Source of the DNA: a virus
Lineage: Duplodnaviria > Heunggongvirae > Uroviricota > Caudoviricetes
Virus record (IMG/VR): IMGVR_UViG_2908572912_000001
Coordinates: 1 to 34,457 of that record
Length of the DNA stretch: 34,457 bases
Direction: 5' to 3' (one strand)
Below, piece after piece: positions 1-34,457 of the stretch. The translations under genes were made by a program, and so were the position numbers. Under the pieces are notes generated by a model that had not been told where the DNA came from, did not search any database, and was given only the letters and a program-made list of their open reading frames with translations. How positions within the stretch are numbered: position 1 is the first letter of the stretch; every line of letters starts with the position of its first letter.

Positions 1-267
1 TTACATATCATCAGCTGTGTATCGCAACACGATTTCCAGTGTTTTTCTAATCACATCAGCTTTGAGAATATCACTTGTTGTTTCCAGGGAGTGTATCAGA
101 CTTAAGATAATATTTTTATTATTAACATTATCGCCTGAAAGCATTAAATTGGTGACAGCCTGCCCTAACACTGCTGACTCTTCTTCTAACAAATTACCCG
201 AACTGCGAAAGTAACTTGCTAACGCTTTATCAGTTATTGCATTATGAATTGTAGTATCTTCAAGCAT
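1..267 (-). CDS. ariR: AriR/YmgB-like small regulator (88 aa), complete ORF with stop at bases 1-3
   Basis: 88-aa ORF recognised from memory as YmgB/AriR; lies directly downstream of ymgA on the same strand as in the ycgZ-ymgA-ariR operon. Not database-checked. Confidence 0.7.
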
Positions 268-295
268 GGTAACCTCTCATCTTACTTATGAAATT

Positions 296-568
296 TTAAT
301 GTATTCTGTTTATTTTCTTACCATTGAACATACTTTTATTGTCAGCTGTCGCTGTTCTTCGGTTTGGCCCTCCTGAATCACTATTGCTAAAATCACGAAT
401 TATGCTGTCAATTAAATCGCGTCGGAAAGCATCTTCCTCAGCCGATTTCATTACGAGTAATTGCTTAATAAGAGTCTGCAATGAAAAATTTATCTTCATG
501 CGCAGTATCTGGAGCACCGCCTGGCCAGTAATTTCATATTTTATACGTTCATTATCAGATGTCTTCAT
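296..568 (-). CDS. ymgA: YmgA-like small protein (90 aa)
   Basis: 90-aa ORF, length and sequence as remembered for YmgA; 28-bp spacing to ariR. Confidence 0.7.
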   Translation of the reverse strand: MKTSDNERIKYEITGQAVLQILRMKINFSLQTLIKQLLVMKSAEEDAFRRDLIDSIIRDFSNSDSGGPNRRTATADNKSMFNGKKINRIH

Positions 569-622
569 AACGACTTCATAGCTAACCTGTTAAATAATCA
601 GGCTGTTGCATTATTCAAAAAG

Positions 623-721
623 CAACCCAATTAGTGCATTATAATGTTTCTGTTCCTCTTCCCCAGTCGCGTGTTCCAGTCGGCAAAGAAGTTTGGCACA
701 AAGCGACTTTCGACTCAGATT
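623..721 (-). pseudogene. ycgZ: ycgZ 3' remnant (about 32 codons, ...LSRKSLCAKLLCRLEHATGEEEQKHYNALIGLLFE*), 5' part replaced by IS3
   Basis: Open frame ending just upstream of ymgA; reading frame is cut at the IS3 inverted repeat at 724. Confidence 0.45.
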
Positions 722-753
722 ACTGATCCTACCCACGTAATATGGACACAGGC

Positions 754-1620
754 CTAAGCGAGGTTCTTGTTTTCAAATTGTTCCGGACTGAGGCCGCCAC
801 ACCAACTGTGCCGCCGCCACCGATTGTAATCACATTCGATATAATTAAACACCGTTGCCCGCATTATTTCCCGGCTGATAAAGTGTTCTCCATGGATACA
901 TTCCACTTTCAGCGAATGAAAGAAGCTTTCCACGCAGGCATTATCGTAGCAGCAACCTTTTGCGCTCATACTTCCACGCAGATTATGCCGCTTCAGTTGC
1001 GCCTGATAATCTGCTGAACAGTACTGGCCTCCACGGTCCGTGTGAACGATAACGTTCCGGGGCCTCTTACGCCGCCACAGCGCCATCTGCAGGGCATCGC
1101 AGGCCAGTTGCGCCGTCATGCGTGGCGACATTGACCAGCCAATAACGGCACGTGACCACAGGTCAATGACCACTGCCAGATACAGCCAGCCTTCATCTGT
1201 ACGTAAGTACGTGATGTCTCCTGCCCACTTCTGGTTCGGGCCACTGGCGTAAAAATCCTGCTCCAACAGATTTTCTGACACAGGCAGGCCGTGTGCGCGG
1301 TAGCTGACCGGGCTGAACTTCCGGGAGGCCTTTGCCCTCAGTCCCTGACGGCGCAGGCTTGCCGCCACGGTTTTTACGTTAAAGGGGTAACCCTGAGCAC
1401 GCAGTTCATCCGTCAGGCGTGGGGCACCGTAACGCTGTTTTGACCGGGTAAAAGCCGCGAGGACAACGCTGTCGCAGTGTTGGCGGAACTGCTGACGCGT
1501 GCTTATCCTTGTCCGCCGCTGACACCACGTATACCAGCCGCTGCGGGCCACCCGGAGCACGCGGCACATTGCTTTGATGCTGAACTCAGCCTGATGTTTT
1601 TCAATAAAGACATACTTCAT
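754..1620 (-). CDS. insF: IS3 transposase OrfB (InsF), DDE integrase domain, normally expressed by -1 frameshift with OrfA
   Basis: 288-aa ORF overlapping orfA 3' end; DDE-type motifs ([22 protein letters not shown]). Confidence 0.9.
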
Positions 1621-1916
1621 TTCAGGCGCTTCGCGAAGTATGTCGCGGCCTTTTGGAGGATAGCCAGCTCTTCATCCCGTTCTGCCAGCTGGCGTTTGAG
1701 ACGTGCAATCTCGGTAGACATCTCCAGTTCACGTTCAGAAGACGTCTGCTGATTTTGCTGTTTACTGCGCCAGTTGTAGAGTTGTGATTCATACAGGCTG
1801 AGTTCACGGGCTGCGGCAGTAACACCGATGCGTTCAGCAAGCTTCAGGGCTTCACTGCGAAATTCAGGCGAATGCTGTTTACGGGGTTTTTTACTGGTTG
1901 ATACTGTTTTTGTCAT
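1617..1916 (-). CDS. insE: IS3 transposase OrfA (InsE), HTH
   Basis: [32 protein letters not shown]... ; classic IS3 OrfA. Track ORF extends to 1925 by an upstream alternative start. Confidence 0.9.
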
Positions 1917-2202
1917 GTGAGTCACCTCTGACTGAGAGTTTACTCACTTAGCCGCGTGTCCACTATTGCTGGGTAAGATCAATTTCACCTTTATCCCGCC
2001 CCTTAGACAGAATGTTATAATCTGAACCCACAACAGCGTTTGTACCGGAGCTGGTCCGTTGCAAAATGCTCACCGGGAGAATTCAGATATTCCCTCTATC
2101 ACACTCTGTACATATCACAGCCAAAGGACAGACCAGATTGAAGTGGTAAAACCGATCGTGCACACTACGCAGTCTCACAACTAACAAGAGGTTATTATCC
2201 TG

Positions 2203-2607
2203 ATGGATCAGGTCGTTGTTTTTCAAAAGATGTTTGAGCAAGTGAGAAAAGAGCAAAACTTCTCCTGGTTTTATTCAGAATTAAAACATCACCGTATTGC
2301 ACATTACATTTATTATCTGGCTACGGATAACATCAGAATTATTACTCACGATGATACGGTTTTGTTATTAAGAGGAACCAGGAACCTGTTAAAAGTTAGT
2401 ACGACCAAGAACCCTGCTAAAATAAAAGAGGCCGCATTGCTTCATATTTGCGGAAAATCTACATTTCGGGAATACTGTTCAACACTGGCAGGCGCGGGCG
2501 TTTTCCGGTGGGTTACTGATGTTAATCATAACAAACGCAGTTACTACGCCATTGATAATACGCTTTTATATATTGAAGATGTAGAAAATAATAAACCATT
2601 AATCTAG
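2203..2607 (+). CDS. ycgX: YcgX-like protein (134 aa)
   Basis: 134-aa ORF; assignment from remembered K-12 synteny (ycgX next to iraM) and length. Low certainty on the name. Confidence 0.5.
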   Translation: MDQVVVFQKMFEQVRKEQNFSWFYSELKHHRIAHYIYYLATDNIRIITHDDTVLLLRGTRNLLKVSTTKNPAKIKEAALLHICGKSTFREYCSTLAGAGVFRWVTDVNHNKRSYYAIDNTLLYIEDVENNKPLI

Positions 2608-2809
2608 CTAAAGTTGGATACTTAAGAAATGCTTCATAATTCAGTAAGGCATTAGCATAATGGAAATAAAAGTGCAGAGACTATCTCTATGGATGATTAA
2701 TACTGTCTTTTTATTGTCACCCATAAATAATCACCAGACTAATACTATCAACTTGATATTTGAAATGTGATCACTTGACTTTTGATACGTTATTTTATAA
2801 CGGTTAACA

Positions 2810-2846
2810 TATTTATAAAAACAACGGCCGTGCCACACGTCCGTTT
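2810..2846. terminator. Diverged copy of the icd 3'-flank hairpin/terminator (aaaacaacggccgtgccacacgtccgtttcaatacttaac)
   Basis: About 45 bp alignable with 3681-3725, with compensatory changes in the hairpin stem. Confidence 0.4.
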
Positions 2847-3306
2847 CAATACTTAACGCACATGTATTTTGGTTTAGTCATCATCCGGTTATATGTATTT
2901 TAGCCAGGAACAGGTTAAATCATTCCTATATAACTCAAAAATTGAAACCTTATTCTCATGTCATGCTTATATTCATTATTATCGTTATATAAAAAGGCAA
3001 CCATAATATTTAGCAAATTGGCACAAAGTAGCATAAAGGCTATGTTTTAATTACAGGATGTTCAGTCATTTGAATGTATAACATTATAGCTAAACAAATC
3101 TAAAACGAAGTCAATAATTTATTGCTTTCACAAAATCTCATTTTGTTTAACATCCATTGAGATTCCTTGCTTTAAATTTTATTTTATATAAGCCATCATT
3201 TTAATTAATTTATTTTTTTGAGGGGGGGGTAATATACTCATATGCAAAATCAAGAAATAAACATCCTAATGAACCATATTAAATACCGTGGGATAAGACA
3301 TAACAA

Positions 3307-3630
3307 ATGAAGTGGATAGTAATTGACACGGTAATTCAACCTACATGTGGTATATCTTTTTCAGCCATATGGGGTAATATGAAAATGATCATCTGGTATC
3401 AATCTACTATATTTCTCCCTCCTGGCAGTATATTTACACCGGTTAAGTCTGGTATTATCCTTAAGGATAAAGAATATCCTATTACTATTTATCACATCGC
3501 ACCATTCAACAAGGATTTATGGAGTTTACTCAAAAGCAGTCAAGAGTGTCCTCCAGGAGAAAGCAAAATAACAAATAAATGTTTACATAATAGTTGCATT
3601 ATAAAAATATGCCCATATGGGCTCAAGTAA
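3307..3630 (+). CDS. iraM: IraM-like anti-adaptor protein (107 aa)
   Basis: 107-aa AT-rich ORF adjacent to icdC, as in K-12 (iraM/ycgW next to the icd pseudo-3'-end); sequence recognised from memory. Confidence 0.65.
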
Positions 3631-3671
3631 TGGGCTTCATATAAATATGCTCGATATGCTATTAATAATAT

Positions 3672-3710
3672 CCACATAAATAAAACAACGGGCGTGTTAT
3701 ACGCCCGTTT
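3672..3710 (-). terminator. icd rho-independent terminator (hairpin aacgggcgtataacacgcccgtt followed by a T-run on the minus strand); also placed to stop iraM
   Basis: GC hairpin plus T-run immediately after the icd stop codon. Confidence 0.6.
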
Positions 3711-3732
3711 CAATATTTAACACATGGAGAGA

Positions 3733-3900
3733 TTACATGTTTTCGATGATCGCTTCACCAAACTCTGAACATTTCAGCAGCTTAGCGCCTTCCATCAGAC
3801 GTTCGAAGTCATAAGTTACGGTCTTGGCATTGATTGCGCCTTCCATACCTTTAACAATCAGGTCAGCCGCTTCAGTCCAACCCATATGGCGCAGCAGTAT
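3733..3900 (-). pseudogene. icdC: Displaced 3' end of icd (isocitrate dehydrogenase), last 55 codons only = icdC-type prophage junction
   Basis: Translation [55 protein letters not shown] equals the Icd C-terminus; similarity stops abruptly at 3900. Confidence 0.9.
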
Positions 3901-4596
3901 ATAAAAACATTAAGTTCAAGTCATTGATATTTAATGATAAAAAATATTTTATTGTTTTTTTATTAGCCAAAATCAACTTTATTCAACCGTTTGATTTCAT
4001 TGACGTTCGTTTTTATTTTGGGGAAAGGTTTTCTCTACCATTTATATCCAAATTACAAGTCTACATTTTATTAACACCTCAATACATGTGAGGCCTTGCA
4101 GACCTTTGTGAGACCTTATGTGTCTCTGTTTTGTCCCAACTTATGTTAAGAGGCACATAATTAAAAATAAGATAACGATGCCGCCAATCAGTGCAAAACC
4201 TTGTTTACTCCACGACTGTCTGCCCCATTATCTGCATACATAATTATCTTCCATAACTGAGATAAATGTCGGTTATGAGCGAACAACAGACGTTTAGTTT
4301 ATGATGACTGTATCTATACATTAAACATAACATCCATTACCGGCACCGCTTATTAATTGCTATCTGATATTGTCACTAAAAAATAGGCATTCCCCGATAT
4401 AATAATTACAAAGAAGCTTTTGGTGCTGGCAATCGGTATACCTAATAGTGGACTGCGACTTTCCGGGCTCGACAAGGATATATCAATGTATGAGCAGGAA
4501 AATTAGACCGTGGTGCGTCATATGATGACTAAGCACGGATAACAGCTACTTAATTGAAACTATTGATTATATTACAGCCAGTGCCTTATAGGATGG

Positions 4597-5718
4597 TTAG
4601 TCATCAACCGCGACTCCTGCACAATCATGGGCTATTGCCAGCAATTGTTTTTTAATTGCTTTAGCATCTACCGTCATATCTACTGTAGCAAAATGGATCT
4701 TATGTCCCTGAGTGACAACATACTCATTAAGCATATAGCCAACAGCTGGATGAAGTAGAAGACCAGCGGCATTGAGCGAAAGCGGATCCGTCTTGTTCTC
4801 CTGTGTTCTAAGGTAGGTATATAGCTGATAAATATAGCCATTACGTAGTGATTGCTCCCGATGCCAACCCTTTGTCAGAATCGAATTAAATTTGGTATCG
4901 ATAATAATACGCCGCTGGGCAGTCTTGTGTTCCAGAATAATGTCTGACTTCATTGTCGGGAAAATCTCTGCACTACCTGCACTTTGATCGCTCAACGCCC
5001 ATTTCAGCTCTTTCCCTGCAGAGACCTGCCAAGTTGTTTTGGCAAGGTGTACACGATATAAGCCAGCGATACCTTTTTCAAATAGTCTTCTCATCCAGTA
5101 AAGGTTATTTGAGGGCGCAGGTAAAAGATATTGGCCTTGATCTTCGGTCGGCATCAGCAGTTCAAAAGCTAATCGTGCGGCATCGACCATCGGTTTATCT
5201 GCGGCATCATGGCGTCCAAAACGCCACACTGAGGGTAATTCGTGGGGGGCAGGATATCCTCCATTTATCCCCTCACGGCGAAGTGATATTGCCATAAAAT
5301 GGCAATCTGCCGCCAAAGACGGTTTCACTATGATTGAGGCCAGACGTTCTAACGCACAGCGAACATAGCGATTTCGGGGGGTGTTGAGGGTTATGTCTTG
5401 AAAATGGCAGGCAACCTGTCCCCGTTCCAGTAGTTGATGACTGGCAGTATACAGTATGTCAATGCGCCCTCTCACCCGGTTCAGGGCCGCATGACAAGTT
5501 TGGTATCCCATATTTAAATTGCGACGTCGGCGCAGCGTAATCTCATGAAGGAGGATTGTCGCCACCAGGTCGGGGATTTCTGCTGGGTTATCTTCTACTG
5601 CGATCTGATTGCGCCCTAACTGACGAAACAGATCTGAAGCGTACAGCATCAGCATCCAGATATTTCGCATGGGAATACGTGATGCTGTATGTTGCTCACT
5701 CCCGGTTATTGTCGTCAT
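4597..5718 (-). CDS. mcrC: McrC-like endonuclease subunit (PD-(D/E)xK) of a McrBC-type modification-dependent restriction system
   Basis: N-terminal IPMRNIWMLMLYA resembles McrC IPVRNIYYMLTYAW; C-terminal IIIDTKF...NGYIYQLYTYL matches the McrC nuclease motif (VDAKY...NLYQLMNYL). 4-bp overlap with upstream mcrB-like gene. Confidence 0.8.
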   Translation of the reverse strand: MTTITGSEQHTASRIPMRNIWMLMLYASDLFRQLGRNQIAVEDNPAEIPDLVATILLHEITLRRRRNLNMGYQTCHAALNRVRGRIDILYTASHQLLERGQVACHFQDITLNTPRNRYVRCALERLASIIVKPSLAADCHFMAISLRREGINGGYPAPHELPSVWRFGRHDAADKPMVDAARLAFELLMPTEDQGQYLLPAPSNNLYWMRRLFEKGIAGLYRVHLAKTTWQVSAGKELKWALSDQSAGSAEIFPTMKSDIILEHKTAQRRIIIDTKFNSILTKGWHREQSLRNGYIYQLYTYLRTQENKTDPLSLNAAGLLLHPAVGYMLNEYVVTQGHKIHFATVDMTVDAKAIKKQLLAIAHDCAGVAVDD

Positions 5719-7697
5719 TTTGCTAATAACACTTTTCTGGCTTCATCGACTTTATTTGGAGCATCGAACCAATATTCGGCGAGCAAAGGGCAGATCTCTG
5801 TATCAACGACTTGTTCATACCAAGCCTGGGCATCGTTGATTTTTTGGCCGATAGCTGGGGTGACATAGCTGTGACCGATACAAAACTGTGGTCCTAAGGT
5901 AACATCTTTTGCCAGCATATCGTTAAGTACCGTCAGTCGAGATTTGATGAATGCTAACATGTCAAAATCAATTGCGTAATTATAATTTACCCAGTTTCTC
6001 CACGCGTCATTAAAAGCTGGCTTTAGATCGATAAACGCGAAACGACGGCGCAGCGCTAGGTCAAGTAGTGCGAGTGAGCGGTCTGCAATATTCATCGTAC
6101 CGATGATATATAGATTCTCAGGAATGTATATTTTTTCATCATCATTTTTAGGATAGGAAAGAGATAATGCCTCAGTCGGCGTGCGTTTATCTGCTTCCAT
6201 CAACGTGAGTGTTTCACCGAAGATTTGCGCCGGATTGCCACGATTAATCTCTTCAATTATCACCACATATTTCGAGGTAGGATTATTGACTGCAGTTTTG
6301 ATTGCATTTACAAAAGGTCCATCAATTAGCGTCAATTGCCCTTCTTTACCTGGACGCCAGCCGCGAATAAAGTCTTCGTAAGAGAGGTTCGGGTGAAATT
6401 GCACCGCGCTAATACGCTCAGGTGCTTTTTCTCCCATCAAGCAGTACGCCAGACGTCGCGCTAACCAGGTTTTTCCAGTTCCGGGTGGTCCTTGTAATAT
6501 CAGGTTTTTCTTGTCGATCAGGCGCTGAAGTGTGAGTTGGATCTTAGCCTCTTCCAAGAAACAGCCATCCTGCACCAGATGACTGATGTCATAAGGAACG
6601 TGAGTGAGTTTTGGCAACGGCGCACTCTCTTCGACAGTTTCCTCAGTTATCGTCTGGGATTCGTTTTTCTCAAAATTCAGGTATTCATAATTTCCGGACT
6701 CAAGGGACTTTAACTCATCATCATTGCATAGTTTCTGTAGATAAAAGTAGATTGAGCTTGTAACTGTTTTGCTCTCAGGATGCTCTACCTTGAATACGTC
6801 CAAGTAGTTTTCTTCCAACTCCGAAGCAGTGAAATAAGGGCCATTTTTTTTCAGGCATAACGCCTTAATTTTATTCAGTAAAGAGGCTTTCCACGTTCTA
6901 TTTGCCACCTCATCTTTAGACTGGCTAAGATCTGTATTCCACGCTGATAAAGAAAGTTCTGGGAAAGAATGAACCGGATAGTTTGGTTGGGTAAAGACCT
7001 CGTTCAGCGCCCGCATAAGACTCAGGTAACTTTGTCCACTACAGCGACCTTTTGCCCCGTTTTTAATGATCTTAATGTTTAACACTGTCTGAATGTAATA
7101 CTGCGACTGGCTATCTAAAGTAGGGTAGAACCAAGGACGGGTCCAGTACAACCCCATGGTGAGATTCCAACCGACATTCATTACTGTAGAAGCGATGTCA
7201 TATGCGGCAGTGAAGTCTGCAGAGTTAGTATTCTGGTTATCCGCAAAGGTCATTGCCTGCGAGAACATTTCCCACAAGCATTCAATGTCATTAGGGTCGC
7301 GTGACTTTTCATAACCAAAGAACCAAGATTTTTGGTTATTCAACAGCGGGATTCCGGCAAAGGAGTCAGGAATCGGTTCGTTCACGCCCAACAAATTCGC
7401 TAGCTTGGCAGCAATAATTTTGCGATTGCTGTCGGTCAAGTTACGATTGAACAAGCCCATAGTAGTAAACGGACAAATGTCTTTTAAGGGAAAGATCTCT
7501 CCCATAATAGATTTGTCCTGCAGATGGGACATTCCTTCCACACCTGAGGCAATTAGATGAATACCTTTGACTAATTCATCTCTACGATTTCGCCAAGTCA
7601 GTAACGCGTTGGCAAAAGCCTCATAAAAACTAGCCCAAGCAAATTTGCCATCATGTTCTGCTGTATCCACGGGAACTCCATTATACTTGTTGAGCAA
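5715..7697 (-). CDS. mcrB: McrB-like AAA+ GTPase (C-terminal 270 aa) with a long, unrecognised N-terminal domain of about 390 aa
   Basis: C-terminal LILQGPPGTGKTWLARRLAYCL, VVIIEEINRGN, YIIGTMNIADRSLALLDLALRRRF align with EcoK McrB GTPase motifs; N-terminal region has no similarity I recognise. Confidence 0.8.
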   Translation of the reverse strand: MLNKYNGVPVDTAEHDGKFAWASFYEAFANALLTWRNRRDELVKGIHLIASGVEGMSHLQDKSIMGEIFPLKDICPFTTMGLFNRNLTDSNRKIIAAKLANLLGVNEPIPDSFAGIPLLNNQKSWFFGYEKSRDPNDIECLWEMFSQAMTFADNQNTNSADFTAAYDIASTVMNVGWNLTMGLYWTRPWFYPTLDSQSQYYIQTVLNIKIIKNGAKGRCSGQSYLSLMRALNEVFTQPNYPVHSFPELSLSAWNTDLSQSKDEVANRTWKASLLNKIKALCLKKNGPYFTASELEENYLDVFKVEHPESKTVTSSIYFYLQKLCNDDELKSLESGNYEYLNFEKNESQTITEETVEESAPLPKLTHVPYDISHLVQDGCFLEEAKIQLTLQRLIDKKNLILQGPPGTGKTWLARRLAYCLMGEKAPERISAVQFHPNLSYEDFIRGWRPGKEGQLTLIDGPFVNAIKTAVNNPTSKYVVIIEEINRGNPAQIFGETLTLMEADKRTPTEALSLSYPKNDDEKIYIPENLYIIGTMNIADRSLALLDLALRRRFAFIDLKPAFNDAWRNWVNYNYAIDFDMLAFIKSRLTVLNDMLAKDVTLGPQFCIGHSYVTPAIGQKINDAQAWYEQVVDTEICPLLAEYWFDAPNKVDEARKVLLAK

Positions 7698-8039
7698 TGA
7701 TAATTTATCTGTGTGAGTTTTAACATATTACTATCAGTTATAGAAAAATTTAACTACCCGATACAGAGAGCGGCATGCTGAATTTGACCTGACTTGCTTC
7801 CAACCAATTAAAATCAACTTATTTATCAATTGGTTATTTTGGCGCATAGCGGTCATCAAGGGAATATCGCGTTGTCATAAGGTGTCGAGGCTCGGAGGTT
7901 CAAATCCTCTCATGCAAAAAATAAATAAAATTAATGACGGTTGGAAATTATTCAATACATACACTCTCGAAAGTGCATCAACCAACCGCAGCACGTCTTG
8001 CATACGGCGTGTCTGCAGTTTTATATAATCCTGGCTGGA

Positions 8040-8262
8040 AACCTCTTATACAAAGTCGATACACCAATATCATAGATGATCGCCACCTTCTGACGCGGGA
8101 CTTTTGATGCAATTAATCGCCCGGCCTGCGCCCATTGTTCTGATGTAAGTTTAGGACGACGTCCACCAATTCCTCCCTGTGCGCGAGCATCTTCCAGTCC
8201 AACTTTTGTTCAGTCATCAATCAGTTCACGCTTCATTTCAACCAGGGCTCCATCACATGGAA
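8040..8262 (-). pseudogene. pin: pin-type DNA invertase (serine recombinase) 3' fragment with internal stop
   Basis: Minus-strand translation ...GALVEMKRELIDD* then ...GLEDARAQGGIGGRRPKLTSEQWAQAGRLIA..PRQKVAIIYDIGVSTLYKRFPA matches the Hin/Gin/Pin C-terminal HTH region; N-terminal catalytic domain absent. Confidence 0.6.
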
Positions 8263-8737
8263 AAATAAAAAAAAACCATCGATGTTGACGTGTCAATGTT
8301 ACCTGTCAGGCTACGGAAATCCCCCCCCTTACCCGCAGCTACTCGGTAAGTATAATAAGATGTTTCCTGCTCCTTCCTAACCTGTCCAGTTTCCAGACAA
8401 TTAAAGTATCACCTTATATAAGAGACTGCAGAGCGCACTTTAACCTAGGTCGTTCTGAAATAGTTGCAGATTCGATTAATCAACGATTATACTCCCCGGC
8501 ACTCCAGAGGATCTGGTAAACATAAAGTCAGAGCTTGGGTATACTGGCACACAAATGGCAGATCTTGCAGGTGCAGCCAGTCATAGCCAGTGGCGAAAAT
8601 ACACGAGTGGTTCTGAGCCCCGCGCCATGTCATCACATATCTTGTTTTTTTATTGCTACCAATCTGACTTTGAGTACTAATGAGCTAGATAGAATTGTTT
8701 GTAAAATAAAAAAAATTGGAACAGTGATTATATAAAA

Positions 8738-9826
8738 ATGAAGAAGGTAAAATCAATTCACTATTTGCGAGGTGTAGCAGCATTACTCGTTGTTGCATAT
8801 CACAATAAACAATACCTAAATGAAGTTTACGCACAAAAAGATCTAGGTGATTTATTGTTTATTAGTGGTGGTTTTGGGGTTGATCTGTTTTTTATTATAA
8901 GTGGATTTATAATAATGTTATCGAGTCAAAAAAAAGAAACAAATTCCCCTATTAACTTTATGACCAGGCGTTTTTTCAGGATTTACCCTGTATTTTTCAT
9001 TTGCACAATCTTATTCTTTTTATTGAACCCAGTCTTCACCGAAAGTGAATTATTGCGTTCATTGTTTCTGCTTCACCTGGACTATTATTCAGAAGCGCCA
9101 TTCTTCGGATACAACGTGCTTTATCCAGCATGGACATTAACCTTTGAAGTCTATTTTTATTTCATTTTTATGCTTGCAATATCGCTGAGTCATAAAAACA
9201 GATTATTAATATCAGTTATTGCATTGATAGTCCCGCTACTTCTCATACAGTTGAAATTTTCCAACAGCCTTTCTCTATCAAGTAAGTTTACGATTGGTGA
9301 TACAGGTCATTGGCATATTGGCTTTCTAAACTTAATGTCATCACCCATGCTGTTAGAATTCGTTTATGGGATGTTTCTGTATATAATACACAGAAAATTT
9401 AAATATATAAAAAACGCAAAGGCGATATCATTCCTTTTGGTTTCATTTGGTGTTTGCTCATATTTTTATCAATTCAGATTTGGTCATGGCCCTTTAAACT
9501 TCGGATTGTGGGCAGCCTCCATAATTACGGGAGTTTTACTTTATGAAGTTAACTTCGGATTAAGGGAAAATAAAATACTCAGTAAGCTAGGTGATATCTC
9601 TTACTCTCTGTATTTATCCCATGCGATAGTAATGCTATTTTTAATTAATTTTAAGGATTTCATTCCGCTTTATGAAAAACCTGGGTTCTCTAAGTTTTCA
9701 TTCATTATTGCTCTTAGCTTGTTCTTATCATTCTTTATTTATAAATATATTGAAACTCCATTCATTAATATCGGAAAAACAATATCCAAAAGACTTTCAA
9801 AACCAACATTAACTTATAGCGAATAG
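8738..9826 (+). CDS. Acyltransferase family 3 integral membrane protein (OafA/Oac-like O-acyltransferase), AT-rich cargo gene
   Basis: 362 aa, about 10 hydrophobic segments, N-terminal YLRGVAALLVVAYH and FFIISGF motifs typical of acyltransferase-3; very low GC relative to neighbours. Confidence 0.75.
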   Translation: MKKVKSIHYLRGVAALLVVAYHNKQYLNEVYAQKDLGDLLFISGGFGVDLFFIISGFIIMLSSQKKETNSPINFMTRRFFRIYPVFFICTILFFLLNPVFTESELLRSLFLLHLDYYSEAPFFGYNVLYPAWTLTFEVYFYFIFMLAISLSHKNRLLISVIALIVPLLLIQLKFSNSLSLSSKFTIGDTGHWHIGFLNLMSSPMLLEFVYGMFLYIIHRKFKYIKNAKAISFLLVSFGVCSYFYQFRFGHGPLNFGLWAASIITGVLLYEVNFGLRENKILSKLGDISYSLYLSHAIVMLFLINFKDFIPLYEKPGFSKFSFIIALSLFLSFFIYKYIETPFINIGKTISKRLSKPTLTYSE

Positions 9827-10130
9827 TACTCACAAGAGCAAGTGGCGCAATAGTAAAAATCTGTTGCGCCCACATTATAAATCGCTCTCCAATAGCAAAG
9901 TATCTTAGTGACTAAGCATTACCTAAGTTATCACTATAAACACAAAATACTACGCGGAGCGGAATAGTGCTCTCCTTTTGACCAGCTATTGCATGGTAAA
10001 TAGTGGGGCTGTTTTTCTATTTGACCGAGCTGTATCTGCCCCTCGATATGTTGCCCTCACGCAATATTCCAAATGTCAGTAAAACGGCAGGTGTAGCGGT
10101 ATTATGCGCAGCTATTTAGGAGTTGCTGGG

Positions 10131-10463
10131 CTATCGCTTCGAAGGTGGAGGCCAGACGGGGTTTACTGTATCAACACGGTTCAGCAATACCCGATATGTT
10201 TTCCATGCGGCCAGAAACGCTTTCTCTTCCTCCGTTGCGATCTCCAGCTCAGCAACAGTCTGAACGTACCAGGAACAGCCTCCTTCAGGGCTTGAAGGAT
10301 ATTTCACGTTAATCCCGTTAAGATCATCGCTGCCGGGAACGTTCGTCGAGGCATGAAGATACCCCGCGCTCAGCGTGGACTGATGTTCAGACGCCCATGC
10401 AGGCGCACCGGATACGACCAGACAGATGGCTGCGGACAAAATGGCTGCACAAACTTTACGCAT
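10131..10463 (-). pseudogene. lom: lom outer-membrane protein gene, frameshifted after about 55 codons
   Basis: [55 protein letters not shown] matches lambda Lom N-terminus, then diverges into an unrelated frame. Confidence 0.7.
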
Positions 10464-10486
10464 AATTACCTCTCGCTTTTCTGCAA

Positions 10487-10518
10487 TAAAAAAGGCGTCA
10501 TTCCTGACGCCCTTTATT
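10487..10518. terminator. Bidirectional hairpin terminator between J and lom (ggcgtca ttcc tgacgcc flanked by A-run and T-run)
   Basis: Perfect 7-bp stem with A/T runs on both sides. Confidence 0.5.
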
Positions 10519-10533
10519 GGGGTTATAACAATT

Positions 10534-13310
10534 TCAACGAATACTGATGCCGGAAGCAGCCTTTTTGGTCACAATCACCGTACAGTCGGTGATATTGCCT
10601 GCCCCCTGATTGCCTTTCTGGAAAATCTTAAACTCCAGAGTGACGCTTCCCCTGCCACTCGGCATATCAATAACCGCACTGTAACTACCGGGAATGGCCC
10701 CTTTAGTTTCTCTGGATGCGATTAATACGCCGTTTTTGCGAACTTCAAAACCATACCCCGTGTACCTTGTACCTCCCGGGTTATCACCACTTCCCGGATC
10801 GTCATACGCTATACCGTTAAAGATAATGGGCGGAATAATGATTTGACGGTCAAAGTTATGATCATCGCTGATGGTGACTGTAACCGTCCCGTCTGGTGTT
10901 TCCGTGTTACCCCACGTACCAGCCTTTTTCGGGAATGATTTGGATACTGTTTTAACAAAATCACCTCTGACCTGATTCGCCTCCAGCATACCCTTAATCG
11001 TACAGTTTTCATTTATCGTGACGTTGTTGAGCGTCCCGGCGTTCGCATTCACACTGCCACTGATATCCGCATTTTTAGCGGTCAGCTTTCCGTCCGGTGT
11101 CAGGGAAAATACCGGTGGATTTCCACCACTGGTAATGGTGGGGGCCGTCAGGCGTTTGAGGAACACGTCGTTCATGAATATCTGGTTGCCCTGCGCCACA
11201 AACATCGGCGTTTCATTCCCGTTTGCCGGGTCAATAAACGCGATACGATTGGCGGCAACCAGAAACTGGCTCAGTTTGCCTTCCTCTGTATCCTCCATGC
11301 TGAGGCCAAGCCCCGCGACATAATGCTTACCGTCTTCGGTCTGCTCAATTTTGACGCCCCACATGGCATTCCATTTATCGTTGGCGTCCTTCCACTCTTT
11401 CGAAAACTCCTCCAGTCTGCTGGCGTTATCCTCCGTCAGCTCGACTTTTTCCAGCAGCTCCTTGCCGAGATGGGATTCGGTTATCTTGCCTTTGAAAAAA
11501 TCCAGGTAACCTTCCGCATCATCGCTCGCCCGACCAACGGCTTCCACGAATGCCGATTTGCCAACGGTGTTCACACTGCGGATATAAAAGTAATAATCAT
11601 GGCCCGGTTTGATATTGATACTGGCGGCTATCCAGTACAGCGCCGTACCAAGATAGCGGGCTGTGGTTTCAACCTGCCTGATATCGGTAATCCGCTTTTC
11701 CGAGAACCAGAACTCAAACTGTACCGTCGGGTCATAAACGGCAAGATGCGGCGTGGCGGTTATCTGAAAATAGCCCGGCGTCAGCTCAATCCTCGACGGT
11801 GTTGCCGGTGCGGCAATCCGGAACGATACCGACGCCGGATCGCCCTGCTGTCCCCACGCATTTACCGCCCGGACTGTCAGCGTGTACCGCCCCAGCGCCA
11901 GTTGCGTGAAGCGGTATGTGGTTTCCGTCGTCCGGGCCGTGCTGACCAGCCGCTCACTGCCGTCATCCGCTGCCACGGTCAGGCGAAGCATAAAGCTCAC
12001 CCCCTTCACCACCTTCGGCGTGTCCCAGCGCGCCAGCACCTGATATTCCCCGCTGTCTGCGGTGACTTCGGCAGTCAGGTGCTGCACCGCTGGCGGCGTG
12101 ACACCATTCACCGTGCCGCTCTGGTCGCCGTCAAAGTGCGCCCCGTTATCCACGATGGCCTCTTTTTCCGGTACATGCTGCACGGCGGTGATGGCATACG
12201 TGCCGTCATCGTTCTCACGGATACTCACGCAGCGGAACAGACGCTGGCGCAGCGTCGGCAGCTTCAGCCCCCATACGCTGTATCCGGCAACGCCGTCAGG
12301 AACACGGCTCACTTTTACCTTCACGCCGTCGGTGACGGACTGGACCTCCACGCTGACCGGATTGCCACTTCCGTCAACCAGGCTTATCAGCGTGGTACCG
12401 GAGGATGGCAGCGTGATTTCACGGTCAAGCGTCAGCGTCCGGGTCTGGCTGTTCACCGCCAGCACGCGCCCGCCGATGCTGATCCCCGCATAGTCATCAT
12501 CGCAGATTTCAATAACATCACCCGGCACATGGCGAAGCCCTTCGGCACCCACGCTGAAATCCACGGTCTGCGTCTCCAGCAGCTCCGTTTTAATCAGCCA
12601 CAGCCCGGCGCGGTGTGCCTGCCCCCGGCTGGTACAGCCAAAGGCATCCATCTTCGTGACGTTACGACCGTAACGGGCAATGGCCTGCGTGTCCTCCACA
12701 AGCTCTGTCGCCGTCTCCCAGCCGTTATCCGGGTCAATCCAGTTCACCTCAACGGCATTATGGCGGTCCTTCAGGGCGCTGAAGCTGTAGCGGAACGGCG
12801 CGCCATCATCCGGCATCACCACATTACTGCGGTTATAGGTCCACACCTTATCTGATGGTCGGTCCTGCACGAACGTCAGCGTCTGCCCGTTCCATACCGG
12901 CATACAGCGCATCGCCGAGCAGAAATCACTGAGCACATCCCACGCCTTGCGCTGTGTGGTCAGGTACGCATTACAGGTGATGCGCGGCTCCGTGCCGCCA
13001 AAGCCGTCCGGCACTGACTGGTCGCAGTACTGGCCGATGACATACAGCGCCCATTTATCCACATCCGCCGCACCAAGACGTTTCCCCATGCCGTAGCGCG
13101 GATGGGTCAGCATATCCCACAGACACCAGGCCATGTTGTTGCTGTACGCTGGCCTGAACGTTCCGTCCCAGATACCGCTGTATTGCCGCGTCTGCGGGTT
13201 ATAATTCGACGGCACCTGCAGAATACGCCCGCGCAGATGATAATTACGGCTCACCTGCTGGCTGCCGAACTGCTCCGAGTCCACCTGCACGCCGACCAGT
13301 GCCGTGTTCG
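10534..13310 (-). pseudogene. J: Tail tip/host-specificity protein J, C-terminal ~918 codons only (N-terminal ~200 codons deleted)
   Basis: Translation matches lambda J from ...[19 protein letters not shown] to the C-terminal receptor-binding region; no ATG start, upstream sequence is nu1 in another frame. Confidence 0.9.
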
Positions 13311-13819
13311 GGTATCAGTTCATCCAGCGCGGCTGCTTTGTTCATGGCTTTGATGATATCCCGTTTCAGGAAATCAACATGTCGGTTTTCCAGTTCCGGA
13401 AAACGCCGCTGCACCGACAGGGGGATCCCGTCGAGAATACTGGCAATTTCACCTGCGATCCGCGACAGCACGAAAGTACAGAATGCGGTTTCCACCACTT
13501 CAGCTGAGTCTCTGGCATTCTTCAGTTCCTGTGCGTCGGCCTGCGCACGCGTAAGTCGATGGCGTTCGTACTCAATAGTCCCTGGCTGGAGATCTGCCTC
13601 GCTGGCCTGGCGCAGTTCTTCAACCTCCCGGCGCAGCTTTTCGTTCTCAATTTCAGCATCCCTTTCGGCATACCATTTTATAACGGCGGCAGAGTCATAA
13701 AGCACCTCATTACCCTTGCCACCGCCTCGCAGAACGGGCATTCCCTGTTCCTGCCAGTTCTGAATGGTACGGATACTCGCACCGAAAATGTCAGCCAGCT
13801 GCTTTTTGTTGACTTCCAT
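13311..13819 (-). pseudogene. nu1: Terminase small subunit Nu1, 3'-truncated (about 169 of 181 codons), fused out of frame to J
   Basis: MEVNKKQLADIFGASIRTIQNWQEQGMPVLRGGG... matches lambda Nu1 to ...ALDELIP, then reads into J-derived sequence and stops at 13244. Confidence 0.9.
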
Positions 13820-13839
13820 TGTTCATTCCACGGCCAAAA

Positions 13840-14060
13840 ACAGAGAAAGGAAACGACAAAGGCCCAAAAGTTCGTTTTCAGCACCTGTCGTTTCCTTTCT
13901 TTTCAGGGGGTATTTTAAATAAAAACATTAAGTTACGACGAAGAAGAACGGAAACGCCTTAAACCGGAAAATTTTCATAAATAGCGAAAACCCGCGAGGT
14001 CGCCGCCCCGTAACCTGTCGGATCGCCGGAAAGGACCCGCAAAATGATAATAATTATCAT
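13840..14060. other. cos: Lambda-type cos region: cosN 12-nt cohesive end (AGGTCGCCGCCC at 13997-14008), cosB on the nu1 side, cosQ-like GATAATAATTATCAT on the other
   Basis: Reverse complement reproduces the lambda left-end sequence (GGGCGGCGACCTCGCGGGTTTTCGCTATTTATGAAAATTTTCCGG...) as remembered. Confidence 0.8.
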
Positions 14061-14207
14061 CTGCATGTCACAACGTGCATCTACGCCATCAAACCACGTC
14101 AAATAATCAATTATGACGCAGGTATCGTATTAATTGATCTGCATCAACTTAACGTAAAAACAACTTCAGACAATACAAATCAGCGACACTGAATACGGGG
14201 CAACCTC

Positions 14208-14402
14208 ATGTCAACGAAGAACAGAACCCGCAGAACAACAACCCGCAACATCCGCTTTCCTAACCAAATGATTGAACAAATTAACATCGCTCTTGAGCAA
14301 AAAGGGTCTGGGAATTTCTCAGCCTGGGTCATTGAAGCCTGCCGTCGGAGACTAACGTCAGAAAAGAGAGCATATACATCAATCCAAAGTGATGATGGAT
14401 GA
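14208..14402 (+). CDS. ylcI: YlcI-like small protein (64 aa), possible ribbon-helix-helix fold
   Basis: 64-aa ORF between cos and bor, same place and size as DLP12 ylcI; name assignment from memory. Confidence 0.55.
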   Translation: MSTKNRTRRTTTRNIRFPNQMIEQINIALEQKGSGNFSAWVIEACRRRLTSEKRAYTSIQSDDG

Positions 14403-14764
14403 ACATCCCGGTTTCTTCCACCATCGCACCGGAAAAGCGACTATGAGGGTAACCCTGCGTCTGTCAGCACAGTAAAACCCGGTGTGCATCGTTTTTGATT
14501 ATTCCCGCACACTCACGCAGAAGGAATTCCCCGTCGGGCTACGGTCATGGTTAATGCGGGAATACGGCGACGATACAGCGCAGCTAAAAGGGTAATAGAC
14601 GGATAGACCGGTTTATTTCATTCCACAGGATTCTGAGTGTCCCCAACTTCCTCCAATAGTCTGAGCGTACACCTATATAGTTTTAATTTTCATCAATCCA
14701 TTTAACTATCGTTTAATTGTTGTCACATAGGATTCTGCCGTTTTTAACAATGCAGGATAATAAG

Positions 14765-15058
14765 ATGAAAAAAATGTTGTTTTCTGCCGCTCTGGCAATG
14801 CTTATTACAGGATGTGCTCAACAGACGTTTACTGTTGGAAACAAACCGACAGCAGTAACACCAAAGGAAACCATCACCCATCACTTCTTCGTTTCGGGAA
14901 TTGGACAGGAGAAAACTGTTGATGCAGCCAAAATTTGTGGCGGCGCAGAAAATGTTGTTAAAACAGAAACCCAGCAAACATTCGTAAATGGATTGCTCGG
15001 TTTTATTACTTTAGGCATTTATACTCCGCTGGAAGCGCGTGTGTATTGCTCACAATAA
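14765..15058 (+). CDS. bor: Bor lipoprotein (serum-resistance moron), 97 aa
   Basis: MKKMLFSAALAMLITGCAQQTFTV... lipobox LITGC, near-identical to lambda Bor/DLP12 BorD; track ORF starts at an upstream alternative codon. Confidence 0.9.
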   Translation: MKKMLFSAALAMLITGCAQQTFTVGNKPTAVTPKETITHHFFVSGIGQEKTVDAAKICGGAENVVKTETQQTFVNGLLGFITLGIYTPLEARVYCSQ

Positions 15059-15089
15059 TTGCATGAGTTGCCCATCGATATGGGCAGCT

Positions 15090-15551
15090 CTATCTGCACT
15101 GCTCATTAATATACTTCTGGGTTCCTTCCAGTTGTTTTTGCATAGTGATCAGCCTCTCTCTGAGGGTGAAATAATCCTGTTCAGCGGTGTCTGCCAGTCG
15201 GGGGGAGGCTGCATTATCCACGCCGGAGGCGGTGGTGGCTTCACGCACTGACTGACAGACTGCTTTGATGTGCAACCGACGACGACCAGCGGCAACATCA
15301 TCACGCAGAGCATCATTTTCAGCTTTCGCATTAGCTAACTCCTTCGTGTATTTTTCATCCAGTGCAGCAACATCACGCTGGCGCATCTGCATGTCAGTAA
15401 TTGCCGCGTTCGCCAGCTTCAGTTCTCTGGCATTTTTGTCGCGCTGGGCTTTGTAGGTAATGGCGTTATCACGGTAATGATTAACAGCCCATGACAGGCA
15501 GACGATGATGCAGATAACCAGAGCGGAGATAATCGCGGTTACTCTGTTCAT
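15090..15551 (-). CDS. Rz: Rz spanin (inner-membrane subunit)
   Basis: [49 protein letters not shown]... matches lambda Rz/RzpD. Confidence 0.9.
15149..15331 (-). CDS. Rz1: Rz1 spanin (outer-membrane lipoprotein), embedded in Rz in another frame
   Basis: [51 protein letters not shown]; lipobox VVGC and proline-rich region. Confidence 0.85.
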
Positions 15552-16045
15552 TGCTGACCCCACAAACAGATTTCACGCTCAATCTCACGACGAGTCATGA
15601 GACCTTTCCATTGCTTACCGCCAGCATATGTCCAGCGACGTAACTGATCACATGCGCCTTTGATATCGCCCTGGTTTATTTTGCGAAGAAGCGTCGATGT
15701 TCTGAAATTGCCAGCACCCACGTTGTAAACGAATGAGTAAAGAGCGCCGCGCGTTGTTTCCGGTATATCGACTTCGATGTACGGGTTAATTTGTCTGGCG
15801 ACAGTGGCAAGGTCTTTATTCAAGAGTGCTTTGCATTCTGCTTTGGTATACGTTTTACCGAGCATGATGTCTTTTCCTGTATGCCCGTGACATACAGTCC
15901 ATACACCAACAATATCTTTGTATGGTATGTAGCTGACACCTTCCAGACCATCGTTACCACTTGGGCCAGTGATTAACACTGATGCTATAGCAATTGCTCC
16001 GCCACCAATAGCAGCAGCAACGGCTTTTCGTAATGATGGAGGCAT
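15548..16045 (-). CDS. R: SAR endolysin (lysozyme R, phage 21 / DLP12 RrrD type)
   Basis: 165 aa with N-terminal signal-anchor-release segment [24 protein letters not shown] followed by a T4-lysozyme-like catalytic domain. Confidence 0.9.
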
Positions 16046-16260
16046 TATTCACCTCTCGCAGCCTTGCGCTTATCTTCTTTAATCTTGAAATAAAGGTTTG
16101 TCAGGTACGTCAGCAGGCCAAATACCAGGCTACCCAGCACACCTATTGCTGCCCACTGTGAGGGCGTGACTTTATCGAGCAGCTGTAAAAACCAGTAACC
16201 GGCACTACCTGCTGAGGTGCCATAGGCGACACCCGTTGTTAACTTATCCATGGATTTCAT
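16045..16260 (-). CDS. S: Class II pinholin (S21 / EssD type), 71 aa with dual start MKSM
   Basis: [71 protein letters not shown], two TM segments. Confidence 0.9.
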
Positions 16261-16361
16261 AACCCCACCTCGCAGACAAAGCGGGTGTAAATTGAGGGAA
16301 TACTACGAAACGTAACAGACTCGGAGTCAGTGAATAACTCAGGTATTGGGTTATCAGCTAA

Positions 16362-16405
16362 TATCGAGACTCAAAAAATGGAAAAACCCGCTCGACGGCG
16401 GGTTT
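16362..16405 (-). terminator. Strong rho-independent terminator about 100 nt upstream of S on the late strand (tR'-like)
   Basis: Minus-strand hairpin aaacccgccgtcgagcgggttt followed by tttttccatttttt. Confidence 0.5.
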
Positions 16406-16833
16406 AAGCTGTGTGACGAAGTAACCACTCTTAACAGCATAACCAATTTTTTACGTACGTAAACCACAAAATGATATTTGCGAGAATGCTACCGAGTATT
16501 GAAAACACCACTACAAATACATAAGCAAATCTCAACAAATAACCAGCAAATAATTTCCAGCGTTATTTTTAGCCGATTTAAATTGAACCTTCAAATTACA
16601 GAGCACTTATAAATAACAGCCGTTAATATAAATTGGCTAATAGATTTATTTTTATTCAGCCAAGAGCCATGAATAGGATTCGATAGAAAAAAGTTCAGAT
16701 AAAAATAGAGATCTACTTCACAAATCAAACGAGAAACCAAAACTTACATCTTGAAATAATCACATTGATTAGATGAATATTTATCGCGCAGTGACATCAT
16801 TTTTTAATAATAGTTCAAAAAAAAGGGCTCACG

Positions 16834-17916
16834 ATGAAAAAATTAACAGTGGCAATTTCTGCTGTAGCTGCATCAGTACTGATGGCGATGTCTGCTCAGG
16901 CAGCTGAAATTTATAATAAAGACAGTAACAAGCTGGATCTATATGGGAAAGTTAATGCCAAGCACTACTTCTCCTCTAATGATGCAGATGATGGTGATAC
17001 TACTTATGCCCGTCTTGGCTTCAAAGGTGAAACCCAAATCAACGATCAACTGACTGGTTTCGGTCAGTGGGAATATGAATTCAAAGGCAACCGCGCTGAA
17101 TCTCAAGGCTCCTCCAAAGACAAAACCCGTCTTGCATTTGCAGGCCTGAAATTCGGGGACTACGGCTCAATCGATTACGGCCGTAACTACGGTGTAGCAT
17201 ATGACATCGGTGCGTGGACTGACGTTCTGCCAGAATTCGGTGGCGATACCTGGACCCAAACAGATGTGTTCATGACTGGTCGCACCACTGGTGTTGCAAC
17301 TTATCGTAACAACGACTTCTTTGGTCTGGTTGATGGTCTGAACTTTGCTGCTCAGTATCAGGGTAAAAATGACCGCACTGACGTAACTGAAGCTAATGGT
17401 GATGGTTTCGGTTTCTCCACTACTTATGAGTATGAAGGATTCGGTGTAGGTGCAACCTATGCTAAATCTGACCGCACTAATAATCAGGTTATCTACGGTA
17501 ACAACAGCCTGAATGCATCTGGTCAAAATGCTGAAGTATGGGCAGCTGGTCTGAAATATGATGCGAACAACATCTATCTGGCCACCACCTATTCTGAAAC
17601 CCAGAACATGACTGTTTTTGGTAATAACCATATTGCCAACAAAGCACAAAACTTCGAAGCTGTTGCACAATATCAGTTCGACTTCGGCCTGCGTCCATCC
17701 GTTGCTTACCTGCATTCTAAAGGAAAAGACTTGGGTGTTTGGGGTGATCAGGACCTGGTTGAATATGTTGATGTAGGTGCAACCTATTACTTCAACAAAA
17801 ATATGTCCACTTTTGTTGACTACAAAATCAACCTGATTGATAAGAGCGATTTCACGAAAGCATCTGGCGTTGCTACCGATGATATCGTTGCTGTAGGTAT
17901 GGTTTACCAGTTCTAA
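16834..17916 (+). CDS. nmpC: OmpC/OmpD-family general porin NmpC, apparently intact (signal peptide, C-terminal ...VYQF)
   Basis: 360 aa, signal peptide [23 protein letters not shown], porin beta-barrel signature and terminal Phe; lies between Q and the lysis cassette on the opposite strand, as in DLP12. Confidence 0.9.
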
Positions 17917-18049
17917 TTTGATTACTAAAAGATATGTTGTGGGAGGCTTTGCCTCCCCAACATATAAGTGGCTCCCTCAAGCCACTTCCTTTAGAAGCAC
18001 AACCTTGCTTCTAACTATACAAACCTTCTGTTATATATTACCCTTTATT

Positions 18050-18085
18050 TTTGGGGGCGTTTCAACGCCCCATTTTTAATAACTT
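18050..18085 (+). terminator. Rho-independent terminator downstream of nmpC (ggggcgtttcaacgcccc + atttttaa); a second hairpin at 17938-17962
   Basis: GC stem followed by T-run on the plus strand. Confidence 0.5.
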
Positions 18086-18104
18086 TTAGTAAATAATTGG
18101 CGTA

Positions 18105-18488
18105 TTAATTAGAGTTATTAACAACGATATCCATCTCTAACCGGATATCTAATGCCATTAACATCCCTTCAATTATGCCCTCAGCCTTTTGTAACCTTTT
18201 CCCGATATAACCATCAGAGCAGCAATGCTTACCTGCCAGTGACATGAATGTCATACCGACTACATAATAATCTACTAATAAATCGTGCAAATCGCTGTTG
18301 TTCTTTTTCAGACGGGCCATGCACCCGCAAATGATCATCGCGTCATCGTCACAACATTGCGGGCGAGATTTTACTTTTGAAGGAATTAATCCCTTAAAAC
18401 CGGCGGCAATGGACGACCAGGTCACATCTTCATGATTATTAGCCGCCCACGCTCCCCAACGCTCAAGAACCATCTGAATATCACGCAT
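18105..18488 (-). CDS. Q: Late-gene antiterminator Q (phage 82 / DLP12 QuuD type), Cys-rich zinc-binding
   Basis: [26 protein letters not shown]...[16 protein letters not shown]... as remembered for QuuD; track ORF has a 5-codon upstream extension. Confidence 0.85.
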
Positions 18489-18563
18489 CAACTTACTCCA
18501 CAAAAATCAGACCAGAACGCCAATTACAAGCAAAAATCAATAAAACAGTATTAGTTGATTGTT

Positions 18564-18704
18564 ATCTCTGACTTCATACTCCTGCTCCTGTCAGGGTTTT
18601 GGCGTAATTCTTCAGTATTCGGTAATCGGTCAAAACAGAACCGGGGAAACGATATAAGCGCAGACGCCCCCAGCGGTGGCGAAGAAGTTCTGCCATATAA
18701 AACT
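18564..18704 (-). CDS. ylcG: YlcG-like small protein (46 aa), below the ORF-track size cut-off
   Basis: Hand translation [46 protein letters not shown] in the gap between rusA and Q, where ylcG lies in DLP12. Confidence 0.55.
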
Positions 18705-18710
18705 CAAACA

Positions 18711-19073
18711 TCATTCATTCCCCATTTCGGTGATGGTCAGTTCCAGCCTCCCACCTTTGGTAACAGGCATCTTCACAACGCGGTAATCAACGACCTGAGC
18801 ATCATCCAGCCAGAAACCTGCTTTGGTGAGTGCGTCAAAAGAGGCTTTTTGTAGATTATCCAGGTCACGGCGACGGCGATCCGGCATGTGGCACTCAATG
18901 CGGATTTTCACAGGCATAGCCAGACCGATATCCAGCATTGAGCCTTTAATGATTCGGGCGACGTTATCGCGGTATGCCTGCCCTTCTGCGCTGATGTGCG
19001 TGCGCCCTCGATTATGGCGGTAGTAGCGGTTATTGCTCGGCGGCCAGGGTAGTGTGATGTGGTAAGTATTCAC
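18711..19073 (-). CDS. rusA: RusA Holliday-junction resolvase
   Basis: 120 aa [26 protein letters not shown]...[26 protein letters not shown]; RusA catalytic Asp cluster. Confidence 0.9.
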
Positions 19074-19360
19074 GCCTTAATTACCCCCTCTTTCAGCCAG
19101 ATAACCTGCGTTCTCGCCATACCTTCCAGCGCGCATTCTTTTGCATATCCAGCGTCAACAAAATGCGTGCGGCGGTCGATTTCGTCGTGGCAGGCAGAAC
19201 ATGCAATGGTGGCAATCAGGTCTGGCGGTTTCGTACCGGTGCCGCACAATCCAGTCAGCCGGATATGTGCCAGTACAGACGTTTCAGGGTTGCCATTACA
19301 TACGCCAGGGATTCTTACCTGGCATTCCCGACCACGCGCTGCTTTTCTCAAATCAGCCAT
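19070..19360 (-). CDS. ybcO: YbcO-like (DUF1364) nin-region protein, Cys-rich
   Basis: [62 protein letters not shown]...; start refined to the internal ATG. Confidence 0.8.
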
Positions 19361-19523
19361 GATTCCTCCTTGCTGCCAGTCGCAACCATTTTTTATCAAC
19401 CAGGCTAGCGGTATATCCGAGCAGTGTTGGTATTTCGGATGGCTTCAGCTCAGGTTTACGCTTACGACGATTTGGTACTTTGTAGATGTGTCCGTTCATG
19501 ACACGAATAAGCGGTGTAGCCAT
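19353..19523 (-). CDS. ninE: NinE
   Basis: [56 protein letters not shown] (56 aa) = NinE family. Confidence 0.8.
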   Translation of the reverse strand: MATPLIRVMNGHIYKVPNRRKRKPELKPSEIPTLLGYTASLVDKKWLRLAARRNHG

Positions 19524-19978
19524 TACGCCTCCTGCTTGTCGCGCAGCAGCTGAAACTCGCAGCTCTGTGGAATAGTCAGGTGGCAACCAATATTCATCGC
19601 CCAGGCTTCAACCTTACACAGGAAGACATACATCTCTCCGGTATCAAGATCGGAGGTATGGCGTAACGACTGGATAGTGGTGATATCACCGGTTACGACA
19701 TCAACCAGGTCTTTGGTTTCATAACCGAGATATGTGTGTTTGAGAGCATCTTTTACCCAAGCTGGAGTGGCGAACGTTTTACCCTTGCTGATGAGGTATT
19801 CACTGATTTCGCTGTACCACATGTGGCTGAGTGCATTCTGGGAAAGACTGCGTCTCTCGCGCCACGGTTTAAGCACCATGCGAAAGCATTTGCCGTCCTC
19901 CAGATAAGGCTGGATCTGCCGACCAATAGCGGTGAAGTTACCGCGATGCAGTTTGATGCCATCTTGTGGGAAGTTCAC
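19523..19978 (-). CDS. ybcN: YbcN-like nin-region protein (NinB/Orf-family position)
   Basis: 151 aa, recognised as DLP12 YbcN from memory. Confidence 0.75.
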
Positions 19979-19984
19979 GCTTCA

Positions 19985-20150
19985 CCTCCGCAGAGATCAA
20001 ACGCTGGATGCAAAAAAACGCAGGTGCATTTCTGCATCTGTGGCAAGGCGAGGAGTTCAACTTGTGGTCGCATATAATTTCCCAATCATATGCGCAGAAG
20101 TCACCGCAGGGTGTTCAGGCCAACGGTGACGGTATTATTGCTTATTGATT
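19985..20150. repeat. Copy A of a ~150-bp imperfect direct repeat (blocks AGGTGCATTTCTGCATCTGTG ... GCGCAGAAGTCACCG..GTTCAGGC ... AT-rich)
   Basis: Hand alignment with 21470-21625: 21/21 identical first block, second block with hairpin whose loop contains GTTCAGG in both copies. Confidence 0.6.
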
Positions 20151-20400
20151 ATGATTTTTCAATTTCATCAATAACCTTGTGATAGACAATACCAGAAAGG
20201 CCAACAGACAGTGGATGTTCATGAAATATTGGCTCATTTGCATAAACCCAATGCCCGACAAATTCTTCTGGGCTTGATATGTATAACTCACGAAGAAAAT
20301 GGAGATCCCTCTCTACAACTAATTTCGTATCGTCCAAGAGCGCTGCATTTACGCTAGTTTTATGGCTGTGCATTAATTTACATTTGGTGAAGGACATCAT
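20149..20400 (-). CDS. Hypothetical protein (83 aa)
   Basis: ORF only; AT-rich, no recognisable motif. Confidence 0.4.
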   Translation of the reverse strand: MMSFTKCKLMHSHKTSVNAALLDDTKLVVERDLHFLRELYISSPEEFVGHWVYANEPIFHEHPLSVGLSGIVYHKVIDEIEKS

Positions 20401-20459
20401 GGCAAAAGCTCCTTTTTCTTATGAATCCATATGTTAGCTAAATTGGAGAGACACAGTAG

Positions 20460-21074
20460 CTAACGTTGTTTAATAACATTCTGACGCAAATGTGGCAATA
20501 CTCGACTCCACTTATCATCCTGCCACGGCTGGAATTTTACATGTGCCGTTTCTCTGGCGAGGATTGCTCGCGCTCTGGTGAGTATCTGGGGATATTCTTG
20601 CTCGATGGAAGTGAAGCGACCAGCTTCACGATGCTCCGCAACCTGAAGAAGAGGAGTAACGTTCTGGCAGGCGGTTAACATCGCATCCCCAGCTCGCCAT
20701 AACCAAGCAAGTGTGCAAAGTTCGTTATCAGTGAATTGTTTTGTGATCGGGGATTGTTGAACTTCTCGATCGAGAATATCCAGAACCCAGCGGCGGAACT
20801 CTTTGGCTACAGGAGTTCGTGCAAACATGGCGATCAAATGGGCTCCGCGAAGGCTAAATACTCGAGACTCCTGCATTCCACGAGGGGTGGTCACTTTGAC
20901 CACCCTTGTCATCATATCTGTAAATTCATCTGAGTGACGGGAGTAAATGCGCTGAACTGCTTTATCGTCCGCATATTCCAGAGCTAAACCAACTTCAGTG
21001 GCAGTAAGCCAAATTCTGTTATTGTGGCAAATTGGGGTAAACGTCGTTTTGTGGAATGCTAATTGAGTAGTCAT
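20460..21074 (-). CDS. Bro-N domain DNA-binding protein (Roi/antirepressor-like)
   Basis: N-terminal ...ICHNNRIWLTATEVGLALEYADDKAVQRIYSRHSDEF... fits the Bro-N fold pattern; sits in the nin region like HK022 roi. Confidence 0.65.
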   Translation of the reverse strand: MTTQLAFHKTTFTPICHNNRIWLTATEVGLALEYADDKAVQRIYSRHSDEFTDMMTRVVKVTTPRGMQESRVFSLRGAHLIAMFARTPVAKEFRRWVLDILDREVQQSPITKQFTDNELCTLAWLWRAGDAMLTACQNVTPLLQVAEHREAGRFTSIEQEYPQILTRARAILARETAHVKFQPWQDDKWSRVLPHLRQNVIKQR

Positions 21075-21228
21075 AGTTTCACCTCATCAGGTTAACCATC
21101 ACCACCAACGACGCCAATCGACTGGTGGTGAACTGTGCAAGGTTGGCGTAACCGGCTACTCAAATCCGGCGCTCCCGAAGAAGCCCTCACACAGCCCACC
21201 ATAATTTGGGCGTAGCCGTGCTTAGCGC

Positions 21229-21252
21229 ATAAAAAAACCGCTTAACGCGGTA
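21229..21252 (-). terminator. Rho-independent terminator on the minus strand after the NACHT cassette (accgc gttaa gcggt + T7)
   Basis: 5-bp GC stem with a 7-nt T-run on the minus strand. Confidence 0.4.
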
Positions 21253-21469
21253 TGCGTTGAGTAGTATTCCGGGACGCCAATCCCGTGTGCCGATTTTGCG
21301 GCAACGCACAGAATATATCCCCAGATAAATCATGTCGTCAACCCCAGTAAATGGACACCATGATGATCACAGCCATAGCTGCTACAACAGTTACAACTAC
21401 CTCAGGCCAAAACATAACGATTTCCATATCACCTTTAGCCGCCAGACGAATAGAGACTCCCAATTCTGG

Positions 21470-21625
21470 CTGTCGAAGTAAAACACCGAATGTAAAAAAT
21501 CGTAGGTGCATTTCTGCATCTGTGAATGGAGAAGATAGGTTGGATTGTATGTGCGCATAAACGTCCCCGTTTAGCGCAGAAGTCACCGGAGTTGTTCAGG
21601 CTCCGGCTTATTAATATTGCCTACT
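21470..21625. repeat. Copy B of the ~150-bp direct repeat; includes hairpin ccggag ttgttcagg ctccgg
   Basis: See copy A. Confidence 0.6.
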
Positions 21626-21685
21626 TACAATTAATTTTTCAACTGTTAGAAACTTATAATTAGCTGTCTCTTTGTAACTATCAAT

Positions 21686-23581
21686 TTAATTATTTTTCTT
21701 TAACTTGAAATTTCTTCCCATTGCTAGTGTTCTTCGAAGATTCGAATCATAAGCTGGTTGATAATATCTATCATAAAAATCCTTAATTGTCTGATGGTAA
21801 GTATCCAGCATCAAACCATAAAACCCCATGACCTTAAGATAATCCACCAAGGGAAATAAATAATCATCAGTCTGAACATCAGTATCAATATTATTTTTTT
21901 GTTTTTTAACTTCAAATTTGTATAAGTTTAACTCACCCTTATCCATCGTGCATGAAAAAAGGTCGTCAAAAATCAAATCAATTTTTGTCATAGGAACTCG
22001 TTCTTTTCCAGACATTATAGGTAGAATATCAATACCTAAGAGCGAACCTAATACAAAGTCGTAATGAAGCGAAATCACTGAGTCATTCGATGTCGAGTTG
22101 CCTTTGATAAATACTCTACTTAGTGCCGAGTCAAAAACATTCTCAACTCTCTCTCTCGTCATGTTTGCGACATCTACAACCCCCATATCACGAGAAGCTT
22201 TTATTGTGATTTCATCTATAAATGCTTTGGAATCTAGTGAATGTAAAAACAACATGAAGTTATCTAACTGTTCAGAGCATTTAATAGCCACCATAAGATT
22301 TTCGTATATATCTTTTTTATACTCAATCGGTAAATTTGCTACCGCAAAAGCAGCATAAAATTCTTGCACTGATTTATGCAGAAAAACATACCTATTATTT
22401 CCCTCAGGTTGGATAAGGCAAGTTATCTCAATAAGATCATCTATAAAGTTTGATGCATCTTCTTTAAGATAACCTTCTGTTTCAATAGCATCTTCAGCAT
22501 ATCTAAGCAACTCCTCTCCCCAAAACTCAAATTTCTCCTCAATCAGTGCGTTATAGCAAATAGCTGAAAAACACAATTTAGCTTTTTCACCAATAATGTT
22601 TGATTTTTTCTCGCGCGTATATACTTTTATTTTATCATGCCTTGCATATAAGGTGTCAAAGAGGCTTCGATAAAACTCTATTATATTATTTGGAATATCA
22701 TTCATATAAGGATAACAATAATACAAAAGAGTAACTAAAATTGGATTGCAAATAGTTCCCTCAAGTTCTTCTTTATCACATAGTAAATCCGCCAAGACTT
22801 TAAACGAGGCATCACTACTTGAGAATCTGTCATTTTTCGATAAAGAATGAAGAATACAAATCTTATCAGAAATATTTAGCTTATCTATAAAAATATTATA
22901 CACATCAGTAGTATAACATATATCTGTATTTGGTCTCGTTGTTGCGATAATTGGTGTGTTAAAATGATAATGAATGTTTTTTATTTCATTCATCATCATA
23001 GTTCGCTCTTCATGTTTAACCTCATCAAATCCATCCAACATTAAAACGACTCTTTGGGATTGCAGTAATATTTTCAAGCTATCCTCTGAACACCCCACAC
23101 CAAATGAATTAAGAATGTCTGCCAGATAAGCAATAATATTTGCATTCTTCACCCTTCTTAATTCAATAAAAAAAGGCATCCGTTCTGATTTTTTTATTTC
23201 CTCGCTAAACAACTTGCGTAAAATAGTACTTTTCCCTTGCCCCGCTATACCGACTATATTTACAATACCATGAAATGGTAAAGTGACCCCATCTTTTATA
23301 ACGACCTTGTCTTTATTAGATGCCACCTCAACAGTTAACGGATAATAAATATCATCTAAAAAAATATCATAATCAGCGTTGTGCAAAGTTCTCATTTTCA
23401 GAGATGGTAGCACATGCTTTCTTAAATAATTTTCTCTTCCGAGGGGATCATTTAATTGTTCGAGTATAACCTTGCCTTCATCTAGGTCCCTAGCCCAAGG
23501 TTTAGAGAGCAATACTTCTGTTATTTTTTCCGCAGCTTTTCCTACTGTGCTATTAATAATAGTCGCAAGAAACTCATCCAT
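21686..23581 (-). CDS. NACHT-family STAND NTPase (bacterial NLR-like), candidate antiphage protein; ~110-aa N-terminal region, central NACHT, ~350-aa C-terminal region
   Basis: Walker A GIAGQGKST, NACHT-type Walker B VVLMLDGFDEV, sensor-1-like IIATTRP; GC ~30 percent island. Start placed at ATG (MDEFL...) preceded by GGTGA; track alt-start gives 23638. Confidence 0.8.
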   Translation of the reverse strand: MDEFLATIINSTVGKAAEKITEVLLSKPWARDLDEGKVILEQLNDPLGRENYLRKHVLPSLKMRTLHNADYDIFLDDIYYPLTVEVASNKDKVVIKDGVTLPFHGIVNIVGIAGQGKSTILRKLFSEEIKKSERMPFFIELRRVKNANIIAYLADILNSFGVGCSEDSLKILLQSQRVVLMLDGFDEVKHEERTMMMNEIKNIHYHFNTPIIATTRPNTDICYTTDVYNIFIDKLNISDKICILHSLSKNDRFSSSDASFKVLADLLCDKEELEGTICNPILVTLLYYCYPYMNDIPNNIIEFYRSLFDTLYARHDKIKVYTREKKSNIIGEKAKLCFSAICYNALIEEKFEFWGEELLRYAEDAIETEGYLKEDASNFIDDLIEITCLIQPEGNNRYVFLHKSVQEFYAAFAVANLPIEYKKDIYENLMVAIKCSEQLDNFMLFLHSLDSKAFIDEITIKASRDMGVVDVANMTRERVENVFDSALSRVFIKGNSTSNDSVISLHYDFVLGSLLGIDILPIMSGKERVPMTKIDLIFDDLFSCTMDKGELNLYKFEVKKQKNNIDTDVQTDDYLFPLVDYLKVMGFYGLMLDTYHQTIKDFYDRYYQPAYDSNLRRTLAMGRNFKLKKNN

Positions 23582-23968
23582 TTTTTCACCACATTCATTA
23601 ACCAATACGTGGTGCATTCTTACAAGACTCAGTAACAATTGTCAATCATAGGTTTTCGCATGATTGCAAAACGCCATAAACAATTGTAGCACCATAATTT
23701 TAAACACTATAAATATACAACCTTCCTACAAGCATTCAGTACATCGCTTAATCACAGGGCTTGAATATATAGTAAGGAATCGATATTAATCACCTCATCT
23801 ACTTTAAACATCTTACACACCTATAATTTATAATAGTCAACACGAGGTCATCATATTAAACATGCAATTACAAACATTCATTTTTATATAAATTTTCATG
23901 ATTTAACCGTAGAGCGACGGTAATAAATTTCATATACAAGGATTTAAGCTCCCATACGTTTTCTATTA

Positions 23969-24148
23969 TTAAAAATAACATACCGTTCGCCAGACCTTAC
24001 CATCAATGACCAGGATTCCTGCCCGCGCCATTTTTGCCGCAGCCTGATTTATGCTGGTTAATGTCACACCTGTTGTCGCAGCAACGTCCGGCGCACAGAA
24101 GCTCTTGTGCGTCCCCAGGTAATGAATAATTGCTTCTTTTCCCGTCAT
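23969..24148 (-). pseudogene. ren: ren, 3'-truncated (about 55 Ren-like codons then 4 foreign codons and stop)
   Basis: MTGKEAIIHYLGTHKSFCAPDVAATTGVTLTSINQAAAKMARAGILVIDGKVWRTV matches the lambda Ren N-terminus; ATGA overlap with P stop; homology ends where the AT-rich island begins. Confidence 0.7.
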
Positions 24149-24786
24149 ACACTGGCTCCTTTCAGTCCGAACTTAGCTTTGATTTCTGCAATCTTCGCCA
24201 GAGCCTGTGCACGATTTAGAGGTCTACCGCCCATGACAGGAAGTTGTTTTACTGGTTCAGGTATAGCCTCACCACGGTTAATTCTCGCAGTCATATGGGC
24301 AAGTTCATCGGCAGCCTTGCGCCGTAATTCCGAGTCAGTCAACGCATTAGCCCGCATGTTCTGATACAGGTTGGTAACCAGCCAGTAGTGCGCGTTTGAT
24401 TTCCACGGATAAGACTCTGCGTCCGGATACAGGCCACGCTTCCGGCAATACTCGTAAACCATATCAACCAGCTCGCTGGCGTTTGGCAGTCCGGCGGTAA
24501 CGGATGCTTCTTCCCGGCACCAGGCGACAAACTGCCCGGGTGATGGCAGGAATGGTCGATTCTGCCGACGGGCTACGCGCATTCCTGCGTTAACCTGTTC
24601 CATTGTGGTGATCCCGTTTTCCCGGAAAGCCAGAACCCACTGGCGGCGGATTTCGTTCAGTTCGTTCTGATCCCGGTTAGCCAGGCTCGCAGGGAAAGTT
24701 GCCAGTAACTGTCTGAACACACCGTTGATGATCTGCGCTACCTGCTGTATCTGCTGGTTTAATCTTTCCACCAGTGGCTGAGACAA
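24145..24786 (-). pseudogene. P: Replication protein P with intact C-terminal ~205 residues but disrupted 5' end; no O gene present
   Basis: ...QQVAQIINGVFRQLLATFPASLANRDQNELNEIRRQWVLAFRENGITTMEQ...AKIAEIKAKFGLKGASV matches lambda P; the P-type ATGAAAA start lies 52 nt upstream in a different frame, continuous with the upstream HTH ORF. Confidence 0.8.
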
Positions 24787-24925
24787 TTTTCATTACATAG
24801 CGGGCATCAATTCCGCCACCGTGTAGCCAACGCCAAACTGTGGGTTGGGCTACACCGCATAGATCTGCCAGTCGTTTTTGACTACCTGTAATACTGATTG
24901 CGAGTTGAATGGTTTGATTTGTCAT
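24677..24925 (-). CDS. Cro-like HTH protein; the native C-terminus is uncertain because the frame runs through the P start region
   Basis: MTNQTIQLAISITGSQKRLADLCGVAQPTVWRWLHGG has a Cro/CI-type HTH; divergent from cI across an operator region. Confidence 0.5.
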   Translation of the reverse strand: MTNQTIQLAISITGSQKRLADLCGVAQPTVWRWLHGGGIDARYVMKIVSATGGKIKPADTAGSADHQRCVQTVTGNFPCEPG

Positions 24926-25035
24926 TATCAATTCCTATTGGTATTGCAATGAATAAATAATAGCAATGCGTATTAATCCAAGCAATAGCAAAACGTGTTT
25001 TGACCATCAATACGCAAGCGTATAAATTAAAACTT
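24926..25035. promoter_or_regulatory. Immunity-region divergent promoters and operators: pR candidate on minus strand (-35 TTGCTT 24980-24985, 17-bp spacer, -10 TATTAT 24957-24962); pRM candidate on plus strand (-35 TTGACC 24999-25004, -10 TATAAA 25021-25026) giving near-leaderless cI
   Basis: Consensus-like sigma70 hexamers with 16-17 bp spacing; spacers contain TAGCAAT/GCAATAGCAA and TACGCAAGCGTA motifs. Confidence 0.55.
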
Positions 25036-25728
25036 ATGAAAAAAGAAACTCTTGCTGATCGCTTAAACCTAGCGATGGAACAATCTGGAATGTCTCAAGG
25101 CGCTCTTGCAAAGGCGTCTGGCGTAGCTCAACCCACAATCTGGAGACTGACAAGCGGCAATGCGCGCGGCTCAACAAAAATTGTTGAAATAGCTAATGCA
25201 TTGGGTGTTCGAACAGAATGGCTCTCTTCAGGCATAGGCCCGATGAGAAATGACGGTCAACAATCAGGGAAGCCTGCTGTCAGCCATTCCAAATACTTCA
25301 AAATTGACGTTCTTGATATAGAAGTCAGTGCCGGGCCGGGTGTAATCAACCGTGAGTTTGTAGAAGTTCTACGCTCGGTTGAATACTCGTTTGACGATGC
25401 TCGTCACATGTTCGATGGCAGGAAGGCGGAAAATATCCGCATCATTAACGTGCGTGGTGACAGCATGTCAGGAACGATCGAACCAGGTGATCTGCTGTTC
25501 GTTGATATCACGGTTAAATCTTTCGACGGTGATGGTATCTATGCGTTTCTGTATGACGACACCGCCCATGTAAAACGCCTGCAAATGATGAAGGATAAGC
25601 TGCTGGTTATCTCTGATAACAAGAGCTACTCACCGTGGGACCCGATCGAGAAAGACGAGATGAACCGCGTGTTCATCTTCGGGAAAGTCATCGGGAGCAT
25701 GCCGCAGACATATAGAAAGCATGGGTAG
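25036..25728 (+). CDS. cI: CI-type prophage repressor (N-terminal HTH, C-terminal LexA/S24 autopeptidase-like domain)
   Basis: HTH MSQGALAKASGVAQPTIWRL; C-terminal VRGDSMSGTIEPGDLLFVD and HVKRL (Ser/Lys dyad pattern). Track alt-start at 25000. Confidence 0.85.
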   Translation: MKKETLADRLNLAMEQSGMSQGALAKASGVAQPTIWRLTSGNARGSTKIVEIANALGVRTEWLSSGIGPMRNDGQQSGKPAVSHSKYFKIDVLDIEVSAGPGVINREFVEVLRSVEYSFDDARHMFDGRKAENIRIINVRGDSMSGTIEPGDLLFVDITVKSFDGDGIYAFLYDDTAHVKRLQMMKDKLLVISDNKSYSPWDPIEKDEMNRVFIFGKVIGSMPQTYRKHG

Positions 25729-25857
25729 AAATCAGAACAAAATTATGCACTTCGCTTTTCAGCTTACTGTAGTAAGGCAATAAATTAGGCTTGACGTTAG
25801 CTATCAGGTGCACAACAATAATTGTTGAATAATAGGTTTTTTTAACTAGGTGATAAC

Positions 25858-26997
25858 ATGGCAGCGGTTGAATTTCAATTGTCTAGGAAGATGATTGATT
25901 GGATAGCAAATTCTCAAGGAGTTTCTATCGAAACTCTTGCTGACCAAGTCATGCCCAAAAAGATTAATAAATTTCTTAACGGAGTGGTAAGTAAATCCGC
26001 AGCAGAAAAACTGGCAAAAATTGGAGGAATCCCTTTCGGTTTTTTATTTCTTGAAACGCCACCAACTCCAGCCAAACCCAAGATCCCTGACTTAAGGCAA
26101 GCTATAAATAGCCGTGAGTTAGGAAAAGATTTTTTTGATGTTTACTATGATATAGAATATAAACTTGAGTGGTACAAAGACTATTTAAGAGAAAATGGTA
26201 ATGATGATCCACTCGATTTTATTGGTAAATTTAAATTTAATAGAAAATTAAATTATAAGGTTGTTGCTACAGACATAGCAAACACAATACATTTTGATAT
26301 ACAAAAAGAGATAAAAAATGTCACTTTTGAGAGCTATTTTTCTAAAGTGGCAAAACTAATAGAAGACACTGGCGTATTAGTTTTCAAGAATGGTGTTGTG
26401 GGTAATAATAATAAAAGAAAACTTGACACGCGAGAGTTTCGTGGTTTCTGTATATCTGATAGCGTTGCTCCGATCATTTTTGTAAATAGCTCGGACGCGT
26501 TATCTGCGCAGGTATTTACATTATTTCATGAGGTGGCTCATCTTTGGCTTGGAGTCGATGGAGTCTCTGGGTGGGACACAGAAAAAAACATAGAATCTTT
26601 TTGTAATAAAGTTGCTGCTGAAATCTTAATGCCTGATAATCTCTTCAAATCTTTCTGGCTTAATGCATCCAGCGATAATAATTATTATCGAGTAAAAGAG
26701 GTTTCTAAGTTATTTAAGGTTAGTGATTTCGCTTGTGCAATCAAAGCGTTACAATTAGATTTGATAGAAAGAAACACTTTGGAGATAATTAAAGATCAAG
26801 CTTACAATAAGCCCAAAAAAGAATCCAATGGTGGTTCTTTCTTTAACACATTACCTGTTCGTAACAGTCCAAAACTTACGAATATAATAATTTCCAAAGC
26901 AATGTCTCAACAATTACCATTAAGGGAAGCAGGCGTACTGCTAAATGTAAAAGCAGATACAGTTGTTGAATTTTATAAAAAACGAGAATCTCTATGA
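25858..26997 (+). CDS. HTH domain fused to ImmA/IrrE-family HExxH metallopeptidase (COG2856-like)
   Basis: HEVAHLWLG zinc-binding motif at about residue 215; N-terminal HTH-like segment; GC ~33 percent; located where rexA-rexB sit in lambda. Confidence 0.75.
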   Translation: MAAVEFQLSRKMIDWIANSQGVSIETLADQVMPKKINKFLNGVVSKSAAEKLAKIGGIPFGFLFLETPPTPAKPKIPDLRQAINSRELGKDFFDVYYDIEYKLEWYKDYLRENGNDDPLDFIGKFKFNRKLNYKVVATDIANTIHFDIQKEIKNVTFESYFSKVAKLIEDTGVLVFKNGVVGNNNKRKLDTREFRGFCISDSVAPIIFVNSSDALSAQVFTLFHEVAHLWLGVDGVSGWDTEKNIESFCNKVAAEILMPDNLFKSFWLNASSDNNYYRVKEVSKLFKVSDFACAIKALQLDLIERNTLEIIKDQAYNKPKKESNGGSFFNTLPVRNSPKLTNIIISKAMSQQLPLREAGVLLNVKADTVVEFYKKRESL

Positions 26998-27506
26998 TTC
27001 ATAATGGAAAATTCTTAATTGATAGTAATGTCTTCATAGAGGCAAAAAACTTTGCATATAACTTCAATTATTGCAAAATATTTTGGGATTTTCTTCTCGC
27101 TTTACACATTAATGGTCTGATTTATAGCATTAATGCTGTAAAAAAATAACTATGTGCAAAAGATGATCCATTGTGTAAATGGATTAAAGAAGAGTTACCA
27201 TCATCATTCTTCGAAGATGAGCATAGTTCAATAGAAAATTATGCAAAGTTAATAAATTGGTCAACTAAATTAGATGTTACCGAAAAGGCAAAGTTTGATT
27301 TTGCAAGCCATGAAAAAGCAGATGCTTTTTTAATAGCCCATGCGATGACACATGGATATACTATTATTACCCATGAGAAACCATCCGGTGGCAAACCTAA
27401 AAAAAGAATAATGATCCCGGATGCTGCTGCTTCTCACGGCGTTAAGACATTAACACTATATGAATTTCTTCCAAGATACGCTAGTCATAATTTTTCTTTG
27501 AAATAA
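26994..27506 (+). pseudogene. DUF4411-like PIN-like nuclease gene, translationally coupled (ATGA) to the ImmA gene, interrupted by an in-frame TAA at 27147-27149
   Basis: Codons 1-51 MIHNGKFLIDSNVFIEAKNF... (PIN-like Asp in LIDSN) then TAA, then the same frame continues 118 codons to 27506 (...ADAFLIAHAMTHGYTIITHEKP...). Frame verified codon by codon. Confidence 0.65.
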
Positions 27507-27511
27507 AACGT

Positions 27512-27538
27512 CCCGGCCACCGTGCCGGGTTTTCTTTT
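27512..27538 (+). terminator. Rho-independent terminator closing the cI/rex-position operon (cccggc caccgt gccggg + ttttctttt)
   Basis: Perfect 6-bp GC stem and T-run. Confidence 0.7.
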
Positions 27539-27639
27539 GCCTCCCCTCATCACACACACCGTTCAAAAAACCACCACAACCCCGCTTCAGTTATCGCTAT
27601 GCGATGCAAGTCACAAAATTAATTCTTTTTGCTATCAAA

Positions 27640-27710
27640 TATTTAATATCAAAACACATCTAGCAATAGCAATAAGTATTGATATCATCAATAGCAATAG
27701 CTATTATCAC
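27640..27710 (+). promoter_or_regulatory. pL-like promoter with operator repeats: -35 TTGATA (27679-27684), 17-bp spacer tcatcaatagcaatagc, -10 TATTAT (27702-27707); flanking CTAGCAATAGCAATAAG and CAATAGCAATAGCTATT repeats
   Basis: Near-consensus hexamers with 17-bp spacing; same GCAATAGC motif as at oR. Confidence 0.55.
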
Positions 27711-27780
27711 CATGTCGCAACAACACAACGATACGGCAATCACCTGATTCACCGTTGCGATGACCGCTTAGATCCGCAGC

Positions 27781-28191
27781 TTGAATTTCAGCAGGCTCCG
27801 GGGAGTGCGAGGGGTGAAGCGGACGCGTGAACGTCGGTGTGACCAGCTGAAATCAACTCAACACTTCATACCTCAGTCGCTTCAACGAGGCGGCTTAGTT
27901 ATGACAACCGGCGGCCATCCACCGCCTGAATACGCGCAGAAGTCTTTATATGTTCAGCAGCCCAGCTTACGGGCAGGAGTTTTTATGGTTCATCAACATT
28001 ACGGAACGCAGACCGTTAATCGCGGTGCGGTCATGCCAGGAATGCTGGTCAAACACAAAGATGGTACCTGGACTGCATCAGCTAATTTACGCGGACGGCT
28101 TTATCTGCATCGCGGCATCGAGCGCACTTATACCCGTGATTTGCTCGTAGAAGTTTTTCTCGACGGACGCGGTAACGGCCTGAATCACTAA
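27781..28191 (+). CDS. Hypothetical early-left protein; N-terminal Arg-rich stretch (RLRGVRGVKRTRERR) if the TTG start is used; alternative ATG at 27901
   Basis: First ORF after the pL-like promoter, the place of N in lambda; no similarity to lambda N beyond an Arg-rich motif. Confidence 0.35.
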   Translation: MNFSRLRGVRGVKRTRERRCDQLKSTQHFIPQSLQRGGLVMTTGGHPPPEYAQKSLYVQQPSLRAGVFMVHQHYGTQTVNRGAVMPGMLVKHKDGTWTASANLRGRLYLHRGIERTYTRDLLVEVFLDGRGNGLNH

Positions 28192-28267
28192 CCCCTCTTT
28201 CCTGTTTTCCTAATCAGCCTGGCATTTCGCGGGCGATATTTTCACAGCCATTTTCAGGAGTTCAGCC

Positions 28268-28564
28268 ATGAACGCTTATTACATTCAGGATCGTCTTGAG
28301 GCTCAGAGCTGGGCACGTCACTACCAGCAGATCGCCCGTGAAGAGAAAGAGGCAGAACTGGCAGACAACATGGAAAAAGGTCTTCCACAGCACCTGTTTG
28401 AATCACTCTGTATCGATCATTTGCAACGCTGCGGGGCCAGCAAAAAAGCCATTACCCGTGCGTTTGATGACGATGTTGAGTTTCAGGAGCGCATGGCAGA
28501 ACACATCCGGTACATGGTTGAAACCATTGCTCACCACCAGTTTGATATTGATTCAGAGGTATAA
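28268..28564 (+). CDS. gam: Gam (RecBCD inhibitor), short GamS form
   Basis: [54 protein letters not shown]... matches lambda Gam; the long-form N-terminal extension is in a different frame here. Confidence 0.9.
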
Positions 28565-28569
28565 AACGG

Positions 28570-29355
28570 ATGAGTACAGCACTCGCAACGCTGGCAGGGA
28601 AGCTGGCTGAACGTGTCGGCATGGATTCTGTCGACCCACAGGAACTGATCACCACTCTTCGCCAGACGGCATTTAAAGGTGATGCCAGCGATGCGCAGTT
28701 CATCGCATTGTTGATCGTCGCCAACCAGTACGGCCTTAATCCGTGGACGAAAGAAATTTACGCCTTCCCTGATAAGCAGAACGGCATTGTTCCGGTGGTG
28801 GGCGTTGATGGCTGGTCCCGCATCATCAATGAAAACCAGCAGTTTGATGGCATGGACTTTGAGCAGGACAATGAATCCTGTACATGCCGGATTTACCGCA
28901 AGGACCGTAATCATCCGATCTGCGTTACCGAATGGATGGATGAATGCCGCCGCGAACCATTCAAAACCCGCGAAGGCAGAGAAATCACGGGGCCGTGGCA
29001 GTCGCATCCCAAACGGATGTTACGGCATAAAGCCATGATTCAGTGTGCCCGTCTGGCCTTCGGATTTGCTGGTATCTATGACAAGGATGAAGCCGAGCGC
29101 ATTGTCGAAAATACTGCATACACTGCAGAACGTCAGCCAGAACGCGACATCACTCCGGTTAACGATGAAACCATGCAGGAGATTAACACTCTGCTGATCG
29201 CCCTGGATAAAACATGGGATGACGACTTATTGCCGCTCTGTTCCCAGATATTTCGCCGCGACATTCGCGCATCGTCAGAACTGACACAGGCCGAAGCAGT
29301 GAAAGCTCTTGGATTCCTGAAACAGAAAGCCACTGAGCAGAAGGTGGCAGCATGA
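28570..29355 (+). CDS. bet: Bet (Red-beta single-strand annealing recombinase)
   Basis: 261 aa, matches lambda Bet along its full length from memory. Confidence 0.95.
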
Positions 29356-30032
29356 CACCGGACATTATCCTGCAGCGTACCGGGATCGACGTGAGAGCTG
29401 TCGAACAGGGGGATGATGCATGGCACAAATTACGGCTCGGCGTCATCACCGCTTCAGAAGTTCACAACGTGATAGCAAAGCCCCGATCAGGAAAGAAGTG
29501 GCCTGACATGAAAATGTCCTACTTCCACACCCTGCTGGCTGAGGTTTGCACCGGTGTGGCTCTGGAAGTTAACGCTAAAGCGCTGGCCTGGGGAAAACAG
29601 TACGAGAACGACGCCAGAACCCTGTTTGAGTTCACTTCCGGCGTAAATGTTATTGAATCCCCGATCATCTATCGCGACGAAAGTATGCGCACCGCCTGCT
29701 CTCCCGATGGTTTATGCAGTGACGGCAATGGCCTTGAGCTGAAATGCCCGTTTACCTCCCGGGATTTCATGAAGTTCCGGCTCGGTGGTTTCGAGGCCAT
29801 AAAGTCGGCTTACATGGCCCAGGTGCAGTACAGCATGTGGGTGACGCGAAAAGATGCCTGGTACTTTGCCAACTATGACCCGCGTATGAAGCGTGAAGGC
29901 CTGCATTATGTCGTGGTTGAGCGGGATGAAAAGTACATGGCGAGTTTTGACGAGATGGTGCCGGAGTTCATCGAAAAAATGGACGAGGCACTGGCTGAAA
30001 TTGGTTTTGTATTTGGGGAGCAATGGCGATGA
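29352..30032 (+). CDS. exo: Exo (Red-alpha 5'-3' exonuclease)
   Basis: 226 aa, matches lambda Exo along its full length from memory. Confidence 0.95.
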
Positions 30033-30190
30033 AGCATCCTCACGATAATATCCGGGTAGGCACGATCACTTTCGTCTACTCCGTTACAAAGCGAGGCTGG
30101 ATATTTCCCGGCCTTTCTGTTATCCGAAATCCCCTGAAAGCACAGCGGCTGGCTGAGGAGATAAATAATAAACGGGGGCTGTATGACTGA
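30029..30190 (+). CDS. Small lambda-like ORF downstream of exo (53 aa, [53 protein letters not shown])
   Basis: ATGA overlap with exo stop and with the methyltransferase start; lambda carries a similar ORF here. Confidence 0.5.
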
Positions 30191-30740
30191 TTTCACCGGA
30201 AGCAATACTCCTGCCGAACATCGCGACAGCTGGCGCACACCACCAGAGATTTTTGCTGCGCTTAATGCAGAGTTCGTTTTTCAACTTGATGCTGCCGCCA
30301 GCGAAAAAAACCGACTATGTCGGCTTTTTATCTCACAGGAGCAGAACACATTAACCACTTCATGGCCTGAAGCAATGGGATATGCCTCTGGTTATGTCTG
30401 GTTGAATCCACCATACAGCAATATTTCCCCTTTTGTGAAAAAGGCAGCCACTGAAAACAAATTCAGTAGTGTGGGATGTGTAATGTTATTGCCTGCTGAC
30501 ACATCTGTCGGATGGTTTCATGAAGCGATACAAACCGCCAGTGAGGTCAGATTCATCACGGCAGGACGACTGGCATTTATTAACCCACTCACTGAGAAAC
30601 CCGTCAGTGGAAATAATAAAGGCTCGATGCTCATTATCTGGCACCCATACCCCCGTACACACTGCCACTTTACGACCGTTGATCGTGGAGAGTTGATGGC
30701 GTTCGGCTCAAGGATTCTTGCCCGTCGGGAGGCTGCATGA
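30183..30740 (+). CDS. Phage-type orphan DNA N6-adenine methyltransferase (small Dam-like, NPPY motif)
   Basis: 185 aa with motif YVWLNPPYSN (motif IV of amino-methyltransferases) and an upstream FVFQLDAAAS motif-I-like region. Confidence 0.75.
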   Translation: MTDFTGSNTPAEHRDSWRTPPEIFAALNAEFVFQLDAAASEKNRLCRLFISQEQNTLTTSWPEAMGYASGYVWLNPPYSNISPFVKKAATENKFSSVGCVMLLPADTSVGWFHEAIQTASEVRFITAGRLAFINPLTEKPVSGNNKGSMLIIWHPYPRTHCHFTTVDRGELMAFGSRILARREAA

Positions 30741-30820
30741 CAACCACTGAATGCATTTTTCTGGCAGCGGGCTTCATATTCTGTGTGCTTATGCTTGCCG
30801 ACATGGGACTTGTTCAATGA
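30737..30820 (+). CDS. Possible 27-aa hydrophobic peptide (MTTTECIFLAAGFIFCVLMLADMGLVQ), overlapping neighbours by ATGA at both ends
   Basis: Hand translation; single predicted TM helix; coding status unproven. Confidence 0.3.
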   Translation: MTTTECIFLAAGFIFCVLMLADMGLVQ

Positions 30821-31032
30821 CACCTCAGCAAGAAAACGCCCTTCGCAGTATTGCCCGTCAGGCTAATTCTGAAATCAAAAAAGCCAGACAGCAGTTTCCG
30901 GATAAAAACGTCGATGACATTTGCCGTAGCGTACTGAAGAAGCACCGCGAAACGGTAACGCTGATGGGATTCACACCGACTCACTTAAGTCTGGCAATCG
31001 GCATGTTAAACGGCGTCTTTAAGGAACGGTGA
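30817..31032 (+). CDS. Hypothetical protein (71 aa)
   Basis: ORF with ATGA coupling; track alt-start at 30751. Confidence 0.45.
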   Translation: MTPQQENALRSIARQANSEIKKARQQFPDKNVDDICRSVLKKHRETVTLMGFTPTHLSLAIGMLNGVFKER

Positions 31033-31052
31033 ACATGAAAAGCAAAATCATC

Positions 31053-31078
31053 AGGGAGCTACAGGCTCCTTTTTTATT
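31053..31078 (+). terminator. Rho-independent terminator (ggagc tacag gctcc + ttttttatt)
   Basis: GC stem and T-run. Confidence 0.5.
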
Positions 31079-31130
31079 ATTCGCATTCACCCTCAAGCGT
31101 ATTAACCAACAATTCAGGGATTAATGGAAG

Positions 31131-31349
31131 ATGGCAGACATCATTGATTCAGCATCAGAAATCGAAGAATTACAGCGCAATACAGCAATAAAAATGCGTC
31201 GTCTGAACTACCAGACTGTATCTGCCACTCATTGTTGTGAGTGTGGCGATCCGATAGATGAGCGAAGACGCCTGGTCGTTCAGGGTTGTCGGACTTGTGC
31301 AAGTTGCCAGGAGGAGATCGAACTTAAGAACAAACAATGGGGATTGTGA
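31131..31349 (+). CDS. TraR/DksA-family C4 zinc-finger protein
   Basis: 72 aa with CxxC...(17)...CxxC (CCECGDPIDERRRLVVQGCRTCASC). Confidence 0.75.
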   Translation: MADIIDSASEIEELQRNTAIKMRRLNYQTVSATHCCECGDPIDERRRLVVQGCRTCASCQEEIELKNKQWGL

Positions 31350-31396
31350 TGGCCTCAAAGCAGCAAATTTCAACATCGTCCAACTGAGGTGTAAAA

Positions 31397-31636
31397 ATGT
31401 TCAGAATCATTTTTCCTAACACCTGGTACGTCGACCACCACGGCACTCCCTGCAAAATCCTGCGTTCTACCCACAACAAAGTTCACTACATCCGAAAAGG
31501 CAGAACATGTATCGCCAGCATGTTCCGCTTTAATCATGACTTTGAACCTGTGAATAAAGCTGATGCAGATCGAATAGCAGAAGAGATCGAAACGGCAGAA
31601 CACATTAAGAAGTTACGTGCCATACGCAGAAAATAG
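31397..31636 (+). CDS. Hypothetical phage protein (79 aa)
   Basis: ORF only. Confidence 0.45.
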   Translation: MFRIIFPNTWYVDHHGTPCKILRSTHNKVHYIRKGRTCIASMFRFNHDFEPVNKADADRIAEEIETAEHIKKLRAIRRK

Positions 31637-31713
31637 AAAAATTGATAAATTCAATACTGCATTTCTCAGCATGAACCGCCCCGGGTTTCCTGGAGAGTGT
31701 TTTATCTGTGAAC

Positions 31714-32604
31714 TCAGGCTGCCAGATCATCGTTTCCGATGGAAGCATAATAAGCTTTTTCTGCTTCTGCCGGAGGAGTATGGCCCAGCCTTTCCAGCAA
31801 TCGTCGATTGTTATACCAGTCCACCCACGTGAGTGTGGCCAGTTCCACTTCTGCACGGTTTTTCCAGCTCTTACGGTGTATTACCTCCGCTTTGTAAAGG
31901 CCATTGATGCTCTCCGCCATCGCGTTGTCATACGAGTCGCCTGTACTTCCTGTTGATGCCAGTAATCCGGCTTCCTTAAGCCGCTGTGTGTAGGCCAGCG
32001 ATACATACTGAGAACCTTTATCACTGTGATGGACTGTGCCGGACGGTCGACGGGCCCATAACGCCTGCTCCAGAGCATCCAGCACAAATGTCGTTTCCAT
32101 AGACGATGAGACCCGCCACCCCACGATGTATCCGGCAAACACATCAATGATGAACGCCACATAGACGACCCCCTGCCATGTGCTGACGTAAGTAAAATCA
32201 GCCACCCACAACTGGTCAGGACGTTCTGCCACGAACTGACGGTTTACGCGGTCGCCTGCGACAACGGCTTTCCGGCTGATGGTCGTACGGACCTTTTTAC
32301 CCCGGAGAACACCGGCAAGTCCCATAACCGCCATGAGACGTGCCACAGTGCATCTGGCCACTCTGATACCTTCCCGTAACAACTGACGCCAGACTTTACG
32401 CACACCGTATACCTTGTGATTTTCATCGTATACGCGCTGTATCTCTTTCTTCAGCCAGTCATCGCGCTGCGCACGGGCACTGCGTTTATCCGGATGATGT
32501 CGCTGTTGCTGACAGTGGTAATACGTTGACGGGGCAATATGCAGTTCGCTGCATAGCGGTCCGACCCCGTACTGCTCACGCAGCTTATCCAGCAGTGGCA
32601 TCAT
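31714..32604 (-). CDS. IS629-like transposase OrfB (DDE)
   Basis: 296 aa with DDE integrase-core motifs ([19 protein letters not shown]). Confidence 0.9.
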
Positions 32605-32927
32605 TTTTTCCAGAGGCGGTCGAACTCCGCCTTCGCAAAATAAGCGGAAGCCTGGCGAAGGATATCGTTACTGCGGCGCAGTTCACGATTTTCACGTTCC
32701 AGCTCTTTCAGACGCTGACGTTCAGCGGTGGTGAGCCCGCCATCACCGCCTCCGGTATCCCGCTCATGCTGGCGTACCCAGACACGCAGAGTCTCCGGTG
32801 TACAGCCAATCTTTGGGGCAATGGAACAAATTGCCGCCCACTGTGAGTCATATTCGCCCTGACTTTCCAGAACCATACGAATCGCCCTCTGACGGACTTC
32901 GGGGGAAAAACGAGTATTTTTAGTCAT
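32601..32927 (-). CDS. IS629-like transposase OrfA
   Basis: [57 protein letters not shown]... as remembered for IS629/IS1203 OrfA. Confidence 0.9.
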
Positions 32928-33088
32928 CCTGTTTACCTCTTTCTCAGGGAGTTTAGTCTCCAGGATTCCCGGGGCGGTTCAGCATTAAATTTATCTCTAT
33001 GACCAGTCAAGAGATGTACCTGCCATGAGCTTAATATCATGTCAGATATATCGGTCACAAACTCCCTCAGCAGCTAAGAGGAGGACAA

Positions 33089-33325
33089 ATGTCTCGACTA
33101 ATCACTTTACAGGACTGGGCTAAAGAAGAATTTGGGGACTTAGCACCAAGTGAGCGAGTTCTGAAAAAATACGCGCAAGGGAAAATGATGGCCCCACCCG
33201 CTATAAAAGTTGGTCGCTACTGGATGATTGACCGAAATTCCCGTTTTGTAGGAACGCTTGCAGAACCGCAACTCCCAATAAACGCAAACCCAAAACTCCA
33301 ACGGATAATCGCTGATGGCTGCTAG
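33089..33325 (+). CDS. xis: Excisionase-like protein (Xis) overlapping the integrase start
   Basis: 78-aa ORF immediately upstream of and overlapping int; name from position. Confidence 0.65.
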   Translation: MSRLITLQDWAKEEFGDLAPSERVLKKYAQGKMMAPPAIKVGRYWMIDRNSRFVGTLAEPQLPINANPKLQRIIADGC

Positions 33326-34457
33326 ACCCCGATCTCACAAAATCTCTATACCCAATTTATATTGCAAATTAGATAAGCGAACCGGAAAGGTATATTGGCA
33401 ATACAAACATCCACTATCCGGTCGTTTTCATAGCTTAGGAACTGATGAGAATGAAGCAAAACAAGTTGCTACTGAAGCAAATACCATTATTGCTGAACAA
33501 CGTACCCGACAAATATTAAGCGTCAATGAGCGTCTGGAAAGAATGAAAGGCAGGCGCTCAGACATTACGGTGACAGAATGGCTTGATAAATATATTTCTA
33601 TCCAGGAGGACAGGCTGCAACATAATGAACTAAGACCCAACTCCTATCGGCAAAAAGGCAAACCCATTCGTCTTTTCCGTGAGCATTGTGGAATGCAACA
33701 CCTCAAGGATATTACCGCACTTGATATTGCCGAAATAATTGATGCTGTAAAGGCTGAAGGTCATAACAGGATGGCGCAAGTCGTGAGAATGGTGTTGATC
33801 GACGTCTTCAAAGAAGCACAACACGCAGGACATGTTCCGCCAGGATTTAACCCAGCGCAGGCAACAAAACAACCGCGAAATCGAGTAAACCGCCAAAGAT
33901 TGTCACTGCCCGAATGGCAGGCAATATTTGAAAGCGTAAGCAGACGGCAGCCCTATTTAAAATGCGGCATGCTACTTGCTCTTGTTACTGGACAACGTTT
34001 AGGCGATATCTGCAATTTGAAATTCTCTGATATATGGGACGACATGTTGCACATTACTCAGGAAAAAACCGGTTCAAAACTTGCTATTCCGCTTAACCTG
34101 AAATGCGATGCTCTGAATATTACCCTTCGTGAAGTTATATCTCAGTGCAGGGATGCTGTTGTTAGTAAATATCTGGTCCATTACCGTCACACTACCTCTC
34201 AAGCAAACAGAGGAGACCAGGTTTCTGCAAATACTCTGACAACGGCTTTTAAAAAGGCCCGGGAAAAATGTGGCATAAAATGGGAGCAAGGAACTGCGCC
34301 CACATTTCATGAGCAGCGATCTCTGTCAGAACGGTTATATCGGGAACAGGGTCTGGATACGCAAAAATTGTTAGGCCATAAATCCAGAAAAATGACCGAC
34401 CGATACAATGATGATCGTGGTAAAGACTGGATTATCGTAGATATCAAAACAGCATAG
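33315..34457 (+). CDS. int: Tyrosine integrase (e14 IntE / phage 21 type, icd-site specific family); stop codon is the last three bases of the window
   Basis: 380 aa; C-terminal catalytic region ...HEQRSLSERLYREQGLDTQKLLGHKSRKMTDRY (R..H.R..Y pattern); similarity to IntE recalled from memory. Confidence 0.9.
   Translation: MAARPRSHKISIPNLYCKLDKRTGKVYWQYKHPLSGRFHSLGTDENEAKQVATEANTIIAEQRTRQILSVNERLERMKGRRSDITVTEWLDKYISIQEDRLQHNELRPNSYRQKGKPIRLFREHCGMQHLKDITALDIAEIIDAVKAEGHNRMAQVVRMVLIDVFKEAQHAGHVPPGFNPAQATKQPRNRVNRQRLSLPEWQAIFESVSRRQPYLKCGMLLALVTGQRLGDICNLKFSDIWDDMLHITQEKTGSKLAIPLNLKCDALNITLREVISQCRDAVVSKYLVHYRHTTSQANRGDQVSANTLTTAFKKAREKCGIKWEQGTAPTFHEQRSLSERLYREQGLDTQKLLGHKSRKMTDRYNDDRGKDWIIVDIKTA

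Follow-up and report, generated by a model that had tools for sequence, protein, structure and literature searches.

A clade-14 bNACHT gene with a diverged SNaCT domain as a candidate antiphage cassette in the ren-nin hotspot of a lambda-like E. coli prophage

Clade 14 is the most abundant clade of bacterial NACHT (bNACHT) proteins. Four of its members have been validated as protective: bNACHT11 against T2, T4 and T6, bNACHT02 against MS2 and T7, bNACHT12 against T4, T6 and MS2, and bNACHT01 against T4, T5 and T6, and the clade-14 members are given as one-gene operons (Table S2, bioRxiv 10.1101/2022.07.19.500537). The protein bNACHT11 from K. pneumoniae (WP_114260439.1, 639 aa; Kibby et al. 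2022/2023; Robbins et al., bioRxiv 10.1101/2024.12.17.629029) is the one whose mechanism, including the role of the N-terminal effector region, has been worked out, and its cell death proceeds by plasmolysis (bioRxiv 10.1101/2024.12.17.629029). Temperate phages also carry accessory, lysogen-expressed abortive-infection genes at variable sites, such as RexAB beside cI in lambda and BstA in BTP1 (bioRxiv 10.1101/2020.07.13.199331).

Here we describe a related gene in a window of 34,457 nucleotides (positions 1 to 34,457 of the virus record IMGVR_UViG_2908572912_000001), in a lambda-like E. coli prophage that is decayed: O, P, J and further genes have been lost or shortened. The gene occupies 21686..23581 on the minus strand and encodes 631 residues followed by a stop codon (RefSeq WP_024239936.1, already named 'NACHT domain-containing protein'). 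From its open reading frame, the Pfam NACHT match and homology, we assign its product to clade 14 of the bNACHT proteins, with the standard three-part architecture of that clade, which is also the layout of bNACHT11. The two proteins share the Walker A motif, DGFDE, the sensor arginine and the organisation as a single-gene system; the window protein differs in a SNaCT domain whose similarity to the bNACHT11 one is not detectable pairwise, in starting with MDEFL instead of MDPIT, and in being carried in a lambdoid prophage hotspot. We consider it probable, at roughly 0.8, that the cassette is a 'moron' occupying the ren-nin hotspot of lambda-like prophages and that its one protein acts as both antiphage sensor and effector, in the manner of the bNACHT01/bNACHT11-like family.

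The mechanical ORF on the minus strand, 21686-23638, would begin at a TTG and give 650 residues. The initial annotation had pointed to a protein of 632-650 residues with GIAGQGKST, VVLMLDGFDEV and IIATTRP, and we confirmed it, although the product is likely the 631-residue protein. The true start is likely the ATG at 23581, as in the RefSeq annotation. We rejected the longer starts at 23617 (643 aa) and 23638 (TTG, 650 aa) because clade-14 proteins start at a conserved MD, because N-terminal additions inactivate bNACHT11, and because of the positions of two upstream elements: a GGTG lies 6 nt ahead of the ATG at 23581, and the -10 element of a predicted promoter-like site overlaps the alternative ATG at 23617. 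This site (23616..23645, minus strand), found by a consensus scan, has the form TTGACA-18 nt-AAGAAT with a TG extension and lies about 35 nt upstream of the ATG at 23581; its 10 of 12 matching positions are a consensus match only. A terminator scan 3' of the gene gave no convincing intrinsic terminator. The hairpin at 21586-21606 was rejected as one, being a conserved inverted repeat of the orf33 leader without a T-run on the coding strand.

The NACHT module (aa 61-435; 22277..23401, minus strand), delimited with Pfam and Foldseek, comprises the NBD, a helical domain and a winged helix. Pfam NACHT (PF05729) matched aa 126-237 of the 650-aa frame with 43.9 bits against a cut-off of 26.7 (3e-11). 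Walker A, GIAGQGKST, is encoded at 23225-23251 (aa 111-119) and Walker B, DGFDE within VVLMLDGFDEV, at 23021-23035 (aa 183-187), both on the minus strand; the Walker A lysine K117 and the Walker B residues D183, G184, D186 and E187 are invariant among 111 relatives. The stretch D183-G-F-D-E187 fits D[GAS]hDE, the Walker B signature that separates NACHT from other STAND proteins (Kibby et al.), and the sensor arginine R216 in IIATTRP aligns with R214 of bNACHT11. The AF2 model (pLDDT 89.6, pTM 0.88) had its best Foldseek matches in NLRC4 (4KXF, E 1.7e-12, 466 columns), NOD2 and NLRP3, and in the model the NBD, helical domain and winged helix are predicted to be arranged as in NLRs; bNACHT11 has likewise been reported to resemble NLRC4, NOD2 and NLRP3. 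The profile match and the NLRC4/NOD2-like predicted fold bear out the NACHT/STAND NTPase that had been called from the motifs. The fold of the module is shared with these eukaryotic NLRs over about 460-510 columns (Foldseek E 1e-12 to 1e-8), but at an identity of only 14-17%, and the window protein has no LRRs, CARD or PYD; its sensor would be a short SNaCT domain and its effector a short N-terminal extension. A PDB sequence search, in a set without the bNACHT11 structure 9ORF, gave no match at E <= 0.001, and an NCBIfam search gave ABC/EttA P-loop matches at noise level only.

The initial annotation could name no effector motif in the N-terminal region of about 110 residues and no sensor in the C-terminal region of about 350 residues, and neither statement survived comparison with the clade. 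The first 60 residues (23402..23581, minus strand), predicted to form four short helices, are homologous to the clade-14 N-terminal effector extension and align from Met1 onward with validated clade-14 bNACHT proteins; the alignment with bNACHT11 is gap-free from Met1 and conserves D2 and W29. Compared with the clade-14 consensus start MDPIT, M1 and D2 are kept in MDEFL and P3 is replaced by E, and members of the subfamily start with MDE[FVI], VDEI, MDAL or MDPL. In bNACHT11, D2 and P3 are needed and P3A abolishes defence (bioRxiv 10.1101/2024.12.17.629029). As in the window protein, Pro3 is also missing in the functional bNACHT01 (MDIIQ) and bNACHT12 (MDLVF).

The last 196 residues (21689..22276, minus strand) correspond, by profile comparison, to a diverged SNaCT (short NACHT-associated C-terminal) sensor domain. 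They scored 32.3 bits against a SNaCT profile built solely from the C-termini of 32 relatives positive for Pfam SNaCT1, and hhalign against the SNaCT1-positive relatives gave a probability of 97.5% (E 6.5e-12). In the AF2 model the domain is compact alpha/beta, with no LRR, TPR or WD40 repeat arrays. The Pfam SNaCT1 model (PF22710) itself gave no match to the window protein at E <= 0.1, and the closest relatives of the protein reached 21-24 bits against the SNaCT1 cut-off of 27. The same model also misses a protein 99% identical to bNACHT11 and the stand-ins taken for bNACHT02, 01 and 12, which are proteins 47-76% identical to the bNACHT11 fragment. Since these bNACHT11-like controls are also unmatched, Pfam SNaCT1 covers only part of SNaCT diversity and is no defining criterion for clade 14. 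Some of the NACHT proteins that do bear PF22710, from Vibrio, Photobacterium, Aeromonas and Pseudoalteromonas, are 33-37% identical to the window protein over 94-100% of the query; their C-terminal domains are demonstrably homologous to its own, but the window protein falls below the SNaCT1 threshold.

Direct comparison of the C-terminus with the SNaCT domain of bNACHT11 was not significant by BLAST or hhalign (hhalign E 0.29, about 14% identity), and the homology of the predicted sensor to the characterised bNACHT11 SNaCT is thus transitive only, through SNaCT1-positive intermediates. The two domains are collinear and share a hydrophobic strand region and, close to the C-terminal tail, a conserved aromatic residue. 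We also tried to map the bNACHT11 interface residues (S518, I519, F522, I549, I553) onto the window protein and rejected the result as too uncertain at such divergence. Within the subfamily, the C-terminal domain evolves fastest, with 42-49% identity versus 70-76% for the NACHT module, and fast sensor divergence has been described for clade 14 generally.

Over about 400 residues, the window protein is 41% identical to bNACHT11, 37% to bNACHT02, 35% to bNACHT12 and 38% to bNACHT01, and the near-full-length alignment with bNACHT11 gives 39% over aa 1-452. This identity of 35-41% to four validated clade-14 proteins upholds the earlier proposal that the protein belongs to a recognised antiphage family. 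It shares with bNACHT01, 02 and 12 an identity of 35-38% over the first ~400 residues and the one-gene organisation, but it belongs to a different sub-lineage; none of the three was among the best 120 relatives listed for the window protein. A scan with PADLOC-DB 2.0.0 for Avs/AVAST and other STAND systems returned noise only (E >= 0.014). We rejected this null as counter-evidence, since the controls were unmatched too: a protein sharing 99% identity with the bNACHT11 fragment, and others that served as bNACHT01/02-like stand-ins. In full-text literature searches WP_024239936 was not found and nothing was found for a lambdoid bNACHT; the accession is absent from the Kibby supplementary tables.

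The gene lies in a cassette at 21606..23983 (minus strand), whose extent was set by blastn breakpoints against a related prophage, lambda and other lambdoid phages. The cassette contains the one intact NACHT gene, 402 bp of non-coding DNA upstream and 80 bp downstream. The block of about 2.4 kb and 30 percent GC that had first been noticed was measured at 2,378 bp and a GC of 0.322, versus 0.446 for the window, and 21606-23983 is the GC minimum among all 2.4-kb stretches of the window. An Rfam scan inside the cassette returned nothing above noise. At the right edge, blastn homology with the related prophage ends at 23984, corresponding to ren codon 55, and homology with lambda ends at 23976, at about codon 57 of 96. 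The truncated ren (23969..24148, minus strand) has 59 codons, about 56 from ren and three foreign ones before the stop, as compared with the 96 aa of lambda Ren; RefSeq labels it 'protein ren, incomplete, missing C-terminus'. No remnant of the ren 3' part (codons ~57/58-96) was found anywhere in the window, and no target duplication was found at the cassette borders. At the left edge, homology with other lambdoid phages starts again at 21605. The cargo found between these two flanks in other prophages is unrelated. Because the 3' part of ren is gone, no target duplication is present and other prophages hold unrelated cargo, the borders argue for a replacement at a variable hotspot rather than a clean insertion into ren. 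Of the island described as inserted into ren, what stands is a foreign low-GC cassette that cuts ren near codon 55; the clean insertion does not.

The placement is recurrent. Close relatives with 62-100% identity are all carried by lambda-like prophages, with the replication genes on one side and the nin/rusA/Q genes on the other, an arrangement seen in lambdoid prophages of E. coli, of Enterobacter and from metagenomes. One might regard the gene as a non-functional or non-defence passenger, either a decaying remnant in a cryptic prophage or a host-regulatory STAND NTPase. The carrier prophage is indeed defective, and the same cassette with the same two junctions is rare (9 of 5,426 complete E. 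coli genomes). Set against this, the ORF of 1,896 nt is unbroken in 32%-GC DNA and keeps every catalytic and family-invariant residue; the gene is 99-100% identical across unrelated strains, and its 90%-identity cluster counts 382 members (E. coli, Salmonella and E. marmotae). A conserved NACHT module with a diversifying sensor is the typical pattern of immune receptors, and other accessory and defence-type cargo adjoins the NACHT gene in related prophages. We therefore consider the passenger reading improbable. Because the gene is intact although O, P, J and other genes of its prophage are deleted or truncated, its persistence suggests that it is maintained for the host.

The orientation of the gene allows another reading, in which the NACHT protein serves the lytic cycle of its carrier phage from PR as part of the early-right operon, excluding co-infecting competitors or timing lysis. 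At every locus the gene points the same way as the cro-O-P-ren-nin-Q transcription unit, so that read-through upon induction would be expected. An AT-rich gap of about 400 bp with the promoter-like site precedes the gene, as expected for lysogen-expressed morons, and the gene is retained in a prophage unable to replicate; we regard a role in the lytic cycle as quite improbable. It is also largely a variant of the antiphage reading, because exclusion of competitors is itself antiphage defence. As an accessory gene that would act in the lysogen by abortive infection from a variable site, the cassette resembles RexAB and BstA, but its protein is not related to theirs and its position is ren-nin instead of the immunity region.

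The left edge of the cassette had been placed at a repeat, copy B, and this proved accurate: copy B spans 21481..21605 (minus strand). In phage 82/DLP12-type phages this linker of 125 bp is the conserved leader of the orf33-ninB(ybcN) operon. It is 94% identical to the single copy in other prophages and carries the inverted repeat CCGGAG...CTCCGG (21586-21606). A match was also obtained to phage 82 X92588, where the annotation reads 'orf33 / possible regulator-binding site'. Copy A (19999-20120) lies just upstream of ninB/ybcN, 1.5 kb from copy B, and in strain ANT the cassette directly abuts the ninB linker.

Beyond the cassette lies the ORF of 82 residues (21338..21586, minus strand) that had been suggested as a hydrophobic partner; in such a two-gene system, the NACHT protein would signal to it as a membrane effector. 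The frame exists: it is open, shares the strand of the NACHT gene, follows that gene after 100 bp and has a hydrophobic C-terminal stretch of about 20 residues, and its residues 26-82 match the phage family phrog_4612. The partnership did not hold, since in E. coli 19AR1724 the ORF is intact (96% identity) and the NACHT gene is missing, whereas strain ANT has the NACHT gene and only the first 35, linker-encoded residues of the ORF. The ORF is absent from all homologous NACHT loci examined and sits in the leader of the neighbouring C4/isrK antirepressor module. The downstream neighbours of the NACHT gene differ at every locus examined, with no conserved partner gene, and clade-14 bNACHT proteins act as single genes. 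The ORF travels with the C4-RNA/antirepressor module and is not part of the NACHT system; gene-neighbourhood comparison has already refuted the two-gene reading, which we hold to be extremely improbable.

By homology with bNACHT11, the single-protein antiphage system would work as follows. In the uninfected lysogen, the NACHT protein would be made from its own promoter and stay monomeric. Upon superinfection, the SNaCT domain would bind certain proteins of the incoming phage, and nucleotide-dependent oligomerisation of the NACHT modules would then cluster the short MD-initiated N-terminal effector region. Cell death or arrest before the phage cycle ends would protect the kin of the lysogen. 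The phage triggers are expected to differ from those of bNACHT11, because the SNaCT domain has no pairwise-detectable similarity to its counterpart.

A more tentative possibility, which we rate as rather unlikely in its full form, is that the protein belongs to a prophage-restricted sub-lineage in which the diverged SNaCT domain senses different triggers, plausibly proteins of competing temperate (lambdoid) phages, with ren-nin as a general exchange point for cargo. Because the early-right operon of the carrier itself contains the NACHT gene, the carrier would have to lack the triggers or neutralise the sensor when induced. If true, an NLR-like receptor would here offer a natural example of self-tolerance.

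The locus opens no new category, as the RefSeq NACHT label was already there and the mechanism of the family has largely been described for bNACHT11 (bioRxiv 10.1101/2024.12.17.629029). What it adds to the best-understood bacterial NLR-like family is a prophage-borne sub-lineage that is at most 41% identical to any tested protein, has a very different sensor, and is repeatedly placed at one exchange point, between replication and nin, of lambda-like prophages. It would be useful for annotating the cargo of E. coli prophages, and may serve as a test case for how SNaCT sensors diversify and how a phage tolerates its own NLR.

The open reading frame in the cassette encodes 650 amino acids (21686-23638, minus strand), and RefSeq places the start at the ATG at 23581, giving a 631-residue product annotated as a "NACHT domain-containing protein" (WP_024239936.1; hereafter the window protein). 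The initial annotation had proposed a NACHT/STAND NTPase, and the Walker A, Walker B and IIATTRP motifs that it quoted were all found in the frame. The HMM search and structure prediction suggested there both bore the assignment out. The Pfam NACHT model matched the protein with 43.9 bits (threshold 26.7), and its Walker B sequence DGFDE fits D[GAS]hDE, the signature that sets NACHT apart from other STAND NTPases according to Kibby et al. An AlphaFold2 model built with 111 relatives was confident (pLDDT 89.6, pTM 0.88), and its best PDB matches were NLRC4, NOD2 and NLRP3 (E down to 1.7e-12 over ~466 columns), the same best matches that were reported for the bNACHT11 structure by its authors (bioRxiv 10.1101/2024.12.17.629029).

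Database searches placed the window protein in a large family of 610-650-residue NACHT proteins in Enterobacterales, Vibrio, Aeromonas and relatives. Compared with the first ~400 residues of the tested proteins listed in Table S2 of Kibby et al. (bioRxiv 10.1101/2022.07.19.500537), it was 41% identical to bNACHT11, 37% to bNACHT02, 35% to bNACHT12 and 38% to bNACHT01, each of which protects E. coli from phages as a one-gene operon (same source). All four alignments started at residue 1, as did that with a retrieved protein 99% identical to bNACHT11 and used as its stand-in (39% identity over residues 1-452). Because of these residue-1 alignments, the ~110-residue N-terminal region, which had initially been left nameless, can be assigned to the region common to clade 14, a short N-terminal extension followed by a conserved pre-NTPase segment. 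Arg216 aligned with bNACHT11 Arg214, a nucleotide-binding residue mutated as a control in that protein (bioRxiv 10.1101/2024.12.17.629029).

Clade-14 proteins open with a conserved motif of consensus MDPIT, and bNACHT11 defence is abolished by N-terminal additions, D2A or P3A (bioRxiv 10.1101/2024.12.17.629029). The window protein aligns from M1-D2 with the start MDEFL, carrying Glu instead of Pro at position 3, and members of its subfamily start with MDE[FVI], VDEI, MDAL or MDPL. The functional bNACHT01 (MDIIQ) and bNACHT12 (MDLVF) likewise have no Pro3 (bioRxiv 10.1101/2022.07.19.500537). A GGTG precedes the ATG at 23581 by 6 nt, and a predicted promoter-like TTGACA-18-AAGAAT with a TG extension (23645-23616, minus strand) would begin the transcript downstream of the other candidate ATG, at 23617. 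From the conserved MD start, the GGTG and the position of this predicted promoter, we take the likely product to be the 631-residue protein.

The C-terminal region, also without a name in the initial annotation, appears to be a diverged SNaCT domain. The Pfam SNaCT1 model did not match the window protein, and BLAST of its last ~180 residues against bNACHT11 found no similarity. SNaCT1 also failed to match the stand-ins for bNACHT11 (99% identical) and for bNACHT02, 01 and 12 (proteins 47-76% identical to the bNACHT11 fragment), so that this model covers only part of the diversity of the domain. A profile built solely from the C-termini of 32 SNaCT1-positive relatives scored 32.3 bits against the last 196 residues of the window protein and 32-47 bits against its eight closest relatives. 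Profile-profile comparison linked the window subfamily to the SNaCT1 group (97.5% probability, E 6.5e-12) and the SNaCT1 group to the bNACHT11 group (94.4%, E 8.7e-8), while the direct comparison of the window subfamily with the bNACHT11 group was not significant. From the profile score, these links and the partial reach of the Pfam model, we conclude on sequence grounds that the protein ends in a SNaCT domain whose type is remote from the characterised one. This domain is collinear with that of bNACHT11, with a hydrophobic strand region and, near the C-terminal tail, a conserved aromatic residue, but the two are only ~14% identical, a level at which residue-by-residue mapping is untrustworthy. 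Within the subfamily, identity to the window protein is 70-76% in the NACHT module and only 42-49% in the SNaCT domain, in agreement with descriptions of clade-14 sensors as diversifying rapidly.

The cassette (21606-23983, minus strand) has a GC content of 0.322 against 0.446 for the whole window, the lowest of any 2.4-kb stretch in it, and the GC profile stays at 0.28-0.37 across the block. The initial description of a ~2.4-kb block of ~30 percent GC was thus accurate, as were its coordinates when the ORF, motifs and both borders were rechecked. At the right border, homology to a related prophage stops at 23984 (ren codon 55) and homology to phage lambda at 23976 (~codon 57 of the 96-codon ren), close to the truncation previously placed at about codon 55; three foreign codons and a stop follow. 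The left edge coincides, as described, with copy B of a repeated element, the linker, which is a conserved 125 bp (21481-21605), and homology to many lambdoid phages picks up again at 21605/21606; the diverged copy A (19999-20120) lies immediately upstream of ninB/ybcN. Of the proposed insertion into ren, the truncation stood and the clean insertion did not: the cassette borders bore no sign of one with target duplication, and no fragment of the ren C-terminus was found elsewhere within the whole window. The cassette has taken the place of the 3' part of ren.

The linker corresponds to the opening stretch of X92588, the nin-region record of phage 82, where the annotation gives orf33 with its ribosome-binding site plus an inverted repeat described as a "possible regulator-binding site"; it is the conserved leader of the orf33-ninB-ninE-rusA-Q operon. 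At the left junction (21586-21645, minus strand), five otherwise unrelated upstream sequences share, without variation, a TTGA resembling a -35 box and an A..AT resembling a -10 box, and the inverted repeat CCGGAG(N9)CTCCGG stands just downstream; X92588 annotates these elements as a putative promoter and "possible regulator-binding site", and the orf33-ninB-rusA-Q operon may have here a conserved promoter under its own regulation. In lambda, ninB begins 73 bp after ren. The interval between P/ren and the linker holds unrelated cargo in other E. coli prophages: a gene annotated TagO with hypotheticals in one, two other hypotheticals with an antirepressor module in another, and an alpha/beta hydrolase with others in phage Lambda_4C10. 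Since the cargo is unrelated among prophages, and the NACHT cassette stands alone between truncated ren and linker in strain ANT, the cassette is a single interchangeable cargo unit at a variable site.

An 82-residue ORF (21338-21586, minus strand) had been put forward as a possible partner of the NACHT gene. Its first ~35 codons lie inside the conserved linker, in a frame different from that annotated in phage 82 and RefSeq (orf33), and its later codons lie in DNA of the neighbouring antirepressor module; a promoter-like site overlaps its stop. That module contains, on the minus strand, a C4 antisense RNA (72.4 bits), an isrK RNA (60.7 bits) and a1/b1 C4-target RNAs below the Rfam threshold (RNAs at 21121-21206, 21231-21303 and 21266-21318), with a Bro-N/P22AR antirepressor-like gene (20460-21074) downstream. 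In E. coli 19AR1724, which has the module and no NACHT gene, all 82 residues are present with 96% conservation, whereas strain ANT, with the NACHT gene and no module, retains only the first 35; the ORF was absent from all compared loci with homologous NACHT genes. It therefore tracks the antirepressor module, not the NACHT gene. A real small phage ORF may exist here because residues 26-82 match phrog_4612 end to end (E 1.5e-42); if so, it would belong to the antirepressor module rather than the NACHT cassette. The C-terminal 57 residues, read from the ATG at 21511 (21338-21511, minus strand), precede the C4/isrK leader and may be a small tail-anchored phage protein. The module (20460-21480, minus strand), of the P1 immI/Gifsy isrK type, adjoins the cassette and is flanked by both linker copies, as if added through recombination at the linker.

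The carrier is annotated in RefSeq as a lambda-like prophage integrated at icd, with the integrase at the right end of the window, an icd fragment at ~3733-3900 and the early-right operon (cro-P-ren-nin-Q) on the minus strand; window positions 21300-24200 match the E. coli AR_0369 chromosome (NZ_CP027140.1) with 100% identity. The prophage is defective: by the same annotation it lacks O, has truncated copies of J and other late genes, and carries an IS3 insertion. Replication protein P has no N-terminus and overlaps or abuts a YdaS/Cro-like HTH ORF (24145-24931, minus strand), and the cII region is also missing. Through a deletion the immunity region is now joined to mid-P, which leaves the prophage incapable of replication. 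Directly downstream of the cI-like repressor, at the place of rexAB in lambda, are an ImmA/IrrE metallopeptidase gene (PADLOC matches CapP, 52.7 bits, RmrA and PD-Lambda-2_B) and a DUF4411 gene interrupted by a stop codon (25858-27506, plus strand), which resemble another cargo site for defence or toxin-antitoxin genes, perhaps a decayed one; strain VTB97448v has a SIR2-family gene at the equivalent site. A McrBC-type restriction pair (mcrC and an AAA ATPase; 4597-7670, minus strand), with a broken recombinase and a gene for an acyltransferase after it, lies near the far end of the icd-flanked element, which therefore holds several defence-type cargos.

All close relatives with a readable contig lie in lambdoid prophages, where they run in the direction of the early-right operon and separate the replication module from the nin/rusA/ylcG/Q module; each is preceded by a non-coding gap of 180-640 bp. 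One, 100% identical, is in a prophage that shares the truncated ren but has O and P intact; others, 62-66% identical, come from metagenomic prophages. A 62%-identical Enterobacter gene follows P and has FRG-domain, Ser/Thr protein-kinase and KAP-NTPase genes as neighbours (contig L004, 2841-9905); this grouping, at the same hotspot, is a candidate defence island of several genes. Of 5,426 complete E. coli genomes, 9 contain the exact cassette, and the 90%-identity cluster of the window protein comprises 382 sequences, drawn from E. coli, Salmonella enterica and E. marmotae. The searchable literature, to which Brenes & Laub 2025 (reportedly on prophage-encoded STANDs) did not belong, contained no account of a sub-lineage consistently prophage-borne at the lambdoid replication-nin junction, of its distant SNaCT type of sensor, or of ren truncation by a NACHT cassette.

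Already known are the clade-14 family, its antiphage role and its mechanism, and the RefSeq label of this gene; the clade has been called the most abundant among bNACHT proteins (bioRxiv 10.1101/2024.12.17.629029). The analysis shows that the window protein belongs to this family, keeps its catalytic motifs intact, has the NLR-like fold, is encoded by a single-gene unit and is carried by a prophage; bNACHT11 is the model for the steps of its action (same source). By analogy, the SNaCT domain would bind several unrelated phage proteins through beta-augmentation and a hydrophobic patch, the bound phage protein would lead to a heptamer held by NACHT-NACHT and SNaCT-SNaCT contacts, and the resulting clustering of the ~45-residue N-terminal extensions would cause plasmolysis and abortive infection.

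Follow-up and report, generated by a model that had tools for sequence, protein, structure and literature searches.

The early-right operon of a decaying lambdoid prophage at icd was, with high probability, hit by one illegitimate deletion of 1,731 bp, and the truncation of its ren gene is an unrelated and older event. The prophage occupies most of a 34,457-nt stretch of DNA (hereafter the window) that makes up IMG/VR record IMGVR_UViG_2908572912_000001. What is left after the deletion is best described as pR followed by a truncated cro-like gene (cro'), a P gene with neither start codon nor ribosome-binding site ('P), and a truncated ren (ren'). The lesion is ordinary cryptic-prophage decay. 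The exact deletion allele is new but unremarkable.

One deletion fuses cro to P

Intact relatives of the element have the gene order cI | cro (YdaS-type), YdaT-type cII analogue, O (with the ori iterons inside), P and ren. In megablast searches against phage genomes, the region falls into two blocks that overlap by ~13 nt. Positions 24748-25728 match the 'cI | Cro' region of phages such as PhiR68_2 with 96-99% identity, and positions 23976-24760 match the phage 'P | Ren' region with about 94% identity. In PhiR68_2 itself, 24748-25724 corresponds to cI|cro (98.6%) and 23976-24760 to P|ren (93.4%), and the two matches are 1,731 bp apart, with the cro 3' end, a 'cII' gene, O, and the P 5' end between them. 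Pairwise blastn gives the same offset of 1,731 bp in PhiR68_2, Escherichia coli JML285, and CV839-06 alike. The cro side is 99.7% identical to JML285, and the icd prophage of CV839-06, which lies at the same site, is 99.9% identical to the window over 24748-31675.

A three-way base-level alignment places the deletion junction at 24748-24754 (minus strand), where cro codon 59/60 is fused to P codon 32-34 across an imperfect 7-bp microhomology, GCAG(A/G)TA. The 7-mer is GCAGATA in the window and in cro, and GCAGGTA in P. The cro side reads ...AAACCAGCAGATA|TTCG, the P side reads ...AAGCCGCAGGTA|CAGCAGG, and the window across the junction reads ...AAACCAGCAGATACAGCAGG; the 22-mer AACCAGCAGATACAGCAGGTAG is a sequence tag of the junction. 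At position 24750, the window has the cro-type A, whereas all five intact P alleles compared have G. Therefore, the crossover falls within the last two bases of the microhomology. Such a position would be expected if the deletion was illegitimate and microhomology-mediated.

The deletion removed the last 16 codons of cro (60-75), a 179-aa YdaT-type cII analogue (Pfam YdaT_toxin, 104 bits in the relatives), the entire 339-aa O gene (Phage_rep_O, 116 bits in the relatives), and the start of P with codons 1-31. An earlier note on this DNA had read from the sequence that O is lost and that the start of P is shortened. With the intact relatives as reference, the alignment of the cro-to-P region bears out the former and contradicts the latter, and it adds what the note had missed, namely the loss of the cro tail and of ydaT and the fact that one deletion took them all.

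Three substitutions lie just downstream of the junction in the 'P DNA. We considered and rejected the idea that this cluster reflects decay or error-prone repair, as 56 records annotated with full P match the stretch at 99% or better; the substitutions are, for the most part, standing allelic variation. A Cro-P fusion made by frameshifting was also considered, and no slippery motif is seen by eye at the junction.

The repressor and operators are intact, and cro is truncated

The cI-like repressor gene (25036-25728, plus strand) is intact and encodes a 230-aa protein with Pfam HTH_3 and Peptidase_S24 domains, the latter being the autocleavage domain; the protein is 100% identical to its counterpart in E. 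coli JML285. The divergent promoter/operator region between cI and cro (24926-25035) is 99.4% identical to PhiR68_2 and JML285 and contains the imperfect repeats AATAGCAATGCGTATTAAT / AATACGCAAGCGTATAAAT. The only window-specific base between cI and cro is A at 24955, which is G in three relatives and sits 2 nt downstream of a putative pR -10 hexamer (TATTAT, minus strand). A consensus scan for promoters and terminators over 23600-28400 gave no richer a yield than shuffled sequence and was left unused.

Divergent from the repressor gene is a Cro-like helix-turn-helix gene of the YdaS family, truncated after residue 59 of 75. Its native part (24749-24925, minus strand) is 100% identical to residues 1-59 of JML285 Cro in tblastn and scores 45.5 bits against Pfam YdaS_toxin (cut-off 30; model positions 1-52 of 65), compared with 54.6 bits (model positions 1-60) for the intact gene. 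According to the ORF list and its translation, the open reading frame then runs into P DNA in the wrong frame (24677-24748, minus strand) for 23 codons and a stop, such that the cro' product comprises 59 native and 23 frameshifted residues.

The YdaT-family gene that follows the cro-like gene in the relatives is not found anywhere in the window by tblastn. The YdaS and YdaT (cII analogue) families are those of the switch in the Rac and CP-933P prophages (PMC9986795, PMC11879457). The element thus resembles the racR-ydaS-ydaT switch of these cryptic prophages: its cro-like gene is a YdaS-family member, and the gene it has lost is a YdaT-family member. However, Rac has kept ydaT, which is toxic when derepressed, whereas in the window element ydaT is gone.

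O and ori are absent and P lacks its start

The O gene of the relatives contains five palindromic iterons, TTACC(Y)GAATCAGGTAA, with a spacing of 19-29 bp, followed by a stretch of 33% GC. This is the lambda ori layout. None of it is present in the window: searches by tblastn with two O alleles give no O homologue (E<=1), the ori iteron of the relatives, TTACCYGAATCAGGTAA, has 0 copies with up to 3 mismatches allowed, and tandem repeats are lacking throughout. The claim of the earlier note that the O gene and its ori are absent is hence correct. The note had also pointed to an O homologue or an alternative initiator elsewhere in the element as something to look for; neither was found in the window. 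All window segments map to RefSeq-annotated DNA with 93-100% identity, and the only replication genes annotated in the near-identical DNA (five genomes) are O and P.

The 'P gene (24145-24747, minus strand) is a lambda-P-type helicase-loader gene without start codon, ribosome-binding site, and first 31 codons. In tblastn, P homology is limited to residues 32-233 (24753 to 24148, minus strand) and is 98.5% to the P of E. coli strain 2014C-4135; residues 34-233 are unambiguous, and residues 32-33 fall in the microhomology. The remnant retains the whole Pfam Phage_lambda_P domain (positions 1-162 of 162, 210.9 bits). Its frame is one base off that of the cro-like ORF, which stops at 24677, in agreement with the observation in the earlier note that P is out of frame with that ORF.

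A full-length, translatable P helicase loader is therefore missing from the window. In-frame TTG or GTG codons occur upstream of or in 'P at 24786, 24771, and 24720, but they have no Shine-Dalgarno pairing, compared with -6.6 kcal/mol at the native P start. Therefore, 'P is best read as a pseudogene. Two ATGs inside 'P, at 24603 and 24582, may allow low-level translation of a shorter form. Domain I of lambda P comprises residues 1-29 and is a flexible lasso at the N-terminus, speculated to engage O; domains II-IV span residues ~30 to 233 (PMC12661323). Since domain I ends at residue 29, the 'P break lies at the border of domains I and II. For annotation, both the cro' ORF (24677-24925) and the 'P ORF (24145-24786) are pseudogene remnants of one deletion, not a short P.

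ren was truncated separately, by a cargo cassette

The ren' ORF (23969-24148, minus strand) encodes 59 aa. In tblastn, it matches Ren residues 1-58 of 97, and blastn matches end at a mosaic boundary at 23976. The earlier note had recognized the truncation of ren, and this stands, but had counted it as part of the same damage to the replication genes. The boundary between ren' and the cassette that follows, which carries a gene with a NACHT domain, is identical in six complete genomes, all with full O and P. Therefore, the ren truncation is separate from the 1,731-bp deletion. One of the relatives on this side, strain 2014C-4135, is 99.8% identical to the window over 20100-24754 and has the same truncated ren, annotated as a pseudogene and flanked by full-length O and P on one side and by the same NACHT cassette on the other. 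The comparison indicates that ren was cut by an older mosaic boundary of this cargo cassette. In other genomes, the slot downstream of ren is taken by DUF4041 or SNIPE genes instead.

The NACHT-domain NTPase gene in the cassette (21686-23638, minus strand; Pfam NACHT, 43.9 bits) encodes 650 aa. It contains an A-run at 23168. The window has one 650-aa frame, while strain 2014C-4135 has one more A and an annotation of two ORFs, of 488 and 139 aa. A genuine frameshift, phase variation, or an error in sequencing one of the two genomes may account for the difference. With PADLOC, the NACHT protein has no match, and the matches of the AAA-ATPase and ImmA-like proteins encoded elsewhere in the window are weak or generic.

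The prophage at icd carries further lesions

One end of the window is at ariR-ymgA and the other at the integrase stop codon (34457), and a duplicate of the icd 3' end lies at 3680-3896. The duplicate, which marks the far attachment end, is 96.3% identical to the icd end in CV839-06, where it is annotated as a partial isocitrate dehydrogenase. The prophage site is hence icd, and the counterpart of the element is the intact 50-kb prophage of CV839-06. The xis (33089-33325) and integrase (33315-34457) genes are intact on the plus strand, with 100% nucleotide identity to CV839-06 over 32979-34457. Also intact are gam, bet, exo, cI, quuD, essD, rrrD, rzpD, and nohD, as well as Q and S-R-Rz. The statement of the earlier note that repressor, integrase, recombination, and lysis genes are kept is thus accurate.

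The late region has lost 15.4 kb relative to CV839-06 (blastn), with a junction at 13311-13317 at which the end of nohD (nu1) is joined to a remnant of J; the terminase large-subunit gene through most of J is absent. The earlier note had described this nu1-J deletion as belonging to the element. The deletion is there, but it is not private, as 43 complete genomes have a contiguous match (97.5%) across the nohD-J' junction, among them E. coli B REL606 in its DLP12. DLP12 of E. coli C and of ATCC 8739 has the same junction. The common junction suggests an exchange of late-region DNA between cryptic prophages that occupy different chromosomal sites. With O, ori, full-length P, and terminase-large through most of J all lacking, the earlier verdict that the element is replication- and packaging-defective holds, although the note misread how P begins and what part ren plays.

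At ~10300, about 3.8 kb present in CV839-06 has also been deleted, from the middle of lom up to where the long tail-fibre gene ends. A 1,310-bp IS3-family element (31672-32981, minus strand) is absent at the corresponding CV839-06 site, has 99.5-99.9% matches annotated as IS3 family transposase, and is flanked by a 3-bp GCA target duplication. Judging by its terminal repeats, we take it to be IS629/IS1203-like. It lies between the DUF4222 gene of the early-left genes and xis, in an orientation opposite to early-left transcription, and it may be polar on xis-int expression. The DUF4411 gene (26994-27506), downstream of an ImmA/IrrE-family (CapP-like) gene, is split into ORFs of 51 and 111 aa owing to a G-to-T nonsense change at 27147 relative to CV839-06 and JML285.

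Outside the prophage, an IS3 copy at 724-1980 stands in place of ~2.6 kb of chromosome; the loss covers bluR, bluF, and ycgZ in its 5' part, which CV839-06 has.

Relation to known prophages and distribution of the junction

The closest known object is DLP12, the cryptic prophage of E. coli K-12 and B. As a cryptic lambdoid prophage of the DLP12 kind, the window element has an integrase and an attachment duplicate, has lost head and tail genes with nohD joined to a J remnant, and lacks replication initiation functions. In REL606, DLP12 has no O or ori, and its P is a pseudogene, truncated at the N-terminus, with ren behind it; it shares the nin-rusA-quuD-porin-essD-rrrD-rzpD-iss-ylcI-nohD block and the identical nohD-J' junction, and window positions 11450-17412 are collinear with it at 96.5%. 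The two differ in location. DLP12 of REL606 lies beside intD and ends near appY-ompT, its attachment site being argU, while the window element is at icd. In addition, DLP12 has also lost its immunity region, with a methyltransferase'-'P junction, and keeps just 246 nt of P, whereas the window element has intact cI and operators and about 200 codons of P. Conversely, in the window element cro is truncated and ren is cut by the NACHT cassette.

The CV839-06 icd prophage, the JML285 prophage, and PhiR68_2 share with the window the integrase, the attachment site, the Red genes, the ImmA/DUF4411 pair, cI, and cro, with 99.7-100% identity. In contrast to the window, all three have complete ydaT-O-P, and CV839-06 and PhiR68_2 also have structural genes. 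The P-ren'-NACHT segment of the window belongs to another allele group than these three, with strain 2014C-4135 as its closest match (99.8%).

The prophage of E. coli AR434 carries an independent natural O'-'P deletion of 947 bp, in which the iterons and the P start are gone. It differs in retaining cro, ydaT, and O up to codon 58, and in its junction and immunity type. At its junction (2264-2266 of its locus), O codon 58 is joined to P at about nt 106. The P break points of AR434 and the window are ~10 nt apart, which may be coincidental or may point to a breakpoint hotspot. Loss of O and ori from a lambdoid prophage is thus a recurrent and already known type of lesion.

The junction itself was not found beyond the window. 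In 5,426 complete E. coli genomes, a 2.2-kb query across it has no place with at least 80% coverage; the junction 40-mer and 22-mer have 0 matches in the GTDB species genomes (representatives); and there are 0 matches in IMG/VR. The sole match in JGI metagenomes is an exact 24-nt match on contig Ga0209751_10104305 (1395-1418), which is otherwise dissimilar to the window and which we take as chance. An exact-protein look-up returned no record for cro' (two forms), 'P (three forms), or the NACHT protein. The deletion allele appears to be strain-specific and is known from this one sequence.

Alternative explanations

The reading of the earlier note, that the ATGAAAA start of P is retained and that P has a ~53-nt internal deletion near this start with a shift of frame, has next to no probability. 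The string is present, and the distances given for it are right: GTAGCGCAG starts 53 nt after ATGAAAA in the window and at nt 106 of intact P, which leaves 52-53 nt up to the P homology where intact P has 105. However, ATGAAAA at 24793-24787 is codons 45-46 (Met45-Lys46) of the cro-like gene, and together with the next 44 nt it is identical to cro codons 45-59 of JML285, CV839-06, and PhiR68_2. The region has no similarity to the 5' end of P, and the alignment thus refutes a P-type start here; the P start region is not merely shortened, its start and first 31 codons being gone. It is very unlikely, though the least so of the alternatives considered, that the strain has an ordinary ydaT-O-P and that 1.7 kb were dropped in sequencing or assembly. 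The occurrence of the junction in no other public genome searched would fit such an artefact. On the other hand, assemblers collapse at long repeats, whereas the two sides here share 7 imperfect bases; the same element has other independent decay lesions (two more deletions, an inserted IS, and a nonsense change); and AR434 and DLP12 have comparable natural deletions.

Less likely again than an artefact is a function for the remnant, in which 'P, consisting of domains II-IV without the lasso, would be expressed after derepression and would either be toxic by binding DnaB or serve as a dominant-negative exclusion factor against incoming lambdoid phages. The main DnaB contacts of P are in domains III and IV (PMC12661323), P by itself is toxic through DnaB (PMC4926192), and the break point coincides with the domain I/II border. 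If it were true, the remnant would be a domesticated function and not debris. However, a usable start is missing, pR is repressed in the lysogen such that nothing would be made when exclusion is needed, and the allele occurs in one sequence only and so gives no sign of conservation. In addition, deletion of residues 9-86 of lambda P suppresses P lethality (PMC4926192). We consider it exceedingly unlikely that the element is a working replicon of another design, with 'P acting together with a host or unrecognised initiator and with its origin in another part of the element. Retention of the whole Pfam P domain with 98.5% identity to intact alleles would be in line with this, but 'P lacks its start codon and ribosome-binding site and is in a different frame from cro', iterons and tandem repeats are absent from the entire window, and the near-identical DNA in five RefSeq genomes is annotated without a further replication gene. 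A single illegitimate deletion in a decaying prophage accounts for the region far better than any of these.

Consequences of the deletion

From established lambda biology, cleavage of the repressor would let pR transcribe cro'-'P-ren', but there would be no origin to fire. After derepression, initiation of replication by the element itself would thus be impossible. A helper phage would not rescue replication in trans, because ori acts in cis. Packaging is predicted to be impossible owing to the nohD-J' deletion, and excision is probably poor because an IS lies upstream of xis-int and the cII analogue is gone.

Derepressed lambda prophages that fail to excise kill their hosts by replication, and the survivors are mutated in O, P, or ori (PMC6022878). 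In addition, lambda P alone is lethal through DnaB (PMC4926192), and YdaT is toxic in the Rac prophage (PMC11879457). The deleted interval comprises the pR-proximal host-killing functions of a derepressed non-excisable lambdoid prophage, namely replication from ori, P, and YdaT. As it holds three documented harmful functions, it is plausible that its loss would be tolerated or selected for. Perhaps the loss of ydaT-O-P was indeed favoured by selection, which we judge somewhat short of an even prospect, neutral decay being the other possibility. The laboratory RK- mutants (defective in replicative killing) of non-excisable lambda prophages are alike in that a deletion or insertion in O, P, or ori abolishes replication initiation while immunity is retained (PMC6022878). 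They were selected by heat induction of cI857 prophages, whereas for the window element selection is only inferred.

The element is to be annotated as a cryptic prophage, and the finding has little importance beyond that. It is one more natural case, beside DLP12 and AR434, in which O and ori are lost and the repressor, lysis, and cargo genes are retained, and it fits both known prophage domestication and replicative killing in the laboratory. The retained cargo comprises the NACHT gene, an McrC and AAA-ATPase pair, and the ImmA-family gene. The McrC-like and AAA-ATPase genes (4597-7697) are flanked by the icd duplicate and by tail-fibre remnants, an arrangement shared with CV839-06, and at this locus cargo genes are retained while phage functions decay.

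Follow-up and report, generated by a model that had tools for sequence, protein, structure and literature searches.

What are the short words that recur around the early promoters of this prophage? We analysed a 34,457-nucleotide stretch of a Caudoviricetes record (the window), in which an earlier note had read TAGCAAT and GCAATAGC as the operator motif of the resident repressor. Our analysis suggests that these repeated GCAATAGCAAT-like words are most likely halves of 18-bp palindromic operators for the prophage CI (and Cro) proteins, which would control the early promoters, and that a lambda-type CI/Cro switch with 18-bp operators very probably explains the immunity region as a whole.

Layout of the immunity region

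The immunity region is of lambda type and lies reversed in the window: a truncated cro is followed by pR, OR and pRM, then by cI, cargo genes and a terminator, and finally by OL and pL reading towards kil-gam-bet (Table 1). A 110-bp intergenic region separates cI, which encodes HTH_3 and Peptidase_S24 domains, from the divergent YdaS/P22_Cro-like gene that starts at 24925. CI combines a 434-like HTH N-terminal domain (residues 6-66 match 434 repressor structures 1sq8/2r63 with phmmer E values of 1.6e-5 to 2.1e-5) and an S24 self-cleaving C-terminal domain, whose predicted cleavage motifs are Ala99-Gly100, Ser143 (GDSM) and Lys180 (HVKRL). The recognition helices of CI (AQPTIWRLTSG) and Cro (AQPTVWRWLHG) have QPT(I/V)WR in common. 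This repressor is abundant: the identical protein occurs on more than 1000 contigs, and of 508 IMG/VR contigs encoding a CI relative the best 80 are identical.

The prophage itself is, to judge from its sequence, crippled. Comparison by blastn with an intact prophage, L006, revealed that positions 1656-3379 of the latter are missing here, with the junction at about 24748-24754; this 1724-bp deletion cuts cro after residue 59 and joins it in frame to a remnant of replication gene P. The prophage has lost ydaT/cII and an intact cro but retains the operator sites and an intact cI. The cargo comprises an ImmA/IrrE metallopeptidase gene (25858-26997, Pfam), with capP/RmrA-like matches in PADLOC, and a DUF4411 gene (26994-27506) interrupted at 27147 by a nonsense change, G-to-T relative to L006; PADLOC gave no match for a NACHT protein or for DUF4411. 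Downstream of pL, Gam was identified by Pfam, and Kil and Bet by annotation of homologues. Between pL and kil, Rfam found nothing, and the predicted fold of 27714-27900, examined for a put-like antiterminator RNA, was no better than that of shuffles (z = -0.5).

Table 1. Features of the immunity region, in window coordinates
Feature	Sequence	Coordinates	Strand	Basis and remarks
cro-like gene, YdaS-type HTH		24677..24925	-	Pfam YdaS_toxin 45.5 bits, weak P22_Cro
O4, candidate fourth site	CAATTCCTATTGGTATTG	24929..24946		PWM 17.8 bits; outside PWM training set
pR, predicted	TTGCTT (24985-24980)-17-TATTAT (24962-24957); TG before -10 (extended -10)	24957..24985	-	read from sequence, 8/12 matches
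OR1	TAATAGCAATGCGTATTA	24958..24975		PWM 21.0 bits; exact match to AATASN6STATT
OR2	CAATAGCAAAACGTGTTT	24983..25000		PWM 15.6 bits
pRM, predicted	TTGACC-17-TAAATT	25000..25028	+	promoter scan, 9/12 matches
OR3	CAATACGCAAGCGTATAA	25008..25025		PWM 16.7 bits; within pRM spacer and -10
cI repressor, 230 aa		25036..25728	+	Pfam Peptidase_S24 67 bits, HTH_3 28.3 bits (cutoff 23)
Cargo genes, rexAB-like slot, co-oriented with cI		25858..27506	+	Pfam; PADLOC; comparison with L006
Terminator-like GC hairpin and T run		27512..27529	+	terminator scan; closes cI-cargo operon ahead of OL
Conserved block upstream of OL	AAATTAATTCTTTTTGCTATCAAATATTTA	27616..27645		conservation across relatives
OL3 remnant	TAATATCAAAACACATCT	27644..27661		left arm alone intact
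OL2	CAATAGCAATAAGTATTG	27664..27681		PWM 20.0 bits; exact dyad match; direct repeat with OL1, 25-bp spacing
pL	TTGATA-17-TATTAT	27679..27707	+	promoter scan, 10/12 matches; toward kil-gam-bet-exo
OL1	CAATAGCAATAGCTATTA	27689..27706		PWM 21.5 bits, best in window; exact dyad match

Repeated words, dyads and promoters

The repeated words do lie where the earlier note had placed them. TAGCAAT is found 9 times, where 7.2 are expected, and so shows no overall enrichment in the window; four of the nine fall inside two control regions of about 100 bp, at 24961, 27661, 27667 and 27692. The second word, GCAATAGC, has 5 copies where 1.6 are expected, a number reached by 3 of 100 shuffles, and three of these are at 24982, 27663 and 27694. 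The claim of three or more copies on each side therefore holds at pL with exact words; at OR, where each word has one exact copy and the others are one-mismatch forms (TTGCAAT, AAGCAAT, TAGCAAA), the count was too high unless one mismatch is permitted.

The operator unit proved to be longer than the words: it is an 18-bp near-palindrome, YAATAScnA|TngSTATTR, of which the 7-8-mers of the earlier note make up one arm. The half-site consensus is YAATAScnA. Its conserved AATAS block recurs in the second arm roughly one helical turn away, which is the separation expected of a helix-turn-helix dimer. A repeat search found the 25-bp-spaced pair at OL and the dyad relations at OR. All three exact matches to the dyad pattern AATASNNNNNNSTATT in the 34 kb fall within OR or OL. 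When one mismatch is allowed, there are 12 matches where 4.6 are expected, a number that none of 100 shuffles reaches, and 6 of the 12 are concentrated in the two control regions, which amount to 0.6% of the window. This clustering is far beyond chance. We built a PWM from five window sites; it is circular for those five, and its support comes from relatives. Outside the immunity region its maximum in the window is 12.0 bits, and simulated windows have a mean maximum of 12.4 bits.

At the right, OR1, OR2 and OR3 are three tandem pseudo-palindromes between the divergent cro and cI genes, spaced 25 bp start to start and overlapping the predicted pR and pRM hexamers. OR1 spans the pR spacer and five bases of its -10, and OR2, which has one good arm and one poor one, reaches into the pR -35 at its TTG and adjoins the pRM -35. 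At the left, at pL on the far side of cI and 2731 bp from OR1, the window has two full sites only: the last three bases of OL2, TTG, open the pL -35, and OL1 spans the pL spacer and five -10 bases. The OL3 offset, 20 bp before OL2, is occupied by full sites in Klebsiella and Raoultella relatives (TAATAGCCATTGCTATCA, 17.2 bits; TAATGCTAATTGCTATTA, 15.0 bits). In the window, this remnant and the block at 27620-37 score at most 8.5 bits, below the noise level of the PWM, and we therefore do not call either an operator.

The promoters themselves fared unevenly. Near-consensus hexamers, asserted by the earlier note for all three, were confirmed by the scan for pL and pRM; pR is weak by consensus and was not reported by the consensus scan. 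Alternative pR -35 elements (TTGCTA at 24989-84 or 24966-61) were rejected, neither having an acceptable -10, and in relatives the TTG and TATTAT of the predicted pR are conserved and the last three -35 bases vary. Likewise, the words do occupy the spacer/-10 regions of pL and pR, but the pRM spacer carries a variant, the OR3 sequence, in their place. The pRM -10 is followed after 7 nt by the cI ATG, a distance that is constant in relatives though the bases vary, and no Shine-Dalgarno sequence precedes cI. The cI mRNA would thus be leaderless or nearly so, and cI appears, from its sequence, to be a leaderless gene.

Conservation and co-variation with the repressor

Support for these operators comes from related prophages. 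The HTH MSQGALAKASG(V/I)AQPTIWRL(T/V)SG is present in the CI of the window and in 193 of 197 relatives with an aligned CI N-terminus, with a variant in one more. Across 195 sequences with the same CI HTH (1.61 Mb), from E. coli, Klebsiella, Salmonella, Kluyvera, Citrobacter and Raoultella, PWM hits of at least 14.5 bits number 724 at OR, 495 at OL and 3 elsewhere, counts that overstate the independent observations because many of the sequences are near-identical. The OR/OL sites are present in all 195, at fixed positions. In Perceval, PhiR70_1, two Klebsiella phages, Salmonella ST104 and prophages of Kluyvera, Citrobacter and Raoultella, none of which contributed to PWM training, they lie at -78, -53 and -28 from the cI ATG, and each of these relatives also has 2-3 OL sites that differ in sequence and share the consensus. 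Of the 80 contigs with identical CI, 75 carry the OL pair 1351-2698 bp downstream of the cI ATG, whatever cargo intervenes, and its spacing is 25 bp in all but four of the 75. By contrast, L011, L013, L014, HK639 and HK022, which have a similar CI C-terminal domain and a different HTH, gave no hit of at least 14.5 bits and bear other palindromes. Absence of the motif from homologous regions with the same repressor had been proposed as grounds for refutation; the search in related prophages found the sites wherever the CI HTH is the same, so that objection fails. The proposal that the motif defines the operator specificity of this repressor is thus supported, at the level of sequence, by location, by same-HTH relatives and by absence from other-HTH relatives.

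Variation among relatives is highest in the OR1-OR2 spacer (0.21) and in the flank at 24947-56 (0.17), compared with 0.005-0.02 in operator arms. OR1 varies at its central positions 10-11 only, OR2 is nearly invariant across the 195 sequences, and OR3 has just 3 distinct variants among 92. Because OR2, OR3 and the pRM region are almost invariant as a block, conservation there cannot part operator from promoter constraint.

Could the words reflect chance and the A+T richness of promoter DNA? The exact TAGCAAT count points that way, as do promoter-like hexamers, which are about as common in shuffles as in the window (12 found, 10.6 expected). However, such an origin would leave unexplained the concentration of dyad matches in so small a part of the window, the constant 25-bp spacing, the combination of conserved arms and variable spacers across six genera, and the lack of sites in the equally A+T-rich OR regions of other-HTH relatives. 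The sites, their spacing, the way they overlie promoter hexamers, their exclusive placement and the fact that they co-vary with the DNA-binding domain of the repressor all come directly out of the computation, and the chance reading is, on the sequences compared, effectively refuted.

It is also very unlikely that the recognition unit is a 7-11-nt direct repeat (GCAATAGCAAT) bound head to tail rather than the 18-bp dyad. CAATAG does recur every 6 nt within OL1 and OL2, producing overlapping PWM hits offset by 6 nt, and the single good arm of OR2 would suit such a repeat. Yet OR3, the most conserved site, lacks the word. Moreover, the strong arm CAATAGCAA is found on either strand in different relatives, as in the OL1 sites of Klebsiella, Kluyvera and Salmonella, where it is on the opposite strand (for example TAATACTCATTGCTATTA), which argues for a dyad. 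Dimers of HTH+S24 repressors, and of the related 434 repressor, also bind to dyads.

A further alternative is that only one regulator binds these sites, either Cro or a third protein such as a YdaT/CII-like factor or a host protein, and that CI recognises something else. Their assignment to CI does rest on sequence, and additional conserved elements exist, O4 and the block upstream of OL; in CP-933P, too, overlapping footprints leave the precise sequences for PaaR2 and YdaS unresolved (PMC8630535). Nevertheless, the sites track both Cro and the N-terminal domain of CI, the recognition helices of the two proteins co-varying in the same classes and sharing their core residues. A prophage that has lost ydaT/cII and an intact cro still has the sites and an intact cI, and the published YdaT site, TTGATTN6AATCAA (PMC9986795), does not match the operators. 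We therefore consider this alternative very improbable.

The predicted switch and its possible elaborations

CI dimers, binding through their 434-like N-domain, should occupy OR1+OR2 and OL1+OL2 in a cooperative manner. With sites 25 bp apart over the -10 and -35 of pR and pL, their occupancy would stop early lytic transcription. Because OR2 adjoins the pRM -35, CI bound there would activate pRM, and at high concentration CI would repress the same promoter from OR3. We infer this binding, its cooperativity and the order of occupancy from the arrangement of the sites, and looping between OR and OL may accompany them. Cro, whose recognition helix is near-identical, should use the sites of CI. 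Induction would proceed by RecA-stimulated self-cleavage of CI at Ala99-Gly100, with Ser143 and Lys180 as catalytic residues.

Two elements may extend this scheme. The candidate fourth operator site, O4, overlaps the cro Shine-Dalgarno sequence, roughly at +5 to +22 in a transcript from the predicted pR, and is 28-29 bp from OR1, not 25. A comparison of 80 distinct OR sequences shows conserved arms around a variable centre triplet in O4, and a hypervariable flank at 24947-56. On the other side, the block at 27616..27645 is conserved as strongly as OL1 and OL2 in 112 distinct OL sequences from several genera; with its A/T tract and TATCAANNNNTTA at 27633-45, it could be either an IHF-like site or a weak outlying operator (27620-37, PWM 8.5 bits). 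It is possible, though we hold it doubtful, that the right operator is a four-site switch and that O4 and the upstream block add a further level of control by CI and/or Cro, unlike anything in lambda. This might take the form of a roadblock, an anchor for looping or autoregulation by Cro, and four palindromes footprinted in CP-933P offer a precedent for a four-site OR (PMC8630535).

In general terms, the switch is of ordinary lambda style and adds nothing conceptually to that paradigm; it is its binding specificity that we did not find described. We found no published operator map in the freely searchable literature on ST104/SE1/ST160, Perceval/LF82 and YdaS/YdaT, and the searchable literature yielded no binding, footprint, ChIP or transcription-start report for this repressor. 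Six 11-15-mers from the operators occurred in paper texts as unrelated primers only, and the operators are unannotated in the database records examined for this immunity type. ST104 has been given as a separate repressor specificity, with the sites not stated (Villafane 2008, PMC2629481). This repressor type is nevertheless widespread and is found in cultured phages (Perceval, 4A7, and ST104 and SE1 of Salmonella), Perceval coming from the Crohn's-associated strain LF82. The consensus should permit sequence-based prediction of homo- and hetero-immunity among these prophages, and it can serve to delimit the slot between cI and OL in which defence genes are exchanged as cargo. The repressor/operator pair would also be one further orthogonal pair for synthetic circuits.

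Comparison with known systems

One group of close counterparts shares this immunity type: Perceval (E. coli LF82), 4A7, Lambda_4C10, 1W/3W/D2, PhiR30_1/R68_2/R70_1, Salmonella ST104, SE1 and ST160, and Klebsiella ST11-VIM1phi8.2. Their CI proteins are 82-100% identical, with an identical or near-identical HTH; OR1-3 are near-identical at the same offsets, and the OL consensus is the same. They differ in the cargo between cI and OL and, in Klebsiella and Raoultella relatives, in keeping a full OL3; the Salmonella members are P22-like, with an N-like gene 24. The ST104 record describes its CI as 'similar to HK022 cI', and we considered HK022 immunity for this reason. The HK022 CI has a related C-terminal (oligomerisation and cleavage) domain, but it is 40% identical overall and its N-terminal domain is unrelated in sequence. 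At HK022 24000-32000 the PWM maximum is 10.1 bits, and the lack of a hit of at least 14.5 bits indicates a different immunity specificity.

Lambda provides the general plan: divergent cI and cro, three tandem pseudo-palindromic OR operators, and a second cluster at pL about 2.7 kb away. The arrangement in which OR2- and OL2-type sites end in the -35 TTG and OR1- and OL1-type sites end inside the -10, with 7-bp spacers, is that of lambda, as are a pRM flanked by OR2 and covered by OR3, an apparently leaderless cI, an S24 self-cleavage domain and cargo downstream of cI. The operator is where they part, being 17 bp in lambda (TATCACCGC), whereas here it is 18 bp with an even dyad and an unrelated sequence, YAATAScnA. 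Also unlike lambda, CI has a 434/XRE-like N-domain, Cro is an all-alpha protein of YdaS type, intact relatives have a YdaT-like gene at the CII position, OL has two full sites only, and an extra site probably covers the ribosome-binding site of cro.

Phage 434 has a homologous repressor N-domain (E 2e-5, about 60 residues aligned) and the same pattern of conserved outer and variable central operator bases. Its operator is, however, 14 bp, ACAA-N6-TTGT, and its recognition helix reads QQSIEQL in place of QPTIWRL.

The PaaR2/YdaS/YdaT system of CP-933P from E. coli O157:H7 (PMC8630535) is similar: a lambdoid immunity region with a YdaS-type Cro and a YdaT-type CII, 18-bp palindromes of which four lie at OR, a repressor gene that is leaderless, and OL sites on a PL-like promoter. 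Binding has been demonstrated there by EMSA and footprinting (PMC8630535). PaaR2, in contrast, is not an S24 CI, its half-site is GTTTAGTAA, its four palindromes are equally spaced where ours lie 25, 25 and 29 bp apart, and no toxin-antitoxin pair follows the repressor gene here.

The immunity region and its probable operators

The interval from 24.1 to 30 kb is a lambdoid prophage immunity and early region, in reversed orientation relative to the usual lambda map; the span of the earlier note, 24926-27710, runs from the right operator through the left operator.

Features of the immunity and early region, in window coordinates
Feature	Position	Strand	Details
Replication gene P remains	24145-24786	minus	
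YdaS/P22-Cro-like HTH gene	start 24925	minus	
Control region	between cro-like gene and cI		110 bp
O4 (candidate)	24929-24946		CAATTCCTATTGGTATTG
OR1	24958-24975		18-mer TAATAGCAATGCGTATTA
OR2	24983-25000		18-mer CAATAGCAAAACGTGTTT
OR3	25008-25025		18-mer CAATACGCAAGCGTATAA
pR (predicted)	24985-24980, 24962-24957	minus	TTGCTT-17-TATTAT, TG before -10
pRM	25000-25028		TTGACC-17-TAAATT, promoter scan
CI repressor gene	25036-25728	plus	230 aa; HTH_3 + Peptidase_S24
Cargo genes	25858-27506		3' of cI; ImmA/IrrE metallopeptidase, then DUF4411 gene (26994-27506)
Terminator-like hairpin	27512-27529		
A+T-rich control region	27616-27710		
Conserved block (candidate IHF site)	27616-27645		AAATnAATTCnTTTnGCTATCAA(nnnnTTA) / AAATTAATTCTTTTTGCTATCAAATATTTA
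OL2	27664-27681		18-mer CAATAGCAATAAGTATTG
pL	27679-27707		TTGATA-17-TATTAT, promoter scan
OL1	27689-27706		18-mer CAATAGCAATAGCTATTA
kil-like ORF, then gam, bet, exo	beyond 27616-27710		long ORF at 27781-28191

The earlier note proposed that near-consensus immunity promoters carry TAGCAAT and GCAATAGC repeats, at least three copies on each side. The bare words are unremarkable in the window: TAGCAAT occurs nine times against 7.2 expected, and GCAATAGC five times against 1.6, a count reached in 3 of 100 shuffles. Placement is what counts, with four of the nine and three of the five inside the two control regions of about 100 bp. The words are where they were said to be, but OR holds one exact copy of each, and the claimed number requires one mismatch. 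A promoter scan of the window found the pL and pRM hexamers but gave no match for pR, which we place on the minus strand as a prediction from its hexamers.

Repeat finding detected a 17-nt sequence present twice at OL, the copies 25 bp apart, and, at OR, sequences related by dyad symmetry; the start-to-start distance within each cluster is 25 bp for OR1-3, OL2 and OL1. The earlier note's GCAATAGCAAT combines one base of the spacer with the best half-site, CAATAGCAA. The dyad AATASN6STATT has three exact matches in the window, all within the OR/OL regions; allowing up to one mismatch gives 12 matches, six of them within OR or OL, against 4.6 expected, a total reached in none of 100 shuffles. 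A symmetrised matrix (PWM) built from the five sites OR1-3, OL2 and OL1 found no match above 12.0 bits in the window outside the immunity region, simulated windows reaching 12.4 ± 1.5 bits. Ninety-six arms, drawn from distinct related sites, give the half-site consensus Y-A-A-T-A-S-c-n-A. In some relatives the strong arm lies on the other strand (Klebsiella OL1 is TAATACTCATTGCTATTA), evidence in favour of a dyad over a direct repeat as the recognition unit.

When the sites are read in the direction of pR and pL, OR2 and OL2 finish with the TTG that opens the -35, and OR1 and OL1 extend five bases into the -10 TATTAT; neighbouring sites are separated by 7 bp. With respect to pRM, OR2 sits directly against the -35, and OR3 occupies the spacer and the -10. 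The cI ATG follows 7 nt after the end of this -10; relatives keep that distance although their bases there differ, and there is no Shine-Dalgarno sequence.

Conservation with the repressor

At 95-97% identity, the immunity region matches those of the cultured phages PhiR70_1/R30_1/R68_2, Lambda_4C10, 4A7, 1W/3W/D2 and Perceval; the CI proteins of Salmonella ST104/SE1/ST160 and of Klebsiella phages are 82-86% identical to the one in the window, and GTDB genomes added Kluyvera, Citrobacter and Raoultella loci. Sites lie at -78, -53 and -28 relative to the cI ATG in every locus whose CI has the HTH GVAQPTIWRLTSG, and each of these loci has two or three downstream sites on a pL-like promoter, where the consensus is kept and the sequence differs. 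In 195 same-HTH sequences (1.61 Mb), the PWM at a cut-off of at least 14.5 bits gave 724 OR matches, 495 OL matches and three elsewhere. No operator matches were found where the C-terminal domain is related but the HTH differs (K. grimontii L011, PhiR5_1 L013, ST15-VIM1phi2.1 L014, HK639 L015, HK022 L200), and other-HTH loci carry different palindromes, such as ACAACCnnGGTTGT and ATAACCnnnGTTAT. The Cro helix co-varies with the CI helix by class: AQPTIWRLTSG in CI with AQPTVWRWLHG in Cro (class A), SQAAIQKIETG with SQQAVYKWLHN (class B), and SQPAIQKMTSG with SQPAVHKWLNG (class D).

Absence of the motif from homologous regions with the same repressor, which the earlier note had named as evidence against it, is not what we see: the motif is kept with the repressor. 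Exclusivity, 25 bp spacing and co-variation with the CI and Cro helices uphold its proposal that this is the probable operator specificity of CI. Sites, spacing, overlap with promoter hexamers, exclusivity and co-variation with both regulators are direct results of the computation. Among 36 distinct OR sequences, the operator arms vary by 0.005-0.02, the OR1-OR2 spacer by a mean of 0.21 and the flank at 24947-24956 by 0.17; the OR1 centre also varies.

The OL pair is present in 75 of 80 IMG/VR contigs with identical CI, 1351-2698 bp from the ATG and, apart from four of the 75, with 25 bp spacing, so it travels with cI whatever cargo lies between. Elsewhere among same-CI phages (L001, L004, L013 and others) this cargo comprises HipA-like, Gev-like, transmembrane and ParA-like genes; its differences, with OL accordingly 1.35-2.7 kb from cI, mark the slot as a cargo/defence hotspot. 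The window's ImmA/IrrE protein matches the PADLOC capP/RmrA models. In two IMG/VR loci, L074 and L078, the OL2-OL1 spacer contains a poly-C run (CCCCCCCC or CCCCCCCCC) and the spacing is 28-29 rather than 25 bp, which could reflect either an error of sequencing or natural variation in spacing.

Additional elements and the state of the prophage

O4, which lies outside the PWM training set, scores 17.8 bits. Lying downstream of the predicted pR start, 28-29 bp from OR1, it covers the cro ribosome-binding site and is probably a fourth operator-like dyad. Both arms are conserved, the central triplet is variable (TTG, TAA, TGA, AAA) and the adjacent 10 bp are hypervariable; the site is kept in relatives from E. 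coli, Klebsiella and Kluyvera and is weaker in Salmonella ST104 (TTATTCCCTTTCGTATAA). Because the left arm doubles as the Shine-Dalgarno sequence, the evidence for O4 is weaker. Conservation of the GTATTG arm has no other evident cause. In CP-933P, four 18-bp palindromes were footprinted at OR (PMC8630535).

OL3, 20 bp before OL2, is only a half-site in the window, but Klebsiella and Raoultella have a full site there. Among 112 distinct OL sequences, the block at the start of the A+T-rich region equals OL1 and OL2 in conservation, and it is common to several genera despite differing flanking cargo. With its A/T tract and WATCAANNNNTTR (TATCAANNNNTTA) it looks like a candidate IHF site, an arrangement similar to those upstream of lambda pL and at attP H'; it also resembles the O4 arm pattern (AATTC-N6-sTAT). 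Downstream of pL (27708-27900), no N-like antiterminator gene precedes the kil-like ORF. An arginine-rich stretch, RLRGVRGVKRTRERR, opens the long ORF at 27781-28191. In the relative HK639, a putL-like antiterminator RNA is annotated at the matching position. In the window, Rfam gave no match there, and the sequence (27714-27900) folds no better than shuffles.

Compared with L006, the intact and 99.4% identical E. coli copy (Tig228), the window lacks 1724 bp, and the junction (about 24748-24754) shows a 7-bp overlap. Missing are the 3' end of cro, a ydaT/cII-like gene, O and the 5' end of P; an in-frame cro'-'P fusion ORF (24677-24925) is left, so the prophage is replication-defective. The DUF4411 (PIN-like) gene, intact in Tig228, is split by a G-to-T change at 27147 (GAA to TAA, E52*). 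Since the deletion spares cI and every operator, the prophage should still confer immunity.

Adjoining the ren/P region is a gene for a 650-aa NACHT-domain NTPase (21686-23638, minus; Pfam NACHT 43.9 bits), possibly a defence gene, for which PADLOC gave no match. Rfam matches on the minus strand are C4 antisense RNA (21121-21206), the Hfq-binding sRNA isrK (21231-21303) and an ALIL pseudoknot, an IS3-family frameshift element (32530-32646).

Proposed mechanism and known systems

The N-domains of CI and 434 repressor are homologous, and the closest protein to Cro is Xylella Cro (3bd1). By homology with lambda, 434 and CP-933P, CI dimers would fill OR1 and OR2, and OL1 and OL2, cooperatively, repressing pR and pL; the second arm of OR2 is poor, so its occupancy probably depends on OR1. 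CI at OR2 would activate pRM, OR3 would limit pRM, and Cro would bind the same sites as CI. Induction would follow RecA-stimulated CI cleavage at Ala99-Gly100 (Ser143, Lys180).

The ST104 repressor has been described as its own specificity type, operators not being given (Villafane et al., 2008; PMC2629481), and work on the LF82 prophages shows that Perceval CI is expressed, operators not being discussed (PMC9928086). The GenBank records examined for this immunity type carry no operator annotation, and we found no description of the operator set of this common type in the literature searchable here. As a kind of system it is textbook. Lambda OR and OL have the same operator-promoter layout, and with the transcription starts predicted here cI would, as in lambda, be leaderless.

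Follow-up and report, generated by a model that had tools for sequence, protein, structure and literature searches.

A DUF4411 toxin-antitoxin-like cassette related to VapBC52 in a decayed prophage of Escherichia coli AR_0369, with a private nonsense codon in the toxin gene

Described systems of similar design

Pairs of a DUF4411 protein and an HTH-DUF955 fusion have been on record as a predicted toxin-antitoxin system since 2017, when Matelska et al. (PMC5499597) listed DUF4411.1 plus HTH-DUF955 as a three-component system; theirs is a bioinformatic prediction only, and neither a slot in a prophage nor a nonsense allele is mentioned in it. The gene pairing is already described, and a homologue was characterised both structurally and functionally in 2026 (PMC13273310). 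This homologue, VapBC52 of Mycobacterium tuberculosis (Singh et al., NAR 2026; PDB 9VZY for the complex, 9VZZ for the toxin), has the gene for a large antitoxin followed by that for a DUF4411 PIN toxin, the same order as in the locus presented here. The toxin cuts tRNA, the antitoxin cleaves itself on binding ssDNA, and the pair provides phage resistance (PMC13273310). One VapB52 and two VapC52 make up the complex seen in the crystal, in which the antitoxin contacts the toxin directly and neutralises it (PMC13273310; PDB 9VZY).

Two further systems share parts of this design. RosmerTA (RmrT/RmrA; Millman et al. 2022; Ernits et al. 2023) works as a toxin-antitoxin phage defence and uses ImmA-type antitoxins, likewise fusions of HTH and ImmA/IrrE domains of about 380 aa, which are combined with a swappable toxin (bioRxiv 10.1101/2022.05.11.491447; PMC10440598). 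PIN-like partners of the ImmA node were noted by Ernits et al. (PMC10440598), but the validated RmrT toxins include membrane-depolarising proteins and not DUF4411. CapP of the CBASS-associated CapH/CapP pair (Lau et al. 2022; PDB 7T5T) is an IrrE-type protease switched on by DNA damage or ssDNA, which as a separate protein cuts a separate HTH repressor, CapH, and so turns on the operon.

The window analysed here, a stretch of 34,457 nucleotides, comes from E. coli AR_0369 and represents a lambdoid prophage at icd that is in an advanced state of decay. Directly 3' of its cI-like repressor gene, in the same orientation and upstream of oL/pL, lies an AT-rich cassette of two genes (29-38% GC, compared with 47-53% in the flanks), and both its composition and its location in the rexAB slot agree with what an earlier note on this sequence had read from the letters. 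We regard it as likely that this cassette is a toxin-antitoxin or abortive-infection cargo module homologous to VapBC52, composed of an HTH-IrrE-peptidase antitoxin and a DUF4411 PIN toxin, and that the toxin has been silenced by a private G-to-T change; homologue matches lend support to the module type that the earlier note had proposed. While VapBC52 occupies a chromosomal mycobacterial locus, the present pair is cargo of an enterobacterial prophage. Its position is equivalent to that of lambda rexAB, between cI and oL/pL and cI-oriented, and the presumed role, an exclusion or abortive infection function expressed in the lysogen, is similar. However, there is no kinship in sequence or fold: Pfam, PHROG and NCBIfam place the cassette genes in other families and reveal no RexA or RexB homology, and the mechanism differs, RexB being a membrane protein.

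The antitoxin-like gene and its regulation

Gene 1 (25858-26997, plus strand) is intact and encodes a predicted VapB52-like or RmrA-like antitoxin-sensor of 379 aa, compared with 393 aa for VapB52 (9VZY chain). Of the HTH plus HEVAHLWLG zinc-peptidase composition noticed earlier, the peptidase part is confirmed by a match to Pfam PF06114 (Peptidase_M78/IrrE, E 1.2e-13). The motif spans residues 224-232 and leaves the zinc-peptidase site unbroken; H224, E225 and H228 of the HEXXH signature, together with E246, are invariant in an alignment of 38 sequences, and the zinc residues align with H216, H220 and E245 of VapB52 in a profile alignment. Both cassette proteins match their VapBC52 counterparts at the profile level only (gene 1 against 9vzy_A with E 4.8e-22 over positions 10-333, gene 2 against 9vzy_D, the DUF4411 chain of the complex, with E 5.5e-14), which denotes a distant kinship, and this likeness is one of sequence profiles, the Foldseek PDB library predating the release of 9VZY. 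A HEXXH plus Glu zinc site and four acidic PIN residues are common to the two systems.

The AlphaFold2 model of the gene 1 protein (mean pLDDT 88.8) comprises a five-helix HTH-like N-terminal domain (residues 1-64), a linker of lower-confidence coil (65-89), the IrrE/M78 zinc peptidase with H224-E225-x-x-H228 and E246, and a four-helix C-terminal domain (328-378). This predicted architecture of three domains and a flexible linker mirrors that of VapB52, where an HTH-like N-terminal domain is followed by a middle domain of IrrE peptidase plus HTH and by a helical C-terminal domain. The VapB52 match ends at profile position 333 of 377, and it is only by their predicted four-helix shape that the C-terminal domains are judged equivalent. 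Within the linker, P77-D78-L79-R80, the predicted self-cleavage motif, aligns with RDFRR of VapB52, whose own FR cleavage motif lies where the N-terminal domain joins the middle domain; D78 and R80 are invariant among gene 1 homologues, while L, F or M occupies position 79, so that an FR motif in VapB52 stands against D-(L/F)-R here. A further difference concerns the cysteine switch: S237 of gene 1 aligns with C229 of VapB52, which ligates zinc in the inactive state, and at least 90% of the clade has Ser at this position. As the switch residue is a near-invariant Ser in these proteins, their activation may differ from that of VapB52.

Gene 1 also matches PHROG 2439 over its full length (E 3e-76). 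Among the PADLOC models capP, matched by the peptidase domain, is the best (E 1e-14), and CapP (7t5t) is also the top structural match of the model, with IrrE as the other best match. Twelve RmrA models match weakly (E 6e-8 for the best to 8e-4, 17-30 bits); in one example residues 20-314 cover positions 23-304 of a model of 383, which is near full length but with a weak score. The cassette resembles RosmerTA in its design, but no RmrT model of PADLOC matches gene 2. The one NCBIfam model that gene 1 matched, 'spr1629 repressor/antitoxin', scored 24.6 bits, below its cutoff of 335.

If intact copies of the cassette behave as their homologue does, the gene 1 protein would bind the DUF4411 dimer and block its active site. 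ssDNA arising from phage replication or DNA damage would activate the zinc peptidase, which would then sever the toxin-binding domain at the N-terminus of the same protein, cutting the linker at its conserved D-(L/F)-R motif, and the freed PIN nuclease would cut tRNAs and keep the infected cell from growing. For the E. coli version, this picture of toxicity, neutralisation, tRNA cleavage and ssDNA sensing is extrapolated from a homologue recognised at the profile level, and our literature search found no study in which exactly this pair had been tested in E. coli for essentiality or defence.

The cassette appears to be self-contained, judging from a conserved candidate promoter and a terminator of its own. 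A consensus scan placed the promoter (TTGACG, 17 nt spacer, AACAAT) at 25791-25819 on the plus strand, and its -35 hexamer, spacing and CACAACAAT are kept upstream of the Enterobacter, Klebsiella and Serratia cassettes despite diverged flanks. Direct reading identified a Shine-Dalgarno sequence for gene 1, AGGTGAT (25848-25854, plus strand), which is kept in E. coli, Enterobacter, Klebsiella and Serratia and reads AGGTG(A/C) across a six-sequence alignment. An intrinsic terminator, in which a 6-bp stem of G and C only precedes TTTTCTTTT, ends the cassette (27512-27540, plus strand, also scoring on the minus strand). A perfect 7-1-7 palindrome, CAACAAT-A-ATTGTTG, which emerged from direct reading and a repeat scan, lies over the -10 hexamer (25813-25827, unstranded). 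It is tentatively considered an operator for the HTH domain of gene 1. A role as a conserved operator was rejected, as other genera keep the left arm and the -10 hexamer but not the right arm.

Such an operator would fit a transcriptional switch of the CapH/CapP or IrrE/DdrO type, in which gene 1 would act mainly as an autorepressor of the operon and its self-cleavage would raise DUF4411 transcription, with no stoichiometric antitoxin involved. Besides the overlap of the palindrome with the -10 hexamer, the rank of CapP among the PADLOC and structural matches is in favour of this reading, and so are two natural strains (ATCC 43886 and E2528-C1) in which an IS1 element within gene 1 is tolerated next to an intact toxin gene. 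The latter is unexpected if the antitoxin is indispensable, unless polarity of IS1 silences gene 2. We nevertheless judge the switch to be rather improbable: the homologous VapB52 binds and neutralises VapC52 directly in its 1:2 complex (PMC13273310), the right arm of the palindrome is not kept in other genera, and an overlapping ATGA start like that of gene 2 is common where the two proteins of a toxin-antitoxin pair are made in a fixed ratio. In contrast to CapH/CapP, the HTH domain and the protease are fused here, and there is neither a separate CapH nor a CBASS operon. The switch and an antitoxin that binds its toxin are not mutually exclusive.

Somewhat less probable still is that the enterobacterial prophage clade uses a trigger or a regulation unlike that of Mtb VapBC52, to which the Ser in place of the switch Cys and a slot beside an SOS-cleavable cI, expressed in the lysogen, might point, and that gene 1 is kept after the loss of the toxin for a role of its own, perhaps as an ssDNA-sensing regulator or as an 'anti-addiction' factor against incoming homologous DUF4411 toxins. 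We retain the toxin-antitoxin module with a protein-binding antitoxin as our preferred reading.

The nonsense codon in gene 2

Gene 2 (26994-27506, plus strand) begins MIHNGKFLIDSNVFIEAKN, its ATG at 26994 overlapping the TGA of gene 1 in an ATGA at 26994-26997. Its assignment to DUF4411, suggested earlier from the PIN-like N-terminus, was substantiated by the Pfam profile (PF14367), which the sequence read through the stop matches over residues 7-161 with E 1.7e-36; PADLOC and NCBIfam gave no match for gene 2. The AlphaFold2 model (pLDDT 88) has VapC PIN toxins as its best matches. Reading of the sequence likewise bore out the report of a TAA as codon 52 (27147-27149) with 118 further codons in the same frame. 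An open run of this length has an estimated chance probability of about 5e-5 at this base composition, which, together with the Pfam match on both sides of the stop, argues that the run is not due to chance.

The comparison of alleles shows what the codon had been before. The cassette is carried by 33 of 5426 complete E. coli genomes, and base 27147 is G in 32 of these carriers, IAI1 among them, and T only in AR_0369. Between AR_0369 and CV839-06, which also has G, this base is the sole difference across 1901 bp. A 116-bp probe with T finds 100% identity in AR_0369 only, while the same probe with G reaches at least 99% identity in all 33 carriers. The nonsense change is thus derived and private to AR_0369, and the substitution is the GAA to TAA that the earlier note had presumed. 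Comparison with intact homologues, which that note had called for, revealed single ORFs of about 170 aa and not two separate ones. Apart from these, two E. kobei fragments (P0038, P0039) and a truncated copy (P0031) hint at further disrupted toxin copies.

D10, E52, D110 and E128 are invariant among 31 homologues and align with the active site of VapC52, and Glu52 is accordingly predicted to be one of four acidic PIN active-site residues. The 5' fragment (26994-27149, plus strand), DUF4411 codons 1-51 with the premature TAA, keeps only Asp10 of the four, while D110 and E128 are encoded in the untranslated 3' remainder (27150-27506, plus strand; 118 codons and a stop TAA at 27504-27506). With the G-to-T change at 27147 having made TAA from the GAA of the invariant, presumably catalytic Glu52, AR_0369 would produce at most a stub of 51 residues with one of four catalytic acidic residues, and the effector is in all likelihood dead. 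The ORF is therefore a pseudogene in AR_0369, in contrast to the intact toxin of VapBC52, whereas the ancestral sequence encodes the complete acidic site. What probably remains after the loss of the toxin is an intact orphan gene for the predicted antitoxin-sensor.

We consider it very unlikely that the stop is something other than a true loss of function, be it a sequencing or assembly error, a codon that is read through, or a boundary between two cooperating fragments. The TAA occurs in one genome only, it comes after a run of seven A, and gene callers predict an ORF of 111 aa from a TTG at 27171, all of which could be taken to favour such an explanation. However, the change is a substitution and not an error in homopolymer length, and across 3562 bp the Logan assembly of run SRR6799402 shows no difference, so that it shares both the T and the deletion junction specific to AR_0369; this run may stem from the same isolate, so that it backs the base call and is not a second lineage. 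An assembly artefact at 27147 is ruled out by this independent contig. Translation in E. coli ends efficiently at TAA, which counts against read-through. As for cooperating fragments, the break takes out the invariant Glu52 and splits the PIN core, and full-length homologues are all single ORFs. An independent gene in the 3' part, for which an RBS and an ATG of its own were sought, was likewise ruled out: in the numbering of the full protein no in-frame ATG precedes residue 116, and the sole earlier start, the TTG at 27171, lacks a Shine-Dalgarno sequence.

Cargo slot, distribution and significance

The cassette lies in a slot between two recognisable elements of the prophage. On its left, and outside the cassette, the cI-like repressor gene (25036-25728, plus strand; Pfam Peptidase_S24 E 1.3e-18, HTH_3 E 1.8e-6) encodes on direct reading an Ala-Gly site (SAGPG), a catalytic Ser motif (GDSM) and the Lys (VKRL). 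The right edge is formed by an oL/pL-like region (27605-27713, plus strand), whose operator repeats (AATAGCAAT...) match the oR region at 24926-25012 and in which a promoter scan found a promoter-like site, TTGATA-17-TATTAT (27679-27707, plus strand). The cI protein (WP_001295669.1) has identical copies in other strains, where the same slot is filled with unrelated cargo, namely a DUF6932 gene plus a hypothetical protein, or DUF6414. The interval from cI to pL in this prophage family is a variable cargo-exchange slot, and as the same cI occurs with at least three unrelated cargo sets, it is a useful hunting place for more defence genes.

Outside this slot, gene pair and gene order are kept down to 33% identity and in varied contexts. 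A DNA search of deposited phage genomes for the cassette found nothing, and a protein search of deposited phage genomes found one record of 50,697, at 27% identity; this near-absence suggests that the cassette is essentially limited to prophages and genomic islands.

That the gene 1 protease might serve as anti-repressor of the adjacent cI, as ImmA does for ImmR in ICEBs1, with DUF4411 merely accessory, was the alternative offered in the earlier note and can be dismissed as most improbable, for although gene 1 lies directly 3' of a prophage repressor in the same orientation, and the neighbouring repressor in Klebsiella and Enterobacter has no S24 domain, the cI here possesses a complete S24 self-cleavage domain, identical cI proteins occur with unrelated cargo (of about 1128 genomes with the right flank of the slot only 33 carry the cassette), homologous cassettes are also present where no repressor adjoins, and the characterised homologue cleaves itself (PMC13273310).

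The preferred reading, a VapBC52-like module whose toxin has been silenced, gives the nonsense allele a modest place. It is real but ordinary: in the NCBI PGAP annotation gene 2 already bears the pseudogene label, on account of an "internal stop", and the change is part of the routine decay within a crippled prophage. Its practical value is therefore modest as well. Nevertheless, the carriers form a natural comparison set, with AR_0369 as a toxin-null strain, ATCC 43886 and E2528-C1 with an antitoxin gene interrupted by IS1, and roughly 30 E. coli strains with intact copies, which could be used to test the VapBC52 mechanism in a prophage-borne enterobacterial version without the cysteine switch.

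The DUF4411 cassette of strain AR_0369

The window is identical to the E. coli AR_0369 chromosome (NZ_CP027140.1, 133399-167855; 0 mismatches). Downstream of the cI repressor gene (25036-25728, + strand; HTH_3 and Peptidase_S24 by domain search) lie gene 1 (25858-26997), which encodes a zinc peptidase of 379 aa (Peptidase_M78/IrrE, E 1.2e-13) with the motif HEVAHLWLG, and gene 2 (26994-27506), which starts at an ATGA overlap and carries TAA as codon 52 (27147-27149). Past this stop the frame runs on for another 118 codons, ending at 27506, and gene 2 read through it matches DUF4411 over residues 7-161 (E 1.7e-36), which bears out the family assignment that an earlier note had made from the bare sequence; the note's other statements on the sequence were likewise all correct. 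The GC content of the cassette is 29-38%, against about 50% in the flanks. The gene 1 protein (WP_000741702.1) is identical in strains with an intact cassette, and in the PGAP annotation gene 2 already figures as a pseudogene of the DUF4411 family, flagged 'internal stop'.

DUF4411.1 genes downstream of fused HTH-DUF955 (ImmA, COG2856) genes have been predicted to form a toxin-antitoxin system (Matelska et al. 2017, PMC5499597). Profiles of both proteins match PDB 9VZY, gene 1 its 393-aa 'HTH cro/C1-type' chain (E 4.8e-22) and gene 2 its 'DUF4411 family protein' chain (E 5.5e-14), and 9VZY is VapBC52 of M. tuberculosis (PMC13273310). The cassette is therefore of a known kind, and the toxin/antitoxin- or abortive-infection-type module proposed in the earlier note was the right reading. 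VapC52 is a PIN tRNase; VapB52 binds it 1:2 with two domains, one N-terminal and HTH-like, the other C-terminal and covering the active site. Once ssDNA has activated its IrrE-type peptidase, VapB52 clips off this N-terminal domain at an FR motif that is conserved, and the pair confers phage resistance in M. smegmatis (PMC13273310). Gene 1 shares the HEXXH motif (H224-H228) and E246, invariant in 38 homologues, and its P-D-(L/F/M)-R motif (D78-L79-R80) is the aligned counterpart of the FR motif and lies, in the predicted model, within a low-confidence coil (residues 65-89); the predicted layout likewise runs from an N-terminal domain of five helices through the peptidase to a C-terminal domain of four. 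In contrast, a defining feature of VapB52 is missing: its 'cysteine switch' Cys229 corresponds to a near-invariant Ser237 in the gene 1 clade. The best structural matches of the gene 1 model are CapP and IrrE; PADLOC matches it to capP (1e-14) and, weakly and partly at full length, to the RmrA antitoxin of RosmerTA. By homology, an intact cassette would form a complex, undergo ssDNA-triggered self-cleavage, cut tRNA and act in phage defence. With the pseudogene (PGAP), the pairing (2017) and a characterised homologue (2026) already known, the AR_0369 cassette represents an inactivated further member.

A private nonsense change in a decayed prophage

The cassette is carried by 33 of 5426 complete E. 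coli genomes. A 116-bp probe with G at 27147 matches all 33 carriers at >=99% identity and the same probe with T matches only AR_0369 at 100%, so that 32 of the 33 read GAA; CV839-06 differs from the window at this single position in 1901 bp (G for T), and IAI1 also has G. As judged from these genomes, the stop is a derived change confined to AR_0369, in agreement with the earlier suggestion that a single GAA to TAA change had silenced the nuclease. Homologues of gene 2 are single ORFs of ~170 aa, not two separate ones, and the view that its 3' part is an independent gene is rejected: no in-frame ATG occurs before residue 116, and the sole earlier start in this part, TTG 27171, lacks a Shine-Dalgarno sequence. 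An assembly artefact is ruled out by a contig of SRR6799402 (Logan, independent assembly; possibly the same isolate), which is identical to window 24720-28281 and carries both the T and an AR_0369-specific deletion junction, so that the base call is read-supported.

Across 31 aligned homologues (33-85% identity), D10, E52, D110 and E128 never vary; they line up with the active-site acids in the solved VapC52 structure, and the AlphaFold2 model of gene 2 (pLDDT 88) finds its best matches among VapC PIN toxins. On this alignment, the mutated codon is that of the invariant catalytic Glu itself; in the 51-residue product, Asp10 is the sole active-site acid left.

The surrounding element is a lambdoid/Rac-like prophage integrated at icd (integrase starting at 33315, icd fragment at 3733-3900) and has decayed heavily. 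What is left of the J gene, its N-terminal part missing, adjoins and overlaps the gene for the terminase small subunit, which indicates loss of the head genes and of most tail genes; comparison with CV839-06, where this prophage occupies the same site and retains its capsid, portal, terminase, O and P genes, confirms their deletion. A second deletion, specific to AR_0369 (junction ~24749, region 24145-24925), runs from near cro into the middle of P and has removed YdaT, O and the N-terminus of P, all present in CV839-06 and IAI1. Two IS3-family elements are also present, and the annotated remnants at 10131-13819 comprise a tail-fibre assembly fragment, a Lom fragment and the partial J gene. 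The prophage is unable to replicate or make particles, and the module is an orphan antitoxin/sensor adjoining a dead toxin gene in a crippled prophage.

Autonomy of the cassette and cargo of the prophage

Operator repeats resembling oR recur at 27605-27713, so that the cassette lies in a slot bounded by cI and oL/pL, the rexAB-equivalent position as claimed earlier. The right flank of this slot (27503-27600) is common to ~1128 E. coli genomes, and the cI-pL interval is a cargo hotspot: NGF1 and 13TMH22 combine an identical cI (WP_001295669.1) and cro with unrelated cargo, in one strain DUF6932 and a 310-aa hypothetical protein, in the other a small ORF and DUF6414, and NADC1036 has DUF6414 cargo beside a different S24 repressor. 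The slot in other strains, matching window 25729-27540, spans 2090-3492, 2415-3501 and 2479-3478 of the retrieved loci L019, L020 and L021. The cargo of NGF1, 13TMH22 and NADC1036 represents uncharacterised candidate defence pairs.

The cassette is autonomous. A promoter-like TTGACG-17-AACAAT (25791-25819) and the Shine-Dalgarno sequence AGGTGAT (25848-25854) precede gene 1 and are kept upstream of Enterobacter, Klebsiella and Serratia cassettes in otherwise diverged surroundings, and a strong GC-stem terminator (27512-27540) follows gene 2. A perfect 7-1-7 palindrome (25813-25827) overlaps the -10 hexamer; since its right arm is not conserved, it is only a hypothetical candidate operator. A 20-mer within the cI coding sequence (25169-25188, GCTCAACAAAAATTGTTGAA) shares 90% identity with the palindromic -10 sequence (25810-25829) and could be a second binding site or a chance match. 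Gene order is kept, with genes abutting or overlapping, down to 33% identity. Homologous cassettes often stand directly downstream of a prophage repressor (Klebsiella and Enterobacter, with repressors that lack S24; Providencia, with S24 repressors), and others have no repressor nearby (a Serratia primase island, beside Arc/pRha genes, beside an integrase). The alternative raised earlier, that the ImmA-type protease cleaves the neighbouring cI, is very unlikely given the exchange of cargo beside the same cI, the repressor-free cassettes, the S24 self-cleavage domain of cI itself and the cassette's own signals.

Further cargo occurs elsewhere in the element. An AT-rich (~35% GC) gene for a NACHT-domain protein of 631-650 aa (21686-23581, - strand) is flanked by a truncated ren gene and the nin region, and CV839-06 has different genes in its place; PADLOC models gave no match to this protein, which may be bacterial NLR-type antiphage cargo. 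Rfam places adjoining C4 antisense (72 bits) and isrK Hfq-binding (61 bits) RNAs at 21121-21303 (- strand), just upstream of a gene for an antirepressor-like protein with a P22AR C-terminal domain (20460-21074), an arrangement reminiscent of a P1/P7-style C4-ant module for secondary immunity, here within a lambdoid prophage. The far end of the element has more defence cargo, an McrC gene and an AAA-ATPase (McrB-like) gene (4597-7670, - strand) between the icd fragment and prophage remnants; a degraded recombinase gene and one for an acyltransferase adjoin them.

Lesions elsewhere in the family

In some database entries, P0038/P0039 (Enterobacter kobei) and P0031, close DUF4411 homologues are truncated or fused to unrelated sequence, a hint that disruption of the toxin gene was not a single event. 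The opposite lesion occurs in two related ETEC genomes, ATCC 43886 and E2528-C1, in which IS1 is inserted after nt 545 of gene 1 (~codon 182), upstream of HEXXH (2219-2916 of L005, the retrieved ATCC 43886 locus), and the DUF4411 toxin gene is intact. This is the main observation at odds with a simple 'essential antitoxin' picture. Such strains could keep the intact DUF4411 toxin harmless through polar silencing of gene 2 by IS1, or through an N-terminal fragment of gene 1 that retains toxin binding.

Follow-up and report, generated by a model that had tools for sequence, protein, structure and literature searches.

A Dam-like methyltransferase cassette and a candidate small coding sequence in the early-left operon of a lambdoid Escherichia coli prophage

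A chain of short, overlapping open reading frames around a phage methyltransferase gene raises the question of what the enzyme modifies and when, and whether the 27-aa open reading frame that overlaps its 3′ end is itself translated. The chain lies in a 34,457-nucleotide stretch of DNA that makes up the virus record IMGVR_UViG_2908572912_000001 and is referred to here as the window. We consider it likely that the segment is an early-left operon in which a Dam-like methyltransferase (MTase) cassette occupies the slot of orf63, followed by a translated small open reading frame (sORF) that is coupled to orf61. The gene identities, the cassette boundaries, the conservation, the selection pattern and the Shine-Dalgarno strengths were observed, and we infer the timing of expression, the GATC specificity, the coupling, and that the peptide is translated and sits in a membrane.

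The segment is the early-left operon of a lambda-like E. coli prophage of an ordinary type, and specifically the promoter-distal part of a pL-type early-left operon, in which gam-bet-exo is followed by the exo-xis genes. Gene identities were derived from Pfam, NCBIfam and PHROG matches, and all features are given on the plus strand unless stated otherwise. The bet gene (28570 to 29355) encodes a RecT-family annealing protein (Pfam RecT, 115.6 bits; 'phage recombination protein Bet' in a 100%-identical RefSeq record), and exo (29352 to 30032) encodes the lambda exonuclease with its YqaJ domain (Pfam YqaJ, 101.5 bits; RefSeq annotation). These are followed by a 53-aa orf60a homologue (30029 to 30190), which was identified by its match to DUF1317 (113 bits, profile positions 1-50 of 60), by the lambda ORF and by alignment with cassette-less phages. 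It has a GGAG Shine-Dalgarno sequence 9 nt upstream, and its 3′ end differs from that of lambda Orf60a in having a G-run one base shorter and the cassette junction. The gene order bet-exo-orf60a-cassette-sORF-orf61-terminator corresponds to the "exo-xis" segment, with orf60a, orf61 and the TraR-like orf73 found downstream of exo in that order; orf63 (DUF1382) was not found between orf60a and orf61, and the MTase cassette lies there instead. At the end of the coupled block, a consensus scan detected a terminator-like hairpin with a T-run (31053 to 31079), and for lambda and phi24B, too, a terminator between orf61 and orf73 has been predicted at the matching position (PMC4195576). The next exo-xis gene is the orf73 homologue (31131 to 31349), a TraR/DksA zinc finger protein according to Pfam (zf-dskA_traR) and RefSeq annotation; lambda Orf73 has been described as a TraR homologue (PMC9239242).

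At the DNA level the locus is 100% identical to annotated prophages of porcine E. coli, which are located at icd. The host prophage is lambdoid and defective, and in this strain its genes may consequently never come into use in a productive cycle. A search of the plus strand from 27707 to 31800 found no internal promoter-like site. As no promoter of its own was found for the MTase, its expression should depend on the repressed early-left promoter; the enzyme would be silent in the lysogen and, when this promoter fires, would be made together with the Red recombination genes.

A sequence-only reading of this region had described four genes linked by successive ATGA overlaps. All five open reading frames were recovered where that reading had placed them, and three of the four junctions are indeed ATGA overlaps, namely those between exo and the 53-aa frame (30029-30032), between the MTase and the 27-aa frame (30737-30740), and between the 27-aa and 71-aa frames (30817-30820). 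The remaining junction, between the 53-aa frame and the MTase, is not an ATGA but an 8-nt overlap (ATGACTGA), with the MTase ATG at 30183 and the 53-aa stop codon at 30188-30190; in 14 of 80 related loci, one extra base in the preceding G-run produces a true ATGA overlap at this position. The chain also extends past the limits first drawn for it, as bet and exo share an ATGA overlap at 29352-29355 and the orf61 stop codon overlaps a GTG (31029-31032). Four-base overlaps occur 11 times on the plus strand and 13 times on the minus strand among the mechanically called open reading frames of the window, five of which are overlapped at both ends, and a double-ended 4-nt overlap was rejected as evidence by itself because it is too common among such frames. 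The junctions of the chain are kept in approximately 250 related loci. It is this conservation of the junctions, together with the substitution pattern described below, which shows coding in the 27-aa frame, that marks the chain as real and beyond chance.

The gene at 30183 to 30740 encodes a 185-aa orphan phage N6-adenine DNA methyltransferase, and the earlier description of an orphan NPPY methyltransferase was borne out in both respects. The protein matches PF05869 'Dam' with 190.5 bits (cut-off 28.1) over profile positions 1-168 of 169 and the NCBIfam equivalog TIGR01712 with 165.6 bits (cut-off 97.05). PADLOC calls it an 'orphan methyltransferase' (oMTase, E=8e-32), and the RefSeq name "phage N-6-adenine-methyltransferase" is already in use. 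The catalytic motif IV, NPPY, was read from the sequence at residues 75-78 (30405 to 30416); N75, P76, P77 and Y78, as well as D36, A38 and A39 of the upstream D-A-A-A motif, are invariant across 28 homologues. Comparison with an 84%-identical homologue gave 95 synonymous and 29 amino-acid-changing codon differences, a pattern of purifying selection; the gene is intact. In a fold model (pLDDT 77) the nearest structure is the N6-adenine MTase domain of PCIF1; the Foldseek matches indicate only a generic N6-MTase Rossmann fold, with PCIF1 the best at a TM of ~0.6, and a sequence search found no solved structure for the MTase. With regard to its orphan status, no restriction gene adjoins the MTase. 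Its neighbors (exo, DUF1317, orf61, the TraR-like gene and DUF4222) are all recognised lambda exo-xis genes, and the window contains no restriction-like genes other than a McrBC-like pair, methylation-dependent and 23 kb away. The MTase is an uncharacterised member of a well-known orphan Dam-like type that annotation pipelines have already named.

The closest characterised relatives of the MTase are M.EcoVT2Dam (47% identity) and T1 Dam (45%). The VT2 enzyme is reported to methylate GATC (PMC6602927), as are T1 Dam and M.Btr190III, a PF05869-family member that is 35% identical to T1 Dam and for which off-target activity was seen (PMC4996451). By analogy, the MTase most likely methylates the GATC sites of replicating phage DNA and would be a second Dam, an extrapolation over 45-47% identity. 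The sequence-only reading had proposed instead that the enzyme writes a novel m6A motif and serves mainly to protect phage DNA from host restriction. Such a role agrees with an orphan, phage-borne enzyme whose place in an early operon would let it act before packaging, with an identity of 47% that leaves room for altered specificity, and with the finding that MTases of prophages frequently stay silent during lysogeny and become active once the prophage is induced (PMC5778455, PMC4659465). A new motif is nevertheless unlikely because all characterised family members named in the literature consulted target GATC, and the 185-aa, single-domain protein has no separate target-recognition domain to swap.

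The host bears on this question as well. The Dam methyltransferase of E. coli itself already methylates GATC. E. coli hosts are Dam+, so GATC protection would add little against the restriction systems of E. coli, and an anti-restriction role of the MTase is plausible but would be narrow in a Dam+ host. Comparing lysogen methylomes in the presence and absence of the gene would probably tell little, because expression is expected to be tied to the repressed early-left promoter and because host Dam would mask GATC methylation. The copy of the MTase in the DLP12 prophage of BL21 has a truncated N-terminus, which makes the E. coli B methylome uninformative as a natural test. GATC occurs 90 times in the window (~131-137 expected) and 17 times in the operon (16-23 expected), counts that do not separate the hypotheses.

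A reading of the MTase as an adenine methyltransferase of the M.EcoGII or Hia5 kind, promiscuous or without specificity, is very improbable, even though those enzymes too are orphans carried by prophages and kept silent during lysogeny (PMC5778455, PMC3299994) and M.Btr190III, of the same family as the MTase, methylates off-target (PMC4996451). M.EcoGII belongs to the beta class and is 349 aa long, with DPPY in its N-terminal part and FxGxG in its C-terminal part (PMC5778455), whereas the 185-aa MTase has D-A-A-A before NPPY and matches PF05869 only. The MTase does not have the arrangement of the M.EcoGII type (~350 aa, N-terminal DPPY, central recognition domain, C-terminal FxGxG; PMC5778455), and kinship with M.EcoGII, Hia5 or M.EcoMIV was rejected because these enzymes belong to different families (PMC5778455, PMC3299994, PMC4659465).

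Alignment with cassette-less phages demonstrated that the MTase replaces lambda orf63 exactly, from the start codon to the stop/start overlap. The cassette-specific DNA comprises 30186-30736 and is flanked by a shared ATG and a shared ATGA, so that the swap would have been bounded by the shared start codon (CTGTATG) on one side and the shared ATGA stop/start overlap on the other. Because these limits are exact, the newcomer gene would inherit the translational coupling of the operon. The MTase-for-orf63 arrangement is present in 243 of 5426 complete E. coli genomes, and in a survey of ~184 loci the slot held orf63 in 159, the MTase in 18 and a DndB-like gene in 1, with constant flanks. The slot between orf60a and orf61 can be viewed as a site of clean gene-for-gene cassette exchange, with a start codon and a stop/start overlap as its limits, in which orf63, a methyltransferase or a DndB-like gene is carried depending on the phage and the cargo is swapped with the translational coupling presumably left undisturbed.

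The sORF (30737 to 30820) would encode a hydrophobic 27-aa peptide (MTTTECIFLAAGFIFCVLMLADMGLVQ) with a predicted single transmembrane helix (Kyte-Doolittle 19-residue window maximum 2.33, GRAVY 1.62) and has an ATGA overlap at both ends. It is preceded by a GGGAGG Shine-Dalgarno sequence within the 3′ end of the MTase gene (30727 to 30732), whose predicted anti-SD duplex of -10.3 kcal/mol is the strongest of the chain; the background of the window has a mean of -1.9 and a 5th percentile of -6.2. Among 247 loci, 22 distinct variants were observed, 16 synonymous and 6 non-synonymous (P=1.4e-6; expected synonymous share 23%), and 17 of the 22 fall at codon position 3 (P=3e-5), in a shallow sample of 20 haplotypes that are at least 90% identical and with variants counted as distinct states, which are not phylogenetically independent events. 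Purifying selection was detected in the frame of the sORF and not in the alternative sense and antisense frames, and the length of the peptide is invariant in all loci except one. A 31-aa open reading frame just downstream, used as a negative control, lacks codon periodicity. In its pattern of substitution, the sORF evolves like a real protein-coding gene.

Two other sources of this conservation were rejected. An antisense open reading frame at 30670-30804, whose third positions coincide with those of the sORF, has synonymous and non-synonymous variants in equal number (7 each), contains a stop codon in the consensus sequence and ends in a C-terminus that varies with the cassette, and an RNA structure or known RNA family received no support (z=0.12, no Rfam match). 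The sORF is probably translated because of the synonymous bias, the strongest Shine-Dalgarno sequence of the chain and the predicted transmembrane helix, and its product would most likely be a single-helix membrane peptide. The hydrophobic frame noticed in the sequence-only reading is missing from the RefSeq and lambda annotations and carries a coding signature, but calling it unannotatable by size filters was an overstatement, as UniRef and some of the GenBank records contain the exact peptide under the name 'hypothetical protein'. A literature search for the peptide found no paper, and a review of lambda ribosome profiling lists extra 7-aa and 31-aa peptides in the region and no 27-aa one (PMC8614690).

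The sORF overlaps a longer form of orf61, and the same DNA could be read differently: the sORF would be untranslated, and the stretch would be the 5′ portion of a 93-aa orf61 with its start at 30751. This frame is open, it is annotated in many phage records and in PHROG 303, and in Escherichia sp. E1V33 the coupled ATG lies in the 93-aa frame. The 93-aa start was rejected, and we regard this reading as quite improbable: the frame has 2 synonymous versus 13 non-synonymous variants, its start has no Shine-Dalgarno sequence (-1.5 kcal/mol), one locus carries AAG in place of the ATG, the Met of the 71-aa form is where orthologues from other genera start, and published models of residues 1-23 are structurally inconsistent between methods (PMC8614690). 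The full-length 71-aa form (30817 to 31032) is favored by its substitution pattern (21 synonymous and 4 non-synonymous variants) and by the starts of its orthologues, and orf61 matches PHROG 303; in Enterobacter-type phages the orthologues have the same Met start and are ATGA-coupled directly to the MTase. The copy of orf61 in lambda itself is frameshifted by an extra A in an A-run, and the copy here is intact. The Shine-Dalgarno sequence of the 71-aa start is weak (-3.9 kcal/mol), and orf61 translation for this reason probably depends on coupling to the sORF; ribosomes that end at the sORF TGA would probably re-initiate at the overlapping ATG of orf61.

The sORF could also be translated as a coupling spacer only, which delivers ribosomes to orf61 and yields a peptide without a function of its own. 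The ATGA at both of its ends, the weak orf61 Shine-Dalgarno sequence, the relatives that couple the MTase directly to orf61 and the removal of the sORF by one natural deletion are all consistent with this reading. A pure spacer, however, would not conserve amino acids, which is at odds with the excess of synonymous variants and with a peptide length that is constant in all loci but one, and we hold the spacer reading to be improbable. The natural deletion is one of 14 nt in Escherichia sp. E1V33, which fuses the sORF start codon to the orf61 frame and implies that at least one naturally occurring locus can do without the sORF.

The sORF is not part of the MTase cassette and belongs to the conserved right flank of lambda and most E. 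coli lambdoid prophages. It is 100% identical in lambda, where it lies at 30925-31008 on the complement within the annotated 'orf61', and it lies likewise inside 'orf61' of phi24B. It is present in 3137 of 5426 complete E. coli genomes without RefSeq annotation, and it is absent from Enterobacter/Klebsiella-type relatives. A scan of genome contigs for divergent homologues of the sORF returned mostly lambda-DNA contaminants of unrelated assemblies. It is possible, though we advance this only tentatively, that the sORF is a genuine unrecognised gene of lambda and most E. coli lambdoid prophages for a membrane-inserted peptide. RefSeq would then have missed a coding sequence that lambda and over half of the complete E. 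coli genomes carry and that overlaps the mis-annotated 5′ part of 'orf61'. If so, the orf61 deletions in the literature, which were assayed for lysogenisation, induction and survival (PMC6213356), and the ribosome footprints assigned to orf61 would partly or wholly reflect the sORF peptide, and the peptide may play a part in the pro-lytic effects that have been attributed to the exo-xis region. Translation of the sORF would mean that orf61 genetics in lambda and Shiga-toxin phages needs to be re-read, and would add a new small membrane protein to the lysis-lysogeny region of clinically relevant Stx phages. The new point here is the sORF coding signature only; overall, the system is ordinary and the insight a modest one of annotation.

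Among known systems, the lambda exo-xis region (orf60a-orf63-orf61-orf73-ea22) has the same gene order, with flanks of ~97% DNA identity, an identical sORF and the same terminator after orf61 (PMC8614690, PMC4195576). It differs in carrying orf63 where the MTase is located here, in the C-terminus of orf60a and in its frameshifted orf61. M.EcoVT2Dam, the product of orf32 of the Stx2 phage VT2-Sakai, whose gene is also found in 933W-type Stx phages, belongs to PF05869 like the MTase and is 47% identical to it over 178 residues. Both enzymes are orphan and borne by lambdoid prophages (175 aa versus 185 aa), and the M.EcoVT2Dam gene also has 4-nt overlaps with both of its neighbors; it is flanked by ninB and ninE in the nin region, which belongs to the rightward operon, whereas the MTase is in the leftward exo-xis region in place of orf63. 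T1 Dam (M.EcoT1Dam), of the same family, has the NPPY and D-A-A-A motifs, but at 237 aa it is the longer protein, extended at its N-terminus and carrying an internal insertion, and it comes from a virulent phage; the T1-like phage methyltransferases of Enterobacter and Erwinia siphoviruses are 62-75% identical to the MTase. M.EcoGII and Hia5 are prophage-encoded orphan m6A enzymes that stay silent in the lysogen and are believed to come into play when the prophage is induced (PMC5778455, PMC3299994). No sequence relationship between them and the MTase was detected, and M.EcoGII differs from the MTase in family and architecture (beta-class, 349 aa, DPPY).

All five open reading frames (ORFs) that a sequence-only reading had placed in a translationally coupled chain were found on the + strand of the window: exo (29352-30032), the 53-aa orf60a homologue (30029-30190; DUF1317 in Pfam), the 185-aa NPPY protein matched by PF05869 (MTase, 30183-30740), a 27-aa ORF (sORF, 30737-30820), and the 71-aa orf61 (30817-31032). 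The successive ATGA links proposed for them were present at 30029, 30737 and 30817, but the junction of the 53-aa ORF and MTase is an 8-nt overlap (ATGACTGA). Further junctions lie outside that chain: a bet/exo ATGA at 29352-29355 and a GTG at 31029 that overlaps the orf61 stop. A length polymorphism in the G-run before MTase (30171-30190 in the window; also loci L220, L224, L240 and others) toggles the position of the orf60a stop, and the last residues of Orf60a differ with it (KRGLYD vs KRGAV). The 8-nt overlap is found in at least 45 loci as well as the window, while one additional base in 14 of 80 related loci shifts the frame and creates a true 4-nt ATGA overlap. Since 4-base overlaps are frequent among the mechanically called ORFs of the window (11 on the + strand and 13 on the - strand, with 5 ORFs overlapped at both ends), they are by themselves weak proof of a chain, and the case for one rests on conservation and selection as read from the sequences. 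Overall, the earlier observation was largely right and its interpretation half right.

Positions 30000-31100 are 100% identical to the icd-adjacent prophages of porcine E. coli CV839-06 and ETEC1747, in which RefSeq lists, in order, Gam, Bet, lambda exonuclease, a DUF1317 protein, a phage N-6-adenine-methyltransferase, a 71-aa hypothetical protein, a TraR/DksA regulator, DUF4222, an excisionase and an integrase. The Pfam domains (RecT, YqaJ, DUF1317, PF05869, zf-dskA_traR and DUF4222) concur with these names, and neither MTase nor the coupled operon is unusual or new to annotation. In the lambda literature this is the exo-xis region (orf60a, orf63, orf61, orf73, ea22) of the pL transcript (PMC8614690, PMC4195576). 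The coupled block ends at a terminator-like hairpin followed by a T-run (31053-31071, +, consensus scan), and a terminator has been predicted at the same spot in lambda and phi24B (PMC4195576). From 27707 to 31800, the scan gave no promoter-like sites on the + strand; the sole + strand match, at 27679-27707 between kil and a terminator-like hairpin 3′ of the immunity genes, is a candidate early-left promoter on weak evidence, as the total of promoter matches equals the shuffle expectation.

The 27-aa sORF had been described as tiny and hydrophobic, and it is strongly so (19-residue window 2.33, GRAVY 1.62). A 104-nt segment carrying it occurs in 3137 of 5426 complete E. coli genomes (4255 copies), and in phage lambda an identical but unannotated copy lies inside the annotated orf61 (NC_001416 30925-31008, complement; 3426-3509, -, in locus L005). 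RefSeq annotates only the neighbouring genes at the E. coli loci. The view that size filters make the sORF unannotatable agrees with this absence from the RefSeq and lambda annotations but goes too far, as a few GenBank records carry the exact peptide, which is encoded on 981 contigs, as a "hypothetical protein", and UniRef has an entry for it. A literature search returned no mention of the peptide.

To describe selection on the sORF, 247 loci with 20 haplotypes were compared, giving 22 distinct single-base variants in codons 2-27. Of these, 17 fall on the third codon position (position bias P=3e-5) and 16 are synonymous, compared with an expected 23% (P=1.4e-6). The 71-aa orf61 has the same pattern (21 synonymous, 4 non-synonymous), while the control region 3′ of its stop, which includes a 31-aa ORF, has no periodicity (9 synonymous and 27 non-synonymous in about 160 loci). 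When read in the overlapping 93-aa orf61 frame, which starts at 30751 and is the 5′-extended orf61 of many annotations, the variants are 2 synonymous and 13 non-synonymous, and the ATG is lost in one locus; the antisense frame with coincident third positions gives 7 of each and contains a stop. Both frames were rejected as the coding frame. An RNA-based cause of the conservation was sought, and the fold is not unusual (z=0.12) and matches no Rfam family. The sORF also has the best Shine-Dalgarno sequence in the chain (GGGAGG, -10.3 kcal/mol), compared with none at the 93-aa start (-1.5 kcal/mol) and a weak one at the 71-aa start (-3.9 kcal/mol). We consider it quite likely that the sORF is a translated small membrane peptide, and it probably hands ribosomes to orf61 by termination-reinitiation at the ATGA. 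An essential role is argued against by its absence from Enterobacter-type relatives and by Escherichia sp. E1V33 (L009 1435-1716), where the first codons of the sORF are lost to a 14-nt deletion, so that the coupled ATG is read in phase with orf61 as a 93-aa fusion. The sORF is a credible, widespread, unannotated gene that deserves a re-check by ribosome profiling.

By this reading, translation of orf61 proper begins at 30817 and gives the 71-aa protein. The lambda copy (L005 3340-3525) is frameshifted by one additional A in an A-run (7 vs 6 in the window), and the annotated 61-aa lambda Orf61 is an upstream extension joined to the truncated body of the 71-aa gene. This frameshift would explain why lambda Orf61 has been reviewed as "truncated" and unfolded, and a start at the 71-aa Met would explain why residues 1-23 of the 93-aa phi24B Orf61 model are inconsistent among prediction methods (PMC8614690). 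Published deletions replaced "the nucleotide sequence of orf61" (PMC6213356). Annotated orf61 covers the whole sORF in lambda, and its 93-aa form covers most of the sORF; judging from these annotated extents, the mutants probably lack the sORF peptide as well. NCBI names many 71-aa copies (protein records P0128, P0132 and P0135) "cell division protein ZapA", a name without Pfam or NCBIfam support; the published phi24B model is homeodomain-like (PMC8614690). The terminator hairpin falls within the 31-aa ORF (31029-31124, +), which has its GTG on the orf61 stop and an ATG 6 nt further on. This ORF is possibly the 31-aa "orf2313" that a review lists as detected by lambda ribosome profiling (PMC8614690), and from its variants it does not look constrained as a protein.

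Alignment with MTase-less phages indicates that MTase is a cassette that replaces orf63. Near-identity extends to CTGTATG, whose ATG starts orf63 there and MTase in the window, and restarts at ATGACAACC, whose TGA ends orf63 or MTase and whose ATG begins the sORF. The sORF lies in the conserved right flank, outside the cassette. These boundaries are a tidy case of mosaic exchange. Among approximately 184 loci fetched through orf61, the slot holds orf63 in 159, MTase in 18 and a DndB-like gene in 1, the last being a 355-aa protein of E1V33 (NZ_RHJI01000010.1; L009 371-1438) assigned by eye from its DGQHR motif. The full arrangement with MTase is present in 243 of 5426 complete E. coli genomes and in 1 of 50,697 deposited phage genomes, PhiR30_1. 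In Enterobacter/Klebsiella-type lambdoid phages, an MTase 72-84% identical lies at the same position 3′ of exo with ATGA overlaps to both neighbours, the 3′ neighbour being a 72-aa orf61 homologue with no sORF between. In the cryptic prophage DLP12 of the E. coli B strain BL21(RP), beside intD/argU, an N-terminally truncated MTase copy (L271 2153-2814) is joined to ren, with the sORF segment and a frameshifted orf61 after it.

The prophage copy in the window is degenerate, with a deletion, a premature stop and an insertion before xis. Compared with CV839-06, a deletion of about 1.7 kb (24145-24786, -; 24748-24754) has left a cro-like HTH N-terminus fused to the C-terminal part of P and removed YdaT-like and replication-initiator genes, and the prophage is probably replication-defective. 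Directly 3′ of the S24/HTH repressor, in the position of lambda rexAB, are genes for an ImmA/IrrE-type metallopeptidase, with weak PADLOC CapP and RmrA matches, and a DUF4411 protein (25858-27506, +); the latter, intact in CV839-06, is cut short by a stop at codon 52 and is followed by a terminator-like hairpin (27512-27529). Also relative to CV839-06, the intergenic space that separates xis from the DUF4222 gene has gained a 1.3-kb IS3-family element (31673-32978), presumably IS629-like, with TGAACCGCCCCGGG as its terminal repeats and two - strand ORFs (108 aa and 296 aa; rve, HTH_21). A second IS3-family transposase lies at 754-1925 (-). A 650-aa NACHT-domain NTPase (21686-23638, -), beside a Bro-N/P22 antirepressor-like gene (20460-21074), is a possible anti-phage STAND/NLR-type gene and has no PADLOC match. 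A 362-aa Acyl_transf_3 membrane acyltransferase (8738-9826, +) adjoins the tail genes.

MTase had been called an orphan, which is borne out: all its neighbours are identified and no restriction gene adjoins it. Restriction-like genes in the window are limited to a McrBC-like pair at a distance of 23 kb (4597-7697, -), near the tail-fibre J gene (10534-13290), which encodes a 660-aa protein of McrB type (AAA_5) and a 373-aa partner with the McrBC-component domain (PF10117). The pair is a candidate modification-dependent restriction system and, as far as can be told, unrelated to MTase. Because no promoter of its own was found, MTase should be silent in the lysogen and produced together with Gam, Bet and Exo once the prophage is induced. 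Other prophage methyltransferases are reported to be expressed in a matching way (PMC5778455, PMC4659465). If MTase is a second Dam, then the proposed protection from host restriction would be confined to enzymes blocked by GATC methylation, and a more likely role would be to keep fast-replicating phage DNA fully methylated. Full GATC methylation would put phage DNA beyond MutH and SeqA. Both known lambdoid locations of this family adjoin recombination genes, Red in the window and NinB in Stx phages, which is suggestive, if speculative. Since MTase is probably off in a lysogen, where GATC is already methylated, the proposed methylome comparison with and without the gene would probably show nothing.

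The MTase scores far exceed the curated thresholds of PF05869 and TIGR01712, and the PADLOC orphan-methyltransferase model matches it. The NPPY motif (residues 75-78) and the D-A-A-A of the family are invariant among homologues, the gene is intact in all but 1-2 of 80 loci, and 95 synonymous and 29 amino-acid-changing codon differences separate it from an 84%-identical homologue. A sequence search matched no solved structure. For the AlphaFold model (pLDDT 77, pTM 0.79), the best match was PCIF1/CAPAM, in its N6-adenine methyltransferase domain (E=4e-5, TM 0.56-0.60), which points to a generic N6-MTase core of Rossmann type that lacks a separate recognition domain. A non-specific enzyme of the M.EcoGII type was rejected, as M.EcoGII belongs to a different class (PMC5778455). 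The closest characterised relatives are reported to methylate GATC, so that MTase is likely to have the same specificity: VT2-Sakai orf32 (M.EcoVT2Dam) is 47% identical to it and phage T1 Dam is 45% identical, with GATC methylation reported for both, and GATC is also the target of M.Btr190III, which shares only 35% identity with T1 Dam and has some activity off target (PMC6602927, PMC4996451).
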